Below, piece by piece: positions 1 through 64,000 of a DNA stretch of 64,000 nucleotides. Below the pieces are notes generated by a model. That model saw nothing but the letters and a program-made list of their open reading frames with translations. It was not told the origin of the DNA and searched no databases. The stretch is from an uncultured Bacilli bacterium. Its GTDB lineage: Bacteria; Bacillota_I; Bacilli_A; RF39; UBA660. Positions within the stretch are counted from its first letter, which is position 1, and every line of letters begins with the position of its first letter. Both the position numbers and the translations under genes were made by a program. The stretch is from assembly GCA_944358265.1 (NCBI GenBank), contig CALVQR010000001.1, positions 5,042 to 69,041 of the forward strand, in the 5' to 3' direction.

Positions 1-433
1 CATTACAAATTGAATCGTTCAAATATCTTAACTGAGCTGTGGTTTGTCTACAACTATTAAACTTTTTACCATCAACAAATGAAACAGAATTAACAACAAA
101 ATGATTATGCAAACATTTCGTATTTAAATGCGTTGTAACAATCACTTCATACTTATCACCCCACATTTCATTTGCAAGTTGAATGCCAATTTCATGGGCT
201 TGGCTAGGACTAACTTCTCCTTCTTTAAATGATTGATATCCATGATATCCTAATACACCACCTGTTTTATTAAAACTCTTTTTAGTTCGATTCATTTGTT
301 CAAAAGCATATTTTTCATCGCAGTTAATTCCTGTTACAAAAAAAGACTTTTCTGTTTTATCTGTATTAGTTGCATAATTGATTGTCGATTGTAAGCTGTT
401 AAATGTTTTATCTTTATTTTTGACGTATTCCAT
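1..433 (-). CDS. Mobilization relaxase, MobA/VirD2-like relaxase domain. N-terminal part only; the gene runs off the window start.
   Basis: Reverse-strand translation from an ATG near 433 gives MEYVKNKDKTFNSLQSTINYATNTDKTEK...HLNTKCLHNHFVVNSV. This has the HxDTxHxHxHxV-like 3-His relaxase motif and an N-terminal INYxxNxxKTE block typical of Pfam Relaxase (PF03432) proteins. It lies 15 nt downstream of mobC. Confidence 0.75.
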   Translation of the reverse strand, partial: MEYVKNKDKTFNSLQSTINYATNTDKTEKSFFVTGINCDEKYAFEQMNRTKKSFNKTGGVLGYHGYQSFKEGEVSPSQAHEIGIQLANEMWGDKYEVIVTTHLNTKCLHNHFVVNSVSFVDGKKFNSCRQTTAQLRYLNDSICN

Positions 434-452
434 AGTAGATTTTAAGTTAGAA

Positions 453-815
453 TTAATTTTCCATAATTTTGTTACTGCTATATATATCACCAACTTTTTC
501 TAACTTAATTAACTTATTTATTTCTAAAATGTTTTTATCTAATTCGTCTTTATAACTATTTAAATATTTTTGATTAATATATCCTGTTTGATTTGCAATT
601 TTTGCTATCTGATTAATATTAACTCCTATTCGTCGCATTTCATTAATTAGATGAGATAATTTTAGATTAAGTCTAACATTTGGAATATATCCATCAATCA
701 TACCTCTTAAAAATTCAGATGGAGTTATTCCTAAATCATCACTCTTTTTTCTTAATTTTTGTAATTGTTCATAGCTTAATCTAAAATTAATTTGTCTTGT
801 CTTCACTTGATTCAT
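453..815 (-). CDS. mobC: Mobilization protein MobC (relaxosome accessory, ribbon-helix-helix-like)
   Basis: 120 aa with INFRLSYEQLQKL...GITPSEFLRGMI, matching the MobC family signature (RxxFRLTxxE...SEYIR). Sits immediately upstream of the relaxase. Confidence 0.7.
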   Translation of the reverse strand: MNQVKTRQINFRLSYEQLQKLRKKSDDLGITPSEFLRGMIDGYIPNVRLNLKLSHLINEMRRIGVNINQIAKIANQTGYINQKYLNSYKDELDKNILEINKLIKLEKVGDIYSSNKIMEN

Positions 816-934
816 AATTCACTTCTGATATCTCCACCATGTTTCTTTTACTTACAACACAAAGACACATTATAAAAACTCCAAATAGGACACCTATAAA
901 TAATCCAATTATAAAAAATAGCAATTCACTCATA
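812..934 (-). CDS. Small hydrophobic peptide (about 40 aa, one TM helix) translationally coupled to mobC
   Basis: Reverse-strand ORF MSELLFFIIGLFIGVLFGVFIMCLCVVSKRNNGGDIRSEL. Its stop overlaps the mobC start in an ATGA arrangement, and it has a GAAGG RBS-like motif upstream. Coordinates are approximate. Confidence 0.3.
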
Positions 935-973
935 TAATTACCTTCTTTCTTTCAAATTTATTTAAGGGGATTG

Positions 974-1019
974 GGGTGAAACCCCATATTAGGAAAATAT
1001 GCACACTTTTTTGTGTGCT
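974..1019. promoter_or_regulatory. Candidate oriT / relaxosome binding region: two short inverted repeats upstream of mobC
   Basis: GGGGTgaaACCCC (974-986) and GCACACttttttGTGTGC (1002-1019) form the only GC-rich hairpins in a 430-bp AT-rich non-coding gap 5' of mobC-relaxase. This is the usual oriT position in MobC/MobA modules. Confidence 0.35.
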
Positions 1020-1076
1020 ATACTTTTCCATTGCTTGCTATAAAACAAGAAAACATAATATTACACCCTAAATATT

Positions 1077-1244
1077 TAATCTTCATTAATATTTTTTATT
1101 TCAAAACTAATTTCTACTATGCTGTCATCAATTTCATCTAATAAAAAATCCATTGCAAGTTCCATCACTTCCAAATTATTTTCTGCTTCTAAAACAAATT
1201 CATTAACATTTTTAGATATTAATTTAACTAAATATTTGTTCATA
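1077..1244 (-). CDS. Small acidic hypothetical protein (about 56 aa)
   Basis: Reverse-strand ORF MNKYLVKLISKNVNEFVLEAENNLEVMELAMDFLLDEIDDSIVEISFEIKNINED. Tightly packed after the 1253..1579 gene. Coordinates approximate. Confidence 0.25.
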
Positions 1245-1252
1245 TAAAAACC

Positions 1253-1579
1253 TCATCTTTCTAATTTATTTTTATTTTTTCTTTCATAAGTTAAAGTTGA
1301 TAAATACTCATTTACAGATTCTCTTATGTCATCATTAATACCCAAATCATTTTTTAACCAATCATCATACAAAGTATCTAAAGGATATTCACATTTATTT
1401 AATTTCTTAATTTGTTCATCACTAAAATATCTTGAATTAGGATCAAAAAGATATGTAATTTCTTCTTTTATAGTTGTTTCATAAGATTTATCAATAATAT
1501 AAGTAGGTGTTTGTTTTTTTAAATTATTAATATATGCTTCATATTCTTTAGATATCTTTTCATATAATTTTTCTCTCAT
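1253..1579 (-). CDS. Hypothetical protein (108 aa) of the mobile module
   Basis: ORF track; no recognisable motif. Co-oriented and tightly spaced with the element ssb. Confidence 0.45.
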   Translation of the reverse strand: MREKLYEKISKEYEAYINNLKKQTPTYIIDKSYETTIKEEITYLFDPNSRYFSDEQIKKLNKCEYPLDTLYDDWLKNDLGINDDIRESVNEYLSTLTYERKNKNKLER

Positions 1580-1604
1580 ATTTTATTAATTAATAGAGAT
1601 GATA

Positions 1605-1958
1605 TTATCTATCATCTCTATCTGAATTATCTTTTTCTTGGGTACGACTTGACAAAAATGTTACTTTTTCAGCTACAATCACCATAGAATTTTTTCTTTC
1701 TCCATCTTTTTCGTAAGTATCAGTTTCAACTCTTCCTTTTACTCCAATTATGTCGCCTTTTTTACAATATTCTGCTGTGTTTTCAGCAATACCATTCCAT
1801 AATGTACATTTTATAAAATCTGTTTCATATACACCGTCTGCATTCTTATAATTTCTAGGAATAGCTAGAGTTATATTTGTTACTTTTTTCCCACTTTCTA
1901 ACTCATTAACTTCAGGATTTGAAGTTAATCTTCCTACTAATACTGTTTGATTCAACAT
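1605..1958 (-). CDS. ssb: Single-stranded DNA-binding protein, element-borne copy
   Basis: LVGRLTSNPEV...TDFIKCTLWNGIAEN...KKGDIIGVKGRVETDTYEKDGERK is a canonical SSB OB-fold. The acidic tail ends DRDDR without the usual terminal PF/IF. Confidence 0.8.
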   Translation of the reverse strand: MLNQTVLVGRLTSNPEVNELESGKKVTNITLAIPRNYKNADGVYETDFIKCTLWNGIAENTAEYCKKGDIIGVKGRVETDTYEKDGERKNSMVIVAEKVTFLSSRTQEKDNSDRDDR

Positions 1959-1960
1959 AT

Positions 1961-2275
1961 TTAATCACTCTCCTTTTTTATATATTTTTTTCTATTTTGA
2001 ATCAATTCTTCATAATAATTTTTTTGTATTTCTTTTTCTTCAATATTACATAATAATAAGAAAATAAGTTGTGATGCCTCAAATGGAAATAATCTTAATT
2101 CAGCACTTCCATCGTCTTTTAAGTATGTATATTTTATTAATTTATTATATAAGTTATTTGAGTTAATATCTTCTTCTTGAAAATCATCTTTACAATCTGT
2201 AAGATTTACTAGTTTATTAAAATAATTTTTATCCACTATTAATCGTATAGTTGGAACTTTTCTCTCTTTTTCCAT
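1961..2275 (-). CDS. Hypothetical protein (104 aa)
   Basis: ORF track; no recognisable motif. Confidence 0.4.
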   Translation of the reverse strand: MEKERKVPTIRLIVDKNYFNKLVNLTDCKDDFQEEDINSNNLYNKLIKYTYLKDDGSAELRLFPFEASQLIFLLLCNIEEKEIQKNYYEELIQNRKKYIKKESD

Positions 2276-2290
2276 TTTTATATCCTTTCT

Positions 2291-2920
2291 TTAAAAATCT
2301 TTTTTTTCAATTAAAGTTGCTATGAATACAACTTGTTTATTTGTTCCCGATATACAAGTTATCAATGATATATCGGATTCATTTGTTAGTTTTAAGCTAA
2401 TATTCCCAGTTTTATCTACCTCGTAAATATTAGTTATTTCATAAATATATTTAACATTGTTATAGTAAAAAAATATTTTATCTTTCATACCTAATTTATG
2501 TAATTTATTAAAATAAGCATTACTTGCGTTACCAGAGTGTCCTGCTAAAATTACATGACTATTGCTACTACTATTTGGAAAAATAGTTTCATCTAAGATT
2601 TCTACATTGTATTTAACATTATTAAGAGGATCAGTTATATCAACCAATCCTCTTTTAAAGTTAATTTTTGGTATTTCTAAGACTGCAATGTATGTAACTG
2701 TTGGTGTTTTTCCTACTTCCTGTTTTGTTTCTATGTTATTTATTTGTTCTTTTTCTTCTTCAAAAAAAACTTCAATTGCATTTTCTTCTTCAAGAAGCAA
2801 ATTTTTTTCAGATTCTTGTTTATTAATCCATAAAAAAAGACTCCCAACAATTAGTAGAAGTCCTATTCCAATAATTAATTTATTTTTTCTTTTTATTTTT
2901 AATAGTTTCATATATTCCAT
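2291..2920 (-). CDS. Sortase family transpeptidase (class B-like, N-terminal membrane anchor)
   Basis: N-terminal TM (LIIGIGLLLIVGSLFLWI), catalytic His context HVILAGHSG and TLxTC-type cysteine motif ISLITCISG. Immediately downstream of, and overlapping, a sorting-signal-bearing adhesin gene. Confidence 0.7.
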   Translation of the reverse strand: MEYMKLLKIKRKNKLIIGIGLLLIVGSLFLWINKQESEKNLLLEEENAIEVFFEEEKEQINNIETKQEVGKTPTVTYIAVLEIPKINFKRGLVDITDPLNNVKYNVEILDETIFPNSSSNSHVILAGHSGNASNAYFNKLHKLGMKDKIFFYYNNVKYIYEITNIYEVDKTGNISLKLTNESDISLITCISGTNKQVVFIATLIEKKDF

Positions 2921-5666
2921 AACCTAAGATTCCAATTCCACAAACAATGCCAATTACATATATAAAATCAAAAATACTTTTATTAGATTCAGTATTAGGA
3001 ACTTCTACTTTTAATTCATTAAGCATGGTCGCTTTAATTACTTCACCATTTTCTTTAATTTCAAAAGGCATTTTTTCAGTATTCAAAGTATAGCCCTCTG
3101 GGGCTTCTTTTTCTATGATATAGTACTTACCATATTTTAAATTTTCAATTACGATTTTACCTTTCTCATCAGTTCTACCACTAAACACTAATTCATTATT
3201 TTCAGTATATATTTCGATTAATGTGTTTGGTAGTGGGTTCCCTGTTGAAAAATCTAACTTTGTAAATTCTAATGTACCTTTAATTATTTCATCAGTCATA
3301 TTTGATTTAATAATTTCACCATCTTCTTTAATTTCAAAGTACATTTTTTCAGGATTTAAAAGATAACCCTCTGGGGCTTCTTTTTCTATGATATAGTACT
3401 TACCATATTTTAAATCTTCAATTATTACTTTACCATTTTCATCTGTTTTACCACTAAATATTAGTTTATCATTATCGGTATATACTTCAACTAATGTATT
3501 AGGTAATGGTTCTCCTGTTGAAATATCAGTTTTTGTAAATTCTAATATACCTTTTTTAAGTTTGTTAGTTAGATTTAATGATTCAGTCACAATTTCTGTT
3601 TTGTTATCAATTTCAGTTAATTCAATTTTATGTTCTTCTAAATCAATAACATATCCATCGATAGTTTTTGTTTCTTTTACTACGTATCTGCCTAAGAACA
3701 AGTCATTAAAAATGGCTTTACCGTCTTTATTTGTAACAACTGTTTGAATTAAATCTCCCTTTTTATAATGAAGAACACCATCTAAAGTAATTATATCTTC
3801 ATCAGCATATAACGAAAATTCTATATTTTCTAATTTTAAATTATTATCATAATGAAAACTATTATCTTCAATTATAAATGTTTCACCAGTTTTTTCTATT
3901 TCAATTTTACCCTTTATTTTTTTATTAGAAAATTTAACTTCAATATATTGACCAAAATCGTCATCATCAACTATATTTGAGTTTTCATCAATATTAAAAA
4001 TAACTCCATCTGTATTAATAACATAACCATCAGGAGTTGTTAGTTCTTCAATTTTATAACTACCACTATTTAAAGGATAAGCTGTAATAAACTCTCCATT
4101 TTCATCTGTTTTAAATTCACAAATTGTTTCTTTATCTGGATATGTAACATTTTGACAAACATAATCATTTGTTTTTAAATTTTTAATTTTAAAAGTAACC
4201 CCTTTAAAAGGAATAGAAAGTCCAGAATCCTCATCAACTTTCACTAATTTTAATTTTGCAGTGATTTCTGCATTAGAGAAAACCTTATTAATAGTTTTAC
4301 CTTCTTCACGAACTTCAAAGTGATAATCTTCAATCATTTCGTATCCAGATGTAGTAGTTAATTGTTTTAAAACATAACTTCCATATGGCAATGTAAAATA
4401 TAACTTTCCTTCTTCATCAGTTATATCTTCAAAAACTTTTTCTCCACTAGAATCATATATAGCAAATTTAGCGCCTACTTCTGGAGTCATAATTTCAGTT
4501 TTATCAGTCGCATAAACCTTTGTAAATTCAAAACTTCTCTTTATTACTTCCTCAAAGACGTCAACATTAACTAATAAATGATTTTCATCAATTGTAAAAT
4601 TATATTTTTGTGTATCTAGTGTATAACCTAAACTCGGTGTTATTTCTCTTAGATAGAACTTACCTAATTTAGGTAAATAATCGCTTATTGCATAAGAATT
4701 CTCATCTGTTGTCAAAGTAGTAATCAATTCATCACTTGAGGCATCATATACCCCATATATCGCTCCTTTTAATGTTGCCTCTCCTTGAGGCTTTACTGTT
4801 CCATTATCGACATCTTTTTTTATAATTTCCACTTTACCGCCCACTACTTTTAAATTGATTTTATAACTTATTGGATCATAAGAACCAACACGCATAACAT
4901 TTTGAGTGTTTTCTTTAAAATACACAACTGGAGGTGTACTATATTTTGTATCAGATTTTGTTAAAGTTATCTGACCATTTCCTACACCAGTTGCTTTAAT
5001 GCTTAATGAATTATCACTAATACTCGCATTTACATTAGATTGATTAGAAACTTTAAAATTATTTAATACACCGTTACTGTCGTTTAAAGTAATTGTATTT
5101 CCAATTGGAATAGTAATATTAGATGTATTAAAATTAGGTGCTTTATAATGATTAGCTACTAAGCTTTCAATTTCAGCGATTTCCGAAGCATATAACCCAT
5201 CATTTCTTGTTCCATTTAACCCATTTGTGAAATAAAAATCTCCATTTGGCTCTGCTGTTCTCCAAATTAATATTTGCGTGATATAATACCATTTTGCATC
5301 ATTATGATTTCCATATGAATAGCCATAATAAGCCAACAAACTAATTCTATCCCATTGCTCTTTTGACATGTTTAAAACCAATTCGTAGTCATCCCTAGCT
5401 ACATTATAAACATAATTATTATCAATGTTTACAAAAGGTTGCAAACAATAAACAAACGCATTATCTTCACTACGTCTTAGAAATCGTCCTTGTTGGTAAT
5501 GAACTTTCCCATTTGGTTCTACCTTATTAATATAAATATTTGGAATATATTCACTTGGCCATATTGCTTGACCAATATATTGTTCCGCATTAACTGTAGT
5601 CATACCAGTTAGTGCTATAAATCCAGTTAAAATAACTGAAAATAAAAACATTAATTTCTTTTTCAT
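2880..5666 (-). CDS. Cell-wall-anchored surface adhesin: signal peptide, N-terminal thioester-domain-like module, tandem Cna-B/prealbumin-like repeats, C-terminal sorting signal
   Basis: Signal peptide MKKKLMFLFSVILTGFIALTGMTTVNA. Candidate thioester pair Cys74 in VYCLQPF and Gln131 in YITQILIW (TQxxxW motif). Two near-identical repeats of about 90 aa (GTLEFTK(T/L)D(I/F)STG(E/N)PLPNTL...KYGKYYIIEKEAPEGY). C-terminus VPNTES, then hydrophobic stretch, then KNKKKK. Confidence 0.7.
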   Translation of the reverse strand: MKKKLMFLFSVILTGFIALTGMTTVNAEQYIGQAIWPSEYIPNIYINKVEPNGKVHYQQGRFLRRSEDNAFVYCLQPFVNIDNNYVYNVARDDYELVLNMSKEQWDRISLLAYYGYSYGNHNDAKWYYITQILIWRTAEPNGDFYFTNGLNGTRNDGLYASEIAEIESLVANHYKAPNFNTSNITIPIGNTITLNDSNGVLNNFKVSNQSNVNASISDNSLSIKATGVGNGQITLTKSDTKYSTPPVVYFKENTQNVMRVGSYDPISYKINLKVVGGKVEIIKKDVDNGTVKPQGEATLKGAIYGVYDASSDELITTLTTDENSYAISDYLPKLGKFYLREITPSLGYTLDTQKYNFTIDENHLLVNVDVFEEVIKRSFEFTKVYATDKTEIMTPEVGAKFAIYDSSGEKVFEDITDEEGKLYFTLPYGSYVLKQLTTTSGYEMIEDYHFEVREEGKTINKVFSNAEITAKLKLVKVDEDSGLSIPFKGVTFKIKNLKTNDYVCQNVTYPDKETICEFKTDENGEFITAYPLNSGSYKIEELTTPDGYVINTDGVIFNIDENSNIVDDDDFGQYIEVKFSNKKIKGKIEIEKTGETFIIEDNSFHYDNNLKLENIEFSLYADEDIITLDGVLHYKKGDLIQTVVTNKDGKAIFNDLFLGRYVVKETKTIDGYVIDLEEHKIELTEIDNKTEIVTESLNLTNKLKKGILEFTKTDISTGEPLPNTLVEVYTDNDKLIFSGKTDENGKVIIEDLKYGKYYIIEKEAPEGYLLNPEKMYFEIKEDGEIIKSNMTDEIIKGTLEFTKLDFSTGNPLPNTLIEIYTENNELVFSGRTDEKGKIVIENLKYGKYYIIEKEAPEGYTLNTEKMPFEIKENGEVIKATMLNELKVEVPNTESNKSIFDFIYVIGIVCGIGILGYGIYETIKNKKKK

Positions 5667-5675
5667 AAACCCTCC

Positions 5676-5700
5676 TTAAATTTCTCTAAAAAAAAGAACC
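5676..5700 (-). terminator. Rho-independent terminator after the 5703..6335 gene
   Basis: The reverse strand reads CAACCCtaaGGGGTTC followed by T8. Confidence 0.5.
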
Positions 5701-5702
5701 CC

Positions 5703-6335
5703 TTAGGGTTGTAATTCAAAAAACTCAAAATCTTCTCCTAAATATTTTCCTGAGTAACTTACTACATTGTTACATTTAAAACCTCCACTGTGTGTTTGCA
5801 AATATTCATTACCGTATTCTTGGCATTTTAATAAACAGTCATTTTCGTTTGAACAATATTTACTTTCATCTAAATTAATACCAAAATCTACTGTTTGCCA
5901 TTTCCATGCTGGGGAATTATAATAATCATATTCTGATATTCCCAATTTTTCCCACTCTTTTAATTCTTTTGAAGGTGTTGTAACATCCTCTGAAATACTA
6001 TTTGAAGAAATATTTTCATTTTTTTCACTTTTATTTATTATTTTATCATTTTTGTTAGTACTAGGCTGCTCTTGTATAGAATCATTATTTTCATTTTCTT
6101 TAATATTAATATCTTTGTCATTGTTTTGATTATCATTTAAATTATTTTCTTTATCTTCATCAGCTTTAATTATTTCTTTACTAGGTTTTTCATTAATTGT
6201 CAAATCAGATATATTACTTTTATTATCCTTTAAATAAAAGACATATATAAAACAGCTAACAATTATTACCAAGATAACTAAAATCATTATAATAACCTTC
6301 TTCATATTTCCACTCCTTTTTAAATTATATAGCAT
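5703..6335 (-). CDS. Membrane-anchored hypothetical protein with N/D/K-rich low-complexity linker and Cys-rich C-terminal domain
   Basis: N-terminal TM (VIIMILVILVIIVSCFIYVFYL). C-terminal region has six Cys (CSNENDCLLKCQEYGNE...FKCNN). Confidence 0.5.
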   Translation of the reverse strand: MLYNLKRSGNMKKVIIMILVILVIIVSCFIYVFYLKDNKSNISDLTINEKPSKEIIKADEDKENNLNDNQNNDKDINIKENENNDSIQEQPSTNKNDKIINKSEKNENISSNSISEDVTTPSKELKEWEKLGISEYDYYNSPAWKWQTVDFGINLDESKYCSNENDCLLKCQEYGNEYLQTHSGGFKCNNVVSYSGKYLGEDFEFFELQP

Positions 6336-6362
6336 AATAATTTATAAATTAAAAATATGTGA

Positions 6363-7190
6363 TTATCTTTCTCGATCATCTTTTTTCATGTTATTAAAAG
6401 TTTTAAGATTATCATTCCAATATTTATCATCATTTAACCAATCATAGTCATCATCATAAAGTGGAGAATCATTTTCAAATTTTTTAAAATTTAAATCTAA
6501 AGCCGACTTAAAATATCCATATTTATTTACAATTTCATTACCATCTTCATCTTTAAATTTATTACTTTTTACTTTATTAACAATATAATGAATTGACATG
6601 AATAACTGTTCTCTAGTATAACCTCTATTCAAGTAGTCACTAAATAAATTATCATAATAATTTAGATTATACTCATTACTATTTACATATCCATTTTTTA
6701 TTAATTCTTTTGTAAATATTGAATATTCATCACTATGTGATGTTTTATCTATTTTATCTATTAATTTATTAGTATTTATTATATTAGTATTTAATTGTTG
6801 TTGATTTTCCAATGTTGGACTATCCATAGGTGGAAAATCACATGTTGGATTGTTTTGACTCAAATACAAACTTTTAGGAAGATCATATACTATATATTTA
6901 TAAGTAAATAATCCTTTATTATCTTTTTGTTTTATTATTTCAATATATCCAGCATTTTTTAATTCATTTATTGCTGTTCTTATAGCCGAATAACTTTCCT
7001 TACATATGGATACTAAACCGTTAAATGAATAATCCCAATTTGGAGGTAAACTTATCATTTTACATAATAATCCAATTGATTTTAATGAAAGATTTTTATC
7101 ACGTAATATCTGATTGTTAACAATCGTAAAATTATTACTTCTCTTTATTTGAAATTCTGTTTTGTTGTTCATTTTTATACCTCCAATCAA
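6363..7190 (-). CDS. Putative plasmid/phage replication initiator (winged-HTH N-terminal domain)
   Basis: FTIVNNQILRDKNLSLKSIGLLCKMISL...SYSAIRTAINELKNAGYIEI resembles the HTH_36-type N-terminus of Firmicute Rep/DnaD-like initiators. Positioned between the partition genes and the cargo. Confidence 0.45.
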   Translation of the reverse strand: MIGGIKMNNKTEFQIKRSNNFTIVNNQILRDKNLSLKSIGLLCKMISLPPNWDYSFNGLVSICKESYSAIRTAINELKNAGYIEIIKQKDNKGLFTYKYIVYDLPKSLYLSQNNPTCDFPPMDSPTLENQQQLNTNIINTNKLIDKIDKTSHSDEYSIFTKELIKNGYVNSNEYNLNYYDNLFSDYLNRGYTREQLFMSIHYIVNKVKSNKFKDEDGNEIVNKYGYFKSALDLNFKKFENDSPLYDDDYDWLNDDKYWNDNLKTFNNMKKDDRER

Positions 7191-7210
7191 AAAAAGAGCT
7201 TGCCACAGCT

Positions 7211-8158
7211 CTATCTTTCACACTTATCACGTTCTTTTAGATGCCTACCATAAAATTCGCACGCTTTTATAACAAAGTCCTCATAATTATTTATCCTAAT
7301 ATTTTTGGGTACAACACTGCGAATTTTGTCTTCACTCAATTTGATTTTGGGGACTTGATTAGGTTTTTCTTGTTCCATAATTTCTCGTATTTTTTCTTCA
7401 TTAAGATTATTAGAATCACTTAATTTTCTAAATTCAATTGTTTGGGCATGACTGGGAGTTGATTCAGTATATCCAATAGAATCCAAAACTAACAATTGTT
7501 CATCCTTCTTTAAATATGATAATTCTACAGCTGGTCTTAGAGCTATAGATGGTGATTCTCCTAAAACAGAATTATCTACCATTTGCAATAATTCTGGAAT
7601 AAGTTCATTTAACCTAATATATCTATATACTTGGTTTTTACTTTCCCCAGCTTCTGCGCCTATTAATTCAGATGACAACTTATTTCCCACTGGGGAAGAA
7701 GTTAAATCTTGACGACTACCTTGATGTTTTATGGCATCAAGTTTCATTTTATATGCTTTTGCTTTTTCACTTGGTAAAATGAATTCACGATGCATATTTG
7801 AATCAACCATATAAATAATTGCTTCGTCATCTGACATATTTCTAACAATACATGGTATTGATTTGTTTCCAATAAGTTCTGAAGCTCTTTTTCTTCTATG
7901 ACCAGATATTATTTCATAACGTTCACCTTTTTCTCTTACAATAATAGGTTCTAGTACACCATTAGCATTAATACTCTCTTCCAATTTCCTAAGTTCATCA
8001 TTTTCTATCACTTTAAACGGATGATTTGGAAAACAATCAATCATAGATAGATCAATATTTTCTATCTTTTCTTTTTGTTTATCATCACGTTGCTCTTGTG
8101 TAGTAAAGAAATCATCTAGATTGAAATTGGGACGATCTATGTTGCTCTTTTTGTCCAT
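7211..8158 (-). CDS. parB: ParB-like partition/nuclease-domain protein (element copy)
   Basis: GVLEPIIVREKGERYEIISGHRRKRASELIG...IVRNMSDDEAIIYMVDSNMHRE is the ParB/Spo0J N-terminal box. Overlaps the parA 3' end. Confidence 0.8.
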   Translation of the reverse strand: MDKKSNIDRPNFNLDDFFTTQEQRDDKQKEKIENIDLSMIDCFPNHPFKVIENDELRKLEESINANGVLEPIIVREKGERYEIISGHRRKRASELIGNKSIPCIVRNMSDDEAIIYMVDSNMHREFILPSEKAKAYKMKLDAIKHQGSRQDLTSSPVGNKLSSELIGAEAGESKNQVYRYIRLNELIPELLQMVDNSVLGESPSIALRPAVELSYLKKDEQLLVLDSIGYTESTPSHAQTIEFRKLSDSNNLNEEKIREIMEQEKPNQVPKIKLSEDKIRSVVPKNIRINNYEDFVIKACEFYGRHLKERDKCER

Positions 8159-8942
8159 CTTCTAATACCTCTTTTGCAAAATTATTATAAGCTAAAGATA
8201 CTTTACTATTTTTATCATATGATAGAATACTTTCTCCTTGAGAAGTTGATTCTGCAACTTTAATTGCTCTAGGAATTTGTGTATTAAATAATTTAAATAC
8301 ATTACCATATGTTTCAGATAATTCTTTTCTAATATTTTTGGCTAAGTTTGTTCTTTCATCAACTAATGTTAATAAAATACCACCTACTTTTAAATCAGGA
8401 TTTATCTGTTTTCTAACTTTTAATACGGTTTGTAGTAAATGTCCCATACCCTTTGTAGCAAGAAATTGAGATTGAACAGGAATTATTACTTTATCTGAGC
8501 AAGCTAAGGCATTTATCGTAACCATACCAAGTGAAGGCATACAATCAATTAAAATATAATCGTACTTATCTTTTAGAGAACTTATTGAGTTTTTCATCGT
8601 ATATTCTCTACTCATTGCATTTACTAGACTAACTTCCATAGAAGATAATTCTAGATTTGCTGGAATAACATCTAATCCTTCAGCATGATGCAGTATAGCT
8701 TCATCAGCTTTTACTTCTCTATCAGAAACCGTTCTTTCCATAAGAGTTGCAATTGTAATAGGTATTTCATCCGTATTGTGCCATCCCATATAAGTTGTCA
8801 AATCACCTTGCGGATCTGCATCAATCAATAGCACCCTCTTACCTTTATTAGCAAGTGCCACTCCTAAACTAAAAGTTGTTGTTGTTTTTCCTACTCCTCC
8901 TTTTTGATTAGCAATAGCAATAACTTCACATTTCGGCATCAT
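8112..8942 (-). CDS. parA: ParA/Soj-type partition ATPase (element copy)
   Basis: Deviant Walker A KGGVGKTTTTFSLG and DADPQGDLT. Start moved to MMPKCEV, which sits behind an AGGAGGTGA RBS. Confidence 0.85.
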   Translation of the reverse strand: MMPKCEVIAIANQKGGVGKTTTTFSLGVALANKGKRVLLIDADPQGDLTTYMGWHNTDEIPITIATLMERTVSDREVKADEAILHHAEGLDVIPANLELSSMEVSLVNAMSREYTMKNSISSLKDKYDYILIDCMPSLGMVTINALACSDKVIIPVQSQFLATKGMGHLLQTVLKVRKQINPDLKVGGILLTLVDERTNLAKNIRKELSETYGNVFKLFNTQIPRAIKVAESTSQGESILSYDKNSKVSLAYNNFAKEVLEDGQKEQHRSSQFQSR

Positions 8943-9002
8943 TTCACCTCCTTTCTTTATATTTCCCACTTATCCACCCATTTTTTAATAAAAAAATTAA
9001 AA

Positions 9003-9030
9003 AAAAAAAGCACTTTAATCGTGCTAATAA
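9003..9030 (-). terminator. Rho-independent terminator after the 9032..9346 gene
   Basis: The reverse strand reads AGCACgattaaaGTGCT followed by a T11 run. Confidence 0.45.
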
Positions 9031-9031
9031 A

Positions 9032-9346
9032 TTATTTATAATAATTAAAATCAGATTTTTCCCATATGGATTCAAATTCATTTTCTATTTCATCTAAACT
9101 CATATTTTCAATTGCATACATATGAATTTTTATCCAATAATTATTTTTCTGTGTTCTAATAAGAAACTCATAATTATTTCTATCATATAATTCATATTCG
9201 TAAACATCAATATAATATTTAATTCCTTTTTTATCACTAATTTTTTTTTGGAAATATCTATTAGCATATGGTTCAACTTTAGGAACATCATATTCTATAT
9301 ATCCTGCATTAAATAGTACTTTAGCATTCATGTTATCACCTTTCAA
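9032..9346 (-). CDS. Hypothetical protein (104 aa)
   Basis: ORF track; overlaps the upstream metallophosphoesterase gene by 11 nt, so likely an operon. Confidence 0.45.
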   Translation of the reverse strand: MKGDNMNAKVLFNAGYIEYDVPKVEPYANRYFQKKISDKKGIKYYIDVYEYELYDRNNYEFLIRTQKNNYWIKIHMYAIENMSLDEIENEFESIWEKSDFNYYK

Positions 9347-10043
9347 ATTTTTTAATACTTTTGAAAATAAACTCTAATTTATCAATTTGTTTTTCTATAT
9401 GCCAATGTCCACAATACCATTTATCGTAATTTATTATTTCCTCTAATTGATTTAAAAATATTTCCATTTTCTTATCAATTTTTAATTGATTAAAGGCATA
9501 TATAAAGTTATCTTGTGGTTCATATTTTAATGGACAAGTATGAGATAATATAATATCGACATGTTTTCCTTTATATTTCTTTATTATATAATCTTTTTCT
9601 TCTTCTTTTAGCTGCTCATCTTTAAACCATTTATATCCATGTGTAATCCTATAATTTTTATCAACAGAATAAGCTCCTCCAACTACTAAAACGCTTTTAT
9701 TATCAATGTTATATAACTCACCATTTTTTGCAAATATTAAATTAGGATATTTATCTTCAATATAAACGTTTCCTCCAAACATTTTAGTTTCATGATAATT
9801 ACTTATATTTTCTGGTCTTTCCTCATGATTCCCTTGAATAAAAAAGATTTTTAGACTATACAAACTTAAAAATTCCTTTAAGCGATTGTCATGTTCGTTT
9901 AAAAAGTAATTAACTCCTGCATCCCCGAGAATAATAAGCATATCATCTTTTGAAATTTTTAAATTATTTAATCTCGAGAAATCTCCATGGGTGTCACCAG
10001 TAATATAAATCATAGTATCAACTCCATATTCACTATAAAACAA
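9336..10043 (-). CDS. Calcineurin-like metallophosphoesterase
   Basis: MIYITGDTHGD, ILGDAGVN, GNHE and GHWH motifs of the metallophosphatase fold. Confidence 0.65.
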   Translation of the reverse strand: MFYSEYGVDTMIYITGDTHGDFSRLNNLKISKDDMLIILGDAGVNYFLNEHDNRLKEFLSLYSLKIFFIQGNHEERPENISNYHETKMFGGNVYIEDKYPNLIFAKNGELYNIDNKSVLVVGGAYSVDKNYRITHGYKWFKDEQLKEEEKDYIIKKYKGKHVDIILSHTCPLKYEPQDNFIYAFNQLKIDKKMEIFLNQLEEIINYDKWYCGHWHIEKQIDKLEFIFKSIKKFER

Positions 10044-10109
10044 ATAAAAATAATATACAAATGTACAAAAAAACTAGTTTTCTACTAGTTTTACTTAACT
10101 TCAATCATG

Positions 10110-10400
10110 TTAGCCGAGGCAAGAGCATTCAGCACCTCCTGCATTCAAGTGGTTAGATATTACTAGTACATCAGGTGAGTTACCATAAGCACTTAATATT
10201 CTATTAACTCTTTCATTTGGAGTTAATGTTTCATCAACTTGTCTAATTAAGGTAGAATTAACTCCTAATTCTTTAAAGCGATTATTTAAATACTCTGCTA
10301 TTTTTAAAGCATATTCTTTCTCAACAATACCATTGCCACTAGCACCTGGATCGCTTCCCCCATGCCCAGCATCAATAACTATTTTTACATTATTATTCAT
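10110..10400 (-). pseudogene. N-acetylmuramoyl-L-alanine amidase (Amidase_3) catalytic domain, C-terminally truncated
   Basis: VKIVIDAGHGGSDPGA...VLVISNHLNAGGAE is the N-terminal half of a CwlD/Amidase_3 domain. The ORF stops about 80-100 aa short of a complete domain, exactly where plasmid-type gene content begins. Confidence 0.55.
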
Positions 10401-10606
10401 AAAATCCTCCTCAAAGTATTTTATGATAAATGTCTATTTTTGCTATTAATTACATAAAAAAATTATAATTTTTACCCAATAAATCTAAAATTTTATATTT
10501 AGTGTTTTAATATAAATTATCATAAGAATTAAAAATTGACGATACATATAATAATTTTAGTTCTAAAATCCATATATTTTTTTAAAACTATTATAAATAA
10601 ATTCTA

Positions 10607-11296
10607 TTAATTTAATTTGTTTAACAATTCAAGCATAACATTTGCAATTTTTTTAGAACTATCTGCTAAGAAGTCTTCATAAGTGATTACATTATTATTA
10701 TTAGGTGTATCTGATATACTTCTAATTACTAAAAAAGGAATATTGCTTAAATAACATACTTGTGCAATAGAAGCACCTTCCATTTCAACACATAATGCAT
10801 TAAATTTATTATTTATTTTTTTACCCATTATATAATCTGTACAAAATATATCTCCTGATGCAATTACTCCACTGACTACATTAACATTATTAAAAGATAT
10901 TGATTTTGCCAATTTTACCAGATATTCATCAGAATCTATATATACTCCTACACCTGGAATATATCCTTTTTCATGATCAAAAGCAGTAATATCAAAATCA
11001 TGTTGTACTAATTTTTCGCCTATTACTATATCCCCAACATTTAATTTATCTGACACACTACCCGCCACACCTATATTAAATATATAATCAACCTTTATAT
11101 TATCAATTAATATTTGAGTACATCTTGCAGCATTTACTTTTCCTACACCACTTTCTACCATAACAACATAAATATTATTAATAAATGCTTCATAAAAAGT
11201 CAAATCAAATATAGTATATTCTTTTTTTATAATTAAGTATTTCTTTAATTCTAAAAGTTCTTCATTCATTGCAAATATTATCCCAACTTTTTTCAT
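10607..11296 (-). CDS. mtnN: 5'-methylthioadenosine/S-adenosylhomocysteine nucleosidase
   Basis: KVGIIFAMNEELLELK...GVAGS...FLVIRSISD is the Pfs/MtnN family. Start moved to MKKVGII behind a GGAGGA RBS. Confidence 0.8.
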   Translation of the reverse strand: MKKVGIIFAMNEELLELKKYLIIKKEYTIFDLTFYEAFINNIYVVMVESGVGKVNAARCTQILIDNIKVDYIFNIGVAGSVSDKLNVGDIVIGEKLVQHDFDITAFDHEKGYIPGVGVYIDSDEYLVKLAKSISFNNVNVVSGVIASGDIFCTDYIMGKKINNKFNALCVEMEGASIAQVCYLSNIPFLVIRSISDTPNNNNVITYEDFLADSSKKIANVMLELLNKLN

Positions 11297-11392
11297 ATTA
11301 ATCCTCCACACATGTATATTATAACTTATTATTTATAGATTTTACAAAAAAATATTTTACTGATATAATATGTAAGCAAAGAGGGATAAATT

Positions 11393-12112
11393 ATGAAAAA
11401 TAAATTAACCAAAAAAAGTTTATTATTAATGCTTATGCTTTCACTACTTAATGCATCTGCTTGTAAAAATAATAATTCTAACATAAATACACAGACAACA
11501 ACTGAAAGTATTACTGAAACTATTCAAGATGAAACAACAACTCAAATACCTACAACTGAATCCACTACGGAAGATATTATAACTACAGAGTCTACTATAG
11601 AAAATATTATAACTACAGAGTCTACTACAGAACAATCAATAAATAATGATGATATAGTTATAACAAATATAGACTCAGATAAAGAAGAAATAGAATATTA
11701 TTTATCTGAAGATCCTATTAATATGACTATGTTAGGAGAAAAATCAAAAGCATTCTTTATAAAATGTGTTGATTTTATATTTTATGATAGTGAAATAAAT
11801 GGTGTTACTTTTAAAGAATTATCAGATGAAGCAAAAGAAGATATATATACTACTTTTTGTTATATAGATGAATTAGTAGTAGTATATTTTCCAAATTATA
11901 AAGAAAATATTTCTGAAAAATATACTATAGTTAAAGACTTCACTAAAAAATCTTATTTTTATGTACTTGATAAAATAAAAGAAGCAATTGGAGAAAACAA
12001 TTATGAAAAAATAAAAGAAATAAAAGATAGTGTTATAGATACCGTATCAGATACATATGAAAATACTAAAGAAAAAGTAAAAGAATGGTATGAAGATTTT
12101 AGATCAAATTAA
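11393..12112 (+). CDS. Lipoprotein with Thr/Glu-rich repeat linker
   Basis: Lipobox LLNASAC, then ITTESTTEDIITTESTIENIITTESTTEQ repeats. Confidence 0.6.
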   Translation: MKNKLTKKSLLLMLMLSLLNASACKNNNSNINTQTTTESITETIQDETTTQIPTTESTTEDIITTESTIENIITTESTTEQSINNDDIVITNIDSDKEEIEYYLSEDPINMTMLGEKSKAFFIKCVDFIFYDSEINGVTFKELSDEAKEDIYTTFCYIDELVVVYFPNYKENISEKYTIVKDFTKKSYFYVLDKIKEAIGENNYEKIKEIKDSVIDTVSDTYENTKEKVKEWYEDFRSN

Positions 12113-12135
12113 AAAACATGTTTATAAACATGTTT

Positions 12136-12660
12136 TTATTCTGTTTCAGTCACATCTTTAAATCCACAATCTAATTGAACTTCTATAGTATAATCTCTTT
12201 TACCATATGGACTTTTTGGATAAATAATAGCTTTTGTATTATTTAAGTTACATGCTTCGCCTTCTTCATTTTTAAATGTATCTGCTTCATTTTGATTTTT
12301 TCCATTATCATATCGTAATAAATTATCTAAATTAATTTTTACTCCAATTTCTTCAAATTTAGATAAACTTTCTGCAATTTCTTCTTCTGATTTATCTTTT
12401 GTAAATTCATCATAATAAAAATTTGTGTAAAATTCTTCTCCCATTTTTGTAAGTTTTTCACTTAATTTTTCTTCTAAAGTTTTATTATTTCTATTAGCTA
12501 TACAAAATATAACAATAAATACAATTATAAGACCAAGGGCGATTGAGCCAATCAAAATTAGCTTATTTCTTTTTTCTTTTTCAATAAATTCTTTTGTTTT
12601 TTCTTTTTTACTTTTTGCCATAGTATCACTTCTTTCTATATTTTTATCTTTATACCCCAA
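12136..12660 (-). CDS. Membrane-anchored hypothetical protein (paralog of 16318..16731)
   Basis: N-terminal TM. Shares the conserved C-terminal block IIYPKSPYGKRDYTIEVQLDCGF with the 16318..16731 product. Confidence 0.5.
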   Translation of the reverse strand: MGYKDKNIERSDTMAKSKKEKTKEFIEKEKRNKLILIGSIALGLIIVFIVIFCIANRNNKTLEEKLSEKLTKMGEEFYTNFYYDEFTKDKSEEEIAESLSKFEEIGVKINLDNLLRYDNGKNQNEADTFKNEEGEACNLNNTKAIIYPKSPYGKRDYTIEVQLDCGFKDVTETE

Positions 12661-12818
12661 TCTCTACTTAATGTCTTTATAAAAATGTATTCACATCACT
12701 ATATTATTGTTAACAAAATTGTATAATATATAAATAATATTGTCAATATAATTAAATTAATTGATAATAACATTTCATAATATCATTAATAAAATTTTTA
12801 TATTAAAATTAACAAATA

Positions 12819-13895
12819 TTAATTATCATTTTCTATATATTTTGATTCATCTATTTCAACACTGTTTATACTATTAAATCTTTTAGTTATTTTTTCTGTT
12901 GTTGTATGAATATCCTCAACATCTCTACTTACTGTTTGTATACTTCTAGATAATTTATCCCAACGTTCTTTATATCTAGAAAATTCTATAGATAATTTAC
13001 TTAATTCTTGTCCTATAACTTTTGCATACTTATCTCTTTCTATATTTTTAATTATAACTTGAATTGTTGTTAATGTACTTATAAGAGTTGTGGGTGATGT
13101 AATCCATACTCTTTTTTTATAAGCATATTCTATTATATCGCTATGATATGCATTTAATTCTGCAAATATTGCTTCTGCAGGTAAAAACATTATAGCTTGA
13201 TTACTTGTTACTCCATCAATTATATATTTATTTGCAATTGCATCTATATGTTTTTTTACATCACCTTTAAATGATTTTGCAGCTAATTCTCTATCAGATT
13301 GACTATATCTTTTATCAACCATTATTCTATAATTTTCGAGTGGAAATTTAGAATCTATTGCAACTACTCCTAGTGGTTCAGGTGCAAAAAGTACTGCATC
13401 TGCAATTGTTCCATTTGGAAAAGAATATTGAAGTTTATATATATTATCATTCTTCTCTCCAAACACACTAGAAAGTATATGCTTTAAATTCACTTCACCA
13501 TATATACCTCTACTCTTCTTATCAGTAAGTATAGATTGAAGTGATACTATATCACTTGATAAATTATCTATCTTCTTTTGCGCTTCATCAATTTTGCTTA
13601 ATCTTTCTAAGACAGAAGAAAAAGTTTTATTTGTTTTCTCAAAATTTTCATCTAATCTTTCATTTACTCTGTCATTAATCATATTAAGTCTAATTTCAAT
13701 CTTTTCATTCAATTTATTTATATCTTCATTCATATTTTTATTAATATCAATTTTAAATTCACCAAGTTCTTTAGTTAAATTTGTTTCTAATTTGCCTAGT
13801 CTTTCTGTTATATTTCCCTCATTGATATTTTTAAATAAACTAATTGTTACTAACACTACTAATAGAATTAGAATTCCTATAATTATATACTCCAT
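12819..13895 (-). CDS. rmuC: DNA recombination protein RmuC
   Basis: N-terminal TM plus coiled coil, then a C-terminal RmuC nuclease-like domain (GVTSNQAIMFLPAEAIF...WITSPTTL). Confidence 0.75.
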   Translation of the reverse strand: MEYIIIGILILLVVLVTISLFKNINEGNITERLGKLETNLTKELGEFKIDINKNMNEDINKLNEKIEIRLNMINDRVNERLDENFEKTNKTFSSVLERLSKIDEAQKKIDNLSSDIVSLQSILTDKKSRGIYGEVNLKHILSSVFGEKNDNIYKLQYSFPNGTIADAVLFAPEPLGVVAIDSKFPLENYRIMVDKRYSQSDRELAAKSFKGDVKKHIDAIANKYIIDGVTSNQAIMFLPAEAIFAELNAYHSDIIEYAYKKRVWITSPTTLISTLTTIQVIIKNIERDKYAKVIGQELSKLSIEFSRYKERWDKLSRSIQTVSRDVEDIHTTTEKITKRFNSINSVEIDESKYIENDN

Positions 13896-13904
13896 TTACT
13901 CCTC

Positions 13905-14483
13905 CTATTTTACAAACTTATTTACTACTTTACTTACAAAATACGCAAGTATTAACATTACAGTTATTTGTGCGATTGTATATGGATCAGATATACTTTC
14001 AAGTAAACTTTTCCCGATAAATCCCCAGAAATAAACCATAGGAAACTTCCCAATTATGAGCGCACTGAAATATCTTTTTGTATCTATATCAGATAATCCT
14101 GCGCCAATATTTATTGCAAATGCCGGTGTAAAAGGCACTGCAAGTAATATAACTAAATTACTATATGATAGTTTATTAATATATTTTTTGAATTTTACTA
14201 TAACTTTATTATTTGTATATTTTTTTTCAAACTTATTTTTTAACTTTCTACATAAGAAAAATGAAATCATGCACCCTATAACAGTTGCAATCCAAGATAA
14301 AATAAAACCAAAAACAGAACCTAATGTAATTACATTAAGTGCAATAAATACTGCAAGTGGTAATATAGGAATCATTGATTCTAATATTATTAATAAAAAT
14401 CCCACTATAAATCCGAAATTACCTACCGAGTTTGTTATAAAATCGATTGCTTGATTTATTATCGTCTCCATTGTAGCCTCCAA
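13905..14483 (-). CDS. DedA/SNARE-associated (TVP38/TMEM64) family membrane protein
   Basis: Multi-TM protein with DedA-type GxxxG-rich re-entrant helices. Confidence 0.7.
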   Translation of the reverse strand: MEATMETIINQAIDFITNSVGNFGFIVGFLLIILESMIPILPLAVFIALNVITLGSVFGFILSWIATVIGCMISFFLCRKLKNKFEKKYTNNKVIVKFKKYINKLSYSNLVILLAVPFTPAFAINIGAGLSDIDTKRYFSALIIGKFPMVYFWGFIGKSLLESISDPYTIAQITVMLILAYFVSKVVNKFVK

Positions 14484-14544
14484 TAATATTATAACTCATT
14501 TATACTAAAAAAATAAAGTTTTATACTTTATTTTTTAATTTATA

Positions 14545-15210
14545 TTATGAATTATTACTCATGATTCTTTTATTTTCCATTAAATTTAATATTTCCTTTA
14601 ATTTATAAAATTTATTATTATCATTTTTTGCAACATTTATAAGTTTACTATATATTTTATCTGTATCATCTAGTTTCTCATTATATATTTCATAAAATAT
14701 ATATTTTAATTTTGTTTGTTCATTATTTTTTTTCATATTGTCAAGTTTTAATATTATATATTTTTCTATTTCTTCTTCTTTCCTAGTTATATATTTTTCC
14801 TTTATTTTATTTTTACTTTTTAATTTATAGTCAATAATTGAATATTTAATATTTTTAGAAGAATCTAATATCTCGATTTCTTCATCAATACTTAAATTAC
14901 TTTTCATATAACTATTTCCTTCAGAATCAAATTCAATTGCAATCGCAGAATAATCAGATACAAATACACATGCATATCTAACTAAATTTATTGAATTTGG
15001 TGTATATACCTCGGTTTTATCTTCAATTAATTCAAGAAATTTTTTATTAATTAAAATTTCATCATTTTTTAAATTTTCAAAAGTTTCTATATCAACTTTA
15101 TATAATGGTATTTTTAAAATAAATTCTGGATCATCATCTTCTCTCCATTCATAAAATTCATATAAAGTATTTTTACTAAAATTTAATGTTATATCATAAA
15201 TATAATTCAT
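14545..15210 (-). CDS. Hypothetical protein (221 aa)
   Basis: ORF track; no motif recognised. Confidence 0.45.
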   Translation of the reverse strand: MNYIYDITLNFSKNTLYEFYEWREDDDPEFILKIPLYKVDIETFENLKNDEILINKKFLELIEDKTEVYTPNSINLVRYACVFVSDYSAIAIEFDSEGNSYMKSNLSIDEEIEILDSSKNIKYSIIDYKLKSKNKIKEKYITRKEEEIEKYIILKLDNMKKNNEQTKLKYIFYEIYNEKLDDTDKIYSKLINVAKNDNNKFYKLKEILNLMENKRIMSNNS

Positions 15211-15424
15211 TTTTTCCTCCTTTAATAAACATAACTAAACTCATTAATATTACTCCAAAAATAAAATTCAAACATTCAATACGTCTAATAATAAAATTTA
15301 CATATTCTAAAAAATTATACCCGAGACTAAGTAAATTTAAATAAATAATTATATAACTAAGTCCGATTACAGTTAATCCAAAACCAAATAAGAATATCAA
15401 AAAACGTAAAGACAAAATCATCAC
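15194..15424 (-). CDS. Small membrane protein (76 aa)
   Basis: Two predicted TM helices. Overlaps the downstream gene start. Confidence 0.35.
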   Translation of the reverse strand: MMILSLRFLIFLFGFGLTVIGLSYIIIYLNLLSLGYNFLEYVNFIIRRIECLNFIFGVILMSLVMFIKGGKNELYL

Positions 15425-15485
15425 CTACATAATTTTATTTATTTTTTAGTGTAATTATTATATAATTATTAGTAGAGGTGATAAA

Positions 15486-16286
15486 ATGTTATTATTAAAA
15501 TATTTAATTTTAGGAATAATTCAAGGATTTACAGAACCACTTCCAATATCTTCTAGCGGACACCTTAGAATATTTAAATCGCTTTTTAATAGTGAAGTAT
15601 TAAGTGATATGAATTTTGAAATTATTGTTAACTTTGGTTCTTTAGTTGCCATATTAATATTATATAGAAAAGAGATAACTAATATTATAAAAGACTTTTT
15701 TTGTTATATAAAAACTAAAGAAGAAAAATATAAAATCAATTTTAAATATGCATGGTTAATAGTTATTGGAACAATCCCTGCGGGAATTCTTGGATTGTTT
15801 GTAAAAGATTTTATAGAAACTTATTTTACTGCCAAACTAGTAGGTCTAATGCTTATTATTACTTCAATACTTTTATTTATGATTAAAGATATAAAAGGTA
15901 AAAAAGAAAAAAAAGATATGACTATTTTAGATGCATTAAAAATAGGTTTATTTCAAGTAGTTGCTCTATTACCTGGGATAAGTAGAAGTGGCGCAACTGT
16001 AGTTGGAGGAATGAAATCTAATTTAACTAGAGAAACAGCATTAAATTACTCTTTTATGTTATATATACCAATAAGTATTGCAAGTATGTTTTTAGGAGTT
16101 AGCGATTTATTAAATTCTGGATCTTTAAATGAATTATTAATTCCATATTTGGTAAGTATGATAGCCGCAGGAATAGTTACTTATTATGCTGCAAAATTAT
16201 TTATTAATGTCATGAAAAAAGGTAAATTAATTTACTTTTCAATATACTGCTTTATTGTAGGACTAATAACTTTTATAATATTTTAA
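15486..16286 (+). CDS. uppP: Undecaprenyl-diphosphatase
   Basis: GFTEPLPISSSGHL and SRSGATVVGG, the hallmark BacA/UppP motifs. Confidence 0.85.
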   Translation: MLLLKYLILGIIQGFTEPLPISSSGHLRIFKSLFNSEVLSDMNFEIIVNFGSLVAILILYRKEITNIIKDFFCYIKTKEEKYKINFKYAWLIVIGTIPAGILGLFVKDFIETYFTAKLVGLMLIITSILLFMIKDIKGKKEKKDMTILDALKIGLFQVVALLPGISRSGATVVGGMKSNLTRETALNYSFMLYIPISIASMFLGVSDLLNSGSLNELLIPYLVSMIAAGIVTYYAAKLFINVMKKGKLIYFSIYCFIVGLITFIIF

Positions 16287-16317
16287 AAAAAATAGCTTAA
16301 AAATTAAGCTATTTTTT

Positions 16318-16731
16318 TTAAAATCCACAATCGAGTTTTATTTCTGAAAAAAAATCTGTTTTGGTATATGGGCTTTTTGGATATATTATAATCATTGTAT
16401 TTTCTTTATCACAAGATTTATTTTTACTTTTAAAATTAGATATTTTTTCTTTATATTCATCACTATATTTTTCCATTTCAGTAAGATTAAACTTTAATCC
16501 AGTAGTTTCATATTTTTTCAAAAATTCTGCTACTTCTTCGTTTGTTTTACCATTTGAAATTTGTAAATAATAATATTCTGAATATAAGTTTTCACCCATT
16601 GAAGTTAAATCTCTAACTATTTTTTCCTCTTTTGATAATCTTAAATCTTTAGTAAGATAAAATATCAATAATCCTACAACAAATAAACCTATAATTATTA
16701 AAATAATACCTAATATTCTTTTCATATTCAT
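16318..16731 (-). CDS. Membrane-anchored hypothetical protein (paralog of 12136..12660)
   Basis: N-terminal TM. The C-terminus IIIYPKSPYTKTDFFSEIKLDCGF matches that of the 12136..12660 product. Confidence 0.5.
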   Translation of the reverse strand: MNMKRILGIILIIIGLFVVGLLIFYLTKDLRLSKEEKIVRDLTSMGENLYSEYYYLQISNGKTNEEVAEFLKKYETTGLKFNLTEMEKYSDEYKEKISNFKSKNKSCDKENTMIIIYPKSPYTKTDFFSEIKLDCGF

Positions 16732-16739
16732 AATAACAC

Positions 16740-17246
16740 CTATTCTATTATGTAATTTTCACTCTTATGTGGTTCTGTAAATAATAAATTTCTGTAATTT
16801 TGTTGCCTTAAAACTTCATAAATTACAATTGCAGCACAATTAGATAAATTAAGTGCACGAACATTTTTAGTCATTGGTATTCTCATACATTTATCTAAAT
16901 CATTTCTTAATATTTCTTTTGGAATTCCAGTACTTTCTTTTCCAAAAATCAAATATATATTTTCGTTAGTATTACTATAATCAAAAGAAGTATGTGGTTT
17001 TTTTCCATATCTTGTAAAATAGTAATAAGTTCCTTTATTTTTAGATTTAAAGTCATCAAAATTTTCATATACTTCATAATCTAATTTATCTAAATAATTA
17101 GCAGAACTTCTCTTTAAATACTTTTCTTCAAGAGAAAAACCAAGAGGTTTTATAAGATGTAATTTAGTCCCTGTTGCAACACATGTTCTCATTATATTTC
17201 CAGTATTTCCAGGAATTTCTGGTTCAAATAATACTATATTATTCAT
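16740..17246 (-). CDS. trmL: tRNA (cytidine/uridine-2'-O)-methyltransferase, SpoU/TrmL family
   Basis: NIVLFEPEIPGNTGNIMRTCVATG...GKESTGIP is the SPOUT fold. Start moved to MNNIVLFEP to avoid overlap with rubrerythrin. Confidence 0.7.
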   Translation of the reverse strand: MNNIVLFEPEIPGNTGNIMRTCVATGTKLHLIKPLGFSLEEKYLKRSSANYLDKLDYEVYENFDDFKSKNKGTYYYFTRYGKKPHTSFDYSNTNENIYLIFGKESTGIPKEILRNDLDKCMRIPMTKNVRALNLSNCAAIVIYEVLRQQNYRNLLFTEPHKSENYIIE

Positions 17247-17247
17247 T

Positions 17248-17787
17248 TTAATAGTTTTGTGCTTTTTTTTCAAAATAAGCTTGAGGATGTGCGCATACTG
17301 GACATACCTTTGGAGCTTCTTCACCTACGTATACATAACCGCAGTTACGACAAATCCATACAGTTTCTTCTCCTTTTTTAAATACCATATCATCTTCAAT
17401 ATTTCCAATTAATTTCATATATCTTTCTTCGTGATGTTTTTCTATTTTACCAACTTCTTCAAAAAGATATGCAATTCTGTCAAATCCTTCTTCTCTAGCT
17501 TCTTTAGCAAAAGTTGCATACATATCTGTCCATTCATAATTTTCACCTGCGGCCGCATCTTTTAAGTTTTCTAATGTTGAAGGAATATCCCCACCATGTA
17601 GTTCTTTAAACCACATTTTAGCATGTTCTTTTTCATTACCTGCAGTTTCTTCAAAAAGTGCTCCTATTTGCTCATATCCTTCCTTTTTAGCCTTTGAAGC
17701 ATAATAAGTATATTTGTTTCTTGCTTGACTTTCTCCTGCGAAAGCTGCAAGTAAATTTGCTTCTGTTTTAGTTCCTTTTAGTTCCAT
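17248..17787 (-). CDS. rbr: Rubrerythrin
   Basis: Diiron ExxH pairs ([16 protein letters not shown]) and a C-terminal rubredoxin-like CRNCG...CPVC domain. Confidence 0.9.
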
Positions 17788-17930
17788 AAATTATACCTCC
17801 TTACATCCTTATTAGGACTATTATAATTATACACTATTTTTTATTTTAATTCATTAGTTTATTTGAAATTTTTATAATATTTTATTATTTCGAATAATAT
17901 ATGATAAAATGAATATATTTTATTGAAAGG

Positions 17931-18296
17931 ATGAATTATATGAACAATGGATATTATCAAAACATGAATAATTATCAAACACCATCAGGATACCCAAATC
18001 AACAATATGCTCCTACCGTAAGTACTACAGAATTTCCACTAGAACAATCTTATGTTGAAAATATTCTAAGATTAAACAAAGGAAAATATGGAAAATTTTA
18101 CGTTTCCTTTCCGGACTCAATTGAGTGGAAAGATAAAATTTTTACTGGAATTGTAGAACAAGCAGGAAGAGATCACTTAATAATTAGCGATCCTTCAACG
18201 GGAAAATGGTATTTAATTTTAATGATATATTTAAATTATGTTGAATTTGAAGAGAATATTAATTATAGTCCCGATTTCACTTTAAAAGGATTGTAA
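17931..18296 (+). CDS. gerQ: Spore coat protein GerQ-like
   Basis: Q/N/Y-rich N-terminus, then a conserved YVENILRLNKGKYGKFYVSFPDS...AGRDHLIISDPSTGKWYLILMIYLNYVEFEE block typical of GerQ. Confidence 0.55.
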   Translation: MNYMNNGYYQNMNNYQTPSGYPNQQYAPTVSTTEFPLEQSYVENILRLNKGKYGKFYVSFPDSIEWKDKIFTGIVEQAGRDHLIISDPSTGKWYLILMIYLNYVEFEENINYSPDFTLKGL

Positions 18297-18345
18297 TATT
18301 CTTTTTATTTTGCTATAATTTTATTATAGTAGAAGGTGATTAAAA

Positions 18346-18891
18346 GTGACAATTCATTTTATTATTATTTTAATTATTATTTTTTTATTTGCACTTTTTA
18401 TAGTATGCAGTATAACATATAACAAATTTCAAGATTATATTATAAAAATTAATGAGGTTGAAAGTAAAATAGATGATTCATTAAGAGAAAAATTTGATAT
18501 AATTTTAAAACTTAACAATGTTATAAAAGAAATTATCAAAACAAATAAAACTTTAGTAGATGATATATCGAAAATAAGAGATGAAAATATTAGTAGTTTT
18601 GAAATAGATAGAAAATTAGTTGAAGCCATTAATAAAGTAAATTTTGTAAAAAGTAAATATGATGAAGTTGATTCAAATGAAGAAATAATAAAATTAACAT
18701 ATCAAATTGAAGATATAGATGAATCATTAAAAGCATTTAAAAAATTTTATAATGAAACAATAACTAATTATAACAAACTAATTAGATTATTTCCTTACAA
18801 TATAATAGGAAAAATTTTAAAATATAAAGAAAAAACCTTTTTCGATGGCAAAAATATGAACGATGATGATATAAAAGATTTTAAATTATAA
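18346..18891 (+). CDS. LemA family membrane protein
   Basis: N-terminal TM, YNKFQD...LREKFDIILKLNN and a C-terminal YNETITNYNKLIRLFPYNIIGKIL block, the LemA architecture. Confidence 0.5.
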   Translation: MTIHFIIILIIIFLFALFIVCSITYNKFQDYIIKINEVESKIDDSLREKFDIILKLNNVIKEIIKTNKTLVDDISKIRDENISSFEIDRKLVEAINKVNFVKSKYDEVDSNEEIIKLTYQIEDIDESLKAFKKFYNETITNYNKLIRLFPYNIIGKILKYKEKTFFDGKNMNDDDIKDFKL

Positions 18892-18925
18892 AAAGTGCAA
18901 AAAATGCACTTTTTTATTTATATTC

Positions 18926-19192
18926 TTAAAAACCATCCTCCACGTTTACAACATTATATCCCTGAACCTCCAATAATTTGCAACATCTTTTACTTTTTAT
19001 CCCAGAGGAACAATAAATATAATATGTAGTATTTTTATCTAAATACATATATGGCATATCTATTAAGTTATTTTCATCAATGTTTTTAGCATTATATATA
19101 TGAGATTTAATGTATCTATTTTTACTTCTTATATCAATTATATTATACTCTGGTTTTAAGTCTTTTATTTTAATACTTTTCATAGTGCTCAC
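18926..19192 (-). CDS. Rhodanese-like domain protein
   Basis: Single rhodanese fold with the active-site loop YIYCSSGIKS. Confidence 0.6.
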   Translation of the reverse strand: MSTMKSIKIKDLKPEYNIIDIRSKNRYIKSHIYNAKNIDENNLIDMPYMYLDKNTTYYIYCSSGIKSKRCCKLLEVQGYNVVNVEDGF

Positions 19193-19234
19193 TCCATTAT
19201 ATAATATGAAGAAATTAAAACTATTTGAGTAAAT

Positions 19235-19891
19235 TTACCAATTTATTTTATTTAAATTATTTTTTTCTAGAAAATCATTTGTTTTCGAAAAAGGTTTTGA
19301 ACCAAAGAAACCATTATTCGCAGAAAATGGAGATGGATGCGTTGACTCTATAACTAAATGTTTAGGATTTGTTATATATTTTTTCTTTTCTCTAGCATTA
19401 TTTCCCCAAAAAATAAATACTACTGGTGTATCTTTTTCATTTAATTTTTGGATAACTACATCAGTAAATTTATGCCATCCTATGTTTTTATGAGAATTTG
19501 GTTTATCTTTTTCCACAGTTAAACCTGTGTTTAAAAGCATTACACCTTGTTTTTGCCAATTTGTTAAATCTCCATTATTATAATCTTTTTCTATACCTAA
19601 ATCATCATATAACTCTTTATAAATATTCTTAAGTGATGGTGGTAATTTTTTAGCGCGAGTAGAAAAAGCATAACCGTGTGCTTCTCCTTCACCATGATAT
19701 GGATCTTGTCCTAAAATTACTACTTTAACATCTTTATATGGAAGTTTAAAAGCATTAAAAATATCTTTTTTAGGAGGATAAATTTCCTTAATTTTATAAA
19801 GTTCTCTAAGTTCATATAGTATTCTTAAAAAATACTCTTTATGAATTTCTTCATCTAATACTATATCCCAATCATTATTGAATAATAACAT
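19235..19891 (-). CDS. ung: Uracil-DNA glycosylase
   Basis: GQDPYHGEGEAHGYAFS water-activating loop and the C-terminal HPSPFSA motif. Confidence 0.85.
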   Translation of the reverse strand: MLLFNNDWDIVLDEEIHKEYFLRILYELRELYKIKEIYPPKKDIFNAFKLPYKDVKVVILGQDPYHGEGEAHGYAFSTRAKKLPPSLKNIYKELYDDLGIEKDYNNGDLTNWQKQGVMLLNTGLTVEKDKPNSHKNIGWHKFTDVVIQKLNEKDTPVVFIFWGNNAREKKKYITNPKHLVIESTHPSPFSANNGFFGSKPFSKTNDFLEKNNLNKINW

Positions 19892-20005
19892 TTATATCAC
19901 CTATTTAATTATACCATATTACTTATTCAATTTTAAATATTCTATTAATTTATTACAAAATAGCAGTCTAGAGAAATAAAAAGAAATTAGTATAAACTAA
20001 TTTCT

Positions 20006-20458
20006 TTACTTATGATATGATTCATTATTATTTATTTTATATGCCCTATATATTTGTTCTAGAAGCATAACTCTAAACATTTGATGAGTAAAAGTCATTT
20101 TAGAAAATGATAACTTATAATTACTTAACTCTTTTATGTCATTATGTAGCCCATATGACCCTCCAATTATAAAACATATATCACTATTATGAATAAAAAT
20201 ATTATTTAGTTTATTTGCAAACTGAGTACTAGATATAATATTTCCTTCTATTTCCATAGTTATTATATAATCTTTTTCAGAAATATGTTTTAAAATATTA
20301 TCTCTTTCTTTTTCTAAAATCTTAATAATATCATAATTCTCATCTGGAACTTCTATTATATTAATTTTAGTATATTTACTAAGTCTTTTTAAATATTCTT
20401 TAATTGCTTCATTCAAATATTTTTCTTTTATTTTTCCCACACATATTATTTTTATCAT
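20006..20458 (-). CDS. rlmH: 23S rRNA (pseudouridine1915-N3)-methyltransferase RlmH
   Basis: 150-aa SPOUT protein MIKIICVGKIKEKYL...FIIGGSYGL. Synteny with yycJ matches B. subtilis. Confidence 0.8.
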   Translation of the reverse strand: MIKIICVGKIKEKYLNEAIKEYLKRLSKYTKINIIEVPDENYDIIKILEKERDNILKHISEKDYIITMEIEGNIISSTQFANKLNNIFIHNSDICFIIGGSYGLHNDIKELSNYKLSFSKMTFTHQMFRVMLLEQIYRAYKINNNESYHK

Positions 20459-21222
20459 ACTTCAATTAACTCCGTTGCTTCATTTTGTCTTGCAACAGAA
20501 ACATTATTAAAATTTATGTTATTTTTTCTAGTAATTTCATTAAATGTTTCTATTACCTTTTCTTCAGTATTATTATGTTCACTTATATGAGCAAAAATAA
20601 TTCTTTTAGTATTATTTCCAATAAATTTACATAAATAATCACTTGCCTGTTTATTAGATAAGTGTCCTTTATCACTTATTACTCTTTGTTGTAAGTAATA
20701 AGGATAAGGTCCTTCTCTAAGCATTTTTACATCATGATTACTTTCAAGTATATATAAATTATTATTTGATAAAATATCATAATATCTACTATTTATATAA
20801 CCTGTATCAGTTATATATACCATTGATGAAGATTCATTCTTAATTATAAAACCTATTGAATCTTCTGCATCATGAGAAGTTTTTATAATATTAACTTCTA
20901 AATCCTCAATTTTTGTTTTTTTATCATAATATAATTCATATCTAAATGTTCCTACTTCTTTTATTAAAACATTTAACAGTTTCTCAGTAACATGTATAAT
21001 TGGGTTATATTTTTTTATAAAGACTTTTAAACCTTTAATATGATCCGCGTGGTTATGTGTTATTAATATATGAGTTATTTCATTAGGATTTATATCTAAT
21101 CCGTTTAGTGTTTTTTCAACATATGCACAAGTGGTTCCAATATCGATTAATAATTTTACTTTATCTGTGACAATTAGGCATGAATTTCCTTTACTGCCAC
21201 TTGATAATACGCACGTTTTCAT
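20455..21222 (-). CDS. MBL-fold metallo-hydrolase (YycJ/WalJ-like)
   Basis: HNHADHIKGL metal-binding motif. Adjacent to rlmH as in the walRK-yycHIJ neighbourhood. Confidence 0.75.
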   Translation of the reverse strand: MKTCVLSSGSKGNSCLIVTDKVKLLIDIGTTCAYVEKTLNGLDINPNEITHILITHNHADHIKGLKVFIKKYNPIIHVTEKLLNVLIKEVGTFRYELYYDKKTKIEDLEVNIIKTSHDAEDSIGFIIKNESSSMVYITDTGYINSRYYDILSNNNLYILESNHDVKMLREGPYPYYLQQRVISDKGHLSNKQASDYLCKFIGNNTKRIIFAHISEHNNTEEKVIETFNEITRKNNINFNNVSVARQNEATELIEV

Positions 21223-22718
21223 CGATATAGTGTTAATGGATTTATTGAACCTGAATTTGTATTAACTTGGAAGTGTAAATGTGTACCTGTTGAACTACCA
21301 CTATTTCCCATATAACCCACAATTTGACCTTTTGAAACTCTTTGGCCCACTGAAACTCTAATATTACTTCCCATTATATGTGAATATATTACCTCAAATC
21401 CTGAATATTGTATTCTTATGGCATTACCATATCCACCACCACAAGAACTTCCATAATATCCTCTATCAGCACAACCATTAGTAACAGATGTTACTACTCC
21501 ATTACCAATAGAATATATTGGTGACCCAAATCCACATCCAGATATATCTATACCTGCATGTAATCTACCCCACCTATATCCATAATAACTAGTTATTATG
21601 TACGGAGAAATTGTAGGCCATCCCCAATCTCCCGAAACTGTAGCAGGTGTCCCTCCTCCTGAATAACCAGATTCATACTGTTTAGTTCCTTTTAAAACTA
21701 CTTTATTTATAGGTTCTACTAAAACATCATAATTTGTAATATATGCCGGTTGTGCCTCTCCATTTACATATTTAATTTTAGATGTAACTCTTTGAGTCCC
21801 ATTTACGCCCTCAGTTTGAACTTTACTAGTACCAACATATAAACTTGAATCTTCCTTTTCAATAACTTGATAAGGTTTATCCATATCTTCAACTATATGT
21901 TTATCTACTACAATACTTAAAATAGGATCAATAAGTGCAACACTAACTTTTTGTCCAACACTTAATAAATTATTACTACTAGTAAACTCCGGATTAACTA
22001 TTAAAAATTCTTCTACACCAAGTTTATTATTAAACGCAACTGTTTCTATTGTATCCCCAGGTTGTACTGTATATTCTTGTTCTTTATCAAGAGAACCAAA
22101 TAACAAATATTGCGCCAATGTAGTTAAATCTGTAAAAATTACTTCATCAGTAGAAATAAATGTCTCTGTTATTGTTATTTTTTCGTCTATAGAAATATTT
22201 TCTATAATAGATCCTGTTGTTTCTATCTCCTTTTGTGTATCATTCTCATAATTATTTACGTCTTCATCACTGACAAATACCCTAAGTACTCTATTTACAG
22301 CTTCATCAAACAAATCTTTATCTAAAACATTAATCTTTGTTTCATTATTATCAGAATCTTTTATACTAACTACATATCCTTTTATAGTAAAACTTTTATT
22401 TTCTTTTATCTTTTCATAAATTTCTTTTTCTGATGAAATTTCAGAACTATGAGTAACACATTTTTCTATATCAATTCCATTAGGAACATATACTTTATCA
22501 ACACCAAATTCTTCTTTTAATTCTTTTTGATCATCATCAATATATTTTTCCAATGATTTTTTAGAATTGACAGTACCAAGTAATTCACCATCTAAATAAA
22601 CATTATAAACTTCTTTTACTTTATCTTCTTCTAAGTTAGTAATACCAATAACAAAAATTATAACAAAAGATATTGTTAAAGAAATTATAATTGGAATATT
22701 CTTTTTAAAATTACTCAC
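21219..22718 (-). CDS. M23 family peptidoglycan metalloendopeptidase with LysM domain
   Basis: N-terminal TM, LysM (TVQPGDTIETVAFNNKLGVEEFLIVNP) and an M23 HxxxD/HxH core (LHAGIDISG...GTHLHFQV). Confidence 0.75.
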   Translation of the reverse strand: MSNFKKNIPIIISLTISFVIIFVIGITNLEEDKVKEVYNVYLDGELLGTVNSKKSLEKYIDDDQKELKEEFGVDKVYVPNGIDIEKCVTHSSEISSEKEIYEKIKENKSFTIKGYVVSIKDSDNNETKINVLDKDLFDEAVNRVLRVFVSDEDVNNYENDTQKEIETTGSIIENISIDEKITITETFISTDEVIFTDLTTLAQYLLFGSLDKEQEYTVQPGDTIETVAFNNKLGVEEFLIVNPEFTSSNNLLSVGQKVSVALIDPILSIVVDKHIVEDMDKPYQVIEKEDSSLYVGTSKVQTEGVNGTQRVTSKIKYVNGEAQPAYITNYDVLVEPINKVVLKGTKQYESGYSGGGTPATVSGDWGWPTISPYIITSYYGYRWGRLHAGIDISGCGFGSPIYSIGNGVVTSVTNGCADRGYYGSSCGGGYGNAIRIQYSGFEVIYSHIMGSNIRVSVGQRVSKGQIVGYMGNSGSSTGTHLHFQVNTNSGSINPLTLYR

Positions 22719-22728
22719 TTTTTACCTC

Positions 22729-24069
22729 CTATACTTCTTCTTTACTATAATTCGCAAAAGTACTAGTATTCTTCTTAAACAATAATTCTATTGTAGCAGT
22801 CGGTCCATTACGATGTTTAGCCACAATAAATTCACTAATACTTATATTGCCATCCATTCTTGCTTCTTTATTATAATAATCATCTCTATAAAGGAATGCC
22901 ACTATATCTGCATCTTGTTCTATAGAACCAGATTCTCTTAAATCACTCATAAGAGGTCTTTTATCATCTCGTCCTTCAACAGCACGCGAAAGTTGTGCAA
23001 GAGCAACTACAGGAACACCAAGTTCTAAAGCCATTGTCTTTAATCCTCTTGATATTTCAGATACTTCCTGTTGTCTATTTCCAGCATATTTGTTACTTCC
23101 TGAAATAAGTTGAAGATAATCTATTAAAACAATGCCAAGTCCTTCCTTTGATGCTGCAAGTCGTCTACATTTACTTCTTATATCGCCTATACTAATACCA
23201 GGAGTATCATCAATATAAATATTAGTATCTGCTAGTTGACTTATTCCTTCACTAAGTTTTGCCCAATCATTATTATCAAGTTTCCCTGATCTTAGTTTAT
23301 TACCTTCTACTTGAGCAGTTGATGAAAACATACGCGTTACTAATTGTTCTGCATTCATTTCTAAGTTAAATATTGCAACTGCTTTACTTATAGTTTTTGC
23401 TATATTTGTTGCAACATTAAGAGCAAAAGCTGTTTTACCCATTGCAGGTCTTGCTGCTATTATTATAAGTTCATTTTCGTGTAGTCCACTTGTTAATTTG
23501 TCTATTTCATAAAAACCAGTTGCAAGCCCAGTAATTTCACCTTTTTGATTACATAATTTTTCCAAATTTTCTTGTGCTTTAAATACTACATCTTGTATTT
23601 TATGAAATTCAGAAGATTTTCTTGTCTTAACTACATTTAATATTTTCATCTCTGCACTATCTAATATTTCATTAGCATTACCATCTTCTAAATAGGCATC
23701 CTCTGCAATATCATTAGAAACACTAATTAATCTTCTAAGTATTGCTTTTTCATGAACTATATTTATATAGTAATCTATATTTGATGCACTTGGAACCGAA
23801 TTAATAACTTCAAGTAAATATTCTATATTTCCTATACTAGATAATGTTTTATTTTTTTCTAATTTATCAGTTACAATAGTAATATCTATTGGTTTTCCTT
23901 CCTCATTTAGTTCTGATAAAGCATCATATATTTTTGAATGTGATTCTAAATAAAAATCATCACGATTTAATTCATCACATATTTTTTGAAGTGCATACTT
24001 TGATAAAAAAGCTGATCCAAGCACTGATTGTTCTGCTTCTAAACTAAATGGCATATTTCTTTTATCCAT
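22729..24069 (-). CDS. dnaB: Replicative DNA helicase
   Basis: DnaB N-terminal domain plus RecA-like core with Walker A AARPAMGKT. Confidence 0.9.
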   Translation of the reverse strand: MDKRNMPFSLEAEQSVLGSAFLSKYALQKICDELNRDDFYLESHSKIYDALSELNEEGKPIDITIVTDKLEKNKTLSSIGNIEYLLEVINSVPSASNIDYYINIVHEKAILRRLISVSNDIAEDAYLEDGNANEILDSAEMKILNVVKTRKSSEFHKIQDVVFKAQENLEKLCNQKGEITGLATGFYEIDKLTSGLHENELIIIAARPAMGKTAFALNVATNIAKTISKAVAIFNLEMNAEQLVTRMFSSTAQVEGNKLRSGKLDNNDWAKLSEGISQLADTNIYIDDTPGISIGDIRSKCRRLAASKEGLGIVLIDYLQLISGSNKYAGNRQQEVSEISRGLKTMALELGVPVVALAQLSRAVEGRDDKRPLMSDLRESGSIEQDADIVAFLYRDDYYNKEARMDGNISISEFIVAKHRNGPTATIELLFKKNTSTFANYSKEEV

Positions 24070-24072
24070 ATG

Positions 24073-24516
24073 TTACTCCTTAATTAATTTTATTTTTAAC
24101 TTGCACAATACTTTTTGATGTAATGCAATTGTAGCAATTGTAGTACCAAGAGTATTAATTGGACTATCAATTAATATTTTTTTCTTATCTATTTTATATC
24201 CTTTTTTATTTAATTCTTCTGATATTTGTTTGCTTGAAATAGTTCCAAACACTTTATCTTCTCTACCTGTTTTAACTTTAAATACTATCTCAATATTTTC
24301 TAATTCTTTTTTTATTTTTTCACATTTTTTAATTAATTCTTCTTCATTTTTTTCTCTAGTTTGTATTTGTTTATTTAATATTTCTCCACTTCTATTTGTA
24401 TATTTAATTGCATATCCATTTTTAATCAAAAAATTTTCTGCATAACCATCTTTAACATCTTTTATTTCGTCTTTTTTTCCTTGTCCCTTTACATCTTTTA
24501 AAAATATAACTTTCAT
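24073..24516 (-). CDS. rplI: 50S ribosomal protein L9
   Basis: [30 protein letters not shown]. Confidence 0.9.
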
Positions 24517-24598
24517 TAATAGGCACCTTCTTTCGATTTAATTATGCATATATATTATACAACATTTTTTAGTAAAAGAAAATAGAACTAATAAAGTT

Positions 24599-24814
24599 CT
24601 ATTTAGTAAATGGTAAAATTGCCATCATACGCGCTCTTTTAATTTGAGTTGCAACTATTCTTTGATGTTTAGCGCATGTACCAGTAACTCTTCTTGGTAA
24701 TATTTTACCTTTGTCATTTATATATTTACGTAAATCTTCAGCGTTTTTATAATCTAATTCTTTACCTGCGCATAATTGACATACTTTTTTTCTTTTTTTT
24801 CTAAATTCTGCCAA
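24599..24814 (-). CDS. rpsR: 30S ribosomal protein S18
   Basis: [24 protein letters not shown]...[12 protein letters not shown]. Confidence 0.9.
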
Positions 24815-24835
24815 GGTTATTCCTCCTATTCTATA

Positions 24836-25297
24836 TTAAAATGCTATATCGTCATCACTAATTTCGATTGAATCTCCAAAATCAGCAAATACTTCTTCAC
24901 TTACATCAGTTGTTTGATTGCTATTATTATCGAAAGCAAAATCTGATGGTGTTACATTTTCTTGCATTCTATTTTGTGATTGTGCTTTTGATTCTAAAAA
25001 TTGAACATTATCCGCTACTACATCAGTAGTATAAATTCTTTGCCCATCTTTTTCGTAACTACCTGTTTGAATTCTACCTTCAACTGCAACTAAACTACCC
25101 TTAGAAACATATTTTTTAACATTTTCTGCTTGTTTTCTCCAAACAACAATATTTATAAAATCTGTTTCCCTTTCACCATTTTGATTTTCAAATGGTCTAT
25201 TAACTGCTAATGTAAATCTTACACTAGGTATGTTTGAACTTGTATATCTAAGTTCAGGATCTCTCGTTATTCTTCCAATTAACAGTACTTTATTCAT
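24836..25297 (-). CDS. ssb: Single-stranded DNA-binding protein (chromosomal copy)
   Basis: OB-fold [14 protein letters not shown] with acidic tail ending DDDIAF. Sits between rpsF and rpsR. Confidence 0.9.
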
Positions 25298-25313
25298 AAT
25301 GCACCTACTTTTC

Positions 25314-25598
25314 TTATTTATCTAATTTTATAATTAAGTGACGAATTACTTCTTCACTAATTAATGCCACTCTATCAAATTCATTAATTGCATCTACATT
25401 TGATTCAACATTAATTAAGAAATAATATCCACTTTTATGATTTTTTATTTCGTATGCTAATTCTTTTTGACCAAGATCTTTAGAGCTTAATATTTTTGCT
25501 CCATTATCAGTTAAAACTGTTTCGAATTTTTTGTAAACATCTTTTAATTTGTTTTCTTCTAGATCTGGTCTAACTATGAATAAAATTTCATATTTCAT
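25314..25598 (-). CDS. rpsF: 30S ribosomal protein S6
   Basis: [15 protein letters not shown]... Confidence 0.9.
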
Positions 25599-25751
25599 AA
25601 GTTTACACCTCCCTTTGGACTAATGGCCTACTAAATAGGCAGAGAGTAAATTAATACTCGCAAATGTATTATAACAAATACCTATTATTTTGTAAATAAA
25701 AATATACTTTATTTTTATTGATTTTTATTATAGTTAGTGTTATACTTTTAA

Positions 25752-26039
25752 ATGTCGAAAGGTTATGTTAATATGAAAAAGAAAGCAGTAAAATATACAA
25801 TTTTTTTATTAATTTTACCTTTAATAATTAGTATAATTATATCTATTAGTACTGATGGTCAGGGTTTTGATGCATCATCACAAAATCATTATAATAGTAT
25901 GGATGTTGAAAATTTTGATGATGACTCTTTTGAACATCAAATAAAAAATAGCAGTACATTCGCATATTTAAGCATATTTTCTTTATTAATAATTTCTTGT
26001 GGTGTTTGGTTATACATTAAGAAAAAAGAAGATTTTTAA
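25752..26039 (+). CDS. Small membrane protein (95 aa)
   Basis: N- and C-terminal TM helices. Diverges from rpsF. Confidence 0.4.
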   Translation: MSKGYVNMKKKAVKYTIFLLILPLIISIIISISTDGQGFDASSQNHYNSMDVENFDDDSFEHQIKNSSTFAYLSIFSLLIISCGVWLYIKKKEDF

Positions 26040-26051
26040 AAATCTCTTTTT

Positions 26052-27158
26052 TTATACATTAAATCTAAATAGACAAATATCTCCATCTTGCATTTCATAT
26101 TCTTTTCCTTCAAGTCTTACTTTACCATTTTCTTTTGCACCTTTTTCACCATTATACTTTACATAATCATCATAAGATATTACTTCCGCTTTTATGAATC
26201 CTTTTTCAAAATCACTGTGAATAATACCAGCACATTCAGGAGCTTTCATTCCTTTTTTAAATGTCCATGCTTTTACTTCTTTGGGTCCAGCAGTGAAGTA
26301 TGTAGCAAGACCTAACATAGAATATGTAGCATTTATTAATTTATTTAAACCACTATCATCAATTCCTAATTCTTGTAAAAACAATATTTTATCTTCTTCA
26401 TTTAACTCACTAAGCTCACTTTCCATTTTAGCAGACACAATTATAACTTCTGAATTTTCTTTCTTAGCATAATCTTTTACTTTATCAACATATTTATTTC
26501 CATTATTGATATCATCTTCACTTACATTGGCCACATAAATTAGTGGTTTCTTAGTTAATAAATTAAAAGATTTTAAAACTTTTTCTTCGTCTATAGTATA
26601 TTCTAATCTTCTTGCAGGAATATTGCTTTCTAATGCGTTTTTTATTTTTTTCATTAATTCTACTTCAAATAGTGCATCTTTATCTTTAGTAGATATTGCT
26701 TTTTTCTCTATTCTGCCTATTCTAGAATTTATAACCTCTAAATCTGAAAATATTAATTCTAAATTAATTATTTCAATATCCCTTATTGGATCAGTACTTC
26801 CTTCAACATGTGTTATATTTTCATCATCAAAACATCTTACTACCTCACATATAGCATCAACTTCTCTTATATGAGATAAGAATTTATTACCTAATCCTTC
26901 TCCTTTAGATGCACCTTTTACAAGGCCTGCGATATCAATAAATTCAAATGAAGTTGGTACAACGTTTTCTGGCATTACCATTTCTTCTAATTTAGCAAGT
27001 CTTTTATCAGGAACAACAACTACGCCAACATTAGGGTCTATTGTCGCAAAAGGATAATTTGCAGCCAATATATTCTTTTTTGTTATTGCATTAAATAATG
27101 TTGATTTTCCAACATTAGGAAGTCCCACTATTCCAGCAGTTAAACCCATATTAAACAC
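26052..27158 (-). CDS. ychF: Redox-regulated ribosome-binding ATPase YchF
   Basis: G1 GIVGLPNVGKSTLFNA, a TGS domain and a C-terminal MoaD/ThrRS-like fold. Conserved position upstream of rpsF. Confidence 0.9.
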   Translation of the reverse strand: MFNMGLTAGIVGLPNVGKSTLFNAITKKNILAANYPFATIDPNVGVVVVPDKRLAKLEEMVMPENVVPTSFEFIDIAGLVKGASKGEGLGNKFLSHIREVDAICEVVRCFDDENITHVEGSTDPIRDIEIINLELIFSDLEVINSRIGRIEKKAISTKDKDALFEVELMKKIKNALESNIPARRLEYTIDEEKVLKSFNLLTKKPLIYVANVSEDDINNGNKYVDKVKDYAKKENSEVIIVSAKMESELSELNEEDKILFLQELGIDDSGLNKLINATYSMLGLATYFTAGPKEVKAWTFKKGMKAPECAGIIHSDFEKGFIKAEVISYDDYVKYNGEKGAKENGKVRLEGKEYEMQDGDICLFRFNV

Positions 27159-27225
27159 CTCTCATTACTTTAAATAGTATAACATAATAATTATCTTTTT
27201 AAAAGAAAAAACAACATAAGTTGTT

Positions 27226-28734
27226 TTAAATTGTTGGATATACTGAAGGCCCAATTGGAGCTTTTAATACATACCATCCCAAAATAATAAATAACCATAG
27301 TACTATAACCATAACAAAATATGGCATTATTAATTTATAACACTTCTTAATACTAAAATCATTTCTACTATAAAGTCCAATAAATCCTACAAATACAACA
27401 AAATATGGTAATAACGGCGTAATTAAATTAGTTGTTGAAGCAGCAAGTCTAAATATTGCTCCTGTAAATTCTGGAGTAATATTTGATCTCATAAATAATG
27501 GAATTAATTTAGGTGCAAATAACGTCCATTTTGTTGATAATGATGTGACAAATATATTTGAAATACCAATACCTAAAAAACTTAATAATATAAGTATAAC
27601 AAAAGATGCATTAGAATCTGATATTAAATTAAATATATTTACAACTATAACATTTCCAATATTAGTATATCTAAATAAAGAAACAAATTGTGATGCCACA
27701 AATATTAAAAGTAACATTTCACCAATTCCATTTAAACTTCCTGCTAAACATTTTGAAATATCTTTTTGAGATTTAATCTGCTTCGTAGTAATACCATATA
27801 TTATAGCACATACTATAAATGCAAATGAAACAATAACTAATATCCCATCTACAAATGGGGCATTTGCACTAAATAATTTATTTACATATAAACTTTGGCT
27901 AGAATCTAGTAAAAATCCAGATAAAGGTAATCCTGGTATTATTGAGTAAACAAAAATAACTATCATTATTCCAAGAGCAACAAAGGCTCTTCTTAAACCT
28001 TTTTTGTCTAAATTTTCATTAATCTTAACTTCTTCATTACTAATTCTAACCGGTCTTTTTCTACTAAGTATTTCTGTTAATATCGATATTGATAAAGCAA
28101 GTAATAAACTTGATATAACAATAAAAAATAAATTACCAGTGTACCCATATGTATAATTTGGATCTATTAAACTTACTGAAGATTTTGCAAGTTCTATTAA
28201 ACTATAATCTATGGAAGTTATAAAAATATTTATATTCGCACCTGCCGCAACACTTACAAATGCCATGGTCATTCCAACAACCTGACTTCTTTTATATTCT
28301 GTAAATAATACTGCTGATATTGGAATCATAATTATAAAAGCTAAATCAATACTAAATCCCATTATTATACATAAAAGAGAAAATATAAAAAACATTGTTT
28401 TCCTAGGAATAAATTTAGTACATTTACTAAATATAGATTTAAACAAACCAACCTTTATCATAAGGCCTACGCCTATTAACCCTATAATTAATGTACCTAG
28501 TGGAGCAAATTTAATGAAATTATTTACACACTCTGATATCATAAATTTAATACCATCACCACTTAATAATGATTCTACCGTTAACACCGATGTAGATGAA
28601 GAACCAAGTGATACATCGGTTTGAGTTCCTTGAAAATTAAAAATAGATAAAATTGCACTTAATACTATAGTTATTAATATTAATATTACAAAAAACCAAA
28701 TAGGATGTAATTTTATTTTATTTTCTTTATCCAT
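27226..28734 (-). CDS. Multi-pass membrane transporter (AbgT-like family?)
   Basis: 502 aa with at least 12 predicted TM segments. Family assignment by eye is uncertain. Confidence 0.45.
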   Translation of the reverse strand: MDKENKIKLHPIWFFVILILITIVLSAILSIFNFQGTQTDVSLGSSSTSVLTVESLLSGDGIKFMISECVNNFIKFAPLGTLIIGLIGVGLMIKVGLFKSIFSKCTKFIPRKTMFFIFSLLCIIMGFSIDLAFIIMIPISAVLFTEYKRSQVVGMTMAFVSVAAGANINIFITSIDYSLIELAKSSVSLIDPNYTYGYTGNLFFIVISSLLLALSISILTEILSRKRPVRISNEEVKINENLDKKGLRRAFVALGIMIVIFVYSIIPGLPLSGFLLDSSQSLYVNKLFSANAPFVDGILVIVSFAFIVCAIIYGITTKQIKSQKDISKCLAGSLNGIGEMLLLIFVASQFVSLFRYTNIGNVIVVNIFNLISDSNASFVILILLSFLGIGISNIFVTSLSTKWTLFAPKLIPLFMRSNITPEFTGAIFRLAASTTNLITPLLPYFVVFVGFIGLYSRNDFSIKKCYKLIMPYFVMVIVLWLFIILGWYVLKAPIGPSVYPTI

Positions 28735-28735
28735 A

Positions 28736-28921
28736 TTATTCCTCCACTACTTTTTTTAATTTTTTATTAAATTCTACTCTAGGAATCATTATTATTCTAC
28801 CACAATTAACACATTTAATTTTTATATCAACTCCTATACGGGAAACTATCCATAAATTAGTCCCACAAGGATGACTTTTTTTCATTATCACTTTGCTTCC
28901 TACTTCATAATTATTTTTCAT
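28736..28921 (-). CDS. DUF951-like small protein
   Basis: 61 aa with CxxC pairs (HPCG...CVNCG). Conserved position next to mscS in the Firmicute ori region. Confidence 0.45.
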   Translation of the reverse strand: MKNNYEVGSKVIMKKSHPCGTNLWIVSRIGVDIKIKCVNCGRIIMIPRVEFNKKLKKVVEE

Positions 28922-29717
28922 AATGCACCTCTATTTGAGGATATGGTATTTTTATATTATTTTCATCAAGTGTAAGTTTTATTTTCTCAGTTAATTTTCT
29001 TTTTATTACTGATTCATCTTTTACTGATGATTTAGTAGTTATTAAAAAATCTACTGATGAAGATGATAATGATTCAACACCTTCTATAACAATTTTTTCT
29101 TTTAATTCTTTCATTGAAGCATTTAATTCTAAAAATAATTTTTCTAACGCTTTTTTTACTTTTTCAATATCATCTTCATATGAAACGGATACAATTATTT
29201 TAACAACAACATTCCCCAAACTATAATTAGTAACTTCACTTATAGTTCTATTTGATATTATCCTAACTTCTCCTGTATAAGCTTTTAACCTTGTTGATTT
29301 TAAGCTAAGAGCTATTACTTCTCCCTTAAACCCATTTATTTCTACGATTTCACCTATAGCGAACTGACTTTCTAATATAATTGCAGCACCAACTAATAAA
29401 TCTTTAAGTAAATCCTGAAAAGCAAGACCTATTATTACACTTGCTGCACCAACTCCTGCAACAAGTGCACTTTTATTTATACTAAACACTTTTAAAATAT
29501 TAAGTATTGCAATAAAAATTATTATTGACTTTATTATATTTTTAAATAATAACAAACCTGTTTCTCTACTTCTTTGTTCATGTTTAGTTAAATTAGTTTT
29601 AAATTTTATTCTACTATTTAAAAGAGCATTAATTATAATATCTAATATAATTGCGAAAATTATTATTAAGACAGGTAAATATATTTTCTCAGATATTTCT
29701 ATTCCTAATATATTCAT
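28911..29717 (-). CDS. Mechanosensitive ion channel (MscS family)
   Basis: Three TM helices plus an MscS beta-domain (GEIVEINGFKGEVIALSLKSTRLK). Confidence 0.7.
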   Translation of the reverse strand: MNILGIEISEKIYLPVLIIIFAIILDIIINALLNSRIKFKTNLTKHEQRSRETGLLLFKNIIKSIIIFIAILNILKVFSINKSALVAGVGAASVIIGLAFQDLLKDLLVGAAIILESQFAIGEIVEINGFKGEVIALSLKSTRLKAYTGEVRIISNRTISEVTNYSLGNVVVKIIVSVSYEDDIEKVKKALEKLFLELNASMKELKEKIVIEGVESLSSSSVDFLITTKSSVKDESVIKRKLTEKIKLTLDENNIKIPYPQIEVHYEK

Positions 29718-29731
29718 TAAAACCTCCTATA

Positions 29732-30625
29732 TTATTCATTAATATCCATATTCATTATTTCTAGAATTCTATTTAAATCATGTACTGAAGAAAATTTAAT
29801 TGATATTTTATCATTTGTTATTTTAACACCCGTACCTAGTTTTTCTTTTAAATATGTTTCGATATATTTATATTCATTATTTTGGGTTTTTTTAACATGC
29901 CTTTCTTCTTTTTCAAAGTTTTTAGAAAGCATATTTTCAAGATTTCTAACACTTAAATCCTCATCTATTACTTTTTGAGCTAAATCTTCTTGCCTTTGTG
30001 GATCATCGAGTTTACTAAGTACCCTAGCATGTCCCATTGAAATTTTATTATAAAGTACCATATCTTGAACTGAAGCAGGTAATTTTAAAAGCCCTAAAAT
30101 ATTTGTAACATGACTCCTGCTTTTACCCACTTTTTTGGCAAGTTCATCTTGAGTTATATTCATTGATTCAATTATTTCTTTATATGCCTTTGCTTCTTCT
30201 ATAGCAGTTAGATTTTCTCGTTGTAAGTTCTCAAGAAGTGCAATTTGCATCATTTCATCATCAGAAAAATCTTTAACAATTGCTGGAATAGTTTTAAGTC
30301 CTGCAATTTTAGATGCTCTAAATCTTCTTTCTCCTGCGATTATTTCGTATCCTTTTATACTTTTTTTAACTATTATTGGTTGAAATACCCCATGAACTCT
30401 AATAGATTCTGCAAGTTCATTTAATGCTTCTTCTTCAAATACTTTTCTTGGCTGATATGGATTTGCTCTAAGCTCAGATATTGGTATTTCTTCAATCAAA
30501 TTATTATTTTTAGCATCTTCTACAATATTTTCTTCTAAATCTTGAAAACTACTTAATCCTCCTTCACTAAACAATTGTTCTAAACCCTTTCCTAATGCTT
30601 TTCTTTTTTCATTCATTTCTAGCAA
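29732..30625 (-). CDS. spo0J: Chromosome partitioning protein ParB/Spo0J
   Basis: IPISELRANPYQPRKVF...IIAGERRFRASKIAG...VKDFSDDEMMQIALLENLQRE. Confidence 0.85.
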   Translation of the reverse strand: MLEMNEKRKALGKGLEQLFSEGGLSSFQDLEENIVEDAKNNNLIEEIPISELRANPYQPRKVFEEEALNELAESIRVHGVFQPIIVKKSIKGYEIIAGERRFRASKIAGLKTIPAIVKDFSDDEMMQIALLENLQRENLTAIEEAKAYKEIIESMNITQDELAKKVGKSRSHVTNILGLLKLPASVQDMVLYNKISMGHARVLSKLDDPQRQEDLAQKVIDEDLSVRNLENMLSKNFEKEERHVKKTQNNEYKYIETYLKEKLGTGVKITNDKISIKFSSVHDLNRILEIMNMDINE

Positions 30626-31400
30626 TAACCTCCTTTGCTAAATTTATATATGCTTCTGTTCCTCTACTTGTAGGATCATAATTTGCAATTGGTTTGCCAT
30701 GAGATGGTGCTTCTGTCAATCTTATTAACCTTGGTATTATAGTATCATACACTCTTTCTCTAAAAAACCCCCTTACATTTTCAACAACTTCAAGACCTAA
30801 ATTTGTTCTTGAATCAAGCATAGTTAAAACTACCCCTTCAATTTCAAGTGTTGGGTTTAAACTTTTTCTTGCTTGTGTTATTGTATTTAATAATTGCATT
30901 ATACCTTCAAGTGCAAAATATTCACATTGAACTGGAATAAGGACTGAATCACTTGCAGTTAATGCATTTATTGTAAGTATTCCAAGTGATGGAGGACAAT
31001 CTATTAATATATAATCATAATTATCTCTTAACTCATATAAAACTCTTTTTAATTGAGATCCCTTTGAAAAATTAGGATTTTCTTTTGTTTTTTCAATAAG
31101 TTCTATCTCAACACCTGCAAGTGTTATCGTTGATGGTATAACATCCAAATTTTTAAATTTTGATTTCTTTACTGAATTTATTGGTTTTACTTCTCCAATT
31201 AAAGCTTCATATATACTAGCATTTAAATCACCTTTTTCAATCCCTACTCCAGTAGTTGTATTACCTTGAGGATCTAAATCGACTAATAATACCTTTTTCC
31301 CTAATAACCCTAGAGATGCTGCCAAATTAATACTTGTAGTTGTTTTACCTACACCACCTTTTTGATTTACTAATGATATTATTTTACCCATCTTAAACAC
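30609..31400 (-). CDS. soj: Chromosome partitioning ATPase ParA/Soj
   Basis: KIISLVNQKGGVGKTTTSINLAASL...DLDPQGN. Confidence 0.85.
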   Translation of the reverse strand: MFKMGKIISLVNQKGGVGKTTTSINLAASLGLLGKKVLLVDLDPQGNTTTGVGIEKGDLNASIYEALIGEVKPINSVKKSKFKNLDVIPSTITLAGVEIELIEKTKENPNFSKGSQLKRVLYELRDNYDYILIDCPPSLGILTINALTASDSVLIPVQCEYFALEGIMQLLNTITQARKSLNPTLEIEGVVLTMLDSRTNLGLEVVENVRGFFRERVYDTIIPRLIRLTEAPSHGKPIANYDPTSRGTEAYINLAKEVIARNE

Positions 31401-31503
31401 TTCCTTAATCTTTACTGCTATATTATATTTTATCAGAATTTAGACTTTTTTTAAATAACTTATGATAAAAAAATATAAAAAGAATTTATGCATAATAAAT
31501 TCT

Positions 31504-33492
31504 TTATTCTAAACTAGTAAAATCTTCATCATCACTTTTAACTTCTCTATCATTTTTTACTTCTTCATAATTTTTTCCTTGAAAATTATTAAGTTTATCT
31601 TCCTGTTTTTTTGATAACACTTTGTCTATATTACTAATTTTTTTCTTTCTCTTTAATAAAATTATTGTAACTATTCCTGCTGTTATTAACGTTAACAAAA
31701 TTATTATCATTATTATTAATATATTGTTTGATTTTTCTATATCTATAATATATGTTCTTATGTCCCCATTTTCAGCAGTTACTTTTATTGTTATCTTACT
31801 TCCATCTTTTAAATTTTCATTACCAGTTATTTTATATTCTGCAGTTTCATCATCAAGCACTATACTTAAATTAAGTTCATCTTCTTTTGTTTTTACTGTA
31901 TATCTATATACATTTTTAGCAAAATCTATACTATGATTTTTAATTGTCAATGATTTTATAAAATTGTTTGTTGATAATTTTTCCCCTTCGTTTTTTCTAA
32001 CAACAGTTATCTTATATTCACTTTTTTTACCATTTTCTGCTTCTACTGTTATTGTGAATATATTTTCACCAATTTTTAAATTTTCATCTCCAGTAATTGT
32101 AACTTTAGACTTATCTACATTAGGTATTGCTTCTATTTTAAAAGTTTCAACATCATACTCAACATTTACTTTATATTCTAATGTTTCAGGATCAAAATCT
32201 ATCTTACCAGTACTTAAATTTATTTCTTTTAGAGTAGAATCACTATCTCTTCCATCTTTTCTATTAATATTTAATGTATATGTTCTAAGTTCTCCTTTTT
32301 CATTTTGTACTTGTATATAAACAGTATTATTACCTAAAGATAAATTTACAGTCCTTGGTCCTGTCCCATTTACAAAACTAGCTTTATTATCATCAAGAGT
32401 TGCAGATATCGTTACACTTTCAACATCATTTTCTACATCTACATTATATGTTGTTGTATTTTTACTAAAATTTATTTTCCCATTACTTATTGATAATGAT
32501 TTCAAATAATTATTATCACTTCTGACATCTTGTCTTGTAATATTTATTGTATATGTTTTTACGCTACCATCTTCTGCGGTTACATTTATTCTAAATGTAT
32601 TTAACCCATAATTTAAATTAAATTTACCTAATGATCCAGAAACAGAAGCTTTTGTATCATCTTTAGTGGCGCTTATTTGTGTTTCTGATTCAGTTGTAGT
32701 CAAATTATATGTTGTTTTATTTTTATCAAATGAAATATCAGTATTAGTAACAATAAGTGATGATAGATTATTATTTTTACTTCTATTATCAGGTCTTGTT
32801 ACATTAATTGTATACGTTCTCGTCTCTCCAGTTTCACTAGTTACATTTATTCTAAATATATTTGTCCCATAGTTTAATGAAACATTACCTATATTCCCAG
32901 TTAAAGTTGAATTTGAATCCATTTTAGTTGCACTTATTACAGCACTGTTACTATTAATTGTAGTTGTATAATTTAATGTATTAGAATTAAAATTAATACT
33001 TCCTCCGCTAATAGATAATGAAGATAATCTATTTTCATTTGATCTTATTCTTATACTAGCATTAACATTGCCCGCATTATAACTATTATATGATGTATCT
33101 GATGCTTCTATATCTCTAAGTCCTACTGTATATGTTTGATTTGATGTTGCATTACTAGGAAGTGTTACAGTTAGTGTTCCTAATGTTGTTGTTGATGCAA
33201 AACCATTTAAATTTCCTAAAACAAAACCTAAATTACTTCCTGGAGTATAATTAGAAAAATTATTTGAAACAGTAAATCCATTATATGTTATTTCTTCACT
33301 AAAATTATAATGTGCTGATACCCCATTTAATGTAACACCAGATGGTGTTGCACTTATTGTACACTGCACTTGTGCTCCTGCACTACTTGTACTAGGACAA
33401 CTTATATTTACACTAAAACCTGCAGCACTTACCTTGATAGGTAAAACAATGATAATTCCTAGTAAAACCAATACTCCTATTTTATTCTTCAT
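31504..33492 (-). CDS. Membrane-anchored surface scaffold: signal peptide, cohesin-like N-domain, five or six cadherin-like beta-sandwich repeats, C-terminal TM and charged tail
   Basis: N-terminal roughly 140 aa (FSVNISCPSTSSAGAQVQCTISATPSG...YNFSEEITYNGF...LGTLTVTL) resembles a cohesin module. Repeats of about 95 aa (LSSLSISGGSINF...YGTNIFRINVTSETGETRTYTINVTR) are cadherin-like. C-terminal TM IIMIIILLTLITAGIVTIILL, then KRKKK. Confidence 0.5.
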   Translation of the reverse strand: MKNKIGVLVLLGIIIVLPIKVSAAGFSVNISCPSTSSAGAQVQCTISATPSGVTLNGVSAHYNFSEEITYNGFTVSNNFSNYTPGSNLGFVLGNLNGFASTTTLGTLTVTLPSNATSNQTYTVGLRDIEASDTSYNSYNAGNVNASIRIRSNENRLSSLSISGGSINFNSNTLNYTTTINSNSAVISATKMDSNSTLTGNIGNVSLNYGTNIFRINVTSETGETRTYTINVTRPDNRSKNNNLSSLIVTNTDISFDKNKTTYNLTTTESETQISATKDDTKASVSGSLGKFNLNYGLNTFRINVTAEDGSVKTYTINITRQDVRSDNNYLKSLSISNGKINFSKNTTTYNVDVENDVESVTISATLDDNKASFVNGTGPRTVNLSLGNNTVYIQVQNEKGELRTYTLNINRKDGRDSDSTLKEINLSTGKIDFDPETLEYKVNVEYDVETFKIEAIPNVDKSKVTITGDENLKIGENIFTITVEAENGKKSEYKITVVRKNEGEKLSTNNFIKSLTIKNHSIDFAKNVYRYTVKTKEDELNLSIVLDDETAEYKITGNENLKDGSKITIKVTAENGDIRTYIIDIEKSNNILIIMIIILLTLITAGIVTIILLKRKKKISNIDKVLSKKQEDKLNNFQGKNYEEVKNDREVKSDDEDFTSLE

Positions 33493-33493
33493 A

Positions 33494-36397
33494 TCAAAAA
33501 CTTCCTTTCAATATATAATTTGCTAATTGCATTACATCACTTATTTTTATATTCCCATCTTCGGTTACATCTGCGGCTATTTTATAACATTCTTCTTCTA
33601 TTACACTATTATCTAATATATAATTTGCTGTCTTCATTACATCTGCGATTGTTACTTTTCCTGTACCTGTTACATCACCTATAACACTTACAGTATACTC
33701 TTTTACTTCTGTGTTTATTTCTATTTTTATTTTACTTCCTGTTCTTACTATATCTTCTTTTGTTAATTCTTCCCCTTTATTATCCGTTACTGTTATCTCC
33801 CCCGTTGTTTCTATTTTCTTTAATATTTCTTCATATGTATCATTTATTTTAAATCCTAGTATTATATTATTTTCATTTATATTTAAATTACTTATATTTA
33901 TATATTCTGTTGTTATTTCATAGTTTTCTATCTCTCCATATTTATCACTGGTTACCTTTAAAGTCATTCCACTTTTTACTATACTATCTGTTACTTTATT
34001 TTCATTATAATATACATCATATGCTAATTTTTCTGATGAGATATTACCTATAAATTCTTTATAATCTATTTCTTCTTTTATTATTATCTTATTATTTACT
34101 ACATGTAAATCTCCAAATGATATTTCCAATTTTTCTAAACTGTCTATTTTTTCATCATTATATATTATTTCTAAAGTATCTTCTTTTTCATTTATACCCC
34201 CATTTATTACAGTTATTTTGCTTTCGTCTAATTCTTCTGTTAAATATATATACTCTTTTGTTACTTTATATTCATTACTTATTATTCTTACTATTTTATA
34301 CGTATCTAATGTTTTCCCATTATAGCTTATCTCTAAATTATTATCTTTTATGTTTAATTCACATTCTGTATTTATACTTTTTAAATCTAATTCTTCTATA
34401 TTTGTATATATATATTTACTTTCTAATTTATATTTATCACTTGATATATTTAATATCTTAAATTCTTTTACAACCTCATTACCATTTTTTATTTGCAGTT
34501 TATTATCACTTATTTCTATTGCTCCATATTCAATATTTAAATTGCTTAATATTTCTTCTTTATCATAATCTGATCCTACAAATATATATTCTTCTTCATC
34601 ATTTATTACATATTTATTAGTTGTTAATCTTAATATTTGAAATTCTTTTATTAGTACATTACCATTTTTTATTTGCACTTTATTATCATTTATTTCTAAT
34701 GTACCATATGTAGTACCTAAATTACTTAATATTATTTTTTCATCTGATTCTGAACCTACAAATATACTCTCTTCATCATTATTTACTATATATTTATCAC
34801 TTGTTAACTCTGTTACGTATACTTTATATAAACCAGATACTAAATTACTTGAAGAATCTCCTTTAAAATATAATTTATAATTATATTCTCCTGATTCTGA
34901 ACATGTAATTTCTAAGTTTTCTACTTTTTCATCGTCTAGATAAGAATAATTATATTCTTTAGTAAAATTAGAATTTAATTTATAATTATCTGAATCTATT
35001 TTTTTTGATAAATCTATTTTATCATTTTTATAAACTATACTTTCACCTAAATCAAAAGGATTAGAATAAGAGTGTAGTGTTGTTAAATTTGGATTATTAC
35101 TTACATCTAGACTTGTTAAATTATTTTCTTCTACTGACAAACTTGTTAATTTTTCATTTTTACTTATATCTAGACTTGATAATTGATTTCTTCTTATAGA
35201 CAAATCAACTAAATTTGAATTGTTACTTACATCTATATTTTTTAATTCATTTCTAGTTACATTTAAATTTGTTAAATTTACATTTTTACTTACATCTATA
35301 TTTGTTAGACTATTTCCATATAGCAATAAATTTTTCAAATTTACATTTTTACTTACATCTATATTGGTTAAATTGTTCAATTGTGCATCTAAATATGTTA
35401 TTTTTACATTATTATTTATATCTATATTTTTTAAATTGTTGCGAGATATATCTAAATCTTCTAAATTTGAATTGTTGCTTACATCTATACTTGTTAAGTT
35501 ATTATTAGATACATTTAAATTTTTCAAATTTACATTTTTACTTACATTTAAATTTGTTAATTGGTTTTCAGATACATCTAAAGATTTTAAATTTACATTT
35601 TTACTTACATCTATATTGGTTAAACTATTACTTTCATTAAAGGAATCACCGCCTACATCTAAATAAGATAAATTTTCATTATTACTTACATCTAGGCTTG
35701 TTAATTTATTATATCCTACATCTAAATAAGATAATTTAGGATTATTACTTATATCTAGACTTGTTATGTTATTCCTTCCTAATTTTAGTGATAGTAAGTT
35801 TGGATTATTGTTTACATCTATATTTTTTAGTTGGTTTTCAGATACATCTAAATATTCTAAATTTACATTTTTACTTACATCTAGATTTGTTAATTGGTTT
35901 TTAGATACTGATAAACTTGTTAAATTTACATTTTTACTTATATCTAAACTTGTTAATTGAGTGCTTCCTACGATTGATTCATACCCCAAATATAATTCTG
36001 TCAAATTTACATTTTTACTTACATCTAGGCTTGTTAGGTTATCACTATTTAATTCTAATAATGTTAAGTTTGTCATAAGCTCTAGTCCTGATGTTGATGT
36101 CATTGAATTATTTCTGCACCTTAATATTTTTATTCCTTCTAGTTGTGTATTTGTTAAATTTGTTGTATATGATACTTTTTCACCAGCTATTTCATTATAC
36201 GCATCTATTACACAATTATAAAAGGTTTGATCTGTAAATGCATTATTCGCAGGTGTTCCTAAGTTATTTGCTATTATCTTATTTAATTTTGTTGGGTTTG
36301 TCATATTATAATGATTACCTGATAATAATCCTATTATCATTATTAATAATATTATTAATACTATTACTCTATCTCTTTTTTTATTCATATTATTCAT
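33494..36397 (-). CDS. Secreted internalin-like leucine-rich-repeat protein with C-terminal type-I dockerin
   Basis: About fifteen 22-residue LRRs (NLTSLDVSKNVNLTxLxVSxNQL), repeated domains of about 60 aa, and a C-terminal duplicated Ca-binding segment GDVTGTGKVTIADVMKTANYIL...ADVTEDGNIKISDVMQLANYIL (dockerin). Start moved to MNNMNKKR behind an AGGAGA RBS. Ends 1 nt before the cohesin-like gene. Confidence 0.65.
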   Translation of the reverse strand: MNNMNKKRDRVIVLIILLIMIIGLLSGNHYNMTNPTKLNKIIANNLGTPANNAFTDQTFYNCVIDAYNEIAGEKVSYTTNLTNTQLEGIKILRCRNNSMTSTSGLELMTNLTLLELNSDNLTSLDVSKNVNLTELYLGYESIVGSTQLTSLDISKNVNLTSLSVSKNQLTNLDVSKNVNLEYLDVSENQLKNIDVNNNPNLLSLKLGRNNITSLDISNNPKLSYLDVGYNKLTSLDVSNNENLSYLDVGGDSFNESNSLTNIDVSKNVNLKSLDVSENQLTNLNVSKNVNLKNLNVSNNNLTSIDVSNNSNLEDLDISRNNLKNIDINNNVKITYLDAQLNNLTNIDVSKNVNLKNLLLYGNSLTNIDVSKNVNLTNLNVTRNELKNIDVSNNSNLVDLSIRRNQLSSLDISKNEKLTSLSVEENNLTSLDVSNNPNLTTLHSYSNPFDLGESIVYKNDKIDLSKKIDSDNYKLNSNFTKEYNYSYLDDEKVENLEITCSESGEYNYKLYFKGDSSSNLVSGLYKVYVTELTSDKYIVNNDEESIFVGSESDEKIILSNLGTTYGTLEINDNKVQIKNGNVLIKEFQILRLTTNKYVINDEEEYIFVGSDYDKEEILSNLNIEYGAIEISDNKLQIKNGNEVVKEFKILNISSDKYKLESKYIYTNIEELDLKSINTECELNIKDNNLEISYNGKTLDTYKIVRIISNEYKVTKEYIYLTEELDESKITVINGGINEKEDTLEIIYNDEKIDSLEKLEISFGDLHVVNNKIIIKEEIDYKEFIGNISSEKLAYDVYYNENKVTDSIVKSGMTLKVTSDKYGEIENYEITTEYINISNLNINENNIILGFKINDTYEEILKKIETTGEITVTDNKGEELTKEDIVRTGSKIKIEINTEVKEYTVSVIGDVTGTGKVTIADVMKTANYILDNSVIEEECYKIAADVTEDGNIKISDVMQLANYILKGSF

Positions 36398-36493
36398 AAA
36401 AACTTCTCCTATTATCATTATTATTATACAATATTTTTTTATTTTCATAAATATATTAATTAAAATTTGATATAATTATTATGGTGATTATAT

Positions 36494-37459
36494 ATGGCTG
36501 GAACAATTACACATGCATATTTTGTATTAGATGTATATGATAAATTAGATAATAAAACTAAAAAAAATCTATATAAATATAAAGAAAACTTAAAAACTTA
36601 TGGCCAAGGACATGATTTATTTTTCTTTTGCACTAATTTTACTAAACAAAAAAATATAGGAAATTATTTTCATAAAAACGAAACTAAAAATTTTTTTATT
36701 AATATGATTAAATATATTCATAATAATAAATTACAAAATAATTATGAAATAATGGCTTATTTATACGGATATATTTGTCATTATAGTTTAGATTTAACCA
36801 TACATCCATATGTAACATATAAATGTGGTATATTTAAAAAAGGAAACAAAGAAACATATAAATATAATTCTAAACATAGTGATATGGAAAGTTATATTGA
36901 TGCATATATGATTAATAAAAAAGAAAATATTGAACCAAACAAATTTAAAATACATAAATTTTGTTTCAATACTAAAGTATCACACACTTTATCAACTATG
37001 ATTGATTACATATATGAAGAAACATATAATTTAAAACATATTTCATTTTATTATAAACAAGGCATTTTTAATACGAAAATATTATATAGATTGCTTAGAT
37101 ATGATCCATATAAAATTAAAAAATATCTATATAAGACCTTTGACAAAATTTCTACTAAAGGAATAAAAAAAACATATCCAATAAGTTTTGCTTATAATTT
37201 AAATAATAATGATTATTATTTAAATTTAAATCATAATAAATGGAATCATGCAAAATATAAGGAAGAAGTATATACTTATTCAGTAATTGATTTATACAAT
37301 AATGCATTAAAACTCGCAGTTAATATTATAAATAATGTTAATGATGTTTTATACAACAATAAAAATATGAAGATTTTAGATAAAGTTTTTTTAAATTTAT
37401 CTTTTTCAAGTGGAAAAAATTGTAATGATAAAACTAAAAATAAATATTTTGAATATTAA
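36494..37459 (+). CDS. Zinc-dependent phospholipase C family protein (no signal peptide)
   Basis: GTITHAYFVLDVY and GYICHYSLDLTIHPYV parallel the THAxIV and HYFGDxxxPxH zinc-ligand blocks of the Zn-PLC fold. Confidence 0.5.
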   Translation: MAGTITHAYFVLDVYDKLDNKTKKNLYKYKENLKTYGQGHDLFFFCTNFTKQKNIGNYFHKNETKNFFINMIKYIHNNKLQNNYEIMAYLYGYICHYSLDLTIHPYVTYKCGIFKKGNKETYKYNSKHSDMESYIDAYMINKKENIEPNKFKIHKFCFNTKVSHTLSTMIDYIYEETYNLKHISFYYKQGIFNTKILYRLLRYDPYKIKKYLYKTFDKISTKGIKKTYPISFAYNLNNNDYYLNLNHNKWNHAKYKEEVYTYSVIDLYNNALKLAVNIINNVNDVLYNNKNMKILDKVFLNLSFSSGKNCNDKTKNKYFEY

Positions 37460-37502
37460 GAATAATTTTAAGTTTAAATACCATTATATTAATGGTGATA
37501 TT

Positions 37503-37730
37503 ATGTTTAATGGCTATAGAATATTAAATAACAATTACTTATATTTGTTTTTAGATAATAATTATGAATTTGCAAGTGATATACATACTAAAGAAGAAAA
37601 AGAAAACAAAATAAAAGAAGAGTGCAGAAAATTTATAAATATTCATAATCTAAATATTAATGATAAATTATATTTTGTTTCTAACGGAATTGTAATTGGG
37701 TATATAAATAAAAATAAACTTGATAACTAA
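37503..37730 (+). CDS. Small hypothetical protein (about 75 aa)
   Basis: The ORF-track 37410 start was trimmed to MFNGYRIL, which sits behind a GGTGA RBS. Confidence 0.3.
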   Translation: MFNGYRILNNNYLYLFLDNNYEFASDIHTKEEKENKIKEECRKFINIHNLNINDKLYFVSNGIVIGYINKNKLDN

Positions 37731-37766
37731 AAAAAAACACCCTTTTTGAAGGATGTTTTTTGCAAC
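37731..37766. terminator. Bidirectional rho-independent terminator between convergent rpsI and the 37503..37730 gene
   Basis: AAAAACACCCtttttgaaGGATGTTTTTT forms a hairpin with a T-run on both strands. Confidence 0.5.
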
Positions 37767-38183
37767 TTATCTTTTACTGAATTGTGGTGCTTTACGTGCT
37801 TTTTTAAGACCTGGTTTCTTACGTTCTTTAACTCTAGAATCTCTTGTAATAAAGCCTTTAGCCTTTAATATCCTTCTAAAAGATGTTTCACTTGATGGAT
37901 CAGTATTCTTATCATATTCTAATAATGCTTTTGTAATTCCTAAACGAATTGCTCCTGTTTGTCCAGAAAAACCTCCGCCTTTAACTTCAACATTGATATC
38001 AAATTTATCTAATGTATTAGTTGCTTCAAGCGGTTGTTTTAAATCCATAACTAATGTTGGAAATGGTAAATATTCATTAACATCTCTACCATTGATAGTA
38101 ATGCTACCTTTACCAGAAGTCATTCTTACTTTAGCAATTGATGCTTTACGATGACCTGTACCATAATAAATTTTATTTGCCAT
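37767..38183 (-). CDS. rpsI: 30S ribosomal protein S9
   Basis: YYGTGHRKASIAKVRMTSGKG...GGGFSGQTGAIRLGI...KKPGLKKARKAPQFSKR. Confidence 0.9.
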   Translation of the reverse strand: MANKIYYGTGHRKASIAKVRMTSGKGSITINGRDVNEYLPFPTLVMDLKQPLEATNTLDKFDINVEVKGGGFSGQTGAIRLGITKALLEYDKNTDPSSETSFRRILKAKGFITRDSRVKERKKPGLKKARKAPQFSKR

Positions 38184-38194
38184 AATTTTCCTCC

Positions 38195-38626
38195 CTAGTC
38201 TACTTTCATTTCTTTTGGTTGTTGAGCAATATGTTTATGTTCACTACCCTTGTAAACAAATAACTTTTTACCAATCTTACGGCCAAGTCTATTATGAGGA
38301 AGCATTCCTTTAATAGCTCTTTCCATCATTTCTTCCGGATATTTTTCTAGCATTACTTTAGCTGTTCTTTCTCTCAATCCACCAGTATAACCACTATGAT
38401 TATAATAAACTTTTTGATCAAGTTTATTTCCTGTAAGTTTTACCTTATCAGCATTGATTACTATTACATAATCTCCACAATCAACATTTGGTGTATAAAT
38501 TGCTTTGTGTTTACCACGTAATACAGCTGCTGCTTTTGTTGCAACACGACCTAAACTTATTCCTGCTGCATCAATAACATACCAATCACGCTTAATTTCG
38601 GCTGGTTTTGCCATAAATGTTTTCAT
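38195..38626 (-). CDS. rplM: 50S ribosomal protein L13
   Basis: [20 protein letters not shown]...GKHKAIYTP. Confidence 0.9.
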
Positions 38627-38689
38627 ATATATTTCCCTTTCCTTGATAGATTAACCTTCCCACAGTTAACCTATATGTGGGTTAATAAA

Positions 38690-38718
38690 TGTACCAATTT
38701 AAATTTTACTAAAAAATA
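38690..38718 (-). promoter_or_regulatory. SigA-type promoter for rplM-rpsI
   Basis: Reverse strand reads TTGACA, 17 bp, TAAAAT upstream of a structured leader (CCCACAtataggttaacTGTGGG). Confidence 0.4.
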
Positions 38719-38752
38719 TATACTATGTCAACAAAATACAAGAAAAAAATCG

Positions 38753-40084
38753 CTATTTTTGAGCGATTTTTATTGTTATTTTAGTAACCTTTGATGAATA
38801 TTCTACTCTTGAATCATTTCCTCTTACTTTTATTTCAACTTCATGTTCACCAACACCAAGGCCTTCTAAATCCACATAAGCTTCTACTTCAGTCGAATCA
38901 ATATCTGTAATTATTTCTTCTACACCTTTTAATATAACAGATACTTGTGTTTCATTTTCGTTTGTTGCTTGCGCAGTATAATTCGAATTCAAATTAATAT
39001 ATCCAAGTCTAACTCCAGATAATTCTGTTGTTGCTTCATCACCGAGTTCAATTGTTACATTAACTGTTTTTTCTGATATTTCTCTTATTCCTGAAGGTTT
39101 CTTAATATTTATTGTATAATCTTTATTTGATTTTAAGTTATCTACATCTACATTTACTTTTACACTATTAGTATTTTCTAATGTTTCAGAATCTCCATAA
39201 ATAGTTACGCTTTGAACACTAGTAGTTATATTCTTTATTGCTTTACCGAATACGACTTTACCAGTTGTTACTACTTCAATTGGAACTTTTTTACTTGGTG
39301 ATTCAATTTCAATTGTTGCAGTTACTTTCGATGGAACCATCTCTACATTCATTTTGTCACCATTTTCATCATAAGCAACTAATTCAACATCTCTTAATGT
39401 ATTTGTTCCTTCTTTTGGATCTACCATATTGCTAACATTTACTAAAGCTTTTATTGTAGATACATTTGATATACTTTCATTTGTTCCTTTTATTATTACT
39501 TCATCATAATCAAGTTTTAAATCACTAATTGCAAGCTTTGAATCAAGTTTATCTATGTTAATTACATCTGCTTCTATTTCTCTTGTTTCTGATTGTTTAG
39601 AACTTACTACAACGGTTACTACAGATGGATCAAGTTTATATTCTACAGATGTTATTGATTGTTTATATCTTAAATTAACTTTGTGTACTCCCGGTTTTAA
39701 ATCACTTAAATCTACAGTTACATCTTGTGTAGGCAACTGTTTTGCTAAATATAAATTAGCTTTAGTTCCTATTAATGTTATATCCACAGTTTCAGGTAAT
39801 CCCTCAATAACATATTCTTCATCGTTATATGTTGCTGTTAATGGTCTATTATATATAACTTCTGCATTCTTTTCCAATAGAGTTGTATTTTGTTTATCAA
39901 CTATCAAAAAAACTATAACTGCAAGAACCAATGATAAAATTATCATACTACTTTTCTTTGCAAGAGCTTTTTCTATAGGCTTATCTGTAATTTTAATTTT
40001 TTCACCAATAGTAACAAAAAACTTAGTTATTGGTACTATTATTTTTTTATCTATAAACCTAATTATTTTCTTAATTAATCTCAT
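38753..40084 (-). CDS. cdaR: CdaA regulatory protein CdaR (YbbR-like domains)
   Basis: N-terminal TM plus repeated YbbR-like beta domains. Overlaps the cdaA stop, the conserved cdaA-cdaR operon arrangement. Confidence 0.75.
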   Translation of the reverse strand: MRLIKKIIRFIDKKIIVPITKFFVTIGEKIKITDKPIEKALAKKSSMIILSLVLAVIVFLIVDKQNTTLLEKNAEVIYNRPLTATYNDEEYVIEGLPETVDITLIGTKANLYLAKQLPTQDVTVDLSDLKPGVHKVNLRYKQSITSVEYKLDPSVVTVVVSSKQSETREIEADVINIDKLDSKLAISDLKLDYDEVIIKGTNESISNVSTIKALVNVSNMVDPKEGTNTLRDVELVAYDENGDKMNVEMVPSKVTATIEIESPSKKVPIEVVTTGKVVFGKAIKNITTSVQSVTIYGDSETLENTNSVKVNVDVDNLKSNKDYTINIKKPSGIREISEKTVNVTIELGDEATTELSGVRLGYINLNSNYTAQATNENETQVSVILKGVEEIITDIDSTEVEAYVDLEGLGVGEHEVEIKVRGNDSRVEYSSKVTKITIKIAQK

Positions 40085-40892
40085 CTATATCTTCCTCCTC
40101 ATCACTTTCTACAACAAAAGTTTCTGATTTTGGCATTAATTCATCTAATATCATTAGTTTAAGTTCATCAATAGATAAATTATAATTTAATTTACCTCCA
40201 ACTGCTAAAGATACTCTACCAGTTTCCTCTGACACGACAATCGCTAAACAATCAGACTCTTCTGATATTCCTATTGCTGCTCTATGTCTTGTACCTAATC
40301 TTTTACTAAATTTCATATCCACAGTTGTTGGAAATACTGCACCTGCACAAGTTATTTTATCTCCTTGTATTATTACCCCTCCATCATGAAGCGGATTATC
40401 CGGGAAAAATATTGCTTCTAATAACTCATTAGATATTTCTGCATATAATTTTTTACTTCTTTCAATATACTCAGATAATGATGTATCTCTTTCAATTACT
40501 ATTAATGCACCAATTCTATTTTTTCTTAAATAATCAATTGCTATTCCTAATTCTGAAACTATTTTTTCTCTTTCTGTTACAGATAATACTTTATGCCTTC
40601 CTAATAATTGAGTTTTACCTAATTGCTCTAAAACATTTCTAATTTCAGGTTGAAATATTATTATAAGTGCAAGAGGCCCCCAAGATATCAAATATTCAAA
40701 TAATAAACCTATCGTTGTAAGACCAAAGTAGTCACTTAAAACTTTAATAAATACAATAGCCAAAATTCCTTTAAATAACAATGAAAATTTAACGTTTTTT
40801 CTTACATTTTTTAATACATAATATAGTACTAACCATACTAGACATATGTCAATTACTTTCTTTAATATTGTCAAAAAATTATCGAAATTCAT
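40071..40892 (-). CDS. cdaA: Diadenylate cyclase CdaA (c-di-AMP synthase)
   Basis: Three N-terminal TM helices and a DAC domain with DGAVII-like (LHDGGVIIQGD) and RHRAA(IG) motifs. Confidence 0.85.
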   Translation of the reverse strand: MNFDNFLTILKKVIDICLVWLVLYYVLKNVRKNVKFSLLFKGILAIVFIKVLSDYFGLTTIGLLFEYLISWGPLALIIIFQPEIRNVLEQLGKTQLLGRHKVLSVTEREKIVSELGIAIDYLRKNRIGALIVIERDTSLSEYIERSKKLYAEISNELLEAIFFPDNPLHDGGVIIQGDKITCAGAVFPTTVDMKFSKRLGTRHRAAIGISEESDCLAIVVSEETGRVSLAVGGKLNYNLSIDELKLMILDELMPKSETFVVESDEEEDIDEIN

Positions 40893-40900
40893 AAATCCTC

Positions 40901-41599
40901 CTATACAACATTATTCTTTTTATTTTTTATATAAACAAATAATACAATGAATGCTATTATTAATATGATCGCACCTACAACTATTATTCCATAACTTATA
41001 TTATATGTATTATTATTAACTTTTACATTTATCATATCTTTTTTATTTCCTTCTTTATAAGAAAGTTTTATAGTTTTATATTCTTTACTTTTATTTATTT
41101 TCCATGTATAAATATTTCCTTTTATACTATCCGCATTATTATCTATAACTTCAAAAGGAATAGTTATATTTACAGTAATATCATCATATATAAGTCCATA
41201 ACTAGAATTTCCTCCTAATAAATTAGACTGCGAAGCAGTAAAATTAATTACATCATTATCTTTCTCTATATTTATATTTTCAAAAACATCACTACTAAAT
41301 TTACTTACATAATCATTTATATTATCATGAGATGTGATCGCAGTTGCATATGTATTATCTTCGTCTTCTCTAGAACTTATTTTTATATCTTCATCTTCTC
41401 TTTTAAAAATATTATATAAATAAGTTACAGCTTGATTCCCTTTCAATCTAGTTAATGCTTCCATCCTTTTTGTTTTCTCTTCTGCTACAACTTTTTCATT
41501 TACCGTATTATCTTCATTTATTGTAAGATTATACTCTACAGAACAACCAGAAAGGATAAGTAAAAAAATAAAAATTATAAATATTTTTAACTTTTTCAT
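40901..41599 (-). CDS. Lipoprotein-like hypothetical protein with C-terminal TM
   Basis: Lipobox LILSGCS and a C-terminal TM IIVVGAIILIIAFIVLFVYI. Confidence 0.45.
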   Translation of the reverse strand: MKKLKIFIIFIFLLILSGCSVEYNLTINEDNTVNEKVVAEEKTKRMEALTRLKGNQAVTYLYNIFKREDEDIKISSREDEDNTYATAITSHDNINDYVSKFSSDVFENINIEKDNDVINFTASQSNLLGGNSSYGLIYDDITVNITIPFEVIDNNADSIKGNIYTWKINKSKEYKTIKLSYKEGNKKDMINVKVNNNTYNISYGIIVVGAIILIIAFIVLFVYIKNKKNNVV

Positions 41600-41693
41600 A
41601 ATTCACATACAAATAATATAAATTATATCATAAAATTAATTTTTTTTATATATAGATATTAGAAAAAAATAAAAAGGTTTATAAACCTTTTAT

Positions 41694-42620
41694 TTAAAAA
41701 ATATTTGTATAGTTGTTTTCATCATCATTATTCATAGATGAAAGTTTTTTCATAATCTTTTCTAATTCGTCAGAAGAATCATCGTTTTCTATCTCTATTT
41801 TAGACTTTTCAACATCAGTATTAACTTCTATATTTGGTTCTGTCTCTTTAAATATTGTAGAATTTTCTTTGCTAGTGTTATTTACTCTTTCTTTATCAAC
41901 ATTTAATAGTATTTCAGATAATTTTTTATCATTCTTGTATTTTATATTTTCTCGATTTTTATTCATTATATCTATATCTGGATCAATATAATTTAAATCA
42001 ACGTTTATTGGCGTATCAATATTTAAATTATCTTGATTTTCATTTTTATTTACATTCAAATCAAGCAAATCATTTTCAGACATTAATGTCGATTCAGATG
42101 TTTCTTTATTATCTTCTTTTTTATCTAAATCCATAGTAGTATTTTTTTCTACCTCGTTTAAATCAAGAACTAACGGTTCATTAAGAACACTATTATTATC
42201 ATCATTTAATTTTTCATTAAAATCTAACGAGAAAGGCGCTGATATATCTGTATTATCTAAATTAAGGGATGCATTTAAATCTTCTTTTTCTGGTTCTTCA
42301 TTTAAATTTAACTCAGTCTTTGATACGTCCTGAAAATTCAAATTATTATCTTCATTCTTTATTTCTTCAATTGACTCTTTTGATTCATCATTGAAATGAT
42401 TTTCCATAACATTTTCATTCATTGCTTCTTTTATTATTTCATTTTTAATATTTTCTGGTACCTGATCTTTATTTTTGATATCTTTTCGAACTCTTTTTGA
42501 CTTAACACTATTATCTATAAGATATCCTATTAGCACAAGTATTAGAAAAACACAAATTCCAATTAAAAGAAATGTATTTTCATTTATAAATATCATTATT
42601 TTTTCAAAAAATTGACTCAT
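41694..42620 (-). CDS. Membrane-anchored acidic low-complexity protein
   Basis: N-terminal TM, then a long E/D/N-rich low-complexity region. Confidence 0.45.
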   Translation of the reverse strand: MSQFFEKIMIFINENTFLLIGICVFLILVLIGYLIDNSVKSKRVRKDIKNKDQVPENIKNEIIKEAMNENVMENHFNDESKESIEEIKNEDNNLNFQDVSKTELNLNEEPEKEDLNASLNLDNTDISAPFSLDFNEKLNDDNNSVLNEPLVLDLNEVEKNTTMDLDKKEDNKETSESTLMSENDLLDLNVNKNENQDNLNIDTPINVDLNYIDPDIDIMNKNRENIKYKNDKKLSEILLNVDKERVNNTSKENSTIFKETEPNIEVNTDVEKSKIEIENDDSSDELEKIMKKLSSMNNDDENNYTNIF

Positions 42621-42708
42621 TCTTATCTCTCCCTTTTATTCTAAATACATTCTATCATTATTTATATTTTTTTTCAACCAAATTACAAAAAAAGAGTTAA
42701 TAAACTCT

Positions 42709-43239
42709 TTAATTCATGTATTTATCTATAGTTATTACCTTATTTTTTTTAAGACTTTCTTTAACGTCTATAATTCTTTGATTAGAAGATCCTCTGAATT
42801 TTAATTTAATATTCTTATTTTCTAGTTCAAATTTGCCATCTACTATAACATCTATATATGATATTAATTCTTTTGTTTCATCCCATTTTTGACACATATC
42901 ATCTAAAATATCTTTATCAAAAGTATATCCAGAAAAACACCATATACTTTTTTCAGGCATTTCTTTTTTTATTCTTCTTATCAAAGGCAGTATTCCTTTT
43001 TGATTCACATACTCAAAAGGTTCCCCACCTAAAATAGTAATTCCGTCAATATGAGCTGGTTTTAATAATTCAATTATATAATCTTCATCTTCTTTAGTGA
43101 ACTCTTTACCATATTTAAAATCCCATGCCTCTTCATTAAAGCATCCTTTGCAATGATGTGTACATCCACTTACAAACAAAGATATTCTTACCCCTGGACC
43201 ATTAGCGACATCTACTTTTTTTATATCTGCGAAATACAT
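42709..43239 (-). CDS. nrdG: Anaerobic ribonucleoside-triphosphate reductase activating protein
   Basis: Radical-SAM cluster CTHHCKGCFN. Immediately downstream of nrdD. Confidence 0.85.
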   Translation of the reverse strand: MYFADIKKVDVANGPGVRISLFVSGCTHHCKGCFNEEAWDFKYGKEFTKEDEDYIIELLKPAHIDGITILGGEPFEYVNQKGILPLIRRIKKEMPEKSIWCFSGYTFDKDILDDMCQKWDETKELISYIDVIVDGKFELENKNIKLKFRGSSNQRIIDVKESLKKNKVITIDKYMN

Positions 43240-45365
43240 TATAGATGAGTTACCCTTGCTTTAATTTCTTTTGTTTTTCCAACATTCCAGAAGTTTTCAC
43301 CTAAATACCCACATGTTCTTCTTGTAACATTCATCTTTGAATGATCTTTATTTCCACAATTTGGACACTCCCATTCGTTATCTTCGTTTATTATTATTTC
43401 GCCATCAAAACCGCATACATGACAATAATCTGATTTTGTATTAAATTCTGCATATTGAATATTTTCATAAATAAATTTAATTAATTCTTCTAATGCTTTA
43501 AGATTCTTTTCCATATTAGGAATTTCAACATATGAAATACATCCGCCTGATGATATTGGTTTAAATTGACTTTCAAATTTTAATTTGTCGAATGCATCAA
43601 TTTTTTCTCTAACATCAACATGATATGAATTAGTATAATAACCTTTATCGGTAACATCTTTAATGCTTCCAAATTTTTCTTTATCAATTCTTGCAAATCT
43701 ATAACATAAGCTTTCTGCTGGAGTTCCATATAATGCAAACCCAAGACCTGTTTCTTTTTTCCATGTATCACATGCTTTTCTTAAATATTTCATTAACTTA
43801 AGAGCAAATTTTTCTCCTTCTTCAGTAGTATGAGAAACGCCTTTTACAAGTTTAGTTGTCTCATATATACCTATATATCCAAGAGATAATGTTGAATATC
43901 CGCCTTTTAATAATTTATCTATTTTTTCTCCTTTTTCAAGTCTTGCGATTGCCCCATATTGCCAGTGTACTGGAGATATATCAGAAGTTATACCAAGAAG
44001 TGCATGATGTCTACACATAAGTGCTTCTTTACATAATTCCAATCTTTCATCTAACAATTTAAAGAATTTTTCTTCATTTCCCTCAGACAAAATACCAATT
44101 TGAGGTAAATTAATTGATACAACACCTTGATTGAATCTGCCTTCCCATTTATAATCTCCTTTTTCATCTTTCCATGGAGATAAGAAACTTCTGCATCCCA
44201 TTGGACTAAATACATTTCCTTCATATATTTCTTTCATTTTTTTTGCTGAAATATAATCAGGATACATTCTTTTTGCAGAACATTTACAAGCAAGTTTTGT
44301 TAAATAATCATATTTACCACCTTTTAAACAATTGTTTTCATCCAAGACATATACAAGTTTAGGAAAAGCTGGCGTAACATATACACCTTTTTCATTTTTT
44401 ATTCCTTGTAATCTTTGTTTTAATATTTCTTCTATAATCATTGCATTTTCTTCTATATATGGATCGTTATCATCTAAGCGTAAGAATAATGTTACAAAAG
44501 GAGATTGTCCGTTTGTAGTCATCAAAGTATTAATTTGATATTGAATAGTTTGAACTCCTGAAGACAATTCATCTTTCAATCTATCTTTTGCTAAGTCTTC
44601 TATTTGCTTTTTAGAAAATTCTTTCCCATGTTTTTCTGTTATTTTCTTTACAAATTTTTCATAACTTTTTCTTAAATATTTACCTAAATGTCTCATATCA
44701 ACAGATTGTCCACCATATTGATTAGATGCCACTGCGGCAATTATTTGTGTAGTAACAGTGCATGCTACTTGAAATGATTTTGGACTTTCTATTAATTTTC
44801 CATTCATAACTGTTCCATTATCAAGCATATCCGAAATATTTATTAAACAACAGTTAAATATTGGTTGTACAAAATAATCCATATCATGAAAGTGTAATAT
44901 TCCCTCATCATGTGCTTTTGATATTTTTTCTGGCAACAAAATTCTTCTTGTTAAATCTCTTGATACTTCTCCAGCAATATAATCTCTTTGTGTAGAAGCA
45001 TAGACTGTATTTTTATTAGAATTTTCTTCTGCCAATTCTTTGTTTTCATTTCTTATTAATCTTAAAATTGATTCATCAGTTGTATTTGCTTTTCTTATCA
45101 ATGCTCTATTATATCTATAAACAATATATTCTTTTGCTAAAACAAATTTTTTATATTCCATTAATTTTTTCTCAATTTCATCTTGAATATCCTCAACTAA
45201 CATCCTTTTCTTTTTCATGTCTTCTATATGTTTAATAATATTCTCTATTTGTTTATCTGATACTTTCTCTTTTGCTTCTACTTCAGCGTTAGCTTTCTCA
45301 ATTGCTACTTTAATTTTATTTCTGTCATAATCTACTATTTTTCCATCTCTCTTAATTACTTTCAT
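43239..45365 (-). CDS. nrdD: Anaerobic ribonucleoside-triphosphate reductase
   Basis: ATP-cone N-terminus (MKVIKRDGKIVDYDRNKIKVAIEKA), a C-terminal Zn ribbon and the glycyl-radical motif RTCGYLG. Confidence 0.9.
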   Translation of the reverse strand: MKVIKRDGKIVDYDRNKIKVAIEKANAEVEAKEKVSDKQIENIIKHIEDMKKKRMLVEDIQDEIEKKLMEYKKFVLAKEYIVYRYNRALIRKANTTDESILRLIRNENKELAEENSNKNTVYASTQRDYIAGEVSRDLTRRILLPEKISKAHDEGILHFHDMDYFVQPIFNCCLINISDMLDNGTVMNGKLIESPKSFQVACTVTTQIIAAVASNQYGGQSVDMRHLGKYLRKSYEKFVKKITEKHGKEFSKKQIEDLAKDRLKDELSSGVQTIQYQINTLMTTNGQSPFVTLFLRLDDNDPYIEENAMIIEEILKQRLQGIKNEKGVYVTPAFPKLVYVLDENNCLKGGKYDYLTKLACKCSAKRMYPDYISAKKMKEIYEGNVFSPMGCRSFLSPWKDEKGDYKWEGRFNQGVVSINLPQIGILSEGNEEKFFKLLDERLELCKEALMCRHHALLGITSDISPVHWQYGAIARLEKGEKIDKLLKGGYSTLSLGYIGIYETTKLVKGVSHTTEEGEKFALKLMKYLRKACDTWKKETGLGFALYGTPAESLCYRFARIDKEKFGSIKDVTDKGYYTNSYHVDVREKIDAFDKLKFESQFKPISSGGCISYVEIPNMEKNLKALEELIKFIYENIQYAEFNTKSDYCHVCGFDGEIIINEDNEWECPNCGNKDHSKMNVTRRTCGYLGENFWNVGKTKEIKARVTHL

Positions 45366-45503
45366 ACTACCTTACCTCTCCTATTTTTACAAATTCATTA
45401 TATCAAACTTTTTTTTAAATAGGTGTTGCATTTGCAACAATTTTAAAATATAATTAAATTAATTAATTTATAAAAATATCAAAACTGTTGGGAGGCCTTA
45501 TAA

Positions 45504-46136
45504 ATGAACGAAATAGGTATTTTTAAAGGTATTGACGAACAAAATGTCAAATATATGCTTAAATGTTTTCAAGCTAAAACAATAAGTTATAAGAAAGATA
45601 CTACAATAATATCAAATCTTGCTAATACTAATATTATAGGCATAATCATAAGTGGTAATGCTAATCTAATTAGAAATGATTACAACGGAAATAGAATCGT
45701 TTTAGAAAAATTAGAAAAAGGATCTATTTTCGGAGAAGTTTTTTCATCATATTCAGATGAATTATCAGTTATTGCAACAGAAGATTGTTCTGTAATTACA
45801 TTTGACTATGAACATATCATAAAAAGGTGTAAAAAATCATGCCCACATCATAACGAAGTAATAAATAATATGCTTCAAATACTTGCTAAAAAAGTATCTG
45901 TTATGAATAATAGAATAGATGTACTAACAAAAAAAACAATCAGAGAAAAATTACTAGAATATTTTTCAATTCAAGAAAAAGAAAACATTTCTAAAACATT
46001 TTATTTAAAACTCAATTATACAGAACTTGCAGATTATCTTGGTGTAGATAGAAGTGCTCTTATGAGAGAATTAAAAAACCTAAAAAACGAAGGCTTTATT
46101 GAAACAAAATTGAACAAAATAAAGTTACTTTACTAG
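45504..46136 (+). CDS. Crp/Fnr family transcriptional regulator
   Basis: cNMP-binding beta-roll (GSIFGEVF) plus a C-terminal HTH (LADYLGVDRSALMRELKNLKNEG). Confidence 0.75.
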   Translation: MNEIGIFKGIDEQNVKYMLKCFQAKTISYKKDTTIISNLANTNIIGIIISGNANLIRNDYNGNRIVLEKLEKGSIFGEVFSSYSDELSVIATEDCSVITFDYEHIIKRCKKSCPHHNEVINNMLQILAKKVSVMNNRIDVLTKKTIREKLLEYFSIQEKENISKTFYLKLNYTELADYLGVDRSALMRELKNLKNEGFIETKLNKIKLLY

Positions 46137-46648
46137 TTTATTTTAAATATTAGTGTAAACATTAAATCAATTACGAATAAAACTACAAAAATATAAGTTA
46201 CTATTTTAGGTATCTTATTAATTATTTTATCCATCCATGGTCTTATTAAATATAAAAATACAAGTGAACTTATCATCCAAACAACTGATATATCAAGTGC
46301 TATATATTTACCAAAATGATATTTGTGATCAGAATAGTTCCAAAATTCTCTTTTAAATAATAATTCTAATAAATTTCCTCCAATAAATTCAGTTAATGTT
46401 AAAACCGCAGTTATTACTATCAAAAATATAATTATTTCAACAAATTTGTTTAATTTTACCTTTTCAAATATTTTTTTTGATATAAGTAAAATTAATACTA
46501 CACCTATACCATAAACTGGCGTCCAATATCCATACAAGAAACCACTTTCTAAATCCCAATCAAAAATTTTAAACATAATTGTTTCAATTAAATGACCTAA
46601 TATTGAAAAAACAAAAAAATAATTTAAATAATAATACATTAAAATCAC
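46133..46648 (-). CDS. Multi-pass membrane protein of unknown function
   Basis: Five predicted TM helices; no catalytic motif recognised. Confidence 0.4.
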   Translation of the reverse strand: MILMYYYLNYFFVFSILGHLIETIMFKIFDWDLESGFLYGYWTPVYGIGVVLILLISKKIFEKVKLNKFVEIIIFLIVITAVLTLTEFIGGNLLELLFKREFWNYSDHKYHFGKYIALDISVVWMISSLVFLYLIRPWMDKIINKIPKIVTYIFVVLFVIDLMFTLIFKIN

Positions 46649-46669
46649 CTATCTCTAATCTTAATATTA

Positions 46670-47875
46670 TTATTTATAATTATTTCTTTTTTTATTCACA
46701 AATAAAATTATTAACAAAATTACAATTAATATAAATGATACTATGTATACAATATTATTTTTTATAAAATATTGTAAAGTCATATTTACTGCAACAGGAG
46801 ATAATATATCTACTGAATATAAAACATCACCATTATATTTAATATAATATGTCCCTAAAAAGTCTCCTTTCTCTATTTTATTATCTAAAAGGCTTATTCC
46901 ATCATACTCATAAGTTAAATCATCTCTAGTTATAGAATTATTTAAATATAAATTTACTTCTTCTAAACTATTTATAATGTACTCATCATCATATATTGTT
47001 TTAAGTGTTATTATTTCTTCTTCTTTTGAAAGAACTATTTTATATTCATAGTTACTAAAAAAATACTCATAAATTTGTTTTTGATCAATAAAATTTTGTC
47101 TTCTATTTTGATAATCTGCTCCTATTGTTACAAGCATATAATCAACACCATCATAAGTTGCAACACTTGCTAAACATAACCCTGCTGCTTCAGTATATCC
47201 TGTTTTTGCACCCAAAACATAATTTACACCGAGATCTTTAAAACGTTTTAACGGCCCTTCCATTTCATAATTTTTATTGGTTGATATATAACTTTCACTT
47301 GTAAACACTTCTTTAAATGTTTCATTTGTCAATGCATATTTTAAAAGAATTGATATATCTTTTGCTGTTGAATGATGATTTTCTGCTTCTATTCCTATAG
47401 TATTTGAAAAACTTGTATTTTTCATGCCAATTTCTTTTGCTTTATCATTCATTAACTTAACAAAATTATCTATTGAGCCACTTATATTAACTGCAAGGGT
47501 ATTTGTAGCATCTGCTCCCGATTTTAAAATTGTTCCATATAATAAATCATTATAAGTTACAACTTCACCAATTTCAAATCCAACTACAGATAAATCATAT
47601 TCAAGATTATTTATTACATCCTTACTAATTATTACTTCTTTATTTAAATCATCAATATTTTCTATTGCCACTATTGTTGTCATAATTTTAGTTAAACTTG
47701 CTATATTAACTACTTGTTCAGAATTTTTTTCATATATAACTTTATTATCGTTTAAATTTATTAAAATTATATTCTTAGATGATATATCATCCAAAGTATC
47801 GGCATGTACATTTGTTATTCCCATAAATAATATAAGTACTATAAAAAAAAATTGTAATATTTTCTCTTTCATCAT
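46670..47875 (-). CDS. Serine-type D-alanyl-D-alanine carboxypeptidase (PBP5-like)
   Basis: Signal peptide, SxxK active site (IASLTKIMT), SxN and KTG (GAKTGYT) motifs and a C-terminal TM. Start moved to MMKEKIL behind an AGGTGA RBS. Confidence 0.75.
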   Translation of the reverse strand: MMKEKILQFFFIVLILFMGITNVHADTLDDISSKNIILINLNDNKVIYEKNSEQVVNIASLTKIMTTIVAIENIDDLNKEVIISKDVINNLEYDLSVVGFEIGEVVTYNDLLYGTILKSGADATNTLAVNISGSIDNFVKLMNDKAKEIGMKNTSFSNTIGIEAENHHSTAKDISILLKYALTNETFKEVFTSESYISTNKNYEMEGPLKRFKDLGVNYVLGAKTGYTEAAGLCLASVATYDGVDYMLVTIGADYQNRRQNFIDQKQIYEYFFSNYEYKIVLSKEEEIITLKTIYDDEYIINSLEEVNLYLNNSITRDDLTYEYDGISLLDNKIEKGDFLGTYYIKYNGDVLYSVDILSPVAVNMTLQYFIKNNIVYIVSFILIVILLIILFVNKKRNNYK

Positions 47876-47954
47876 ATCACCTAATATTATTATATCAAAA
47901 TATGGATAAATTTTTAATAAATATCCATAATAATAATGAGAAAGGAATGATTTT

Positions 47955-48179
47955 ATGAATAATGTACCTAACATTATATCAACTAAGGATTTATCTTACA
48001 TATGTGATATGTTTCACTGGAATTTTACTGCTAGTAAAAAATCTATGCATTATAGTAACGAGGTAACTGATGAAGAAATAAAAAAAGAACTTGAAAATAT
48101 ATACGAAATGCATAAAAATATTTCTTCTGAATTACTAAATATTTTAACTAATGGAGGTAATAACTATGAACAACAATAA
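47955..48179 (+). CDS. Small protein preceding and overlapping the CotF-like gene; possible spore coat partner
   Basis: 74 aa. Its 3' end overlaps the start of 48151..48480. Confidence 0.3.
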   Translation: MNNVPNIISTKDLSYICDMFHWNFTASKKSMHYSNEVTDEEIKKELENIYEMHKNISSELLNILTNGGNNYEQQ

Positions 48180-48480
48180 AGTACAAAATACAAAAACAGA
48201 GGTTCCTAGTACTATCGAAATGAACGATGAAAATTATCTTAACGATATATTGGAAACTGAAAAAAATATGAGTGTAAATATGACTATTGCTTTAAATGAA
48301 GCAAGTAATGAAACTTTATATAACAAAATATATGAATTATTCGTACAAATTAAAAACTCGCAAAGAGATTTATTTGAACTTGCATTTAGAAAAGGATGGT
48401 ATACTCTTGAAAAAGCAGAACAAACTAAAATAAATGAAGAATATAATAAACTATCACAATGTTTAAATGAATTACAATAA
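48151..48480 (+). CDS. Spore coat protein, Coat F domain
   Basis: NDILETEKNMSVNMTIALNEASNETLYNKIYELFVQIKNSQRDLFELAFRKGWY matches the Coat_F signature (DLLxxEK...GWY). Confidence 0.55.
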   Translation: MEVITMNNNKVQNTKTEVPSTIEMNDENYLNDILETEKNMSVNMTIALNEASNETLYNKIYELFVQIKNSQRDLFELAFRKGWYTLEKAEQTKINEEYNKLSQCLNELQ

Positions 48481-48499
48481 ACTCTAAATAAAGAGTTTT

Positions 48500-49438
48500 T
48501 TATATGTAAAAACTAGTTTCATCAATAAATTGATAATCTGTTTTATATTTAATCTCTCTTACTAACTTAAATAATGCATTATCTTTTTCTTTTGCTTCAA
48601 GCATTATATCCAAATTTATATTATACTTTTTTACTTTTTCTAAGAACAAAATAAAGTCATCACATACTATATAATCATTATGAGATCTATAATCTTTTTT
48701 TGTTTTATTTTTTGGTGATGAAAAATGTACCTTTGGTCTTATATTTTTCCATGTATTAAATATATCTATTAAAATATTATCTATATCTTTACAAGGATTA
48801 CAAACTTGATGATGATAATCTAAAACAAACGGTATATTTAGTTTTTTACATATTTTAAGCACATCATCTGGATTATATATTTTATCGTCATTTTCAAGTG
48901 CAATTGCATTTTGTATATTTTTCGGTAATTTTTTAAAATTATTTATAAATCTACTAATTGACTTTTCTTTACCAAATGTACTACTACCTACATGAAGAAC
49001 TATTATTGGATTTTTAATTTTAAAAGCTTTTAATATATTAATATGATAATCTAATATTCTAAATGTATTTTCTAGCACTTCTTTATTTACACTATTAAGT
49101 ACACAAAACTGATCCGGGTGTACATCTATCCTCATTTTGCTTTTTTCTATTAATTTTGATATTTCTTCATAATATTTTTTATATCTTTCTATATATTCAA
49201 AATCTACATTTTTGTGAGTAGCTAAAGGAATCAATTTTGACGTTAATCTATAAAAATGAATATTGTTTTTAACATTATAAATTAATATTTTTTCTAAAGC
49301 ATCGAAATTAGATTTTATCATTTCATCAAGTTTTTTATAATCATTATTTTTAGAAAAATTAGTATATGTTAATGTGCTTGATGAAGTAATATTATTTAAA
49401 GTTTTGCTAATAGCAACATAACCTAGTCTTATTATCAT
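48500..49438 (-). CDS. uvsE: UV damage endonuclease UvsE/UvdE
   Basis: IRLGYVAIS...LTSKLIPLATH...MRIDVHPDQF...LHVGS...ALENDDKIY...PFVLDYHH...PKVHFSSPK...DIMLEAKEKD aligns block for block with the UvdE family. Start moved to MIIRLGYV behind a GGTGA RBS. Confidence 0.8.
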   Translation of the reverse strand: MIIRLGYVAISKTLNNITSSSTLTYTNFSKNNDYKKLDEMIKSNFDALEKILIYNVKNNIHFYRLTSKLIPLATHKNVDFEYIERYKKYYEEISKLIEKSKMRIDVHPDQFCVLNSVNKEVLENTFRILDYHINILKAFKIKNPIIVLHVGSSTFGKEKSISRFINNFKKLPKNIQNAIALENDDKIYNPDDVLKICKKLNIPFVLDYHHQVCNPCKDIDNILIDIFNTWKNIRPKVHFSSPKNKTKKDYRSHNDYIVCDDFILFLEKVKKYNINLDIMLEAKEKDNALFKLVREIKYKTDYQFIDETSFYI

Positions 49439-49681
49439 ATTATCACCATTTATTATTATGTAAAAAAAATAAAAAGTTATAATTGTTTTATAAATTCTTA
49501 CATTTTTAAACATTTATAACTTTTTATATTATCTTATAATAAATATATATATTTTAATAATTTAAAATTTTTTACTTTTCTTAAATAAGTTATTCCTTTT
49601 ATATTTATTTTCATAGCCAAGATTAAATTTATATTTTTTTGAGAGTATCTTCAATTAAATCATTACTACTTATGTATTTTT

Positions 49682-50167
49682 TTATCTTAATTTATCAACT
49701 AATCTTTCTGCAGAGTTATCTAATTCATTTAAAGTAGTATTTTTAATTACAAAATCATAATTATAGTTTTCAACACTAGCATCAGAATAATTAGTTGTAA
49801 TTAAATCTAAGCCTTCTCTTTTAACCAACAAAGTTTTGGCATTAAACTTATTTACTGCACGACTTATTTCTTCTGGTTCTCTTATGTGTATAAACATAAT
49901 CTCATCATTAGATTTTTCAAATTTTTCCACAGCATTTTTAATACTATTAAACGACATATCATTATACTCTGTAGTAAGTTTTTTTAAATCACTTAAAAAT
50001 TTGCGATCTTTATCTGTTTTAGTCCCAGACCACCCTATTAACTTTGCTACTTCCTTTACCTTATCCACAGAAGAAAAATTATATACTTTTGCGTATTTAG
50101 AAACATATTCTACAAAAGTATCTTTACCGCTTCCACCGGTACCATTAATTATTATTATCTCTTTCAC
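49682..50167 (-). CDS. P-loop nucleotide/nucleoside kinase-like protein (dNMP kinase-like)
   Basis: Walker A IINGTGGSGKDTF in a 161-aa single-domain protein. Confidence 0.45.
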   Translation of the reverse strand: MKEIIIINGTGGSGKDTFVEYVSKYAKVYNFSSVDKVKEVAKLIGWSGTKTDKDRKFLSDLKKLTTEYNDMSFNSIKNAVEKFEKSNDEIMFIHIREPEEISRAVNKFNAKTLLVKREGLDLITTNYSDASVENYNYDFVIKNTTLNELDNSAERLVDKLR

Positions 50168-50642
50168 TATAAATTCACCCTCACACTCTATTTTATTTCT
50201 TTCATTTTTTGTATTATTATACTACAATCTATAAAATTTTAAATCAAAATCTTTTAATATAATACAAATAATACTATGAAACTCAAATTAAAGAAAAAGA
50301 GTCAATCGTAAACTCTTTCTTTATTACGTATAAATTTTAAAAAATTATTATTAAACATAATATTTAATACAAAAATATACAAAAATTCTTAATTTTTAAT
50401 TTTAGACAAATATAATTTATTAGGCATATAACATAAAATATAAATTTTTAATACCAATCATGTTTTTCATTTCTATCTAAAGCATTAATTTTATTCACTT
50501 CATTATTTATTATACCATTGTATAAAAACATTTTTAAATCTTGCATTTTGAATTGAATTTATTGTTTCAATTACACTAACATCTTTATTATTACTAACTA
50601 CAACTGCAAATTCTCTATTATTCATTCTATTTGTCCTACTAA

Positions 50643-51182
50643 CTAAAATATTTCAACCAATTTTGCAGGATATATTTCATATAATCCAAAATTTTCAACA
50701 ACTAATTCTAGCTCTTTGAAATCTTTTTCTAATATATTTTTCATTTTAATTATTTTTTCATAGTTTTTATCTATATGAATAGTTATATGAAAAGTGAAAT
50801 TATCTGGATTATATCTCTCACTAGGGCATAAATTATAAATCTCTCCTTGTAATTTTTCTAATTCTATATTTTTTTCTAACTCAAAATATAAACAATAACT
50901 ATTTTCTTTTCCCTTCATAATATTTAAACCTATAACTTTTATCTTTAATTTAGAAAACTTTATTTGCTTTAACTTTAAAATTATATTTTCTTCATCAGCA
51001 ATATTCCAAGCACACATGGTAAAATGAATTGGTAATGTATCTACTTCTTCACGATTATCAACATTTTTACCAAAAGGAACTTTACATATATTTTTATTTT
51101 CGCCTAATTTATTTATTCTTTCATTAATCTTAATTGTTGAATTTTTATCAAAATGTGATATTAATGTTATTCTTTCATTCAT
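50643..51182 (-). CDS. 2H phosphoesterase superfamily protein (LigT/2',5'-RNA ligase-like cyclic phosphodiesterase)
   Basis: Two HxTx motifs about 80 aa apart: LPIHFTMCAW and FHITIHID. Confidence 0.6.
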   Translation of the reverse strand: MNERITLISHFDKNSTIKINERINKLGENKNICKVPFGKNVDNREEVDTLPIHFTMCAWNIADEENIILKLKQIKFSKLKIKVIGLNIMKGKENSYCLYFELEKNIELEKLQGEIYNLCPSERYNPDNFTFHITIHIDKNYEKIIKMKNILEKDFKELELVVENFGLYEIYPAKLVEIF

Positions 51183-51493
51183 ATTTTTTCCTTTTCAAAA
51201 ATTTTAAATTGAATACTATTATCTATATGATTTCTCATTTCATATCCATTTATATGATATTTTGGTTTTATTTACTATCTATATAGGTTAAAATCAGCAT
51301 CTTTATCTTTGAAACTTAAAAAGTAATACCTTTAATAATAACCCTGTGTGGTTCTATATAATTTAAACTTGTATGTTCTATGTTTTTGATACTACCATTT
51401 ATTATTGTAGGTTTCATATTACAGAAATCGCATATAAAATCTATTTTTTCTTTAGTTCTTCATCAAAATGTAATTCTTTTGTTTTTAATTTGA

Positions 51494-52801
51494 TCATCTA
51501 AATTTATGCTTTTGATTTTCTGGAATAAATAATTGTTTCTTTTTCATCGTTAAAACTAAAGCATGTAATCTTGCCCTCAAATCAAGTAATTGATTAGTAG
51601 TATAAAAATCATCCGCATTACAATCATATGGTAAATTATATTTTTCTGCATAGGAATAGAGCATTGGATATTCATGTTCTTCAAGATATTTCCAATTTTT
51701 CTCCTCTGCATCATAAATAAAATCTAAGCCACAAATTGCTCCAATCTCACGACTACAATTACTTGCTATCTTTACACATGCGTTCATTACATCTGGAGGA
51801 ACAATAGCATTGTTTGGATTAATACCATGTGCCCTTAAAATTTCTTGTTCTAATTCAGAATAGCTATCCTTTTCAAGTAATATACTATTTCCACCAGCAA
51901 TTGTATTTGAAACAATACTTTCACTGCTTAAAAAATATGGGGACGATGGATCAGATAAATACCTATCAAAAAGTCCATAATATTTTTCTTTAGTATTGGT
52001 AGAAGATTCCGAATACTTAAGACTTGATGCTAAAATATCGCCAGATGATGATGTAAGAACCCTTAGAGATGTATTATATTTAGTTGGTGTTTTAATAAAT
52101 TTTTGTATTCTCATATTTTGATGAAACTCTTTTTTATAATCTACGAAATCAATACTTATTCCTCTATTAGAACGCCCATTTTCATCAAATTCTAAATCAG
52201 GAAAACATGACCACTGACGTTTCACTATTTCTATTCTTTTTTGACGGTCATAAAAATTTATTTCATTATAGAATCTTTTTAGTATAGCTATTTGTTCAGG
52301 TGTTCTTAATATAAATTTTTCTGTTCCACCCTGGCCTTCTTCATTTTTAAGAACAAATGGTAAACTTGGTAATATTTCTGGAAATGAATCAGTAGGGAAT
52401 GAAATACTAAATGGCTCTGTTATTCCTTCACTGTTCAGATAAAAGTCAATTTTATTTTTTTTCTTAAAAGCATAATCTTCTTTAGTATTATTAATGTGTT
52501 TATCTAAACAAGGGGTTAAAAAAAATGCGTCATTTCCAACCATACTACTATCTGTCACAACTTTATAGCCATTCTCGAACAAATATTTAAATAATTCTTT
52601 ATATGCTTCATAAACAGGATTACTTTGACTAATTGGAACATCAGGTAAATTTATACAATGTAATTCTTGATTTATCCATTCTGGTTTAATATAAAAAAAA
52701 CCTGCATCAATATCAAAATAAATCTCTTGTCCATATCCTAATGGTAATTGGATAGATTTCATAAAACCACCTTTCTCATCACTATCTATTGATATTGTCA
52801 A
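51494..52801 (-). CDS. Divergent ATP-grasp-like protein (tentative)
   Basis: PFVLKNEEGQGGTEKFIL resembles the Lys plus Gly-rich ATP loop. GLDFIYDAEEKNWKYLEEHEYP resembles the C-terminal D...ExN Mg-binding block, with N replaced by H. Confidence 0.35.
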   Translation of the reverse strand: MTISIDSDEKGGFMKSIQLPLGYGQEIYFDIDAGFFYIKPEWINQELHCINLPDVPISQSNPVYEAYKELFKYLFENGYKVVTDSSMVGNDAFFLTPCLDKHINNTKEDYAFKKKNKIDFYLNSEGITEPFSISFPTDSFPEILPSLPFVLKNEEGQGGTEKFILRTPEQIAILKRFYNEINFYDRQKRIEIVKRQWSCFPDLEFDENGRSNRGISIDFVDYKKEFHQNMRIQKFIKTPTKYNTSLRVLTSSSGDILASSLKYSESSTNTKEKYYGLFDRYLSDPSSPYFLSSESIVSNTIAGGNSILLEKDSYSELEQEILRAHGINPNNAIVPPDVMNACVKIASNCSREIGAICGLDFIYDAEEKNWKYLEEHEYPMLYSYAEKYNLPYDCNADDFYTTNQLLDLRARLHALVLTMKKKQLFIPENQKHKFR

Positions 52802-53074
52802 TGTACAAGTGTGTTTCTAATTTGACAAAAATCAATTTGCCTTCTATAACAATTTTATCATATTTTAAAATATATTAAAACTCAAAATATAAAAGTTCGA
52901 GTTTGATATCAATCTGGTGCCTTTGATAAAGTTATCTACAACTTTTATCAAAGGCAATTAATATATAAATCAATCACTAAATTGATTATATCATCTTTTT
53001 ACCAATAATAAACATTTATTTTTCATTTTACAAAAAAATATTTATTCATTACTGATAAAATTGATAAATACAAT

Positions 53075-53293
53075 TTAATATAAAAAGTCTTTTCTAGTAT
53101 ATGGCGAAATAGTTTCTTCACCAACATTACCATTATCATTTTTATAATATCTTTTACATTTATTACAATGTAATATTTTACCACTAGGCATTAAATACGT
53201 AAGCGGTTCATTACAATTAGGACATTTTAATATGTTTTTCTTTTTCATTGCATTTTCTACTATCTTTCTTTGATTATTATTTAATTCATTCAT
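53075..53293 (-). CDS. Small zinc-ribbon protein
   Basis: 72 aa with CPNC...CNKC. Confidence 0.5.
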   Translation of the reverse strand: MNELNNNQRKIVENAMKKKNILKCPNCNEPLTYLMPSGKILHCNKCKRYYKNDNGNVGEETISPYTRKDFLY

Positions 53294-53311
53294 ATTTATA
53301 TATCCTTTCTT

Positions 53312-54235
53312 TTAACCATCTATAGTAACGTGTGATAGTTCTAATCCATATAATTCAATAGTAATTAAATGTTCGTCCAATTCGTTATTTAAGTAGGTTA
53401 GCTCGCCACAATTAACTTTACTAACATAAATAGTTGGCTTTCCTATTTTTTCAATAATTTCATCTCTTGTATGATTTTTAACATACCATTCATCCTTTTT
53501 GAATTTTTCAAATAGATGATTTATTACTTCATATTTATTTTTAAAATAATATTCTATTATTTGATCAGCATAATCAGTAAGTTCTTCTTTAACTTCGTCA
53601 GCTGTAATAATGACTTTTAATCCTTTATACTTATATTCAAATCCATTTTTTGTTTTATAGATTGAATCATCATATAATTCTTTTATAAAAGTATTCCAAT
53701 CATCAGTAATTACATCAAAAGTATCTGTTTCATGATTATAAATTACTATTTTATTTGTTCCTCTTTCAAAACATAAAGTATCACCAAATTCTAATTCTGC
53801 AAAAGGTACAATTTTGTTTTTTAATTCTGAATCAAAACTTTGAAATTTTAGAATATAAGTTTTACTATTAGGATCCATAGAATAGAAATATCTAACTAAT
53901 TTTTCCGTTCCATTTGATAATCCTAAAATATTTTTTTCAGGTTTTAAAGTTGAATTATTTAACAAGTATTTTTTATAATCTTCTACAAATGTGTAATTAA
54001 TTTTTTTTTCAACATTGTTTATATATTGTAATATTTCAGAGTCTAACTTTTTTGTTTTGTTATCAATACTTTTCAAAATACTTTCCACTTCTTCATTTGT
54101 TACTTTTAATTCTTTTAATTTATCTTGATCCTTATTAGATAAAGCATCAATTATTTGTTTTGTTCTATCATTTTCCATTTTTCTCTCTCCTTTATTTAAC
54201 ATGTTTACCACCATTTGCCAATAATATACTTTCAT
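53312..54235 (-). CDS. SUKH (SMI1/KNR4) family immunity-like protein with N- and C-terminal extensions
   Basis: INYTFVEDYKKYLLNNSTL (LPxdYxxFL...NG-like) and IVPFAELEFGDTLCFERGTNKIVIYNHETDTFDVITDDWNTFIKELY match the SUKH-1 core. Confidence 0.5.
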   Translation of the reverse strand: MKVYYWQMVVNMLNKGERKMENDRTKQIIDALSNKDQDKLKELKVTNEEVESILKSIDNKTKKLDSEILQYINNVEKKINYTFVEDYKKYLLNNSTLKPEKNILGLSNGTEKLVRYFYSMDPNSKTYILKFQSFDSELKNKIVPFAELEFGDTLCFERGTNKIVIYNHETDTFDVITDDWNTFIKELYDDSIYKTKNGFEYKYKGLKVIITADEVKEELTDYADQIIEYYFKNKYEVINHLFEKFKKDEWYVKNHTRDEIIEKIGKPTIYVSKVNCGELTYLNNELDEHLITIELYGLELSHVTIDG

Positions 54236-54246
54236 TATTCTTTACC

Positions 54247-55815
54247 CTATATTCCTTTTCTTGAAATATTATTATAGATTTCATCACTTTTATTAATGTC
54301 ATTTACATAATCATAACTACCTCTTACCATTTCATATTTACTATATATTTTTTCAATTAAAGGCAATGCAATACTAAAATCAATATCATTATTATCTAAA
54401 TTAATTATATAATCTACAACTTTACCTTTTTCACATCTCAACTCATCAATATCTTTTAATTCCATTATTTGAAAAATTGTTGGTTCTTTATCAGACCATT
54501 TAGTCAAAGATATAGTTAAACCAGCATTTTGAATTTCTTTTCTTATTCTATCAACTAAATCAATATCTTCTATATCTATAAAAGAATTCATGATTATATC
54601 AATACGTCTATAAATTTCACTACCATCAATGTTATCAATTCCTTTTCCATTATTAGCAATTAATTCATTTAATATATCAATTTGTTCTAAAAAATGATTA
54701 AAATCTCTATAATAAATCTCTATTTCATTACATATTTGACTAAGTTTATCCATTCTTCCATTTTGAATTCCACTATTAATAAGTGTATACTTACTTATGA
54801 AAGCTTCTGTAATTGCTTCTCTCAATCCTCCAGTGTTGTATGCATCATTATATTTATCAAATAAATCATTTTTATAGTAATCCGATATTTTAGTATTACT
54901 AGGTTTAATTGACTCTAGGTAATCAATTGCACTTTTCTTTTTTATTTCAAAATCAATTTGTTGATCTGTTGCTATTGTACGCATAGAACTTTTATATGAA
55001 ATATCTTTTTTTGATGGTTTAATCTTTTTCTGTTTTATTAAATCAATAAACATTCTTAATGAATTAATATCACTCATTCTTTTTAATCTTTCAATATCAA
55101 ATGAAAGTAAATTTAAAAATTGATTCCCAGTATCTTGGATTTTTACGGTATTATTTTGAATTAACAAATCAAGTTTTTTTTGCAAATCTTCCGCAGTACA
55201 TGGAGAACTATATTCTACTAAAAATTTTTCCATTTCTTCATAAGTTCCAAAGTCCATAAACCAAGGTCTTCCACGAAAAGGGGTACCTATTTTTATATAA
55301 AACAAGTCATTTTCTGCATATTCTTTAAATTTTGTCATTACAAAAGGTCTTATTGGATTTGAGAGTTCTGTAAACCATTCTTGCAATTTATGCTCTATTT
55401 TATATTGAATTGGATTAACAGAATAATTACATTCGCTCATCTTTATTTCATCGTTTTTATCACCAAATGATTCTCTATCATTTTTTTGTAAATCTAATAT
55501 TGGGGTTTTTTTATAAATAAACCAATTCCTTAACGTACGATATTCATATAATAATGTTTTAAAATTTGAAATAATTTTAGGTTGACTAAAAAGATGTGTT
55601 GCCTGATCTGCTTGTGGCTGTGTTTGAAATTCACCTATAAAATGATCAGTATATTTTGCATTTTTAAGCCAATTTTGTAATTTTTCAATTTTTTTCTCCA
55701 TTTTTTTATCTAATTGTTCAATGGTGAAATTATTGAATTCAACTCCAAAAATATCAAAATCTTGTGCCATATATCTTATATCTATTTTTCTATTGCCTAA
55801 TAGATTTGTTTGCAT
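54247..55815 (-). CDS. Large hypothetical protein (522 aa), island component
   Basis: ORF track; no motif recognised by eye. Separated from the SUKH gene by 11 nt, suggesting an operon. Confidence 0.45.
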   Translation of the reverse strand: MQTNLLGNRKIDIRYMAQDFDIFGVEFNNFTIEQLDKKMEKKIEKLQNWLKNAKYTDHFIGEFQTQPQADQATHLFSQPKIISNFKTLLYEYRTLRNWFIYKKTPILDLQKNDRESFGDKNDEIKMSECNYSVNPIQYKIEHKLQEWFTELSNPIRPFVMTKFKEYAENDLFYIKIGTPFRGRPWFMDFGTYEEMEKFLVEYSSPCTAEDLQKKLDLLIQNNTVKIQDTGNQFLNLLSFDIERLKRMSDINSLRMFIDLIKQKKIKPSKKDISYKSSMRTIATDQQIDFEIKKKSAIDYLESIKPSNTKISDYYKNDLFDKYNDAYNTGGLREAITEAFISKYTLINSGIQNGRMDKLSQICNEIEIYYRDFNHFLEQIDILNELIANNGKGIDNIDGSEIYRRIDIIMNSFIDIEDIDLVDRIRKEIQNAGLTISLTKWSDKEPTIFQIMELKDIDELRCEKGKVVDYIINLDNNDIDFSIALPLIEKIYSKYEMVRGSYDYVNDINKSDEIYNNISRKGI

Positions 55816-55914
55816 TTAATTCACCTCATTTTTTTGTTCTATTATTTCCCATTTTTTTCTCTTTTCTATATAATGTAATTATTTAAGATTAGTATAGTTT
55901 TTTTTTAAGATAAA

Positions 55915-57168
55915 TTACATCATCCTTTTTCCACTACGTTCAACATTTTCAGCTATTTCAGTTTCTTCTGTGATGTCATCAAACAAATTATCATCAATAC
56001 CAATTTCACTCATTCTTCTTTTATAAATCATTTCACGGAATTGCTGTTCTACAATTTGCTGTCTTTCTGGCTCTAATTCATCATAGTCATATTTTTCTTT
56101 AATCATTTCCCATTCTTGATCTTCTCTCGTTTTATTTTCATTAATAGAAGTATTTACTTGTGCCTGTTCTTTTTTATATTGATTATCTTTCTTTCGACGA
56201 AGAAATACCATAGACATAAGACCATCTAATCTTTTTTCTTTCTTATCAAACTTACTTGTTACATAAGGAACTCCTTCTTGCTTTTTTCTTTCTTCAAATG
56301 CAACTTTATCTTGCATATTTTTTATTTTATCATTTTTTAAGATTTCAATAATTGAATCAATATTTATTGCTTGTCCTTTTAAACCATTTATGTATCTTAT
56401 TGTTTGAAAATCTATATCTGATTCATTTTGTTTAAATGTCTTTGCCACTAAATATCTTAACATACCATCTACATTGCTTGTAATTAAACTATCTTCATTA
56501 ATATACTTTAAACCATTTTTGCCATAAATAGATTTTAAAATATTTAATTCATCTCTACCAATAGCATTTCTTTTCATTGGCAACATTCTTTCCATAGCAT
56601 TAGCAAATATTTCTAGTCTATATTTACGCATTTCTAATTTTTGTTTTACTTGTTCTGAAATATCATCTATTTTTGATAAATCAATATCCTCTGCATCATG
56701 TAAAATATCCGCACCAATTCTAACTCGATATAATGTATAATTATCAGCAGGAACAAAATCCGTTATCCATTCGTCACCTTGAAATCCATTATTATAATGC
56801 CCCCTCAATTGATCTGAAATAAAAGGTTTTCTTACATTTAATCCATCTGTATTAATTTGATATATTACTGCAACAGATGGTATTATTATTCGTTCGTTAT
56901 AAATTGATAGATTATTATGAATCGGTATTCCATCATGGTGTAAATCACCATATGCTGATGTTACCATACTCAAATTGTCAGACATATAAACACCATATTC
57001 ATTTCCATCAGTAACAGTCTTTCTACCATACTGATCAATAATAGGAGCATAATTAACTTTTAAATCAACACCAGAAAATTTAAAAGATTGTAACTTATTA
57101 TAATCAATTTTTATCCCTCTATATAATACACTTGGTTTATTTTCCATATTTACCTCCTTTATCTTCAT
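55915..57168 (-). CDS. Hypothetical protein (417 aa), island component
   Basis: ORF track. The N-terminal half has weak R / S-T-S-like patterning (LYRGIKI...MVTSAY) but no convincing catalytic signature. Its stop is 8 nt from the start of the next gene. Confidence 0.45.
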   Translation of the reverse strand: MKIKEVNMENKPSVLYRGIKIDYNKLQSFKFSGVDLKVNYAPIIDQYGRKTVTDGNEYGVYMSDNLSMVTSAYGDLHHDGIPIHNNLSIYNERIIIPSVAVIYQINTDGLNVRKPFISDQLRGHYNNGFQGDEWITDFVPADNYTLYRVRIGADILHDAEDIDLSKIDDISEQVKQKLEMRKYRLEIFANAMERMLPMKRNAIGRDELNILKSIYGKNGLKYINEDSLITSNVDGMLRYLVAKTFKQNESDIDFQTIRYINGLKGQAINIDSIIEILKNDKIKNMQDKVAFEERKKQEGVPYVTSKFDKKEKRLDGLMSMVFLRRKKDNQYKKEQAQVNTSINENKTREDQEWEMIKEKYDYDELEPERQQIVEQQFREMIYKRRMSEIGIDDNLFDDITEETEIAENVERSGKRMM

Positions 57169-57175
57169 TTAAAAT

Positions 57176-57790
57176 TTAATTAATACAATCTATATCAATA
57201 ACTTTGTTATCCTTAAATATAATTTTATACACGCCTGGACTTTTTGGCTTTTCATAAACAATTACTTTTTTGTTATATTTTATATAAATCTTCTCATTAA
57301 CAAATTTAAAATCACAATGATTTTGTAAGAATGATAAAAGCATTATTCCATGAATAACTACAATTGATTTTTCATTATTTTGCAAAATATCTTCTATGAA
57401 ACTATCAAATCTCAAGTCTATATCATTCAAAGATTCTCCATTATTAACTTTAAAATTTTTATCTTTAAATGAATGCACTGTAAAATCACTAGGAAGTTCA
57501 TTTAGAAATTTTATTCCAAATTCTCTTTCATTTATTCTATCATCTAGTTTTATTTTTGTTTTATTTGATTCACTTAAATATTTAGCAGTTGCTATAGCAC
57601 GAAAAGAATTACTTGAATATATATTTTTAATATTCTTTAATTCTTCTATCTCACATAGTTTTTGAGCTTTTTCTTCTCCTTGAACAGATAATATCATATT
57701 TTTATTATATTCATACCATGACATATTTTCTTGATTATCATACTCAACAAATGGACCAGAATGTCTTATTAAATAAACTATTTTTTCCAA
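57176..57790 (-). CDS. Histidine phosphatase superfamily (phosphoglycerate-mutase-like branch) protein
   Basis: N-terminal RHG-type motif VYLIRHSGP and a downstream catalytic His context SIVVIHGIMLLSF. Confidence 0.6.
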   Translation of the reverse strand: MEKIVYLIRHSGPFVEYDNQENMSWYEYNKNMILSVQGEEKAQKLCEIEELKNIKNIYSSNSFRAIATAKYLSESNKTKIKLDDRINEREFGIKFLNELPSDFTVHSFKDKNFKVNNGESLNDIDLRFDSFIEDILQNNEKSIVVIHGIMLLSFLQNHCDFKFVNEKIYIKYNKKVIVYEKPKSPGVYKIIFKDNKVIDIDCIN

Positions 57791-57995
57791 TTAGAACACC
57801 TCATATCTTTATTAAATTATAGCACAACACATAAATATATTCTATATCTAAGGCTGAACTAACATAGTGATTTACAAAGAATGTCTTAATTATTAAATCA
57901 TATCTGTAATATACAATTGTATTCTGGTCTTGCTTTTTCTCAACACGTAGATACTCATTAATTTTATATTTAACTTTTTTGTTATAAATATTTTG

Positions 57996-59735
57996 TTATA
58001 AATATATTGATATTGGATATTTTTTAAAAGACTCTATAGTTTGATAATCAATATCTTTTATTAAGATACTGGCTTCAACTTTACTATCCATTAATAAACT
58101 GCAACACAACTGTATTTCTACATTAGAATTATTAGTTTTAATGTTCATTAGTTCTTTTATTTCTTCATCTGTTAGCTTGTTTTCACGCTTTAAAATCTGA
58201 CACAAGTTTATATAATATATATCATGCGAATCAGAATCTTTTTCTAGTAAAATATTTATCAAAAACTTTGCGTATGATAATAAATTTGAATTTTTATTAT
58301 AATCATATGCTTTTATTATTTCCAATACTTGCGCATTTAGCAGTTCATATTCACCATCTCTTAAACTATAATCTGTAAAGATTTCTTTCATTTCATCAAA
58401 ATTTATATCATCTGAAAGGTATGCCTCAGAATTAAGAATAAGATATAAGTTATTAGTATTAATTTCTTTTTCGTTGTTCTGATATTTAAAAACATACTTT
58501 TTATAATCTATATTATTCCATAAGCTTTCTATATAAAAACTTCCTTTTTCGTTTTTGTGAGCCATTATAGATAGTCTTAAATCTCGTATTTCTATAGAAC
58601 CAATCAAGCTTATCTCACTTTTTAAATTTAGAGGAATCTTATCTTCTATTGCTGTAAGCCAAATATTGAGTTTATTGAAATCTTTATCTTGCCACTCATC
58701 AAAATTTAAATCTTTATTAACATTATGTTTTAACAATATTTGTTTTAATTCTTCATATTGAGATAACAATGTTTTAAATTTAGAGAATTCTTTTTCGGGA
58801 AACTCAACTACAAATTCTTTCTCATTAATCAAAAAACCTTTATTTATAAAAGCCTTATTTATAAAATGAAGAGCCTTTATACGTTCTAATAAACTTCCAC
58901 GAATTTTTATGTTAAAAGTATGTTTCGTTAAATTAAAATTGAAACTATTCCCAAAATATATTATTTGTTCATTTAATTTTGTTTCTAATTTTATGCCTTT
59001 ATAAATAATCTCTTTCTCTGTATCTGAAATAACAGCGTTCAAGTTTTCAATTATATTATATATTATCCCAAAACTTGCACCAATAGGGTATTCATGTTCG
59101 TCAAAAGTATAAATAAATTTACTCATTCCAACTAATTTTTGTGGATTGAAATTTTGCATATCCTTATCCCATACACTAAATCTTGCTACTTTACCATTTT
59201 CTACAGTTAGATTTTCTTGATTGAACATATTTTGATTCATCTTTTTTTGTATTTCCTTATCTATTTGAAAATTTCTACATATACTTTCTAAATGCGAGGC
59301 ATCTTTTATTTCTTTAATTTTCACTCTAATAGTATCAGATGAATCATTATTCTTTAAATAATTATTTATGTGGTATGGTAACAAAGATGAAAAATATATT
59401 TTAAAATCATCACTTTCTCGTTTAAATAAACACATAAGTAATAATGTTCCATTTTTTTTTAAAAAATTTTGCATATCTATAACTGATAAATCAAAATAAC
59501 TTTTGTCTGTTAATTTCTTGTTATTTGTGGTTCTTCCTTTGACTTGTACATCAATTGAAAACTGAAAATTTTCCTTTTTATCAATATTTCCATGATAAAA
59601 ATCAATAGTACCATCCCAAGAAATAGATTTATCATTGCTTTGAATATGTCCATCAGCACTTTCTATTTTATCAATTAGTTCATTAATTTTAGTAATAGCT
59701 CTTTGTTCTGTTTTTTTACTACTAATATTTCCCAT
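57996..59735 (-). CDS. DUF4365-like (restriction-endonuclease-fold) N-terminal domain protein with large uncharacterised alpha-rich C-terminal region
   Basis: SWDGTIDFYHGNIDKKENFQFSIDVQVKGRTTNN...LLLMCLFKRESDDFKIYF reproduces the D-G-iD ... vQvK ... hydrophobic core ... yW/yF pattern of DUF4365 / PD-(D/E)xK-like modules. Confidence 0.5.
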   Translation of the reverse strand: MGNISSKKTEQRAITKINELIDKIESADGHIQSNDKSISWDGTIDFYHGNIDKKENFQFSIDVQVKGRTTNNKKLTDKSYFDLSVIDMQNFLKKNGTLLLMCLFKRESDDFKIYFSSLLPYHINNYLKNNDSSDTIRVKIKEIKDASHLESICRNFQIDKEIQKKMNQNMFNQENLTVENGKVARFSVWDKDMQNFNPQKLVGMSKFIYTFDEHEYPIGASFGIIYNIIENLNAVISDTEKEIIYKGIKLETKLNEQIIYFGNSFNFNLTKHTFNIKIRGSLLERIKALHFINKAFINKGFLINEKEFVVEFPEKEFSKFKTLLSQYEELKQILLKHNVNKDLNFDEWQDKDFNKLNIWLTAIEDKIPLNLKSEISLIGSIEIRDLRLSIMAHKNEKGSFYIESLWNNIDYKKYVFKYQNNEKEINTNNLYLILNSEAYLSDDINFDEMKEIFTDYSLRDGEYELLNAQVLEIIKAYDYNKNSNLLSYAKFLINILLEKDSDSHDIYYINLCQILKRENKLTDEEIKELMNIKTNNSNVEIQLCCSLLMDSKVEASILIKDIDYQTIESFKKYPISIYL

Positions 59736-60142
59736 TTACATCATCTCCTAACAAGATATTTAATATCTATATTATATCACGAAAAAAGTCGCATTTTTTT
59801 GCAACTTATATTTCTAAATCAAAGTCATCATGATCTTTATGTTTATTATCTTCTTTACTCCAATTATAATCTTCTTTTATGTCATCTATGGTTTTATCAC
59901 TAAATATCCTATGTTCGTATAAGCCTTTTGAAAATTTTTAATAATCTTCACGTTCTTTGTCTTTGACGAATATTTTATGTTTGATAAAATTGATTAATCT
60001 ATCAAATAAATCTTTAAAGTAATCTACTAGTTCTTCAAGATGCTTATTATCTTTTTTTAACTCTTTAATCTCTTTATTTTCGATATTTTTTGATAAAGTA
60101 TCTACTTTAAGAGATATTGCTTCATTGTTTTCGGTTAGTATT

Positions 60143-60608
60143 TTAATTTTTTATTTTCCAATTTTCTAAAGTATTATTTATGTGCTTTAAATTGTATGTT
60201 CCATTAAGAATTGCATTCTTAACTGCATATCTTGTTATTTCGTTATCTTCCCATTTGGAAATGTATTTATATTCAGTTGGACTTAACAGTCTTCCAAATT
60301 CTTGCTCTATATAACTATAAATATTAATATTATCCATTATTCTTATATTCTTCTATTGTGGTTATTTCGTTGGTTGAAATTAAGTGTTTTATTGCTGTTC
60401 TTATCTCTTGCTCTGACAAACCTAATTCTTTAGATAATTGTTTTCTACTTGTTACAAAACTACCTCTTGAAGCTTCTATCCCCCTAAACAAACCATCTTC
60501 CCAATTTGCTTTTAATATGCAATGAATGAATACTGCTTTTGTATTTACATCTGTATACCCTTCCCAATTGAGAAATTTATTATGAATTTTTATCCAACTT
60601 TCATTCAT
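60143..60608 (-). pseudogene. Phage replisome-organiser / DnaD-domain gene split by a frameshift
   Basis: 60330..60608 encodes a wHTH N-part (FVTSRKQLSKELGLSEQEIRTAIKHL). 60143..60337 encodes a DnaD C-domain (YIEQEFGRLLSPTEYKYISKWEDN...AVKNAILNG...NTLENW). The two ORFs overlap by 8 nt in different frames. Confidence 0.55.
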
Positions 60609-60857
60609 TGTCTTTTTCCTTTAATAAAATTTGAATTTTGTTCGTTCTTAAGCTATAATTAATTAATATTTTATTTTTAAAATACTAATTTATTTATTGA
60701 ATTATCTACTTTCAATTGTGGTTGGTTGTGTAGATAATTCTTTTTTTCGTCTATTTGTTATGCATTTATACACATTAATATAAATCAAAAAACACCTGTT
60801 ATTACTAATAATATATATCCTAGCATCTCTTTTCTCACTTTTTGATCCGCATCCTTT

Positions 60858-61025
60858 CTATAATCCCAAAACATGTTTTTCAAAATATTGTATTGGTATT
60901 CTTTTCCCTATGATAATTACATTAGGATTTTCTTTTTTCATTTGATTTTGTAGTTTTTCTATTATTCGATAACATTTTGTTTCCCCATATCCTGTAATTT
61001 TCATTATGTCTTTTACTCCATACAT
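60858..61025 (-). CDS. Small HTH_17/excisionase-family DNA-binding protein
   Basis: MYGVKDIMKITGYGETKCYRIIEKLQNQ...VIIIGKRIPIQYFEKHV behind a GGAGGG RBS. Coordinates approximate. Confidence 0.45.
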   Translation of the reverse strand: MYGVKDIMKITGYGETKCYRIIEKLQNQMKKENPNVIIIGKRIPIQYFEKHVLGL

Positions 61026-61110
61026 TTTTTATCCCTCCTCATAAAATTTTGTCCAGTCAAAATTAAATGTTCCCCACTAGTCTTTTTGTTGTGTAAACAC
61101 TACATTCCCC

Positions 61111-61270
61111 TTAAAAAAAATAACGCCTATATCACAATTTAGGAATTTTTCAAGTTTTAACATTGTTTTACTTTCAATATTATCTAAAGAATTAGTTTCA
61201 ATCATAGATATTGTTGATCTAGATACCCCAGATTTTATTGAAAGAGCTTCTTGGCTTAAACCTTGTTTTT
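61111..61270 (-). CDS. Cro/XRE-family HTH protein lacking a canonical start codon (possible pseudogene)
   Basis: Reverse frame encodes ...NNRIKEFRQKQGLSQEALSIKSGVSRSTISMIETNSLDNIESKTMLKLEKFLNCDIGVIFF. There is no in-frame ATG/GTG/TTG between the upstream stop and the HTH, despite a GGAGG RBS nearby. Confidence 0.4.
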
Positions 61271-61386
61271 GTCTAAATTCTTTGATTCTATTATTCCTTT
61301 TTACCTCCTATCTCTATGTTAATCATACACTACACTTTTTTACTTTGTCAACAGTAAACAACAATTTCTTTATTTTTTCCTTGAAT

Positions 61387-61410
61387 AATTGTAAAGTATG
61401 TATTACAATT
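61387..61410. promoter_or_regulatory. Candidate operator: perfect 8-bp inverted repeat AATTGTAA-N8-TTACAATT between divergent Cro-like and CI-like genes
   Basis: Lies about 20 bp upstream of the CI-like gene start (61432) within TTGAAT...TACAAT promoter-like hexamers. Confidence 0.4.
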
Positions 61411-61431
61411 GTCGTAAAGGAGATGTTTTGT

Positions 61432-62121
61432 ATGAATTACATAGGTAGCTTTATAAAAAATTATAGAGGTGATATGTCTCTAAGAGAATTTGCTGATAAA
61501 TGTGGAATTAGTCATACACATTTAGATAGTATCGAAAAAGGATTCGACCCTAGGACTGGAAAACCTGTAAGAGTAACGGTTGATACATTAAAAAAAATAG
61601 CATCTGCTATGAATATGTCTGTTAATGATTTGTTAATTCAATCTGGTGACGTTAAATTAGAAGAATTAAATTTTGACAATGCAGAACTGGTTTCGCCAAT
61701 AAAAGAAAGTATAAAAATACCTGTATTAGGTAAAATTCCTGCAGGAATGCCTTTTGAAGCAATAGAAGACCAATATACAATTGATTTTGAAGAAATACCC
61801 TATTCTTGGTTAAAAGGAGGAAATCAATTTTTTGCTTTAAAGTTAGATGGTGACAGTATGGAACCAGAATATCACAACAATGATATAGTTATTTTTAAGA
61901 AAACAAACACATGTAAATCTGGTCAAGATTGTTGTATAAAAATAAATGGGTATGATGCTACATTTAAAAGAGTAAAAAGACAAGAAAATGGAATTATGAT
62001 TATTCCACTTAACGAAAATAATTCAACAGGTTTTACTGCTACTTTTTATACAAACGAAGATATAATAAATAAACCAATAGAAATTATTGGAGTTGTCAAA
62101 CAAATAAGAAGAAATATTTAA
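61432..62121 (+). CDS. CI/LexA-like repressor: XRE HTH plus S24 peptidase domain
   Basis: N-terminal HTH (MSLREFADKCGISHTHLDSIEKG), C-terminal S24 motif LKLDGDSMEPEYHNNDIVIFKK and Lys in TFKRVKR. Start trimmed to MNYIGSF behind an AAGGAG RBS. Confidence 0.75.
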   Translation: MNYIGSFIKNYRGDMSLREFADKCGISHTHLDSIEKGFDPRTGKPVRVTVDTLKKIASAMNMSVNDLLIQSGDVKLEELNFDNAELVSPIKESIKIPVLGKIPAGMPFEAIEDQYTIDFEEIPYSWLKGGNQFFALKLDGDSMEPEYHNNDIVIFKKTNTCKSGQDCCIKINGYDATFKRVKRQENGIMIIPLNENNSTGFTATFYTNEDIINKPIEIIGVVKQIRRNI

Positions 62122-62189
62122 ATTTATAAAATATTATAAAAAATATATTTATTAGTAAATTTTTTAATAGATGTAAAGGAGGTATAAGT

Positions 62190-62783
62190 ATGAAATATTG
62201 CACTAAATGTGGGAATCAATTAAATGATAATGCTATCTTTTGTACTAAATGTGGTATAAATTTGATTAATGGTTCTACCAATTCAAATAACACTATACAA
62301 AATATTAACAATATATCATGTCCAAAATGTCATAGTAATAATATTAATTTTCAAGTTATTAATGAAAGTACACTTGTGACAAAACATCACGGAATATTAT
62401 GGTGGTTATTAATTGGATGGTGGTGGATTTTTGTTAAATGGATTTTTCTTACAATACCAGCATTAATCTTTGCTATATTTGTTGGAAAAAGAAAAAAAAT
62501 AAAAAATACTACAAAAAATTGGAATCATTTTTGTGAATTTTCAAAAATAATAAAAATGTTCTTTTTAAGTGATTTTAACATAATAAGATTAATATACAAT
62601 AGTCAAATAACAGATACAAGTAGAATTGAGATATATCCAATTGATATATTATCCTCATTGGATATTGTCAATACTGCGATGAAATCTATAATGACATCAA
62701 GTAATGCTAATTCTAGGTCAGATAAATATGTGAATTTAATATCTATAGGTAAAAAGTTTTATGAGTCAGTTATAAATTCATAA
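62190..62783 (+). CDS. Membrane protein with N-terminal double zinc ribbon
   Basis: CTKCG...CTKCG...CPKCHS followed by a Trp-rich TM segment (ILWWLLIGWWWIFVKWIFLTIPALIFAIFV). Confidence 0.5.
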   Translation: MKYCTKCGNQLNDNAIFCTKCGINLINGSTNSNNTIQNINNISCPKCHSNNINFQVINESTLVTKHHGILWWLLIGWWWIFVKWIFLTIPALIFAIFVGKRKKIKNTTKNWNHFCEFSKIIKMFFLSDFNIIRLIYNSQITDTSRIEIYPIDILSSLDIVNTAMKSIMTSSNANSRSDKYVNLISIGKKFYESVINS

Positions 62784-62794
62784 GGAGGTACCAT

Positions 62795-63274
62795 ATGTCT
62801 AAAATTAGTAATGTATTAACAATGCTTGAATATTTAAGTACTGGAAAAAAATATAGCATTTCTGAATTATCTGAAAAATTGGAAGTAAGTCCTAGAATGA
62901 TTAGAGTGTACAAAGATGAGATTGAAAAAGCAGGCATTTATATAGATACGATTAAAGGTCCATATGGTGGATATGTTTTAAATCAAAATATAAATGTTCC
63001 TAAGAGATTTATAACTCCTAATACTATTGATATTAAAAATAAGGAATTTTATAATTTAATTAATAGAGCAATTAAAGAAAAAAGAAAATGTTATATAGAA
63101 TATTATTCTAAAGATAAAAAAGAAATTTCTGTAAGAACTATTCATCCATATGATTTGATTTTACTTGGTTCAGAATGGGGAGTCGCAGCTTATTGTGAGA
63201 AAAAGCAGGAAATAAGACATTTTTATATAAATCGCATTAAAAATATAAAATTCCTAGAAAATTTTTATAACTGA
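62795..63274 (+). CDS. HTH-WYL domain transcriptional regulator
   Basis: N-terminal HTH (ISELSEKLEVSPRMIRVYKDEIEKAGIYI) and a C-terminal WYL-like block IHPYDLILLGSEWGVAAYCEKKQEIRHFYINRI. Confidence 0.6.
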   Translation: MSKISNVLTMLEYLSTGKKYSISELSEKLEVSPRMIRVYKDEIEKAGIYIDTIKGPYGGYVLNQNINVPKRFITPNTIDIKNKEFYNLINRAIKEKRKCYIEYYSKDKKEISVRTIHPYDLILLGSEWGVAAYCEKKQEIRHFYINRIKNIKFLENFYN

Positions 63275-63331
63275 CATATATATTTCCTCTTCTTTTGCTA
63301 TTATGTAATTAGCAAGGGGGGAGGTTTTATA

Positions 63332-64000
63332 ATGATTAAACATACACATACTAAACCTACAGAATTTAATTTTTCTAAATTAGAAGAAAGAATAATGCAG
63401 GTTAATGATCCAAATTTAGGTAAATATAATGATATAAGAGAAATATTATATGAATTAACTATAGAAAACAAACCAACATTAATTATAGCTACTGGTGGTT
63501 CTAAAGTTATTGCATACTATTTACAATTAATTATTGAAAGATTAGGATTAACTGGAATAATTTGTGAAGTAATTGAGCCAAGAGATTATTTTTATAAAGC
63601 AAATAGAGAAATGTTTTCTAATTTGATTGCCATTTCTGCAAGTGGCAATACTAATGGGATTAATGAGGCTTTGCTGGATTTTAAAGGTAATAAATATTTA
63701 ATTTCAGAAAATAAAAAAGATGTTAATTATCAAGTTATATCTTGGGGAAATGAACTTTATGATAAGGAAAAGAGTTTTATATCTTTGGCTACTAGTTTAG
63801 GACCAATATCATTACTTCTTGATTCTACTATTTCACTAAATTTAGAATTAGGTTCAAGTGAAATAAAGAAAATAAATGATAAGATAAAAGAATTACTATC
63901 TAGAAGTGCAGAAAAAATAGATAGATTAAATGTTGATTTTAAAGACACTTCATTAATTCAGATTATGAGTGGATATGAAACAAAAACATCTTCAAGTGTT
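63332..64000 (+). CDS. SIS-like / Rossmann-fold protein; N-terminal 223 aa only, the gene runs off the window end
   Basis: LIIATGGSKVIAYYL...GIICEVIEP...LIAISASGNTNGINEAL resembles the SIS phosphosugar-binding fold. GGGGGAGG RBS. No stop before the window end. Confidence 0.35.
   Translation, partial: MIKHTHTKPTEFNFSKLEERIMQVNDPNLGKYNDIREILYELTIENKPTLIIATGGSKVIAYYLQLIIERLGLTGIICEVIEPRDYFYKANREMFSNLIAISASGNTNGINEALLDFKGNKYLISENKKDVNYQVISWGNELYDKEKSFISLATSLGPISLLLDSTISLNLELGSSEIKKINDKIKELLSRSAEKIDRLNVDFKDTSLIQIMSGYETKTSSSV

Follow-up and report, generated by a model that had tools for sequence, protein, structure and literature searches.

A probable Tn1549/CTn4-kind integrative conjugative element lies at a recurrent serine-recombinase integration site in an Amidase_3-LysM autolysin gene

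Several described systems bear on the locus reported here. Tn1549, which with CTn4 represents a kind of integrative conjugative element (ICE) from Clostridia and enterococci, has a tyrosine integrase. In the Clostridium perfringens plasmid pCW3, an adhesin and a sortase accompany a conjugation system. In Bacillus, skin (in sigK) and SPbeta (in spsM) are large-serine-recombinase elements that split a host gene, and their precise excision rebuilds it. CTn2, CTn5/Tn6103 and CTn7 of Clostridioides difficile are integrated conjugative elements of 29-85 kb with short flanking repeats only; a single large serine recombinase, encoded at one end, is credited with their excision, which regenerates the target (PMC3158075). 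Excision has been shown experimentally for the C. difficile serine-recombinase ICEs and for TnpV/TnpX-type elements, TnpX using a 2-bp target site (PMC3158075).

The window (the whole stretch of 64,000 nucleotides analysed, from an uncultured Bacilli bacterium) opens with the arm of a mobile element (1-10130), in which every gene lies on the minus strand. The arm adjoins a truncated Amidase_3 gene, itself beside mtnN and core genes. The element is probably an ICE of the Tn1549/CTn4 kind, integrated at the amidase gene by a serine recombinase. The features of the arm and of its junction with the chromosome are as follows (L numbers denote the loci compared).

2..433, minus strand: relaxase, first 144 codons, the gene running out of the left window edge; MobA/VirD2-like nuclease domain (PF03432, E 8e-36)
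453..815, minus strand: relaxosome accessory protein NikA/MobC (PF21983, E 1.5e-14; PF05713, E 3e-8)
814..933, minus strand: small 39-aa membrane ORF upstream of mobC, reading frame kept in related elements (alignment); the L085 counterpart by position has a weak DUF3789 match
966..1040, minus strand: candidate oriT, a non-coding block with inverted repeats GCACAC-N6-GTGTGC and GGGGT-N3-ACCCC
1076..1243, minus strand: 55-aa ORF without family match
1253..1579, minus strand: DUF3848 protein (PF12959, E 2e-22), syntenic in L001, L002 and L077
1605..1958, minus strand: element-borne SSB (PF00436, E 3e-27), 39% identical to the chromosomal SSB at 24836-25297
1961..2275, minus strand: 104-aa ORF without family match
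2291..2920, minus strand: sortase, class C/D-like (PF04203, E 1e-14; NCBIfam sortase family matches)
2880..5666, minus strand: 928-aa surface adhesin (PF17802, E 2.5e-87 over six stretches; PF08341 TED)
5703..6335, minus strand: 210-aa membrane or secreted protein with sub-threshold matches only; counterpart by position in L004 and L085
6363..7190, minus strand: initiator-like winged-helix protein (PF13730 HTH_36; PHROG replication-initiation/DnaD-like families, E 1e-19)
7211..8158, minus strand: ParB-like partition protein (PF02195 ParB_N, E 2e-20), 42% identical to the chromosomal ParB/Noc
8112..8969, minus strand: ParA-like ATPase (PF13614 AAA_31, E 9e-58), 85% identical to the ParA of L002 and 41% to the chromosomal ParA; translation probably begins a few codons into the ORF
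9032..9346, minus strand: 104-aa accessory ORF without family match, not conserved in L002 or L085
9336..10043, minus strand: metallophosphoesterase, the junction-proximal accessory gene (PF00149, E 2e-13; PHROG metallophosphoesterase, E 2e-31)
10067..10092, minus strand: AT-rich hairpin (9-bp stem) and T-run just inside the element end, possibly a weak terminator
10112..10130, minus strand: element-side recombination arm, attP' half-site, GAATGCTCTTGCCTCGGCT, single copy in the window
10131..10136, no strand: junction; homology to the related chromosome L081 stops at 10131
10131..10400, minus strand: 5' part of the host Amidase_3-LysM autolysin gene, 90 codons long, covering positions 1-78 of 174 of the PF01520 model only

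ORFs of at least 50 aa with family support lie on the minus strand from 1 to 10043 without exception (ORF listing and family matches), as the sequence-only reading of this DNA had stated. The adhesin comprises a signal peptide, a thioester domain, six SpaA/Cna-B-type repeats and a C-terminal membrane anchor, and is syntenic in L001, L002, L004 and L085. Relaxase and NikA/MobC accessory protein are both present, as expected of a Tn1549/CTn4-kind ICE (family matches). The non-coding block at 966..1040, near-invariant in the window, L002, L077 and L085 despite diverging flanks (alignment), is a candidate origin of transfer, its position upstream of mobC-relaxase being typical. The gene earlier called Rep does encode an initiator-like HTH_36/DUF6017-like protein, but not a proven replicase; its N-terminal region is 38-43% identical to DUF6017 proteins encoded in a Tn1549-like region of Enterococcus plasmids. 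The element-borne ssb and parAB, previously described as duplicates of the chromosomal copies, are distant paralogues, only 39-42% identical to these. The metallophosphoesterase has a weak PADLOC PDC-S10 match.

The relaxase is 63-73% identical to those of L001-L005, elements that carry a coupling protein, which lies 2 kb downstream of the relaxase in L001-L004. L001, L002 and L077 share the full order parA-parB-HTH-adhesin-sortase-ssb-DUF3848-mobC-relaxase and continue into DUF3801/PcfB, a T4SS-DNA_transf coupling protein (E 7e-66) and ArdC. The VirB4 of L004 matches NF045971 (‘CD1110 family’, 995 bits), and a CD1110-family VirB4 with a CD1112-type VirB6 and PrgI also occurs in L020, L021, L028 and L034. 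The VirB6 CD1112 and PrgI homologues of the relatives stand in an order that matches the Tn1549-like region. A family search of the window ORFs found no recombinase, coupling protein or secretion gene in 1-10130, and CD1110-family VirB4, CD1112-type VirB6 and PrgI were not found in the window. The lack of a visible integrase had been remarked on before; the recombinase probably lies left of the window. The assignment to the Tn1549/CTn4 kind follows from the closest same-order relatives, which run on into PcfB/DUF3801, the coupling protein, VirB6 and CD1110-family VirB4. Since the window lacks recombinase, coupling-protein and secretion genes, conjugative capacity and recombinase type rest on relatives no closer than 63-73% (relaxase) or ~70% (DNA, L085) identity, from which we infer the element's own recombinase, secretion genes and activity.

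In common with Tn1549/CTn4, the window element has a MobA/VirD2-type relaxase with MobC, a DUF6017-like HTH protein and a chromosomal location, and its closest relatives have the order PcfB, coupling protein, VirB6, PrgI, VirB4. It differs in the ParA/ParB pair, SSB and adhesin-sortase module upstream of the relaxase, and identity to Enterococcus Tn1549-like genes reaches only 23-40%. Unlike Tn1549 with its tyrosine integrase, the window element would use a serine recombinase.

Transfer that depends on a helper, by an integrative mobilizable element with a relaxase, oriT, partition genes and a serine recombinase and without type IV secretion, is distinctly unlikely. Relaxase and MobC are the sole transfer genes visible in the window, small serine-recombinase elements dominate the sampled amidase sites, and a second group of relaxase relatives, among them L009, L019, L031 and L041, consists of small relaxase-ParB-recombinase elements without a secretion system. 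However, the relaxases of this group are at most 54% identical to that of the window and the elements lack the ParA-ParB-HTH-adhesin-sortase-SSB module, whereas the relatives above 60% identity with downstream sequence available all continue into PcfB and a coupling protein.

The earlier description of the segment as a plasmid-type mobilizable module is not supported: it has no nucleotide match by megablast among 72,556 PLSDB plasmids, and its closest relatives are chromosomal and carry type IV secretion genes. A pCW3/pCP13-family plasmid, proposed for comparison at the same time, was rejected, with no megablast match in that collection, best plasmid relaxases of at most 46% identity in a separate comparison and a segment contiguous with the chromosome. 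The element, with its predicted conjugation system, resembles pCW3 in having an adhesin and sortase alongside, but unlike pCW3/pCP13 it is chromosomal and has a site-specific junction and a MobA/VirD2-type relaxase.

The element lies in the chromosome, and comparison with L081 and L085 defines its boundary with the host at 10131-10136. Rightwards of the amidase 5' part come mtnN (10607-11311) and then DnaB, SSB, YchF, ParB/Noc and ParA, so that the reported contiguity with the core chromosome stands, as does the junction at a truncated amidase gene (ORF 10110-10400 matches positions 1-78 of 174 of the Amidase_3 model only); its position, previously put at 10.05-10.1 kb, is corrected by these comparisons. 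In blastn the alignment with L081 ends exactly at 10131; the amidase 5' part is 91% and the mtnN flank 82% identical, and past this point the two loci carry different elements. The alignment with L085, a relative of ~70% DNA identity, crosses the junction to 10067, the element arm being common to both. This separate assembly holds the same ICE family at the same amidase site, in the order amidase-5'|DUF7695|ParA|ParB|HTH_36|adhesin|sortase|SSB|MobC|relaxase and in the same orientation. L085 keeps the arm as GGATGCCCTTGCCTCGGCT, again directly after the amidase 5' half, and has an equivalent of the hairpin (ACTAGT hairpin and T8 just inside the element end); the hairpin in the window is not significant (z -0.9 versus shuffles), and a terminator scan made no call there.

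A core GGTG (10133-10136) is common to intact sites and to both junction types (junction sequences compared), and the break falls inside the codons of SNHLNAGG|G-GAEV. The last seven codons of the called ORF 10110-10400 (AECSCLG) are element-derived. An intact amidase homologue has 336 aa with three LysM repeats; the break at the GGTG core cuts the amidase domain in half, so the domain should be inactive. A C-terminal amidase half, a tRNA and a second att arm were not found within the window.

The cut point recurs widely. Among the 120 closest amidase homologues, 115 are cut after SNH[LI]NAGG, at the same residue as in the window, and the tails beyond the cut fall into at least eight recurrent classes. 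Matches to the 3' half (n=44) are without exception fragments of at most 116 residues, and those reaching the junction start at GG-GAEV. Thirty-four of 65 classifiable metagenome loci are split at the window's cut point, about half of the sampled sites being empty. In all 18 split loci with enough upstream sequence (17 sampled loci and L084), a Resolvase+Recombinase+Zn_ribbon gene precedes the 3' half by 45-3214 nt. The cut is identical in the window, in L084, L086 and L168 and in 17 further loci with a recombinase gene beside the 3' half, and the element border coincides with the borders of large-serine-recombinase elements at the same target. L168 holds a complete 8.9-kb element with inverted-repeat arms between both amidase halves; the inversion of the arms was confirmed there and in the GDSHCVT tail class, and the window shows one arm only (10112-10130). 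A window-like arm linked to a recombinase was sought at L171, where the signal was no different from background. Sampled from the 3' side, the 34 split loci had no Tn1549-type transfer genes within 10 kb of the recombinase, and a complete ICE with an amidase half at each end was not found among the sampled loci.

The occupants of the site include ICEs, TnpV-type defence or restriction islands and phage-like elements. The small elements L086 and L087, with a TnpV gene first and a large serine recombinase last, resemble the TnpX/TnpV mobilisable transposons Tn4451/Tn4453 and Tn6104-Tn6106. The window element, unlike these, is much larger and has another backbone; it shares a site with TnpV-type elements, not kinship. 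Judged from the sequences compared, one putative attB is a landing site common to many unrelated serine-recombinase elements, including those of other gut bacteria. The kind of element is ordinary and the shared landing site is the noteworthy part; this widely used integration site is also the point absent from the sequence-only reading. No description of the amidase target was found in the literature searched, a limited library, so its novelty is unproven.

A decayed or immobilized remnant, which had lost its recombinase or far end and become fixed with the amidase permanently inactivated, is very unlikely. The far end is outside the view, and in the related locus L084 an in-frame stop interrupts the amidase 3' half. 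Yet the 16 element genes in view are each an intact ORF, the arm and the oriT-like block are conserved with L085 and L002, and 33 of the 34 split loci retain the 3' half as an open frame of 170-376 codons, which speaks for insertions that are young or reversible. That a plasmid or other replicon was mis-joined to the chromosome at a shared repeat is scarcely credible: the partition and initiator-like genes look plasmid-like, but the break coincides exactly with a recombination core that well over a hundred independent assemblies also use, L085, an independent assembly, has a member of this element family joined at an identical amidase position and likewise oriented, and the arm has neither a repeat elsewhere in the window nor a plasmid match. 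With a break at the recurrent core and an independent assembly joined alike, the choice left open earlier between integration and an assembly join falls to integration: on this sequence evidence the junction is real and site-specific rather than a mis-assembly.

For an ICE of the Tn1549/CTn4 kind we propose the following arrangement. Window 1-10130 would be the arm adjoining the 5' half of the target gene, carrying predicted modules for maintenance (ParA, ParB and initiator-like HTH protein) and for the cell surface (thioester/SpaA adhesin and sortase), an SSB, and a DNA-processing module (candidate oriT 966-1040, MobC/NikA and MobA/VirD2-type relaxase). Left of the window there would be PcfB, the coupling protein, VirB6, PrgI, CD1110-family VirB4 and accessory genes, with a large serine recombinase as the last gene of the element. 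This recombinase would join an inverted-repeat attP to the conserved attB, with no duplication of the target. On excision the amidase gene would be rebuilt precisely and a circle released, which the relaxase would nick at oriT for transfer via the element's own type IV system. The resemblance to CTn2, CTn5/Tn6103 and CTn7 is one of described features, and those elements use other target sites.

The element, reclassified from plasmid-like to conjugative, is probably a further member of an established ICE kind and of moderate interest through its landing site. The site offers a natural set of serine recombinases with one attB and diverged attP arms, useful for studies of target-recognition evolution and for engineering, and in low-G+C gut Firmicutes it points to a conserved autolysin gene as a predictable location of conjugative elements and defence islands. 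A broader reading, which we think unlikely, is that the Amidase_3-LysM gene is a dedicated reversible landing pad for one recombinase clade, with excision acting as an autolysin switch. A large-serine-recombinase clade with at least eight attP-arm classes may share one ~40-bp attB in the SNHxNAGG|G-GAEV codons, another group of recombinases may use a further site, in the first LysM repeat (L178), and ICEs, restriction or defence islands and phage-like elements may stack in this single gene. Such a switch is possible because both amidase halves stay intact; excision would then reactivate the autolysin, which lacks a signal peptide, in part of the population, for instance to bring about lysis or the release of DNA. 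For excision timed by a host developmental programme, the open 3' halves in 33 of 34 split loci are indirect evidence only, and no link to sporulation was found. As with skin and SPbeta, a host gene is split and excision would rebuild it. Unlike those elements, which are degenerate or prophage and answer to a developmental cue, the occupants here are many, different and apparently mobile, and about half of the sampled amidase sites stand empty.

All supported ORFs at 1–10043 lie on the minus strand. From the junction to the window edge, the features are as follows.

Features of the truncated amidase and the element arm
10110–10400, truncated Amidase_3 ORF, 96 codons, matching model positions 1–78 of 174 only
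9336–10043, minus, metallophosphoesterase (family match), junction-proximal
between metallophosphoesterase and ParA, minus, 104-aa ORF
8112–8969, minus, ParA (family match)
7211–8158, minus, ParB (family match)
6363–7190, minus, HTH_36 initiator-like protein (family match)
between HTH_36 protein and adhesin, minus, 210-aa membrane protein
2880–5666, minus, 928-aa thioester/SpaA adhesin (family match)
2291–2920, minus, sortase (family match)
between sortase and SSB, minus, 104-aa ORF
1605–1958, minus, SSB (family match)
1253–1579, minus, DUF3848 protein (family match)
between DUF3848 protein and the conserved non-coding block, minus, 55-aa ORF
966–1040, candidate oriT, 75-bp non-coding block upstream of mobC with two short inverted repeats
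between non-coding block and NikA/MobC, minus, 39-aa membrane ORF
453–815, minus, NikA/MobC (family match)
2–433, minus, MobA/VirD2-type relaxase, first 144 codons; the gene continues past the window edge

To the right of the truncated amidase lie mtnN and then DnaB, the rpsF-linked SSB, YchF, ParB/Noc, ParA and NrdD; the genes beyond mtnN are unmistakably chromosomal. The SSB, ParB and ParA of the element are 39–42% identical to their chromosomal counterparts, and G+C is about 25% across the window (element 26.2%, remainder 24.6%). Gene content and flank confirm in substance the sequence-only reading, in which mobile-element genes abut a truncated amidase and core chromosome. Exact-protein look-ups with MobC, mtnN and ParA gave no match; the mechanical ORF starts of mtnN and ParA are probably too long. 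The metallophosphoesterase (9336–10043) matches a phage metallophosphoesterase family well and the candidate defence family PDC-S10 weakly and partially (25 bits), and may be defence or counter-defence cargo. In the chromosomal part, two large minus-strand ORFs (31504–36448) lie just past parAB, one encoding a 984-aa leucine-rich-repeat, internalin-like protein (33494–36448) and its neighbour a 662-aa protein without family match. At about 61 kb (60000–62200) GC skew changes sign, with minus-strand genes to the left and plus-strand genes to the right, the latter block opening with a LexA-like ORF (61282–62121); no dnaA was seen within the 64-kb window.

The junction is defined by comparison with a related chromosome (L081/L082; amidase 5' part 91% and mtnN flank 82% identical in DNA), in which the same amidase fragment is followed by a different element. 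The window and L081 are collinear as far as …AATGCAGGAGGTGCT (window 10131) and unrelated past that point. GGTG (10133–10136) is shared by intact sites and by junctions of both types, so the last seven codons of the called amidase ORF (AECSCLG) are part of the element, whose arm, GAATGCTCTTGCCTCGGCT (10112–10130), occurs once in the window. A similar arm is present in L085, a locus from an independent metagenome assembly and another host, whose amidase fragment is 69% identical at the protein level; there the amidase 5' half is followed in the same orientation by DUF7695, ParA, ParB, HTH_36, adhesin, sortase, SSB, MobC and relaxase; the DNA alignment of the two crosses the junction and extends to 10067. 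Genuine integration and an assembly join had both been considered from the sequence; because the same arrangement recurs independently in L085, a mis-join is very unlikely and integration is favoured. An Rfam scan of the window returned nothing at gathering thresholds, hence no tRNA target. A terminator at the element end was rejected, being without statistical support. A pattern for the predicted far-end junction, derived by reverse-complementing the window arm, had no match in viral contigs. The arm of another locus, L171, shares GCAAG-GCA-TCAG with the complement of the window arm, and the ORF ending just upstream of it carries an ARNPYGR-GK tail, as do the recombinases of L094 and L127; as a link between the window arm and a recombinase it was rejected, the arm similarity being 10 vs 9 for unrelated arms.

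The arm had been described as a plasmid-type mobilizable module, to be compared with pCW3 and pCP13. Neither proposal is borne out: megablast of 1–10110 against 72,556 plasmids found no nucleotide match, plasmid relaxases are at most 46% identical to that of the window, and the relatives of the element carry secretion genes. Scanning a collection of one genome per species for the relaxase fragment gave 365 relatives. The best matches are L001, L002 and L077 (63–73%), in which the order parA-parB-HTH-adhesin-sortase-ssb-DUF3848-mobC-relaxase is complete, and L004 (67%), which has most of this order with the HTH gene moved to first place. Past the relaxase, these closest relatives encode DUF3801/PcfB, a VirD4-type coupling protein and ArdC, together with VirB6-like and PrgI-like proteins and a VirB4 scoring 995 bits on the ‘CD1110 family’ model. 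CD1107, CD1110 and CD1112 are genes of CTn4 (CD1091–CD1118), a 30.5-kb element of Clostridioides difficile whose conjugation has been shown experimentally (PMC3158075). The transfer-gene order of the relatives is identical to that of a Tn1549-like region on an Enterococcus faecium plasmid. A second relaxase group (at most 54% identity) belongs to small relaxase-ParB-serine-recombinase elements. The window relaxase clusters with the coupling-protein group and not with these, so that 1–10130 is most readily interpreted as one arm of an integrative conjugative element (ICE). In its proposed mode of action the element resembles CTn2, CTn5 and CTn7, conjugative transposons of C. difficile with a serine recombinase (PMC3158075); its backbone is that of the Tn1549/CTn4 group (PMC3158075), whose defining secretion genes lie outside the window. 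The block at 966–1040 is nearly invariant in an alignment of the window, L002, L077 and L085, and is a candidate oriT because of its position and conservation. We rate the element itself as an ordinary, known type, and its landing site as the part worth attention.

Among the best 120 homologues of the 96-aa fragment (62–99% identity), the amidase match stops directly after SNH[LI]NAGG in 115, and only three continue as …G-GAEVIYALRN; clustering at 90% may inflate the split count, because each different tail founds a new cluster. The element-derived tails fall into at least eight recurrent classes, xxC.CLG being found in seven homologues, the window included. Searching with the 3' half returned short fragments only, and those that reach the junction start at GG-GAEV. 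In the corresponding metagenome scan 65 loci could be classified, of which 31 are intact and 34 are split at this point. A serine recombinase gene lies upstream of the 3' half in all 18 split loci with sufficient upstream sequence (17 from the metagenome scan plus L084), ending 45–3214 nt from it in the 17 metagenome loci; these recombinases are 46–95% identical to one another. One locus (L168) holds a whole 8.9-kb element between both amidase halves, and its arms form inverted repeats (TGCCTACATTC / GAATGTAGGCA); likewise, the most frequent tail class, GDSHCVT, is complementary to the most frequent arm on the far side. Among the occupants are islands that combine TnpV and a recombinase with restriction or defence cargo (L086, L087), an HTH/ImmA/PcfJ/methylase element (L081), contigs classed as viral by IMG/VR (L172, L173) and the window's own ICE family (L085). 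Neither coupling protein, VirB4, relaxase, PcfB and ArdC nor the Tn1549-region proteins were matched in the split amidase loci; thus no complete ICE bridging the two amidase halves was found. Three amidase 5' fragments (P0001–P0003) are 97–99% identical to that of the window and end in the element-derived tails AEFSYHYII, ATFLGGD and AF, so very close relatives of the host hold different elements at the site; the AF tail is also that of L081, which comes from a related species and has a flank 82% identical in DNA. A limited literature search found no paper describing the amidase-gene target.

The intact homologue in L125 (9743–10753) has 336 aa and consists of Amidase_3 followed by three LysM repeats; by eye, a signal peptide is not evident at its N terminus. 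Assignment as CwlD or a sporulation protein was rejected (74 bits on the CwlD model, cut-off 221), and the protein is a generic peptidoglycan amidase. Insertion parts model positions 1–78 from the remainder of the catalytic domain and is expected to leave the split gene inactive. Of the 34 split loci, 33 retain an open 3' half of 170–376 codons, resembling intact genes, which fits young or reversible insertions and does not prove a regulatory role. The in-frame TAG in L084 (9677–9925; …DDVNQ*KNNWENYAE), in a contig covered about 4x, would be either decay of the split gene or a sequencing error.

We propose that a large serine recombinase, encoded by the last gene of the element to the left of the window, joins attP to the amidase attB via the GGTG core. 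The far end would then carry an arm resembling AGCCGAGGCAAGAGCATTC, followed by GGTG and the amidase 3' half (GG-GAEVIYALRN… and LysM repeats). Excision would restore the amidase gene, with attB as …AATGCAGGAGGTGGNGANGGTGCTGAAGT…, and yield a circle, to whose maintenance ParA, ParB and the initiator-like protein may contribute. Relaxase and MobC would nick the oriT-like site for transfer by SSB, the coupling protein and a CD1110-type secretion system, and the sortase-anchored thioester adhesin may favour cell contact.

A second recombinase site in the amidase gene is marked by 12 of 44 C-terminal fragments ending …YTVKSGDTIFMGNNE, a motif absent from the 177 loci other than L178. In L178 (6783–17870) the amidase gene is in three pieces, in the order recombinase (6783–8444), middle amidase fragment (10001–10276), DpnII/methylase element ending in a second serine recombinase (15670–17235), and LysM remainder (17256–17870). 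In L086–L089 (34–3390), at a distance of about 8 kb on the upstream side of the split amidase, another large serine recombinase gene is directly followed by what seems to be the 3' portion of a gene for a P-type ATPase (Hydrolase and Cation_ATPase_C only), which suggests that a recombinase has split a further host gene there. A serine recombinase of distant relationship (32–34% identity) is encoded immediately upstream of an intact amidase gene in L099 (8108–10231), and L134 (3875–5600) has two tandem amidase paralogues, both intact.

Follow-up and report, generated by a model that had tools for sequence, protein, structure and literature searches.

A thioester-domain adhesin, its dedicated sortase with a predicted His-Cys-Gln active site and a membrane protein form a conserved unit on conjugative elements of uncultured gut Bacilli

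The DNA analysed here (the window, 64,000 nt in all) carries a conjugative element of an uncultured gut bacterium with low GC content, a member of the class Bacilli. Genes recognised in the visible part of this element with Pfam are an Amidase_3 fragment, metallophosphatase, ParA, ParB, HTH_36, SSB, DUF3848 and NikA/MobC, together with the membrane protein, adhesin and sortase genes considered here:

1 to 10428, minus strand: conjugative element, visible part (Pfam), running on past window position 1
2291 to 2920, minus strand: dedicated sortase, 209 amino acids (Pfam PF04203, E 1.1e-14)
2880 to 5666, minus strand: adhesin gene, 928 amino acids, with signal peptide, class II thioester domain (TED), six CnaB-type domains and C-terminal sorting signal (open reading frame; Pfam)
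5703 to 6335, minus strand: upstream partner, a 210 amino acid membrane protein with an N-terminal transmembrane helix, a low-complexity linker and a conserved C-terminal domain of about 85 amino acids with two Cys (conserved neighbour)

Two related loci extend the element (L001 and L002), adding a relaxase (PF03432), DUF3801, a VirD4-type coupling protein, TrbC-like, TrbL_2 and ArdC. L001, which comes from another sample, is 98.6% identical to the window up to position 10428 and then diverges into a different flank, and so the element is mobile, which bears out an earlier note on this DNA that had placed the adhesin on a mobile element. The open reading frames and strings quoted in that note are all present: VYCLQPF (Cys74), YITQILIW (Gln131), VPNTES (residues 889-894), a hydrophobic stretch and KNKKKK in the adhesin, and SLITC in the sortase. 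Genes for a D-Ala-D-Ala carboxypeptidase and a LysM-G5-M23 protein lie in the host region, suggesting that a cell wall is available for anchoring.

The adhesin gene is preceded by a ribosome-binding site (GGAGG) 8 nt upstream of the start, and its product has more than 1000 homologues, all from animal or human gut metagenomes, some of which are named “Cys-Gln thioester bond-forming surface protein” by NCBI. Its parts are as follows:

5586 to 5666, minus strand: signal peptide, residues 1-27 (MKKK, hydrophobic core, VNA/EQ; read from the sequence, the putative cleavage site, at the slash, being placed by the AxA-type rule)
4842 to 5585, minus strand: class II thioester domain, residues 28-275 (AlphaFold pLDDT 90.3; Foldseek; phmmer)
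5445 to 5447, minus strand: codon of Cys74, predicted thioester Cys (YCLQ, Y73-C74-L75-Q76, fitting [YFL]CΦζ; aligns with SaTIE Cys296)
5262 to 5276, minus strand: Gln131 to Trp135 of TQILIW (T130-Q131-I-L-I-W135), the TQxxΦW motif (aligns with SaTIE TQMLIW)
4902 to 4904, minus strand: codon of Gln255, predicted thioester Gln (ENTQNVM, weak ΦQζΦΦ motif; aligns with SaTIE Gln467)
3006 to 4841, minus strand: six CnaB/SpaA-type stalk domains, residues 276-376, 377-470, 471-585, 586-705, 706-796 and 797-887 (Pfam, self-HMM)
2883 to 3002, minus strand: cell-wall sorting signal, VPNT (residues 889-892) followed by ESNKS, a hydrophobic segment and KNKKKK (sequence)

Pfam matched the TED (PF08341, 26.9 bits against a cut-off of 22) and six SpaA/CnaB-type domains (SpaA in 6 stretches, E 2.5e-87). 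A structure prediction for the N-terminal domain, as proposed in the earlier note, gave a TED fold at the pLDDT listed above, and the top three solved structures matched by Foldseek were all class II TEDs, namely SaTIE-TED (6fx6), BaTIE (6fwv) and EfmTIE86 (6fwy); the match to 6fx6 had E 3e-14 and TM 0.69/0.76 by Foldseek and E 1.1e-11 by phmmer. The description as a thioester-domain/CnaB adhesin therefore holds, but the Gln of its thioester had been wrongly chosen when Cys74 was paired with Gln131. Cys74, Gln131, Trp135 and Gln255 are invariant in 120/120 adhesin homologues, and the bond-forming pair of SaTIE is Cys296-Gln467, the bond-forming Gln of class II TEDs lying in an inserted β-hairpin with a weak ΦQζΦΦ motif (PMC6194298). 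By alignment and conservation the partner of Cys74 is thus most likely Gln255, and Gln131 is the non-bonding Gln of TQxxΦW. The distance from Cys74 to Gln131 in the model would not discriminate here, since in solved TEDs the TQxxΦW motif adjoins the thioester without forming the bond (PMC6194298). In the stalk, the Lys, Glu and Asn-or-Asp positions expected for isopeptide bonds were aligned by the self-HMM, with Gln in place of Glu in domain 2.

The adhesin C-terminus is tripartite (VPNTE, about 25 hydrophobic residues and KNKKKK), and this layout is kept in 107 distinct family C-termini, nearly all of which have 29-38 residues beyond the Thr. The family signal takes the form [E/K]-V-P-N-T-x, where V is found in 99, P in 107, N in 87 and T in 107 of these C-termini, with variable residues on either side. 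The position following Thr is unconstrained (E 39, D 13, N 12, L 11, G 11, S 8 and others), and so VPNTE is not the fixed motif that had been supposed. Nor is the L-P-x-T-G consensus found, as 99/107 have Val first and just 11/107 have Gly fifth, and an NCBIfam scan gave no match of an LPXTG-type cell-wall-anchor domain model to the adhesin. The adhesin is the sole open reading frame bearing a sorting signal in the window or in L002.

The sortase has an N-terminal membrane helix, an acidic linker and a catalytic domain at about residues 79 to 208, and its open reading frame shares 41 nt with the 3' end of the adhesin gene (32 nt if counted from Met4 at 2909-2911, which is likely to be the true start). 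Its model (pLDDT 74.6) matches the fold of more than 120 solved sortase chains, and its predicted active site is:

2333 to 2539, minus strand: His128 (2537-2539), Cys189 (2354-2356) and Gln196 (2333-2335) of the sortase (conservation, hhalign)

Alignment to S. aureus SrtA with hhalign equates H128 with H120, C189 with C184 and Q196 with R197, and the TLxTC active-site motif reads SLITC in this sortase and TLITC in the family. Across 142 family representatives (no more than 50% identical to one another) H128 is conserved in 100%, C189 in 99% and Q196 in 99%, column 196 being Gln in 140/142 and Arg in one. No invariant Arg was found in the alignment of close homologues, nor does Arg dominate any column at the triad position in the set of 142 representatives. 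All sortases have a His-Cys-Arg triad according to a review of these enzymes (PMC8225981), so with an Arg regarded as universal absent, activity should not be taken for granted. The family is large (400 clusters at 50% identity, E <= 1e-30) and uncharacterised, and as judged by conservation its members have a His-Cys-Gln active site instead of His-Cys-Arg.

This sortase had been called class-B-like, a label which the searches contradict: no class B model was found among the NCBIfam matches and no class B chain among the PDB sequence or profile matches or the top 50 fold matches, and the catalytic domain is only about 130 amino acids. The NCBIfam generic model TIGR01076 scored above its cut-off and all class models fell below theirs (62 bits against 160 for class C; 41-58 bits against 140-165 for class D, the substrate motif here being VPNT-x). 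Class C was rejected too for want of a DP[FWY] lid motif and of a C-terminal membrane anchor, the protein ending 20 residues past the Cys, and a class C pilus role because the adhesin has no YPK-type pilin motif. The best sequence-profile matches are nevertheless class C pilus-assembly sortases, while the fold comparison favours none of the classes A, C, D and E over the others. The enzyme resembles the compact class A/C/D/E sortases, with an invariant Gln replacing the canonical catalytic Arg.

The membrane protein, adhesin and sortase together form a conserved unit. In 75/82 loci the membrane-protein gene lies directly upstream of that for the adhesin, at a distance of at most 200 nt, and its product gave no convincing match in Pfam or NCBIfam. 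The sortase and adhesin genes overlap by 23-59 nt in 70 of the 75 loci where the adhesin 3' end is complete, and a separate sortase open reading frame was missing in 5 of these 75 (one was a fusion; in four none was detected nearby). In-frame adhesin-signal-sortase fusions with consistent membrane topology were found in P0020, P0043 and L009. The overlap, the fusions, the kept VPNT and the lack of any other sorting-signal protein in the element tie the sortase to the adhesin as its probable substrate, upholding the view of a non-LPXTG sorting signal with a dedicated adjoining sortase. At the level of sequence, the retention of H128/C189/Q196, of VPNT and of the overlapping or fused genes indicates selection on what would be a working sortase-substrate pair. 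All unit loci are from genomes of uncultured gut Bacilli; there were 545 matches in species-representative genomes, the unit recurring in 80 loci of these, and one genome has four separate copies of the unit, each at its own locus (L024, L027, L042 and L047).

The unit adjoins type IV secretion or relaxase genes in 3/3 element backbones whose neighbours were examined, and in three backbone types transfer genes (relaxase, coupling protein, VirB4, VirB6-like, pilin-like) lie next to it on the same strand. In the backbones other than that of the window it lies beside a type IV secretion pilin-like gene, a VirB6-like gene, VirB4, an M23 peptidase or a MobL relaxase, and distant TED homologues are found in transfer regions of Enterococcus plasmids. 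The adhesin had earlier been regarded as cargo of the mobile module, but its position beside these genes in all three examined backbones points to a role in conjugation. By analogy with known systems we think it probable, with moderate confidence, that this is the surface-adhesion unit of the conjugative element, the adhesin on donor cells stabilising donor-recipient contact (mating-pair formation), and that it probably grips recipient cells rather than host tissue. As read from sequence and homology, the adhesin would be exported via Sec, its N-terminal class II TED would make an internal Cys74-Gln255 thioester, reactive with a nucleophile on the target surface, and its six CnaB-type domains, with the positions needed for isopeptide bonds (Gln for Glu in domain 2), would form a rigid stalk. 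The C-terminal signal would keep the adhesin in the membrane until the co-encoded sortase cut after Thr892 of VPNT and linked it to the cell wall, where, displayed on donor cells, it could steady their contact with recipients, as experiments showed for the class II TED adhesin of pLS20.

The closest experimental parallel is that pLS20 adhesin of Bacillus subtilis (TIEpLS20, p34), which is needed for efficient conjugation in liquid and whose TED Cys is essential (PMC8092201). From its published description it likewise has a signal peptide, a class II TED, a CnaB-type stalk and a gene inside the conjugation cluster (PMC8092201). The parallel is incomplete, because TIEpLS20 lacks a sorting signal and works without any sortase of pLS20 or the host (PMC8092201), whereas the present adhesin combines all three parts of such a signal with a dedicated sortase, in a family confined to uncultured gut Bacilli. 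SaTIE, BaTIE and EfmTIE86 (6fx6, 6fwv, 6fwy; PMC6194298) share the fold class (Foldseek E 3e-14 to 1e-5), the YC-Φ-ζ motif, the β-hairpin with the bond-forming Gln, TQxxΦW, the CnaB stalk and sortase anchoring, the anchor being described for BaTIE alone of the three, as an LPXTG signal (PMC8092201; PMC6194298). They differ in being only 8-21% identical in Foldseek structural alignments, and a conjugation role is reported for none of the three in the cited literature.

Gram-positive systems do employ wall-anchored adhesins for mating-pair formation; PrgB (aggregation substance) of pCF10 and other LPXTG-anchored mating adhesins are, like the present one, encoded in a conjugation cluster and promote mating-pair formation (PMC12857230). 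The polymer-adhesin domain of PrgB binds lipoteichoic acid non-covalently and its anchor is an LPxTG signal for a sortase (PMC12857230), whereas the present adhesin has a thioester head, predicted to bind covalently, and an element-encoded sortase. A plasmid-encoded sortase serving conjugation is also on record: in the account of Revitt-Mills et al. (2021) given in PMC8225981, SrtD of Clostridium perfringens pCW3 is needed for efficient conjugative transfer. The sortase of the window differs from SrtD in falling far under the class D cut-offs given above, in lacking the catalytic Arg and in its VPNT-x substrate.

A role in adhesion to the animal host, the adhesin being cargo that covalently binds a host or mucus component as a colonisation trait with no part in DNA transfer, seems to us unlikely. 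Host fibrinogen is the target of thioester domains in S. pyogenes proteins (background in PMC6194298), and the origin of all homologues in gut metagenomes would fit this explanation; pLS20, on the other hand, is experimental precedent for a conjugation role. Binding to host or mucus could coexist with a role in mating, as these bacteria live in guts. Cargo genes usually differ between related elements, whereas the unit keeps the same place beside transfer genes despite different relaxases and type IV secretion gene sets, and the genome with four copies, each at its own locus, also speaks against a cargo trait.

Two further explanations concern the sortase. That the sorting signal is unprocessed, the sortase being a degenerate, inactive relic and the adhesin held by its C-terminal membrane helix, would suit the loss of the canonical Arg and the departure from LPXTG, but is improbable given the 99-100% conservation of His128, Cys189 and Gln196 over the 142 representatives, the VPNT kept while its neighbouring residues vary, and the maintained gene overlap and fusions. 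Improbable too is a pilus subunit, which a class-C-like sortase would polymerise or attach, in place of peptidoglycan, to a Lys in the upstream membrane protein, since the class C profile matches and the conserved second extracellular protein encoded directly upstream are outweighed by the missing YPK-type motif, lid and C-terminal anchor, the single sorting-signal protein of the element and the equally good fold matches to classes A, C, D and E.

It is possible, and we suggest it tentatively, that the sortase founds an unrecognised class, lidless, with a His-Cys-Gln site, a short β7-β8 loop and VPNT-x substrates with a free residue after the cut. Such a class would be dedicated to anchoring the thioester adhesins that conjugative elements encode, and would be widespread among uncultured gut Bacilli. 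In a bolder form of this suggestion, the sortase would join the adhesin to the upstream membrane protein instead of peptidoglycan, giving a three-part mating adhesin. Class C sortases have a lid and polymerise pilins; in the present enzyme neither a lid nor the Arg of the His-Cys-Arg triad is seen. Their V-P-x-T-G substrates (such as VPDTG of S. pneumoniae RrgC; PMC5640630) likewise have Val first and Pro and Thr at positions 2 and 4 but keep a Gly after the Thr, which the present family mostly lacks. If active, the sortase would widen known sortase chemistry, needing neither the Arg regarded as universal nor a Gly after the cleavage site, and could be put to use in ligation, where it would offer another recognition motif.

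Little is understood of how Gram-positive donors catch recipients; to our knowledge, studies cover only a few mating adhesins, and that of pLS20 is the only thioester adhesin tied to conjugation. A head predicted to bind covalently is present here in a very common mobile-element family of uncultured gut bacteria (the 545 matches in species-representative genomes, at times several per genome), and the locus thus matters for the flow of genes within the gut microbiome.

The stalk also contains an internal repeat:

3011 to 3556, strand given as (.): 273-nt tandem DNA repeat in two copies, 3011-3283 and 3284-3556, encoding stalk domains 5 and 6 (repeat search, TRF)

The copies share 222/273 nt (81%, by direct count and by the repeat search alike), with a longest exact run of 49 nt and 64/91 identical residues (70%) in the protein, and TRF gave a period of 273, 1.9 copies, 84% matches and a score of 762. 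This similarity far exceeds chance but falls short of the near identity once ascribed to these repeats, whose coordinates (about 2970-3250 and 3290-3560) were also some 40 nt off at the lower end. The accompanying idea that repeat number varies agrees with the number of stalk domains across the adhesin family, which ranges from 4 to 11.

The adhesin and sortase genes overlap on the minus strand and, with the gene for a membrane protein directly upstream of the adhesin gene, make up the unit described here:

2291-2920, minus strand: sortase ORF, 209 aa (ORF reading and Pfam)
2880-5666, minus strand: adhesin ORF, 928 aa (ORF reading and Pfam)
5703-6335, minus strand: 210-aa membrane protein, directly upstream of the adhesin gene
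3011-3283 and 3284-3556: two copies of a tandem DNA repeat with a 273-nt period (repeat search, TRF and direct count)

Pfam placed a thioester domain (TED, PF08341) at adhesin residues 72-151 (26.9 bits; cut-off 22) and six SpaA/CnaB-type prealbumin-fold domains behind it (E 2.5e-87), bearing out the description of a thioester-domain/Cna-B adhesin in the earlier note, and identified the 209-aa protein as a sortase (PF04203, E 1.1e-14). The strings quoted in that note were all found: VYCLQPF with Cys74, YITQILIW with Gln131, a C-terminus of VPNTES (residues 889-894), a hydrophobic stretch and KNKKKK, and SLITC in the sortase. The G+C content of the window is about 25% throughout, and in the gene overlap (2880-2920) one A-rich DNA encodes, in two frames, both the KNKKKK tail of the adhesin and the Lys/Arg-rich cytoplasmic N-terminus of the sortase (MKLLKIKRKNK); the family alignment points to Met4 (2909-2911) as the actual start of the sortase. 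Two terminator-like hairpins with T-runs, consensus matches only, lie on the minus strand, one (5697-5710) between the membrane-protein and adhesin genes and the other (2837-2864) just within the 5' end of the sortase gene, directly past the adhesin stop, and may affect the relative expression of the membrane-protein, adhesin and sortase genes.

A sequence search against solved structures aligned residues 70-289 with the TED of the S. aureus TIE protein, SaTIE (6fx6, E 1.1e-11). In TEDs the bond-forming Cys sits in a [YFL]CΦζ motif and the bond-forming Gln in a weak ΦQζΦΦ motif, TQxxΦW being a third element separate from both, and the bond of SaTIE is Cys296-Gln467 (Miller et al., PMC6194298). 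Cys74 aligned with SaTIE Cys296, but Gln131, proposed earlier as its thioester partner, falls in the TQxxΦW motif (TQILIW against TQMLIW), and it is Gln255 (NTQNV) that aligned with the bond-forming SaTIE Gln467 (NAQKV), so that this pairing had to be revised. Cys74, Gln131, Trp135 and Gln255 were invariant in 120/120 homologues examined. The TED fold itself was upheld by structure prediction: a model of residues 28-290 (mean pLDDT 90.3, 27 diverse homologues in the alignment) gave as its best solved matches SaTIE-TED (E 3e-14, TM 0.69/0.76), BaTIE and EfmTIE86, which are the three known class II TEDs. The distance between Cys74 and Gln131 in such a model could not have exposed the wrong Gln, as Gln131 is expected near Cys74 anyway. 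Taken together, the SaTIE alignment, the invariance and the model with its best matches indicate that the N-terminal domain is a class II TED with a predicted Cys74-Gln255 thioester bond, and the TIE/class II TED adhesins gain a new member in this protein.

Mutual alignment of the six stalk domains revealed three shared positions, a Lys in the first strand (IIKK, FTKV, LVKV, IEKT, FTKT and FTKL in domains 1-6), an acidic residue within an x-E-x-x-x-x-G-Y segment, and an Asn or Asp in the last strand, a layout that forms Lys-Asn/Asp isopeptide bonds in CnaB domains (PMC8092201). Domain 2 (residues 377-470, window 4257-4538) has Gln (YVLKQLTTTSGY) where the other five have Glu, the residue thought to catalyse isopeptide formation, and this domain may be without the cross-link. 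The tandem repeat within the stalk is real and far beyond chance, but the description of its copies as near-identical was too strong, since they are 81% identical (222/273 by direct count; 84% matches and a score of 762 in TRF) and the domains they encode (residues 706-796 and 797-887) share 64/91 residues (70%). The longest perfect run between the copies is 49 nt, which could allow occasional unequal recombination. The suggested variation in repeat number holds across the family, where proteins have 4 to 11 stalk domains (six in 149/194) and the number has, judging from these sequences, clearly changed over longer times, but not within this lineage, where all six recorded contigs with this exact protein, including the other-sample contigs L001 and L002, encode the same 928 residues and thus show no copy-number polymorphism.

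Other-sample contigs with an identical adhesin extended the conjugative element beyond the window. Its order is an Amidase_3 fragment, metallophosphatase, ParA, ParB, an HTH_36 protein, the membrane protein, adhesin and sortase, followed by a small unknown protein, SSB, DUF3848, NikA/MobC, relaxase (PF03432) and DUF3801, and then a VirD4-type coupling protein, TrbC-like, TrbL_2 and ArdC. The last element gene, the 96-aa Amidase_3 fragment (10110-10400), is truncated in appearance. L001 is 98.6% identical to window 1-10428 and then continues into unrelated flanking genes, showing that the element is mobile with its right end near 10428. No tRNA, a possible integration site, was found in the window. 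The PLSDB plasmids contained no near-identical match to window 1-12000, so the element does not correspond to a known plasmid.

When one genome per species was scanned, relatives of the adhesin turned up at 545 loci; the 80 that were retrieved are all from uncultured gut-associated genomes, labelled mostly Bacilli, 'Tenericutes', 'Mollicutes' or Clostridium sp. CAG:1193, and ParB and SSB genes are common neighbours of the unit. The adhesin gene is directly preceded by the membrane-protein gene in 75/82 loci and directly followed by the sortase gene. In the membrane protein, which gave no match to a known family, a low-complexity, variable linker joins an N-terminal TM helix to a C-terminal domain that is conserved over about 85 aa and includes two conserved Cys (consensus WExLGISEYDYY..PMWSW...C..G...FSC..INSYSG.YLG). 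More distant members of the family occupy other backbones, again next to transfer genes. In one, VirB4 and an M23 peptidase accompany a T4SS pilin-like and a VirB6-like gene; in another, the neighbours are a MobL relaxase, VirB4, an M23 peptidase, a VirB6-like (TrbL_4) gene and a faint NikA-like match. Enterococcus plasmids, 12/26 of them typed conjugative, also carry distant TED homologues (25-30% identity); on one plasmid, typed non-mobilizable, the homologue has PrgN-region genes on one side and, on the other, an LPXTG protein and an M23 peptidase. Six unit-bearing loci (L010, L013, L019, L020, L046 and L061) come from bins labelled Bacteroides, Bacteroidaceae, Bacteroidales or Muribaculaceae and are most likely mis-binned contigs rather than cases of cross-phylum carriage, and MAG RGIG8542 has four separate loci (L024, L027, L042 and L047) with different family members, which suggests either that one host carries several related conjugative elements or that the bin is mixed.

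The earlier note had regarded the adhesin as cargo of a mobile module. Mobility was confirmed, but the constant place of the unit beside transfer genes, across backbones with different relaxases, argues that it is machinery-like and not cargo. Gram-positive conjugation systems lack pili and form mating pairs by means of wall-anchored adhesins (PMC12857230), a class II TED adhesin in the pLS20 conjugation operon is needed for efficient transfer in liquid, with its TED Cys essential (PMC8092201), and in the case of pCW3 efficient transfer requires the sortase SrtD, as cited in PMC8225981. Given these precedents and its position beside transfer genes, we think it probable, if far from certain, that the unit provides a donor-surface mating adhesin, wall-anchored by its own sortase. 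The main rival, that the adhesin binds host or mucus components, is less likely but possible; the genomes retrieved are gut-associated, and this explanation has to be set against the constant neighbourhood of transfer genes. For the link between a TED adhesin and conjugation, pLS20 is the single experimental precedent.

The adhesin C-terminus is a tripartite cell-wall sorting signal. Across 107 distinct C-termini of the family the motif residues were V in 99, P in 107, N in 87 and T in 107, the residue preceding Val was E, K or D in 101/107, and the residue after Thr varied (E 39, D 13, N 12, L 11, G 11, S 8, F 4, M 4, others). The VPNTE motif noted before is therefore a genuine non-LPxTG signal but not a fixed one, being one instance of a family signal that on these counts is [E/K]VPNT-x. 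The residue past the presumed cut appears unconstrained, in contrast to the Gly after Thr in LPXTG. A literature search on VPNT, VPNTG and VPxTG motifs found no description of a VPNT sorting signal; the nearest published motif is VPDTG of the pneumococcal pilin RrgC (PMC5640630).

That the adjacent sortase is dedicated to the adhesin was well supported, as the sortase ORF overlaps the adhesin 3' end by 23-59 nt in 70/75 loci with a complete adhesin 3' end, and no sorting-signal protein besides the adhesin was found in the window or in L002 (the extended element). Three independent records (proteins P0020 and P0043, and locus L009 with an ORF of 1229 aa) hold in-frame adhesin-sortase fusions, in the order adhesin, IPKT|L, membrane helix, KKKQNKK, sortase membrane helix and sortase domain, a topology correct for both parts; either the stop codon and frame offset were lost in the lineage, or these are assembly frameshifts in the A-rich overlap.

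The proposal that this sortase is class-B-like found no support in model scores, structure matches or its compact layout. Only a generic sortase model passed in the NCBIfam scan, with no class B match and all class-specific models below cut-off (class C 62 bits against 160; class D 58 against 140 and 41 against 165). In sequence and profile comparison with solved structures, pilus-type class C enzymes (24rr, 53 bits) ranked above those of class D and class A. The fold model, whose overall pLDDT of 74.6 is exceeded in the catalytic domain, matched structures of classes A, C, D and E about equally well (E near 1e-8), with class B absent from the top 50. The protein consists of an N-terminal membrane helix, a disordered acidic linker and a compact catalytic domain of about 130 residues, and its sequence has neither a DP[FWY] lid motif nor a C-terminal anchor. 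An aromatic pair conserved in residues 48-55 (IEVFFEE; window about 2756-2779; Phe52 F/Y in 137/142), at the end of the membrane-proximal helix ahead of the linker where the model is not confident, could be a lid-like element. Pilus formation by the sortase and adhesin is less likely; pilus-type enzymes head the sequence and profile matches, but no pilin motif was found in the adhesin sequence.

No invariant Arg was present in the alignment of 20 non-redundant close sortase homologues (A2). A full-database profile search yielded 400 clusters (50% identity) with E <= 1e-30, or 1192 with E <= 1e-10. Conservation among 142 representatives was 100% for His128 and 99% for both Cys189 and Gln196; the Gln196 column (window 2333-2335) held Gln in 140/142 and Arg in one (proteins P0241-P0389). 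Profile alignment to S. aureus SrtA, whose three catalytic residues fall at their canonical numbers, matched His128 to H120, Cys189 to C184 and Gln196 to Arg197, with a β7-β8 loop six residues shorter than in SrtA; strand β8 of the model starts at residue 195, where the SrtA Arg sits. Lys195 is invariant in A2 and Arg in two of 120 close homologues, but was rejected as the Arg substitute, being conserved in only 69% of the 142 representatives against 99% for Gln196, which hhalign puts on SrtA Arg197. By alignment, then, this sortase family carries Gln where the canonical catalytic Arg would be. A literature search on natural sortases without the Arg yielded nothing relevant, and the literature searched gave no description of an element-encoded dedicated sortase with Gln for the catalytic Arg, of a VPNT-x signal with a free residue after Thr, of the conserved upstream membrane protein, or of the abundance of the unit in uncultured gut Bacilli.

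The labels 'Mollicutes' and 'Tenericutes' on genomes with homologues raised the idea of a wall-less host, which was rejected as carboxypeptidase, LysM/M23 and Amidase_3 proteins are encoded in the window. Peptidoglycan is very likely present, judging from these genes, and the D-Ala-D-Ala carboxypeptidase and LysM-G5-M23 protein of the host region imply that a peptidoglycan acceptor for the sortase should exist; an unprocessed membrane anchor is less likely, given the conserved active-site residues and VPNT motif and the maintained overlap of the two genes. Also on the host chromosome, 31504-36448 (minus strand) encodes two neighbouring proteins, one of 984 aa with leucine-rich repeats and a type I dockerin domain at its C-terminus, the other of 662 aa with four cadherin-like domains; a surface protein with a dockerin is not what one would expect of a gut Bacilli genome of 25% G+C. 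At about 60000-62000 gene orientation changes from minus to plus and GC skew from negative to positive, a pattern of the kind that would be expected at a chromosomal replication origin.

Follow-up and report, generated by a model that had tools for sequence, protein, structure and literature searches.

A two-gene operon of an uncultured Bacilli bacterium predicted to encode a minimal non-cellulosomal cohesin-dockerin device for surface display of a leucine-rich repeat protein

The window, i.e., the whole 64-kb stretch of DNA that was analysed, contains two adjoining genes on the minus strand, which are referred to as gene A and gene B in the following (all features described below lie on this strand). 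Gene A (33494..36397) encodes a predicted secreted cargo protein of 967 aa with leucine-rich repeats (LRRs) and a dockerin, as deduced from the ORF listing, Pfam matches and an independent gene call. Gene B (31504..33492) encodes a predicted membrane-anchored monovalent scaffold protein of 662 aa, as deduced from the ORF listing and Pfam. The reading frame of gene A is open from position 36448, and translation probably begins with the ATG at position 36397, which is preceded at a distance of 7 nt by the ribosome binding site (RBS) AGGAGA (36405..36410). The initial annotation had already trimmed the start to this position, and this choice is confirmed by the RBS and by the independent gene call, which was made on an identical metagenome scaffold and yielded the same 967-aa product. 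The start codon of gene B follows 1 nt after the stop codon of gene A (TGA-t-ATG), as had been noted before, and its RBS AGGAAG (33501..33506) is located within the 3' end of gene A. This operon structure, with a 1-nt spacing and an internal RBS, is consistent with co-transcription and translational coupling of both genes. Neither genes A and B nor the gap between them contain a terminator-like site on the coding strand. A promoter scan was uninformative in the AT-rich DNA (52 sites versus 52 expected), and an Rfam search of the 64-kb window gave no match. A single cohesin-like module and a single dockerin were found in the whole window.

Regarding the genomic surroundings, parA and parB are adjacent. 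A GC-skew flip is present at ~61 kb, where the ORFs are not dnaA-like. Since this flip coincides with a strand switch into genes for a CI/LexA-like repressor, a zinc-ribbon protein and a WYL regulator, it was rejected as evidence for oriC. A location near the replication origin, as put forward in the initial annotation, is not supported by these data.

Protein A starts with a putative signal sequence or signal anchor (36317..36397) consisting of MNNMNKKRDR and VIVLIILLIMIIGLL. By inspection alone, the KKRDR motif is followed by a 15-residue hydrophobic stretch and then LLSGNHY, with no clear AXA cleavage motif. The adjacent region (35078..36316) comprises an internalin-type cap and ~15 LRRs, as judged from Pfam, the InlJ model and a structural template. 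The Pfam matches of protein A are LRR_4, LRR_8 and Dockerin_1. The LRRs follow the consensus LtsLdVSkNqLtnLDVSkNvn, and the period amounts to 21 residues in 10 of 12 spacings; the repeat length of 22 given by the initial annotation thus has to be corrected to the 21 residues of the InlJ type. In line with this, residues 27-361 of the InlJ structure (PDB 3bz5) align to protein A with an E-value of 7.6e-43, covering both the internalin N-cap and the 21-residue LRRs. InlJ proteins have a cysteine ladder in the repeats and end with an LPXTG sortase signal. Neither was found in protein A, where V or L occupies the positions at which InlJ has Cys, and where the C-terminus is formed by the dockerin ending in ILKGSF. 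Moreover, the NCBIfam InlJ model NF033187 reached 163 bits at a cut-off of 1700 and matched residues 50-324 only. Because of the score below cut-off and the missing Cys ladder and LPXTG motif, the idea that protein A is a true orthologue of InlJ was rejected. The LRR domain is followed by ~460 aa (33683..35077) that, according to the repeat layout, form a run of beta-rich modules of ~55-70 aa without Pfam match. The last of these, an "X-like" module (33683..33886), is located directly before the dockerin and is conserved in this position in the partner proteins of two related loci (L001 and L002). A word-prefiltered homologue search with the X-like and dockerin region yielded three close relatives.

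The C-terminus of protein A is formed by a dockerin (33497..33682) with the two near-symmetrical segments DVTGTGKVTIADVMKTANYIL and DVTEDGNIKISDVMQLANYIL. Type I dockerins consist of a duplicated segment of ~22 residues, in which a 12-residue EF-hand-like Ca loop (D-x-N/D-x-D/N-G...D) is followed by a helix. The Pfam model Dockerin_1 (PF00404; gathering threshold 22.9) recognized the module with 32.6 bits in the whole protein and 35 bits in the C-terminal half, and a dockerin family profile matched dockerins of the PDB with an E-value of 7.1e-10, including 4uyp_B and many type I dockerins. Both halves share 13 of 21 residues, with Asp at positions 1 and 12 of each loop. The previous assignment as a clear type I dockerin therefore stands with respect to the domain identity, but the loops are less canonical than proposed: the Ca-ligand positions 3 and 5 of loop 1 (DVTGTGKVTIAD) are occupied by Thr instead of Asn/Asp, as is position 3 of loop 2, and in the dockerin homologue of L001, a related locus from an uncultured Bacilli metagenome-assembled genome, position 3 of loop 1 is Arg. 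It is thus doubtful whether the first loop binds Ca. The near identity of both halves suggests that the dockerin could bind in two alternative orientations (dual binding mode). The dockerin fold comprises two antiparallel helices and a connecting one. A low-confidence AF2 model of the X-like and dockerin region, calculated from three near-identical sequences, placed three helices in the right positions at an overall pLDDT of 54, with values <50 over the dockerin.

In protein B, a signal peptide (MKNKIGVLVLLGIIIVLPIKVSA, with predicted cleavage in front of AGF; 33424..33492) is followed by an N-terminal domain, which is described below, and by five tandem cadherin-like beta-sandwich domains (31729..33024) that presumably constitute a stalk. 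Pfam assigned the latter to PF12733 in five stretches with 146.5 bits (threshold 24.2). The protein ends with a hydrophobic transmembrane (TM) helix (NILIIMIIILLTLITAGIVTIILL; 31654..31725) and a charged tail of 49 aa (31507..31653), which begins with KRKKK and is predicted to be cytoplasmic. According to the positive-inside rule, protein B would be oriented with its N-terminus outside and its C-terminus inside. These features agree with the signal peptide, repeated cadherin-like domains and C-terminal TM anchor that the initial annotation had described. Cellulosomal anchoring scaffoldins contain one or more cohesins together with an SLH or sortase cell-wall anchor, and they recruit carbohydrate-active enzymes. 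Protein B differs from such scaffoldins, since its anchor is a TM helix and its presumed cargo an LRR protein. With Pfam, neither proteins A and B nor the partners encoded at related loci gave a GH or CBM match, and due to this lack of CAZyme modules an assignment of the pair to a cellulosome was rejected.

In order to classify the 135-aa N-terminal domain of protein B, sequence and structure searches were combined. With the single sequence, no cohesin signal was obtained from Pfam at E<=10, NCBIfam or phmmer against the PDB, and a word-prefiltered homologue search returned two close relatives. A cohesin signal came solely from the family profile and the structure model, both of which were based on an alignment of 64 sequences. 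When this profile was compared to the PDB, the seven best matches were all cohesins, with modest E-values of 1.7e-4 to 7e-3. The Pfam model Cohesin (PF00963) was touched by 7 of the 64 family members (best E 9.2e-5), whereas the domain of protein B stays below its gathering score; a weak Ig_VWA7 signal appeared in 18 of the 64. This indicates remote homology to PF00963 rather than membership at the Pfam level. The AF2 model (pLDDT 96, pTM 0.88) has nine strands arranged in the flattened beta-sandwich (jelly-roll) that defines the cohesin fold. A Foldseek search of the PDB with this model gave cohesins at all of the top 19 ranks (E 3.8e-7 to 1.1e-5, TM 0.64-0.78), including non-cellulosomal cohesins of Clostridium perfringens and Archaeoglobus fulgidus; among the lower matches were a CLIPPER adhesin domain (9ifr, rank 20) and integrin domains. 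We thus describe residues 24-156 (33025..33423) as a divergent cohesin module with two near-invariant cysteines, C32 and C44. The proposal that residues ~25-170 of the 662-aa protein resemble a cohesin was hence borne out by the family profile, AF2 and Foldseek, but it gains no match in Pfam or NCBIfam, even at E<=10.

The N-domain family extends well beyond the window. It comprises 201 representatives at E<=1e-3 (~200 clusters at 50% identity), is missed by Pfam and NCBIfam, and was unnamed in the four clusters that were checked. Of 150 family representatives, 149 have the start of the domain among their first 70 residues, 52 possess a C-terminal TM helix, and 44 combine the domain with a C-terminal dockerin in a single chain. 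A gene ending in a dockerin is located directly upstream or in the same cluster at 10 of 12 distinct related loci. In eight cases it is the immediate upstream gene (window/L003, L001, L002, L004/5, L010, L012, L013, and L014), and in two it lies within multi-gene clusters (L007 and L011). At the remaining two (L006 and L008/9), both on short contigs, no dockerin neighbour was found. All eight partner proteins match Pfam Dockerin_1, whereas their cargo domains differ and include LRRs, Listeria-Bacteroides repeats with NlpC/P60, and a papain-like protease with a lectin-like domain. Thus, the family shows the genomic association with dockerins that is typical of cohesins, both between neighbouring genes and within single chains.

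Taken together, genes A and B probably form one operon for a minimal non-cellulosomal cohesin-dockerin surface-display device. The anchoring model of the initial annotation is thereby supported in silico, since the adjacency is conserved while the cargo changes and cohesin and dockerin also occur in single chains. According to this model, protein B would be exported by the Sec system and remain membrane-bound through the TM helix near its C-terminus, and the positively charged tail would face the cytoplasm. The five cadherin-like domains would act as a stalk that presents the single divergent cohesin at its distal N-terminal tip. Protein A would be exported separately, with its signal sequence possibly cleaved, and would plug its C-terminal dockerin into the cohesin of protein B, presumably in a Ca-dependent manner. 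Docking would keep the InlJ-type LRR solenoid and the trailing small beta modules outside the cell, where they might contact a ligand such as host mucin; a host-adhesin role of protein A is one that we infer purely from its LRRs. Relatives retain the socket gene and swap the dockerin-tagged upstream cargo, and some combine cohesin and dockerin in one adaptor-like chain. For these reasons, the cassette is best seen as a modular display system, the output of which is a putative ligand-binding LRR protein in the present case.

It might also be that the two proteins are not each other's partners. The dockerin of protein A would then bind a cohesin from another part of the genome or on another organism, and the cohesin of protein B would recruit other dockerin proteins. 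In that case, the two genes would be neighbours because surface proteins are co-regulated, or because protein B serves as a general anchor within a larger network. In cellulosomal systems, cross-binding and promiscuity occur frequently. Both are also discussed in PMC13487519. The adaptor-like proteins with cohesin and dockerin and the multi-cohesin clusters (L007 and L011) point to multi-tier networks in relatives. Furthermore, the search for cohesins and dockerins in this genome covers 64 kb, and further ones beyond the window may thus compete with the pair. We nevertheless regard this possibility as unlikely, as eight simple two-gene loci with an immediate upstream dockerin gene, often overlapping or spaced by 1-20 nt and with changing cargo, present the pattern expected for cognate pairs, and neither the window nor the flanks of the related loci showed a second dockerin or cohesin.

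A different function of the N-domain would be conceivable if a cohesin-fold beta-sandwich had been co-opted for adhesion or ligand binding at the tip and did not bind dockerins. Protein B would then be a stand-alone stalk adhesin, and the LRR protein A would either be anchored independently of it or be released. A tip domain on a repeat stalk is the typical architecture of fibrillar adhesins, and protein B shares this layout; the lack of a Pfam Cohesin match, the CLIPPER adhesin and integrin domains in the fold search and the weak Ig_VWA7 signal would fit as well. However, the fact that the top 19 fold matches and the top 7 profile matches are all cohesins argues against it, and the strong dockerin linkage together with the 44 same-chain dockerins would be hard to explain without a cohesin-dockerin function, which makes this reading distinctly improbable. 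Finally, as its N-terminal hydrophobic segment has no obvious cleavage site, protein A may itself be membrane-anchored by an uncleaved signal anchor, and docking would then be unnecessary for retention. Instead, it would tension or orient protein A in a membrane-to-tip arch or in a cell-cell bridge. This is a variant of the favored explanation rather than a true alternative. As judged by inspection, the related cargo proteins have N-termini that resemble ordinary signal peptides, and we regard the signal-anchor reading as very improbable.

The display device thus remains the preferred reading of genes A and B. More tentatively, and with about as much doubt as confidence, we propose that the N-domain represents a previously unannotated, very divergent cohesin family that underlies a non-carbohydrate plug-and-play "display-some" in uncultured low-GC gut Bacillota. 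By means of dedicated cassettes of cargo-dockerin and cohesin-anchor genes and of cohesin-dockerin adaptors, these bacteria would expose adhesins (LRR, Listeria-Bacteroides repeats) as well as papain-like proteases on their surface, and would have an alternative to sortase or SLH anchoring of host- or particle-facing proteins. Should proteins A and B bind each other as predicted, the use of cohesin-dockerin assembly would extend well beyond plant-fibre degradation and the Clostridia, and wall-bearing gut bacteria would have a general way to hang exchangeable adhesins or proteases on a membrane-anchored stalk. Standard annotation labels the socket merely as "cadherin-like" and misses the cohesin completely, so Pfam-based cohesin surveys would under-estimate such systems. 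With one socket, one plug and variable cargo, the cassettes would also be compact and naturally orthogonal parts for engineered surface display.

In comparison to known systems, the pair resembles ClcC/ClcD of Cellulosilyticum lentocellum, where adjacent genes encode a single-cohesin and a single-dockerin protein that form a heterodimer in vitro (PMC13487519). Both pairs share the arrangement in one operon with separate RBSs and a phylogenetically divergent cohesin. ClcC/ClcD, however, is a cell-free system with a GH5 cellulase as cargo and a cohesin protein that contains CBM3 and X2 but no cell anchor, whereas the pair described here combines an LRR cargo with an N-terminal cohesin, a cadherin-like stalk and a TM anchor and has no carbohydrate-active module. 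TM-anchored single-cohesin scaffoldins have been identified in Ruminococcus spp. by AlphaFold-based proteome screening (bioRxiv 10.64898/2026.02.05.704116). Like protein B, they have a monovalent cohesin and a presumed C-terminal TM attachment and are too divergent for sequence annotation, so that they were detected by structure. They occur in Clostridia as components of amylosome or cellulosome networks that comprise numerous dockerin-GH enzymes; in contrast, the A/B pair originates from a low-GC (~25% GC) uncultured gut bacterium and has a cadherin-like stalk and a non-enzymatic LRR cargo, with protease or Listeria-Bacteroides repeat cargo in relatives. The order of signal, LRR and dockerin in protein A is known from Ruminococcus flavefaciens FD-1, which has 28 LRR modules among its dockerin-bearing proteins as well as dockerin peptidases (PMC2930009). 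Unlike protein A, these belong to a cellulosome with 222 dockerins, in which the individual genes have no cohesin anchor gene of their own as partner. By structure and by profile, the N-domain best matches the cohesins of C. perfringens GH proteins (PDB 2vo8, 2jh2, 2w1n) and of A. fulgidus (2xdh), which are likewise used outside cellulosomes, at a sequence identity of only 8-15%. The C. perfringens cohesins reside inside secreted toxin or GH enzymes and assemble enzyme complexes, whereas that of protein B would sit at the tip of a membrane-anchored stalk. With Listeria InlJ (3bz5; NF033187), protein A has the 21-residue LRR consensus and the N-terminal cap in common, and it differs in that surface attachment would occur by the predicted dockerin in place of LPXTG, and in having no Cys ladder. 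Published precedents thus exist for minimal two-gene pairs, for LRR-dockerin proteins and for TM-anchored single cohesins. The advance would be incremental rather than conceptual, as the principle and each architectural element have precedent, and the A/B pair would represent a new, unannotated variant of a known principle.

Two long open reading frames occupy the minus strand of the window (25% GC) at 31504-36448, and their initial annotation as a two-gene pair with 1 nt between the genes could be confirmed with minor corrections. The frame of the first gene (gene A, 33494-36397) is open from 36448 and has an ATG at 36397 with AGGAGA 7 nt upstream, whereby the resulting 967-aa protein A was also obtained when genes were called independently on an identical scaffold from a metagenome. 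The ATG of gene B (31504-33492, 662 aa) at 33492 is located 1 nt past the TGA of gene A, and its AGGAAG site lies within the 3' end of gene A. No terminator-like site was found between the two genes on the coding strand. Due to this spacing, the position of the AGGAAG site and the lack of a separating terminator-like site, genes A and B appear to form a single, translationally coupled operon.

Protein B consists of a signal peptide (…PIKVSA/AGF), followed by a 135-residue N-domain, five Cadherin-like PF12733 domains (146.5 bits in Pfam) and a C-terminal hydrophobic helix (NILIIMIIILLTLITAGIVTIILL). The helix precedes KRKKK and a charged tail of 49 residues, which implies that protein B would adopt an N-out, C-in topology. 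The N-domain alone gave no match in Pfam (E<=10), in NCBIfam or, by phmmer, in PDB. Relatives were sought exhaustively with HMMER among 1.84 billion representatives, which yielded 201 sequences at E<=1e-3; in 149 of the 150 representatives listed, the domain begins no later than residue 70 of the protein. A 64-sequence alignment of the family served both as a profile to search PDB sequences and as AlphaFold2 input, and comparison with cohesins, proposed beforehand as a check, bore out the suggested cohesin likeness. The seven best profile matches were all cohesins (2xdh first with 1.7e-4, then 5n5p, 5m2s, 5m2o, 4uyp, 5aoz and 10uv), and 7 of the 64 members touched Pfam Cohesin singly (best E 9.2e-5). 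The AlphaFold2 model (pLDDT 96, pTM 0.88) has nine strands, and its first 19 places in Foldseek against PDB were taken only by cohesin modules (E 3.8e-7 to 1.1e-5, TM up to 0.78), among them cohesins from outside cellulosomes (C. perfringens 2vo8, 2jh2 and 2w1n; A. fulgidus 2xdh) as well as type III cohesins of R. flavefaciens. Since the best profile and model matches are cohesins, the N-domain, as modelled, is a cohesin-fold module and a distant cohesin homologue missed by curated sequence models. C32 and C44 of protein B (33361-33399; CP...AG...C) are conserved in all or nearly all of the 64 sequences and may form a disulfide staple; at the level of the alignment, no such conserved pair was seen in the aligned PDB cohesins.

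Protein A starts with KKRDR and a hydrophobic stretch of 15 residues, predicted to be a signal peptide or a signal anchor in which an AXA cleavage site is not obvious. Pfam identified LRR_4 and LRR_8, and the closest solved structure is that of InlJ (3bz5, E 7.6e-43). The repeats follow a strict period of 21 residues instead of the 22 assigned initially. Membership in the InlJ equivalog was rejected, as the NCBIfam model covers residues 50-324 with 163 bits versus a cut-off of 1700 bits and the cysteine-ladder position is occupied by V/L. Residues of about 441-905 have no Pfam match and comprise beta-rich modules of about 55-70 residues each; the one directly preceding the dockerin (X-like module, 33683-33886) is also conserved in partner proteins at related loci.

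The type I dockerin that had been assigned to protein A stands as regards Pfam Dockerin_1, which matches the last 62 residues with 32.6-35 bits versus a gathering score of 22.9, but in loop 1 Ca-ligand positions 3 and 5 are both Thr, and position 3 is Arg in a homologue. A profile from ten family dockerins matched solved dockerins (4uyp_B, E 7.1e-10, then many type I dockerins). Judged by its sequence, the dockerin thus appears genuine but atypical. Its halves (DVTGTGKVTIADVMKTANYIL and DVTEDGNIKISDVMQLANYIL) are nearly symmetrical, which would fit a dual binding mode. An AlphaFold2 model of the X-like module and dockerin, based on a 3-sequence alignment only, was too poor for use (pLDDT 54). 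The 242-aa metagenome protein P0183, in which a PTS EIIA domain (PF00359) is fused to the same C-terminal X-like module and dockerin, is probably an assembly chimera and not a real architecture.

Gene neighbourhoods were compared for 12 distinct members of the family, including that of the window (paired with locus L003). A dockerin-ending gene is located directly upstream of the cohesin gene at eight loci, with spacings from overlapping to about 20 nt. Its cargo is LRR in the window/L003, in L002 (same module layout) and in L014, Listeria-Bacteroides repeats (Flg_new) in L001, Flg_new with a sub-threshold NlpC/P60 match in L004/5, Peptidase_C1 in L010 and L012, and Peptidase_C1 with a Lectin_like domain in L013. 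A dockerin neighbour was missing only from L006 and L008/9, which are both located on short contigs, and no further dockerins were detected in the flanks of the related loci. All compared loci are low-GC (24-33%) and metagenome-derived; at least one is from human gut (Hadza sample), and L001 belongs to an uncultured Bacilli bacterium MAG. The Flg_new-dockerin gene of L001 (6577-7938) is an open frame without an evident signal peptide or ATG, for which a TTG start was called; its dockerin is intact and it shares 4 nt with the cohesin gene, and the gene may be 5'-truncated or decaying. No source gives a name to these family proteins (members of 4 clusters checked).

Overall, three independent in silico lines, namely profile, fold and conserved gene linkage, support the cohesin-dockerin interpretation. 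Protein B would be inserted as a type I membrane protein, whose five cadherin-like domains would act as a stalk and lift the N-terminal cohesin off the membrane. Protein A would be secreted, presumably with cleavage of its signal sequence, and caught by B via its dockerin in a putatively Ca-dependent manner, so that the LRR solenoid would be displayed at the stalk tip. By analogy with internalins, one might guess a host or mucin ligand. It could also be that protein A is membrane-anchored on its own, for which its N-terminus would have to serve as the signal anchor; this appears less likely than capture by B.

Also less likely is that the N-domain shares the cohesin fold but acts as an adhesive tip. 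Among the 150 representatives, a C-terminal TM helix as in protein B is present in 52, a C-terminal dockerin as in adaptor scaffoldins in 44, and tandem cohesin-like domains in 2; since the family occurs systematically beside or fused to dockerins and has a cohesin fold, it is most simply read as a functional cohesin. L007 (4327-8822) and L011 (1029-4643) each have three or four cohesin-like genes in a cluster, of which some encode a C-terminal dockerin of their own (adaptor-like Coh...Doc); a dockerin protein of 250 aa with a weak OB-fold toxin-like match is also encoded in L007. This suggests multi-tier assemblies in some lineages. A and B might likewise be non-cognate partners inside a larger network; the 64-kb window holds exactly one cohesin-like and one dockerin module, and we consider this less likely than direct pairing of A and B.

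Directly downstream of the pair lie parA/parB. Divergent from gene A, with start codons about 95 nt apart, is a Zn-dependent phospholipase C-family gene (36494-37459, plus strand; PF00882, E 4.4e-12) whose signal peptide is not obvious. The suggested proximity to the replication origin was not established: where the GC skew flips, at about 61 kb, the genes also change to the plus strand, and these encode regulators of which none is dnaA-like. Five consecutive minus-strand ORFs (53312-59735; 307, 522, 417, 204 and 579 aa) gave no match in PADLOC, nor did the 522-, 417- and 579-aa ORFs in Pfam. They are adjoined on the plus strand by a CI/LexA-like S24+HTH repressor (61282-62121), a zinc-ribbon protein (62190-62783) and an HTH-WYL regulator (62795-63274), and gene strand and GC skew both flip between the two blocks. 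The region 53312-63274 may be a mobile or defence-type island and not oriC. Rfam yielded no matches at the gathering threshold for 1-64000, thus no tRNA, rRNA or riboswitch was detected.

Every element of the proposed A-B device already has precedent. In Cellulosilyticum lentocellum, adjoining single-cohesin and single-dockerin genes encode proteins that bind in vitro (PMC13487519), whereby, unlike in A-B, the cargo is a GH5 enzyme and the scaffold has a CBM3 and no cell anchor. TM-anchored single cohesins whose divergence defeats sequence detection were reported for Ruminococcus species from AlphaFold screening (bioRxiv 10.64898/2026.02.05.704116), and R. flavefaciens FD-1 has an abundance of SIGN-LRR-Doc and peptidase-Doc proteins (PMC2930009). 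The A-B pair is outside any cellulosome and outside the InlJ equivalog. Whereas the known systems are from Clostridia, the lineage here is low-GC and Bacilli-like, carbohydrate-active modules are completely absent, and neither Pfam nor NCBIfam sees the cohesin family; the pair further differs in its cadherin-like stalk and in forming a recurring one-socket/one-plug cassette in which the cargo is swapped.
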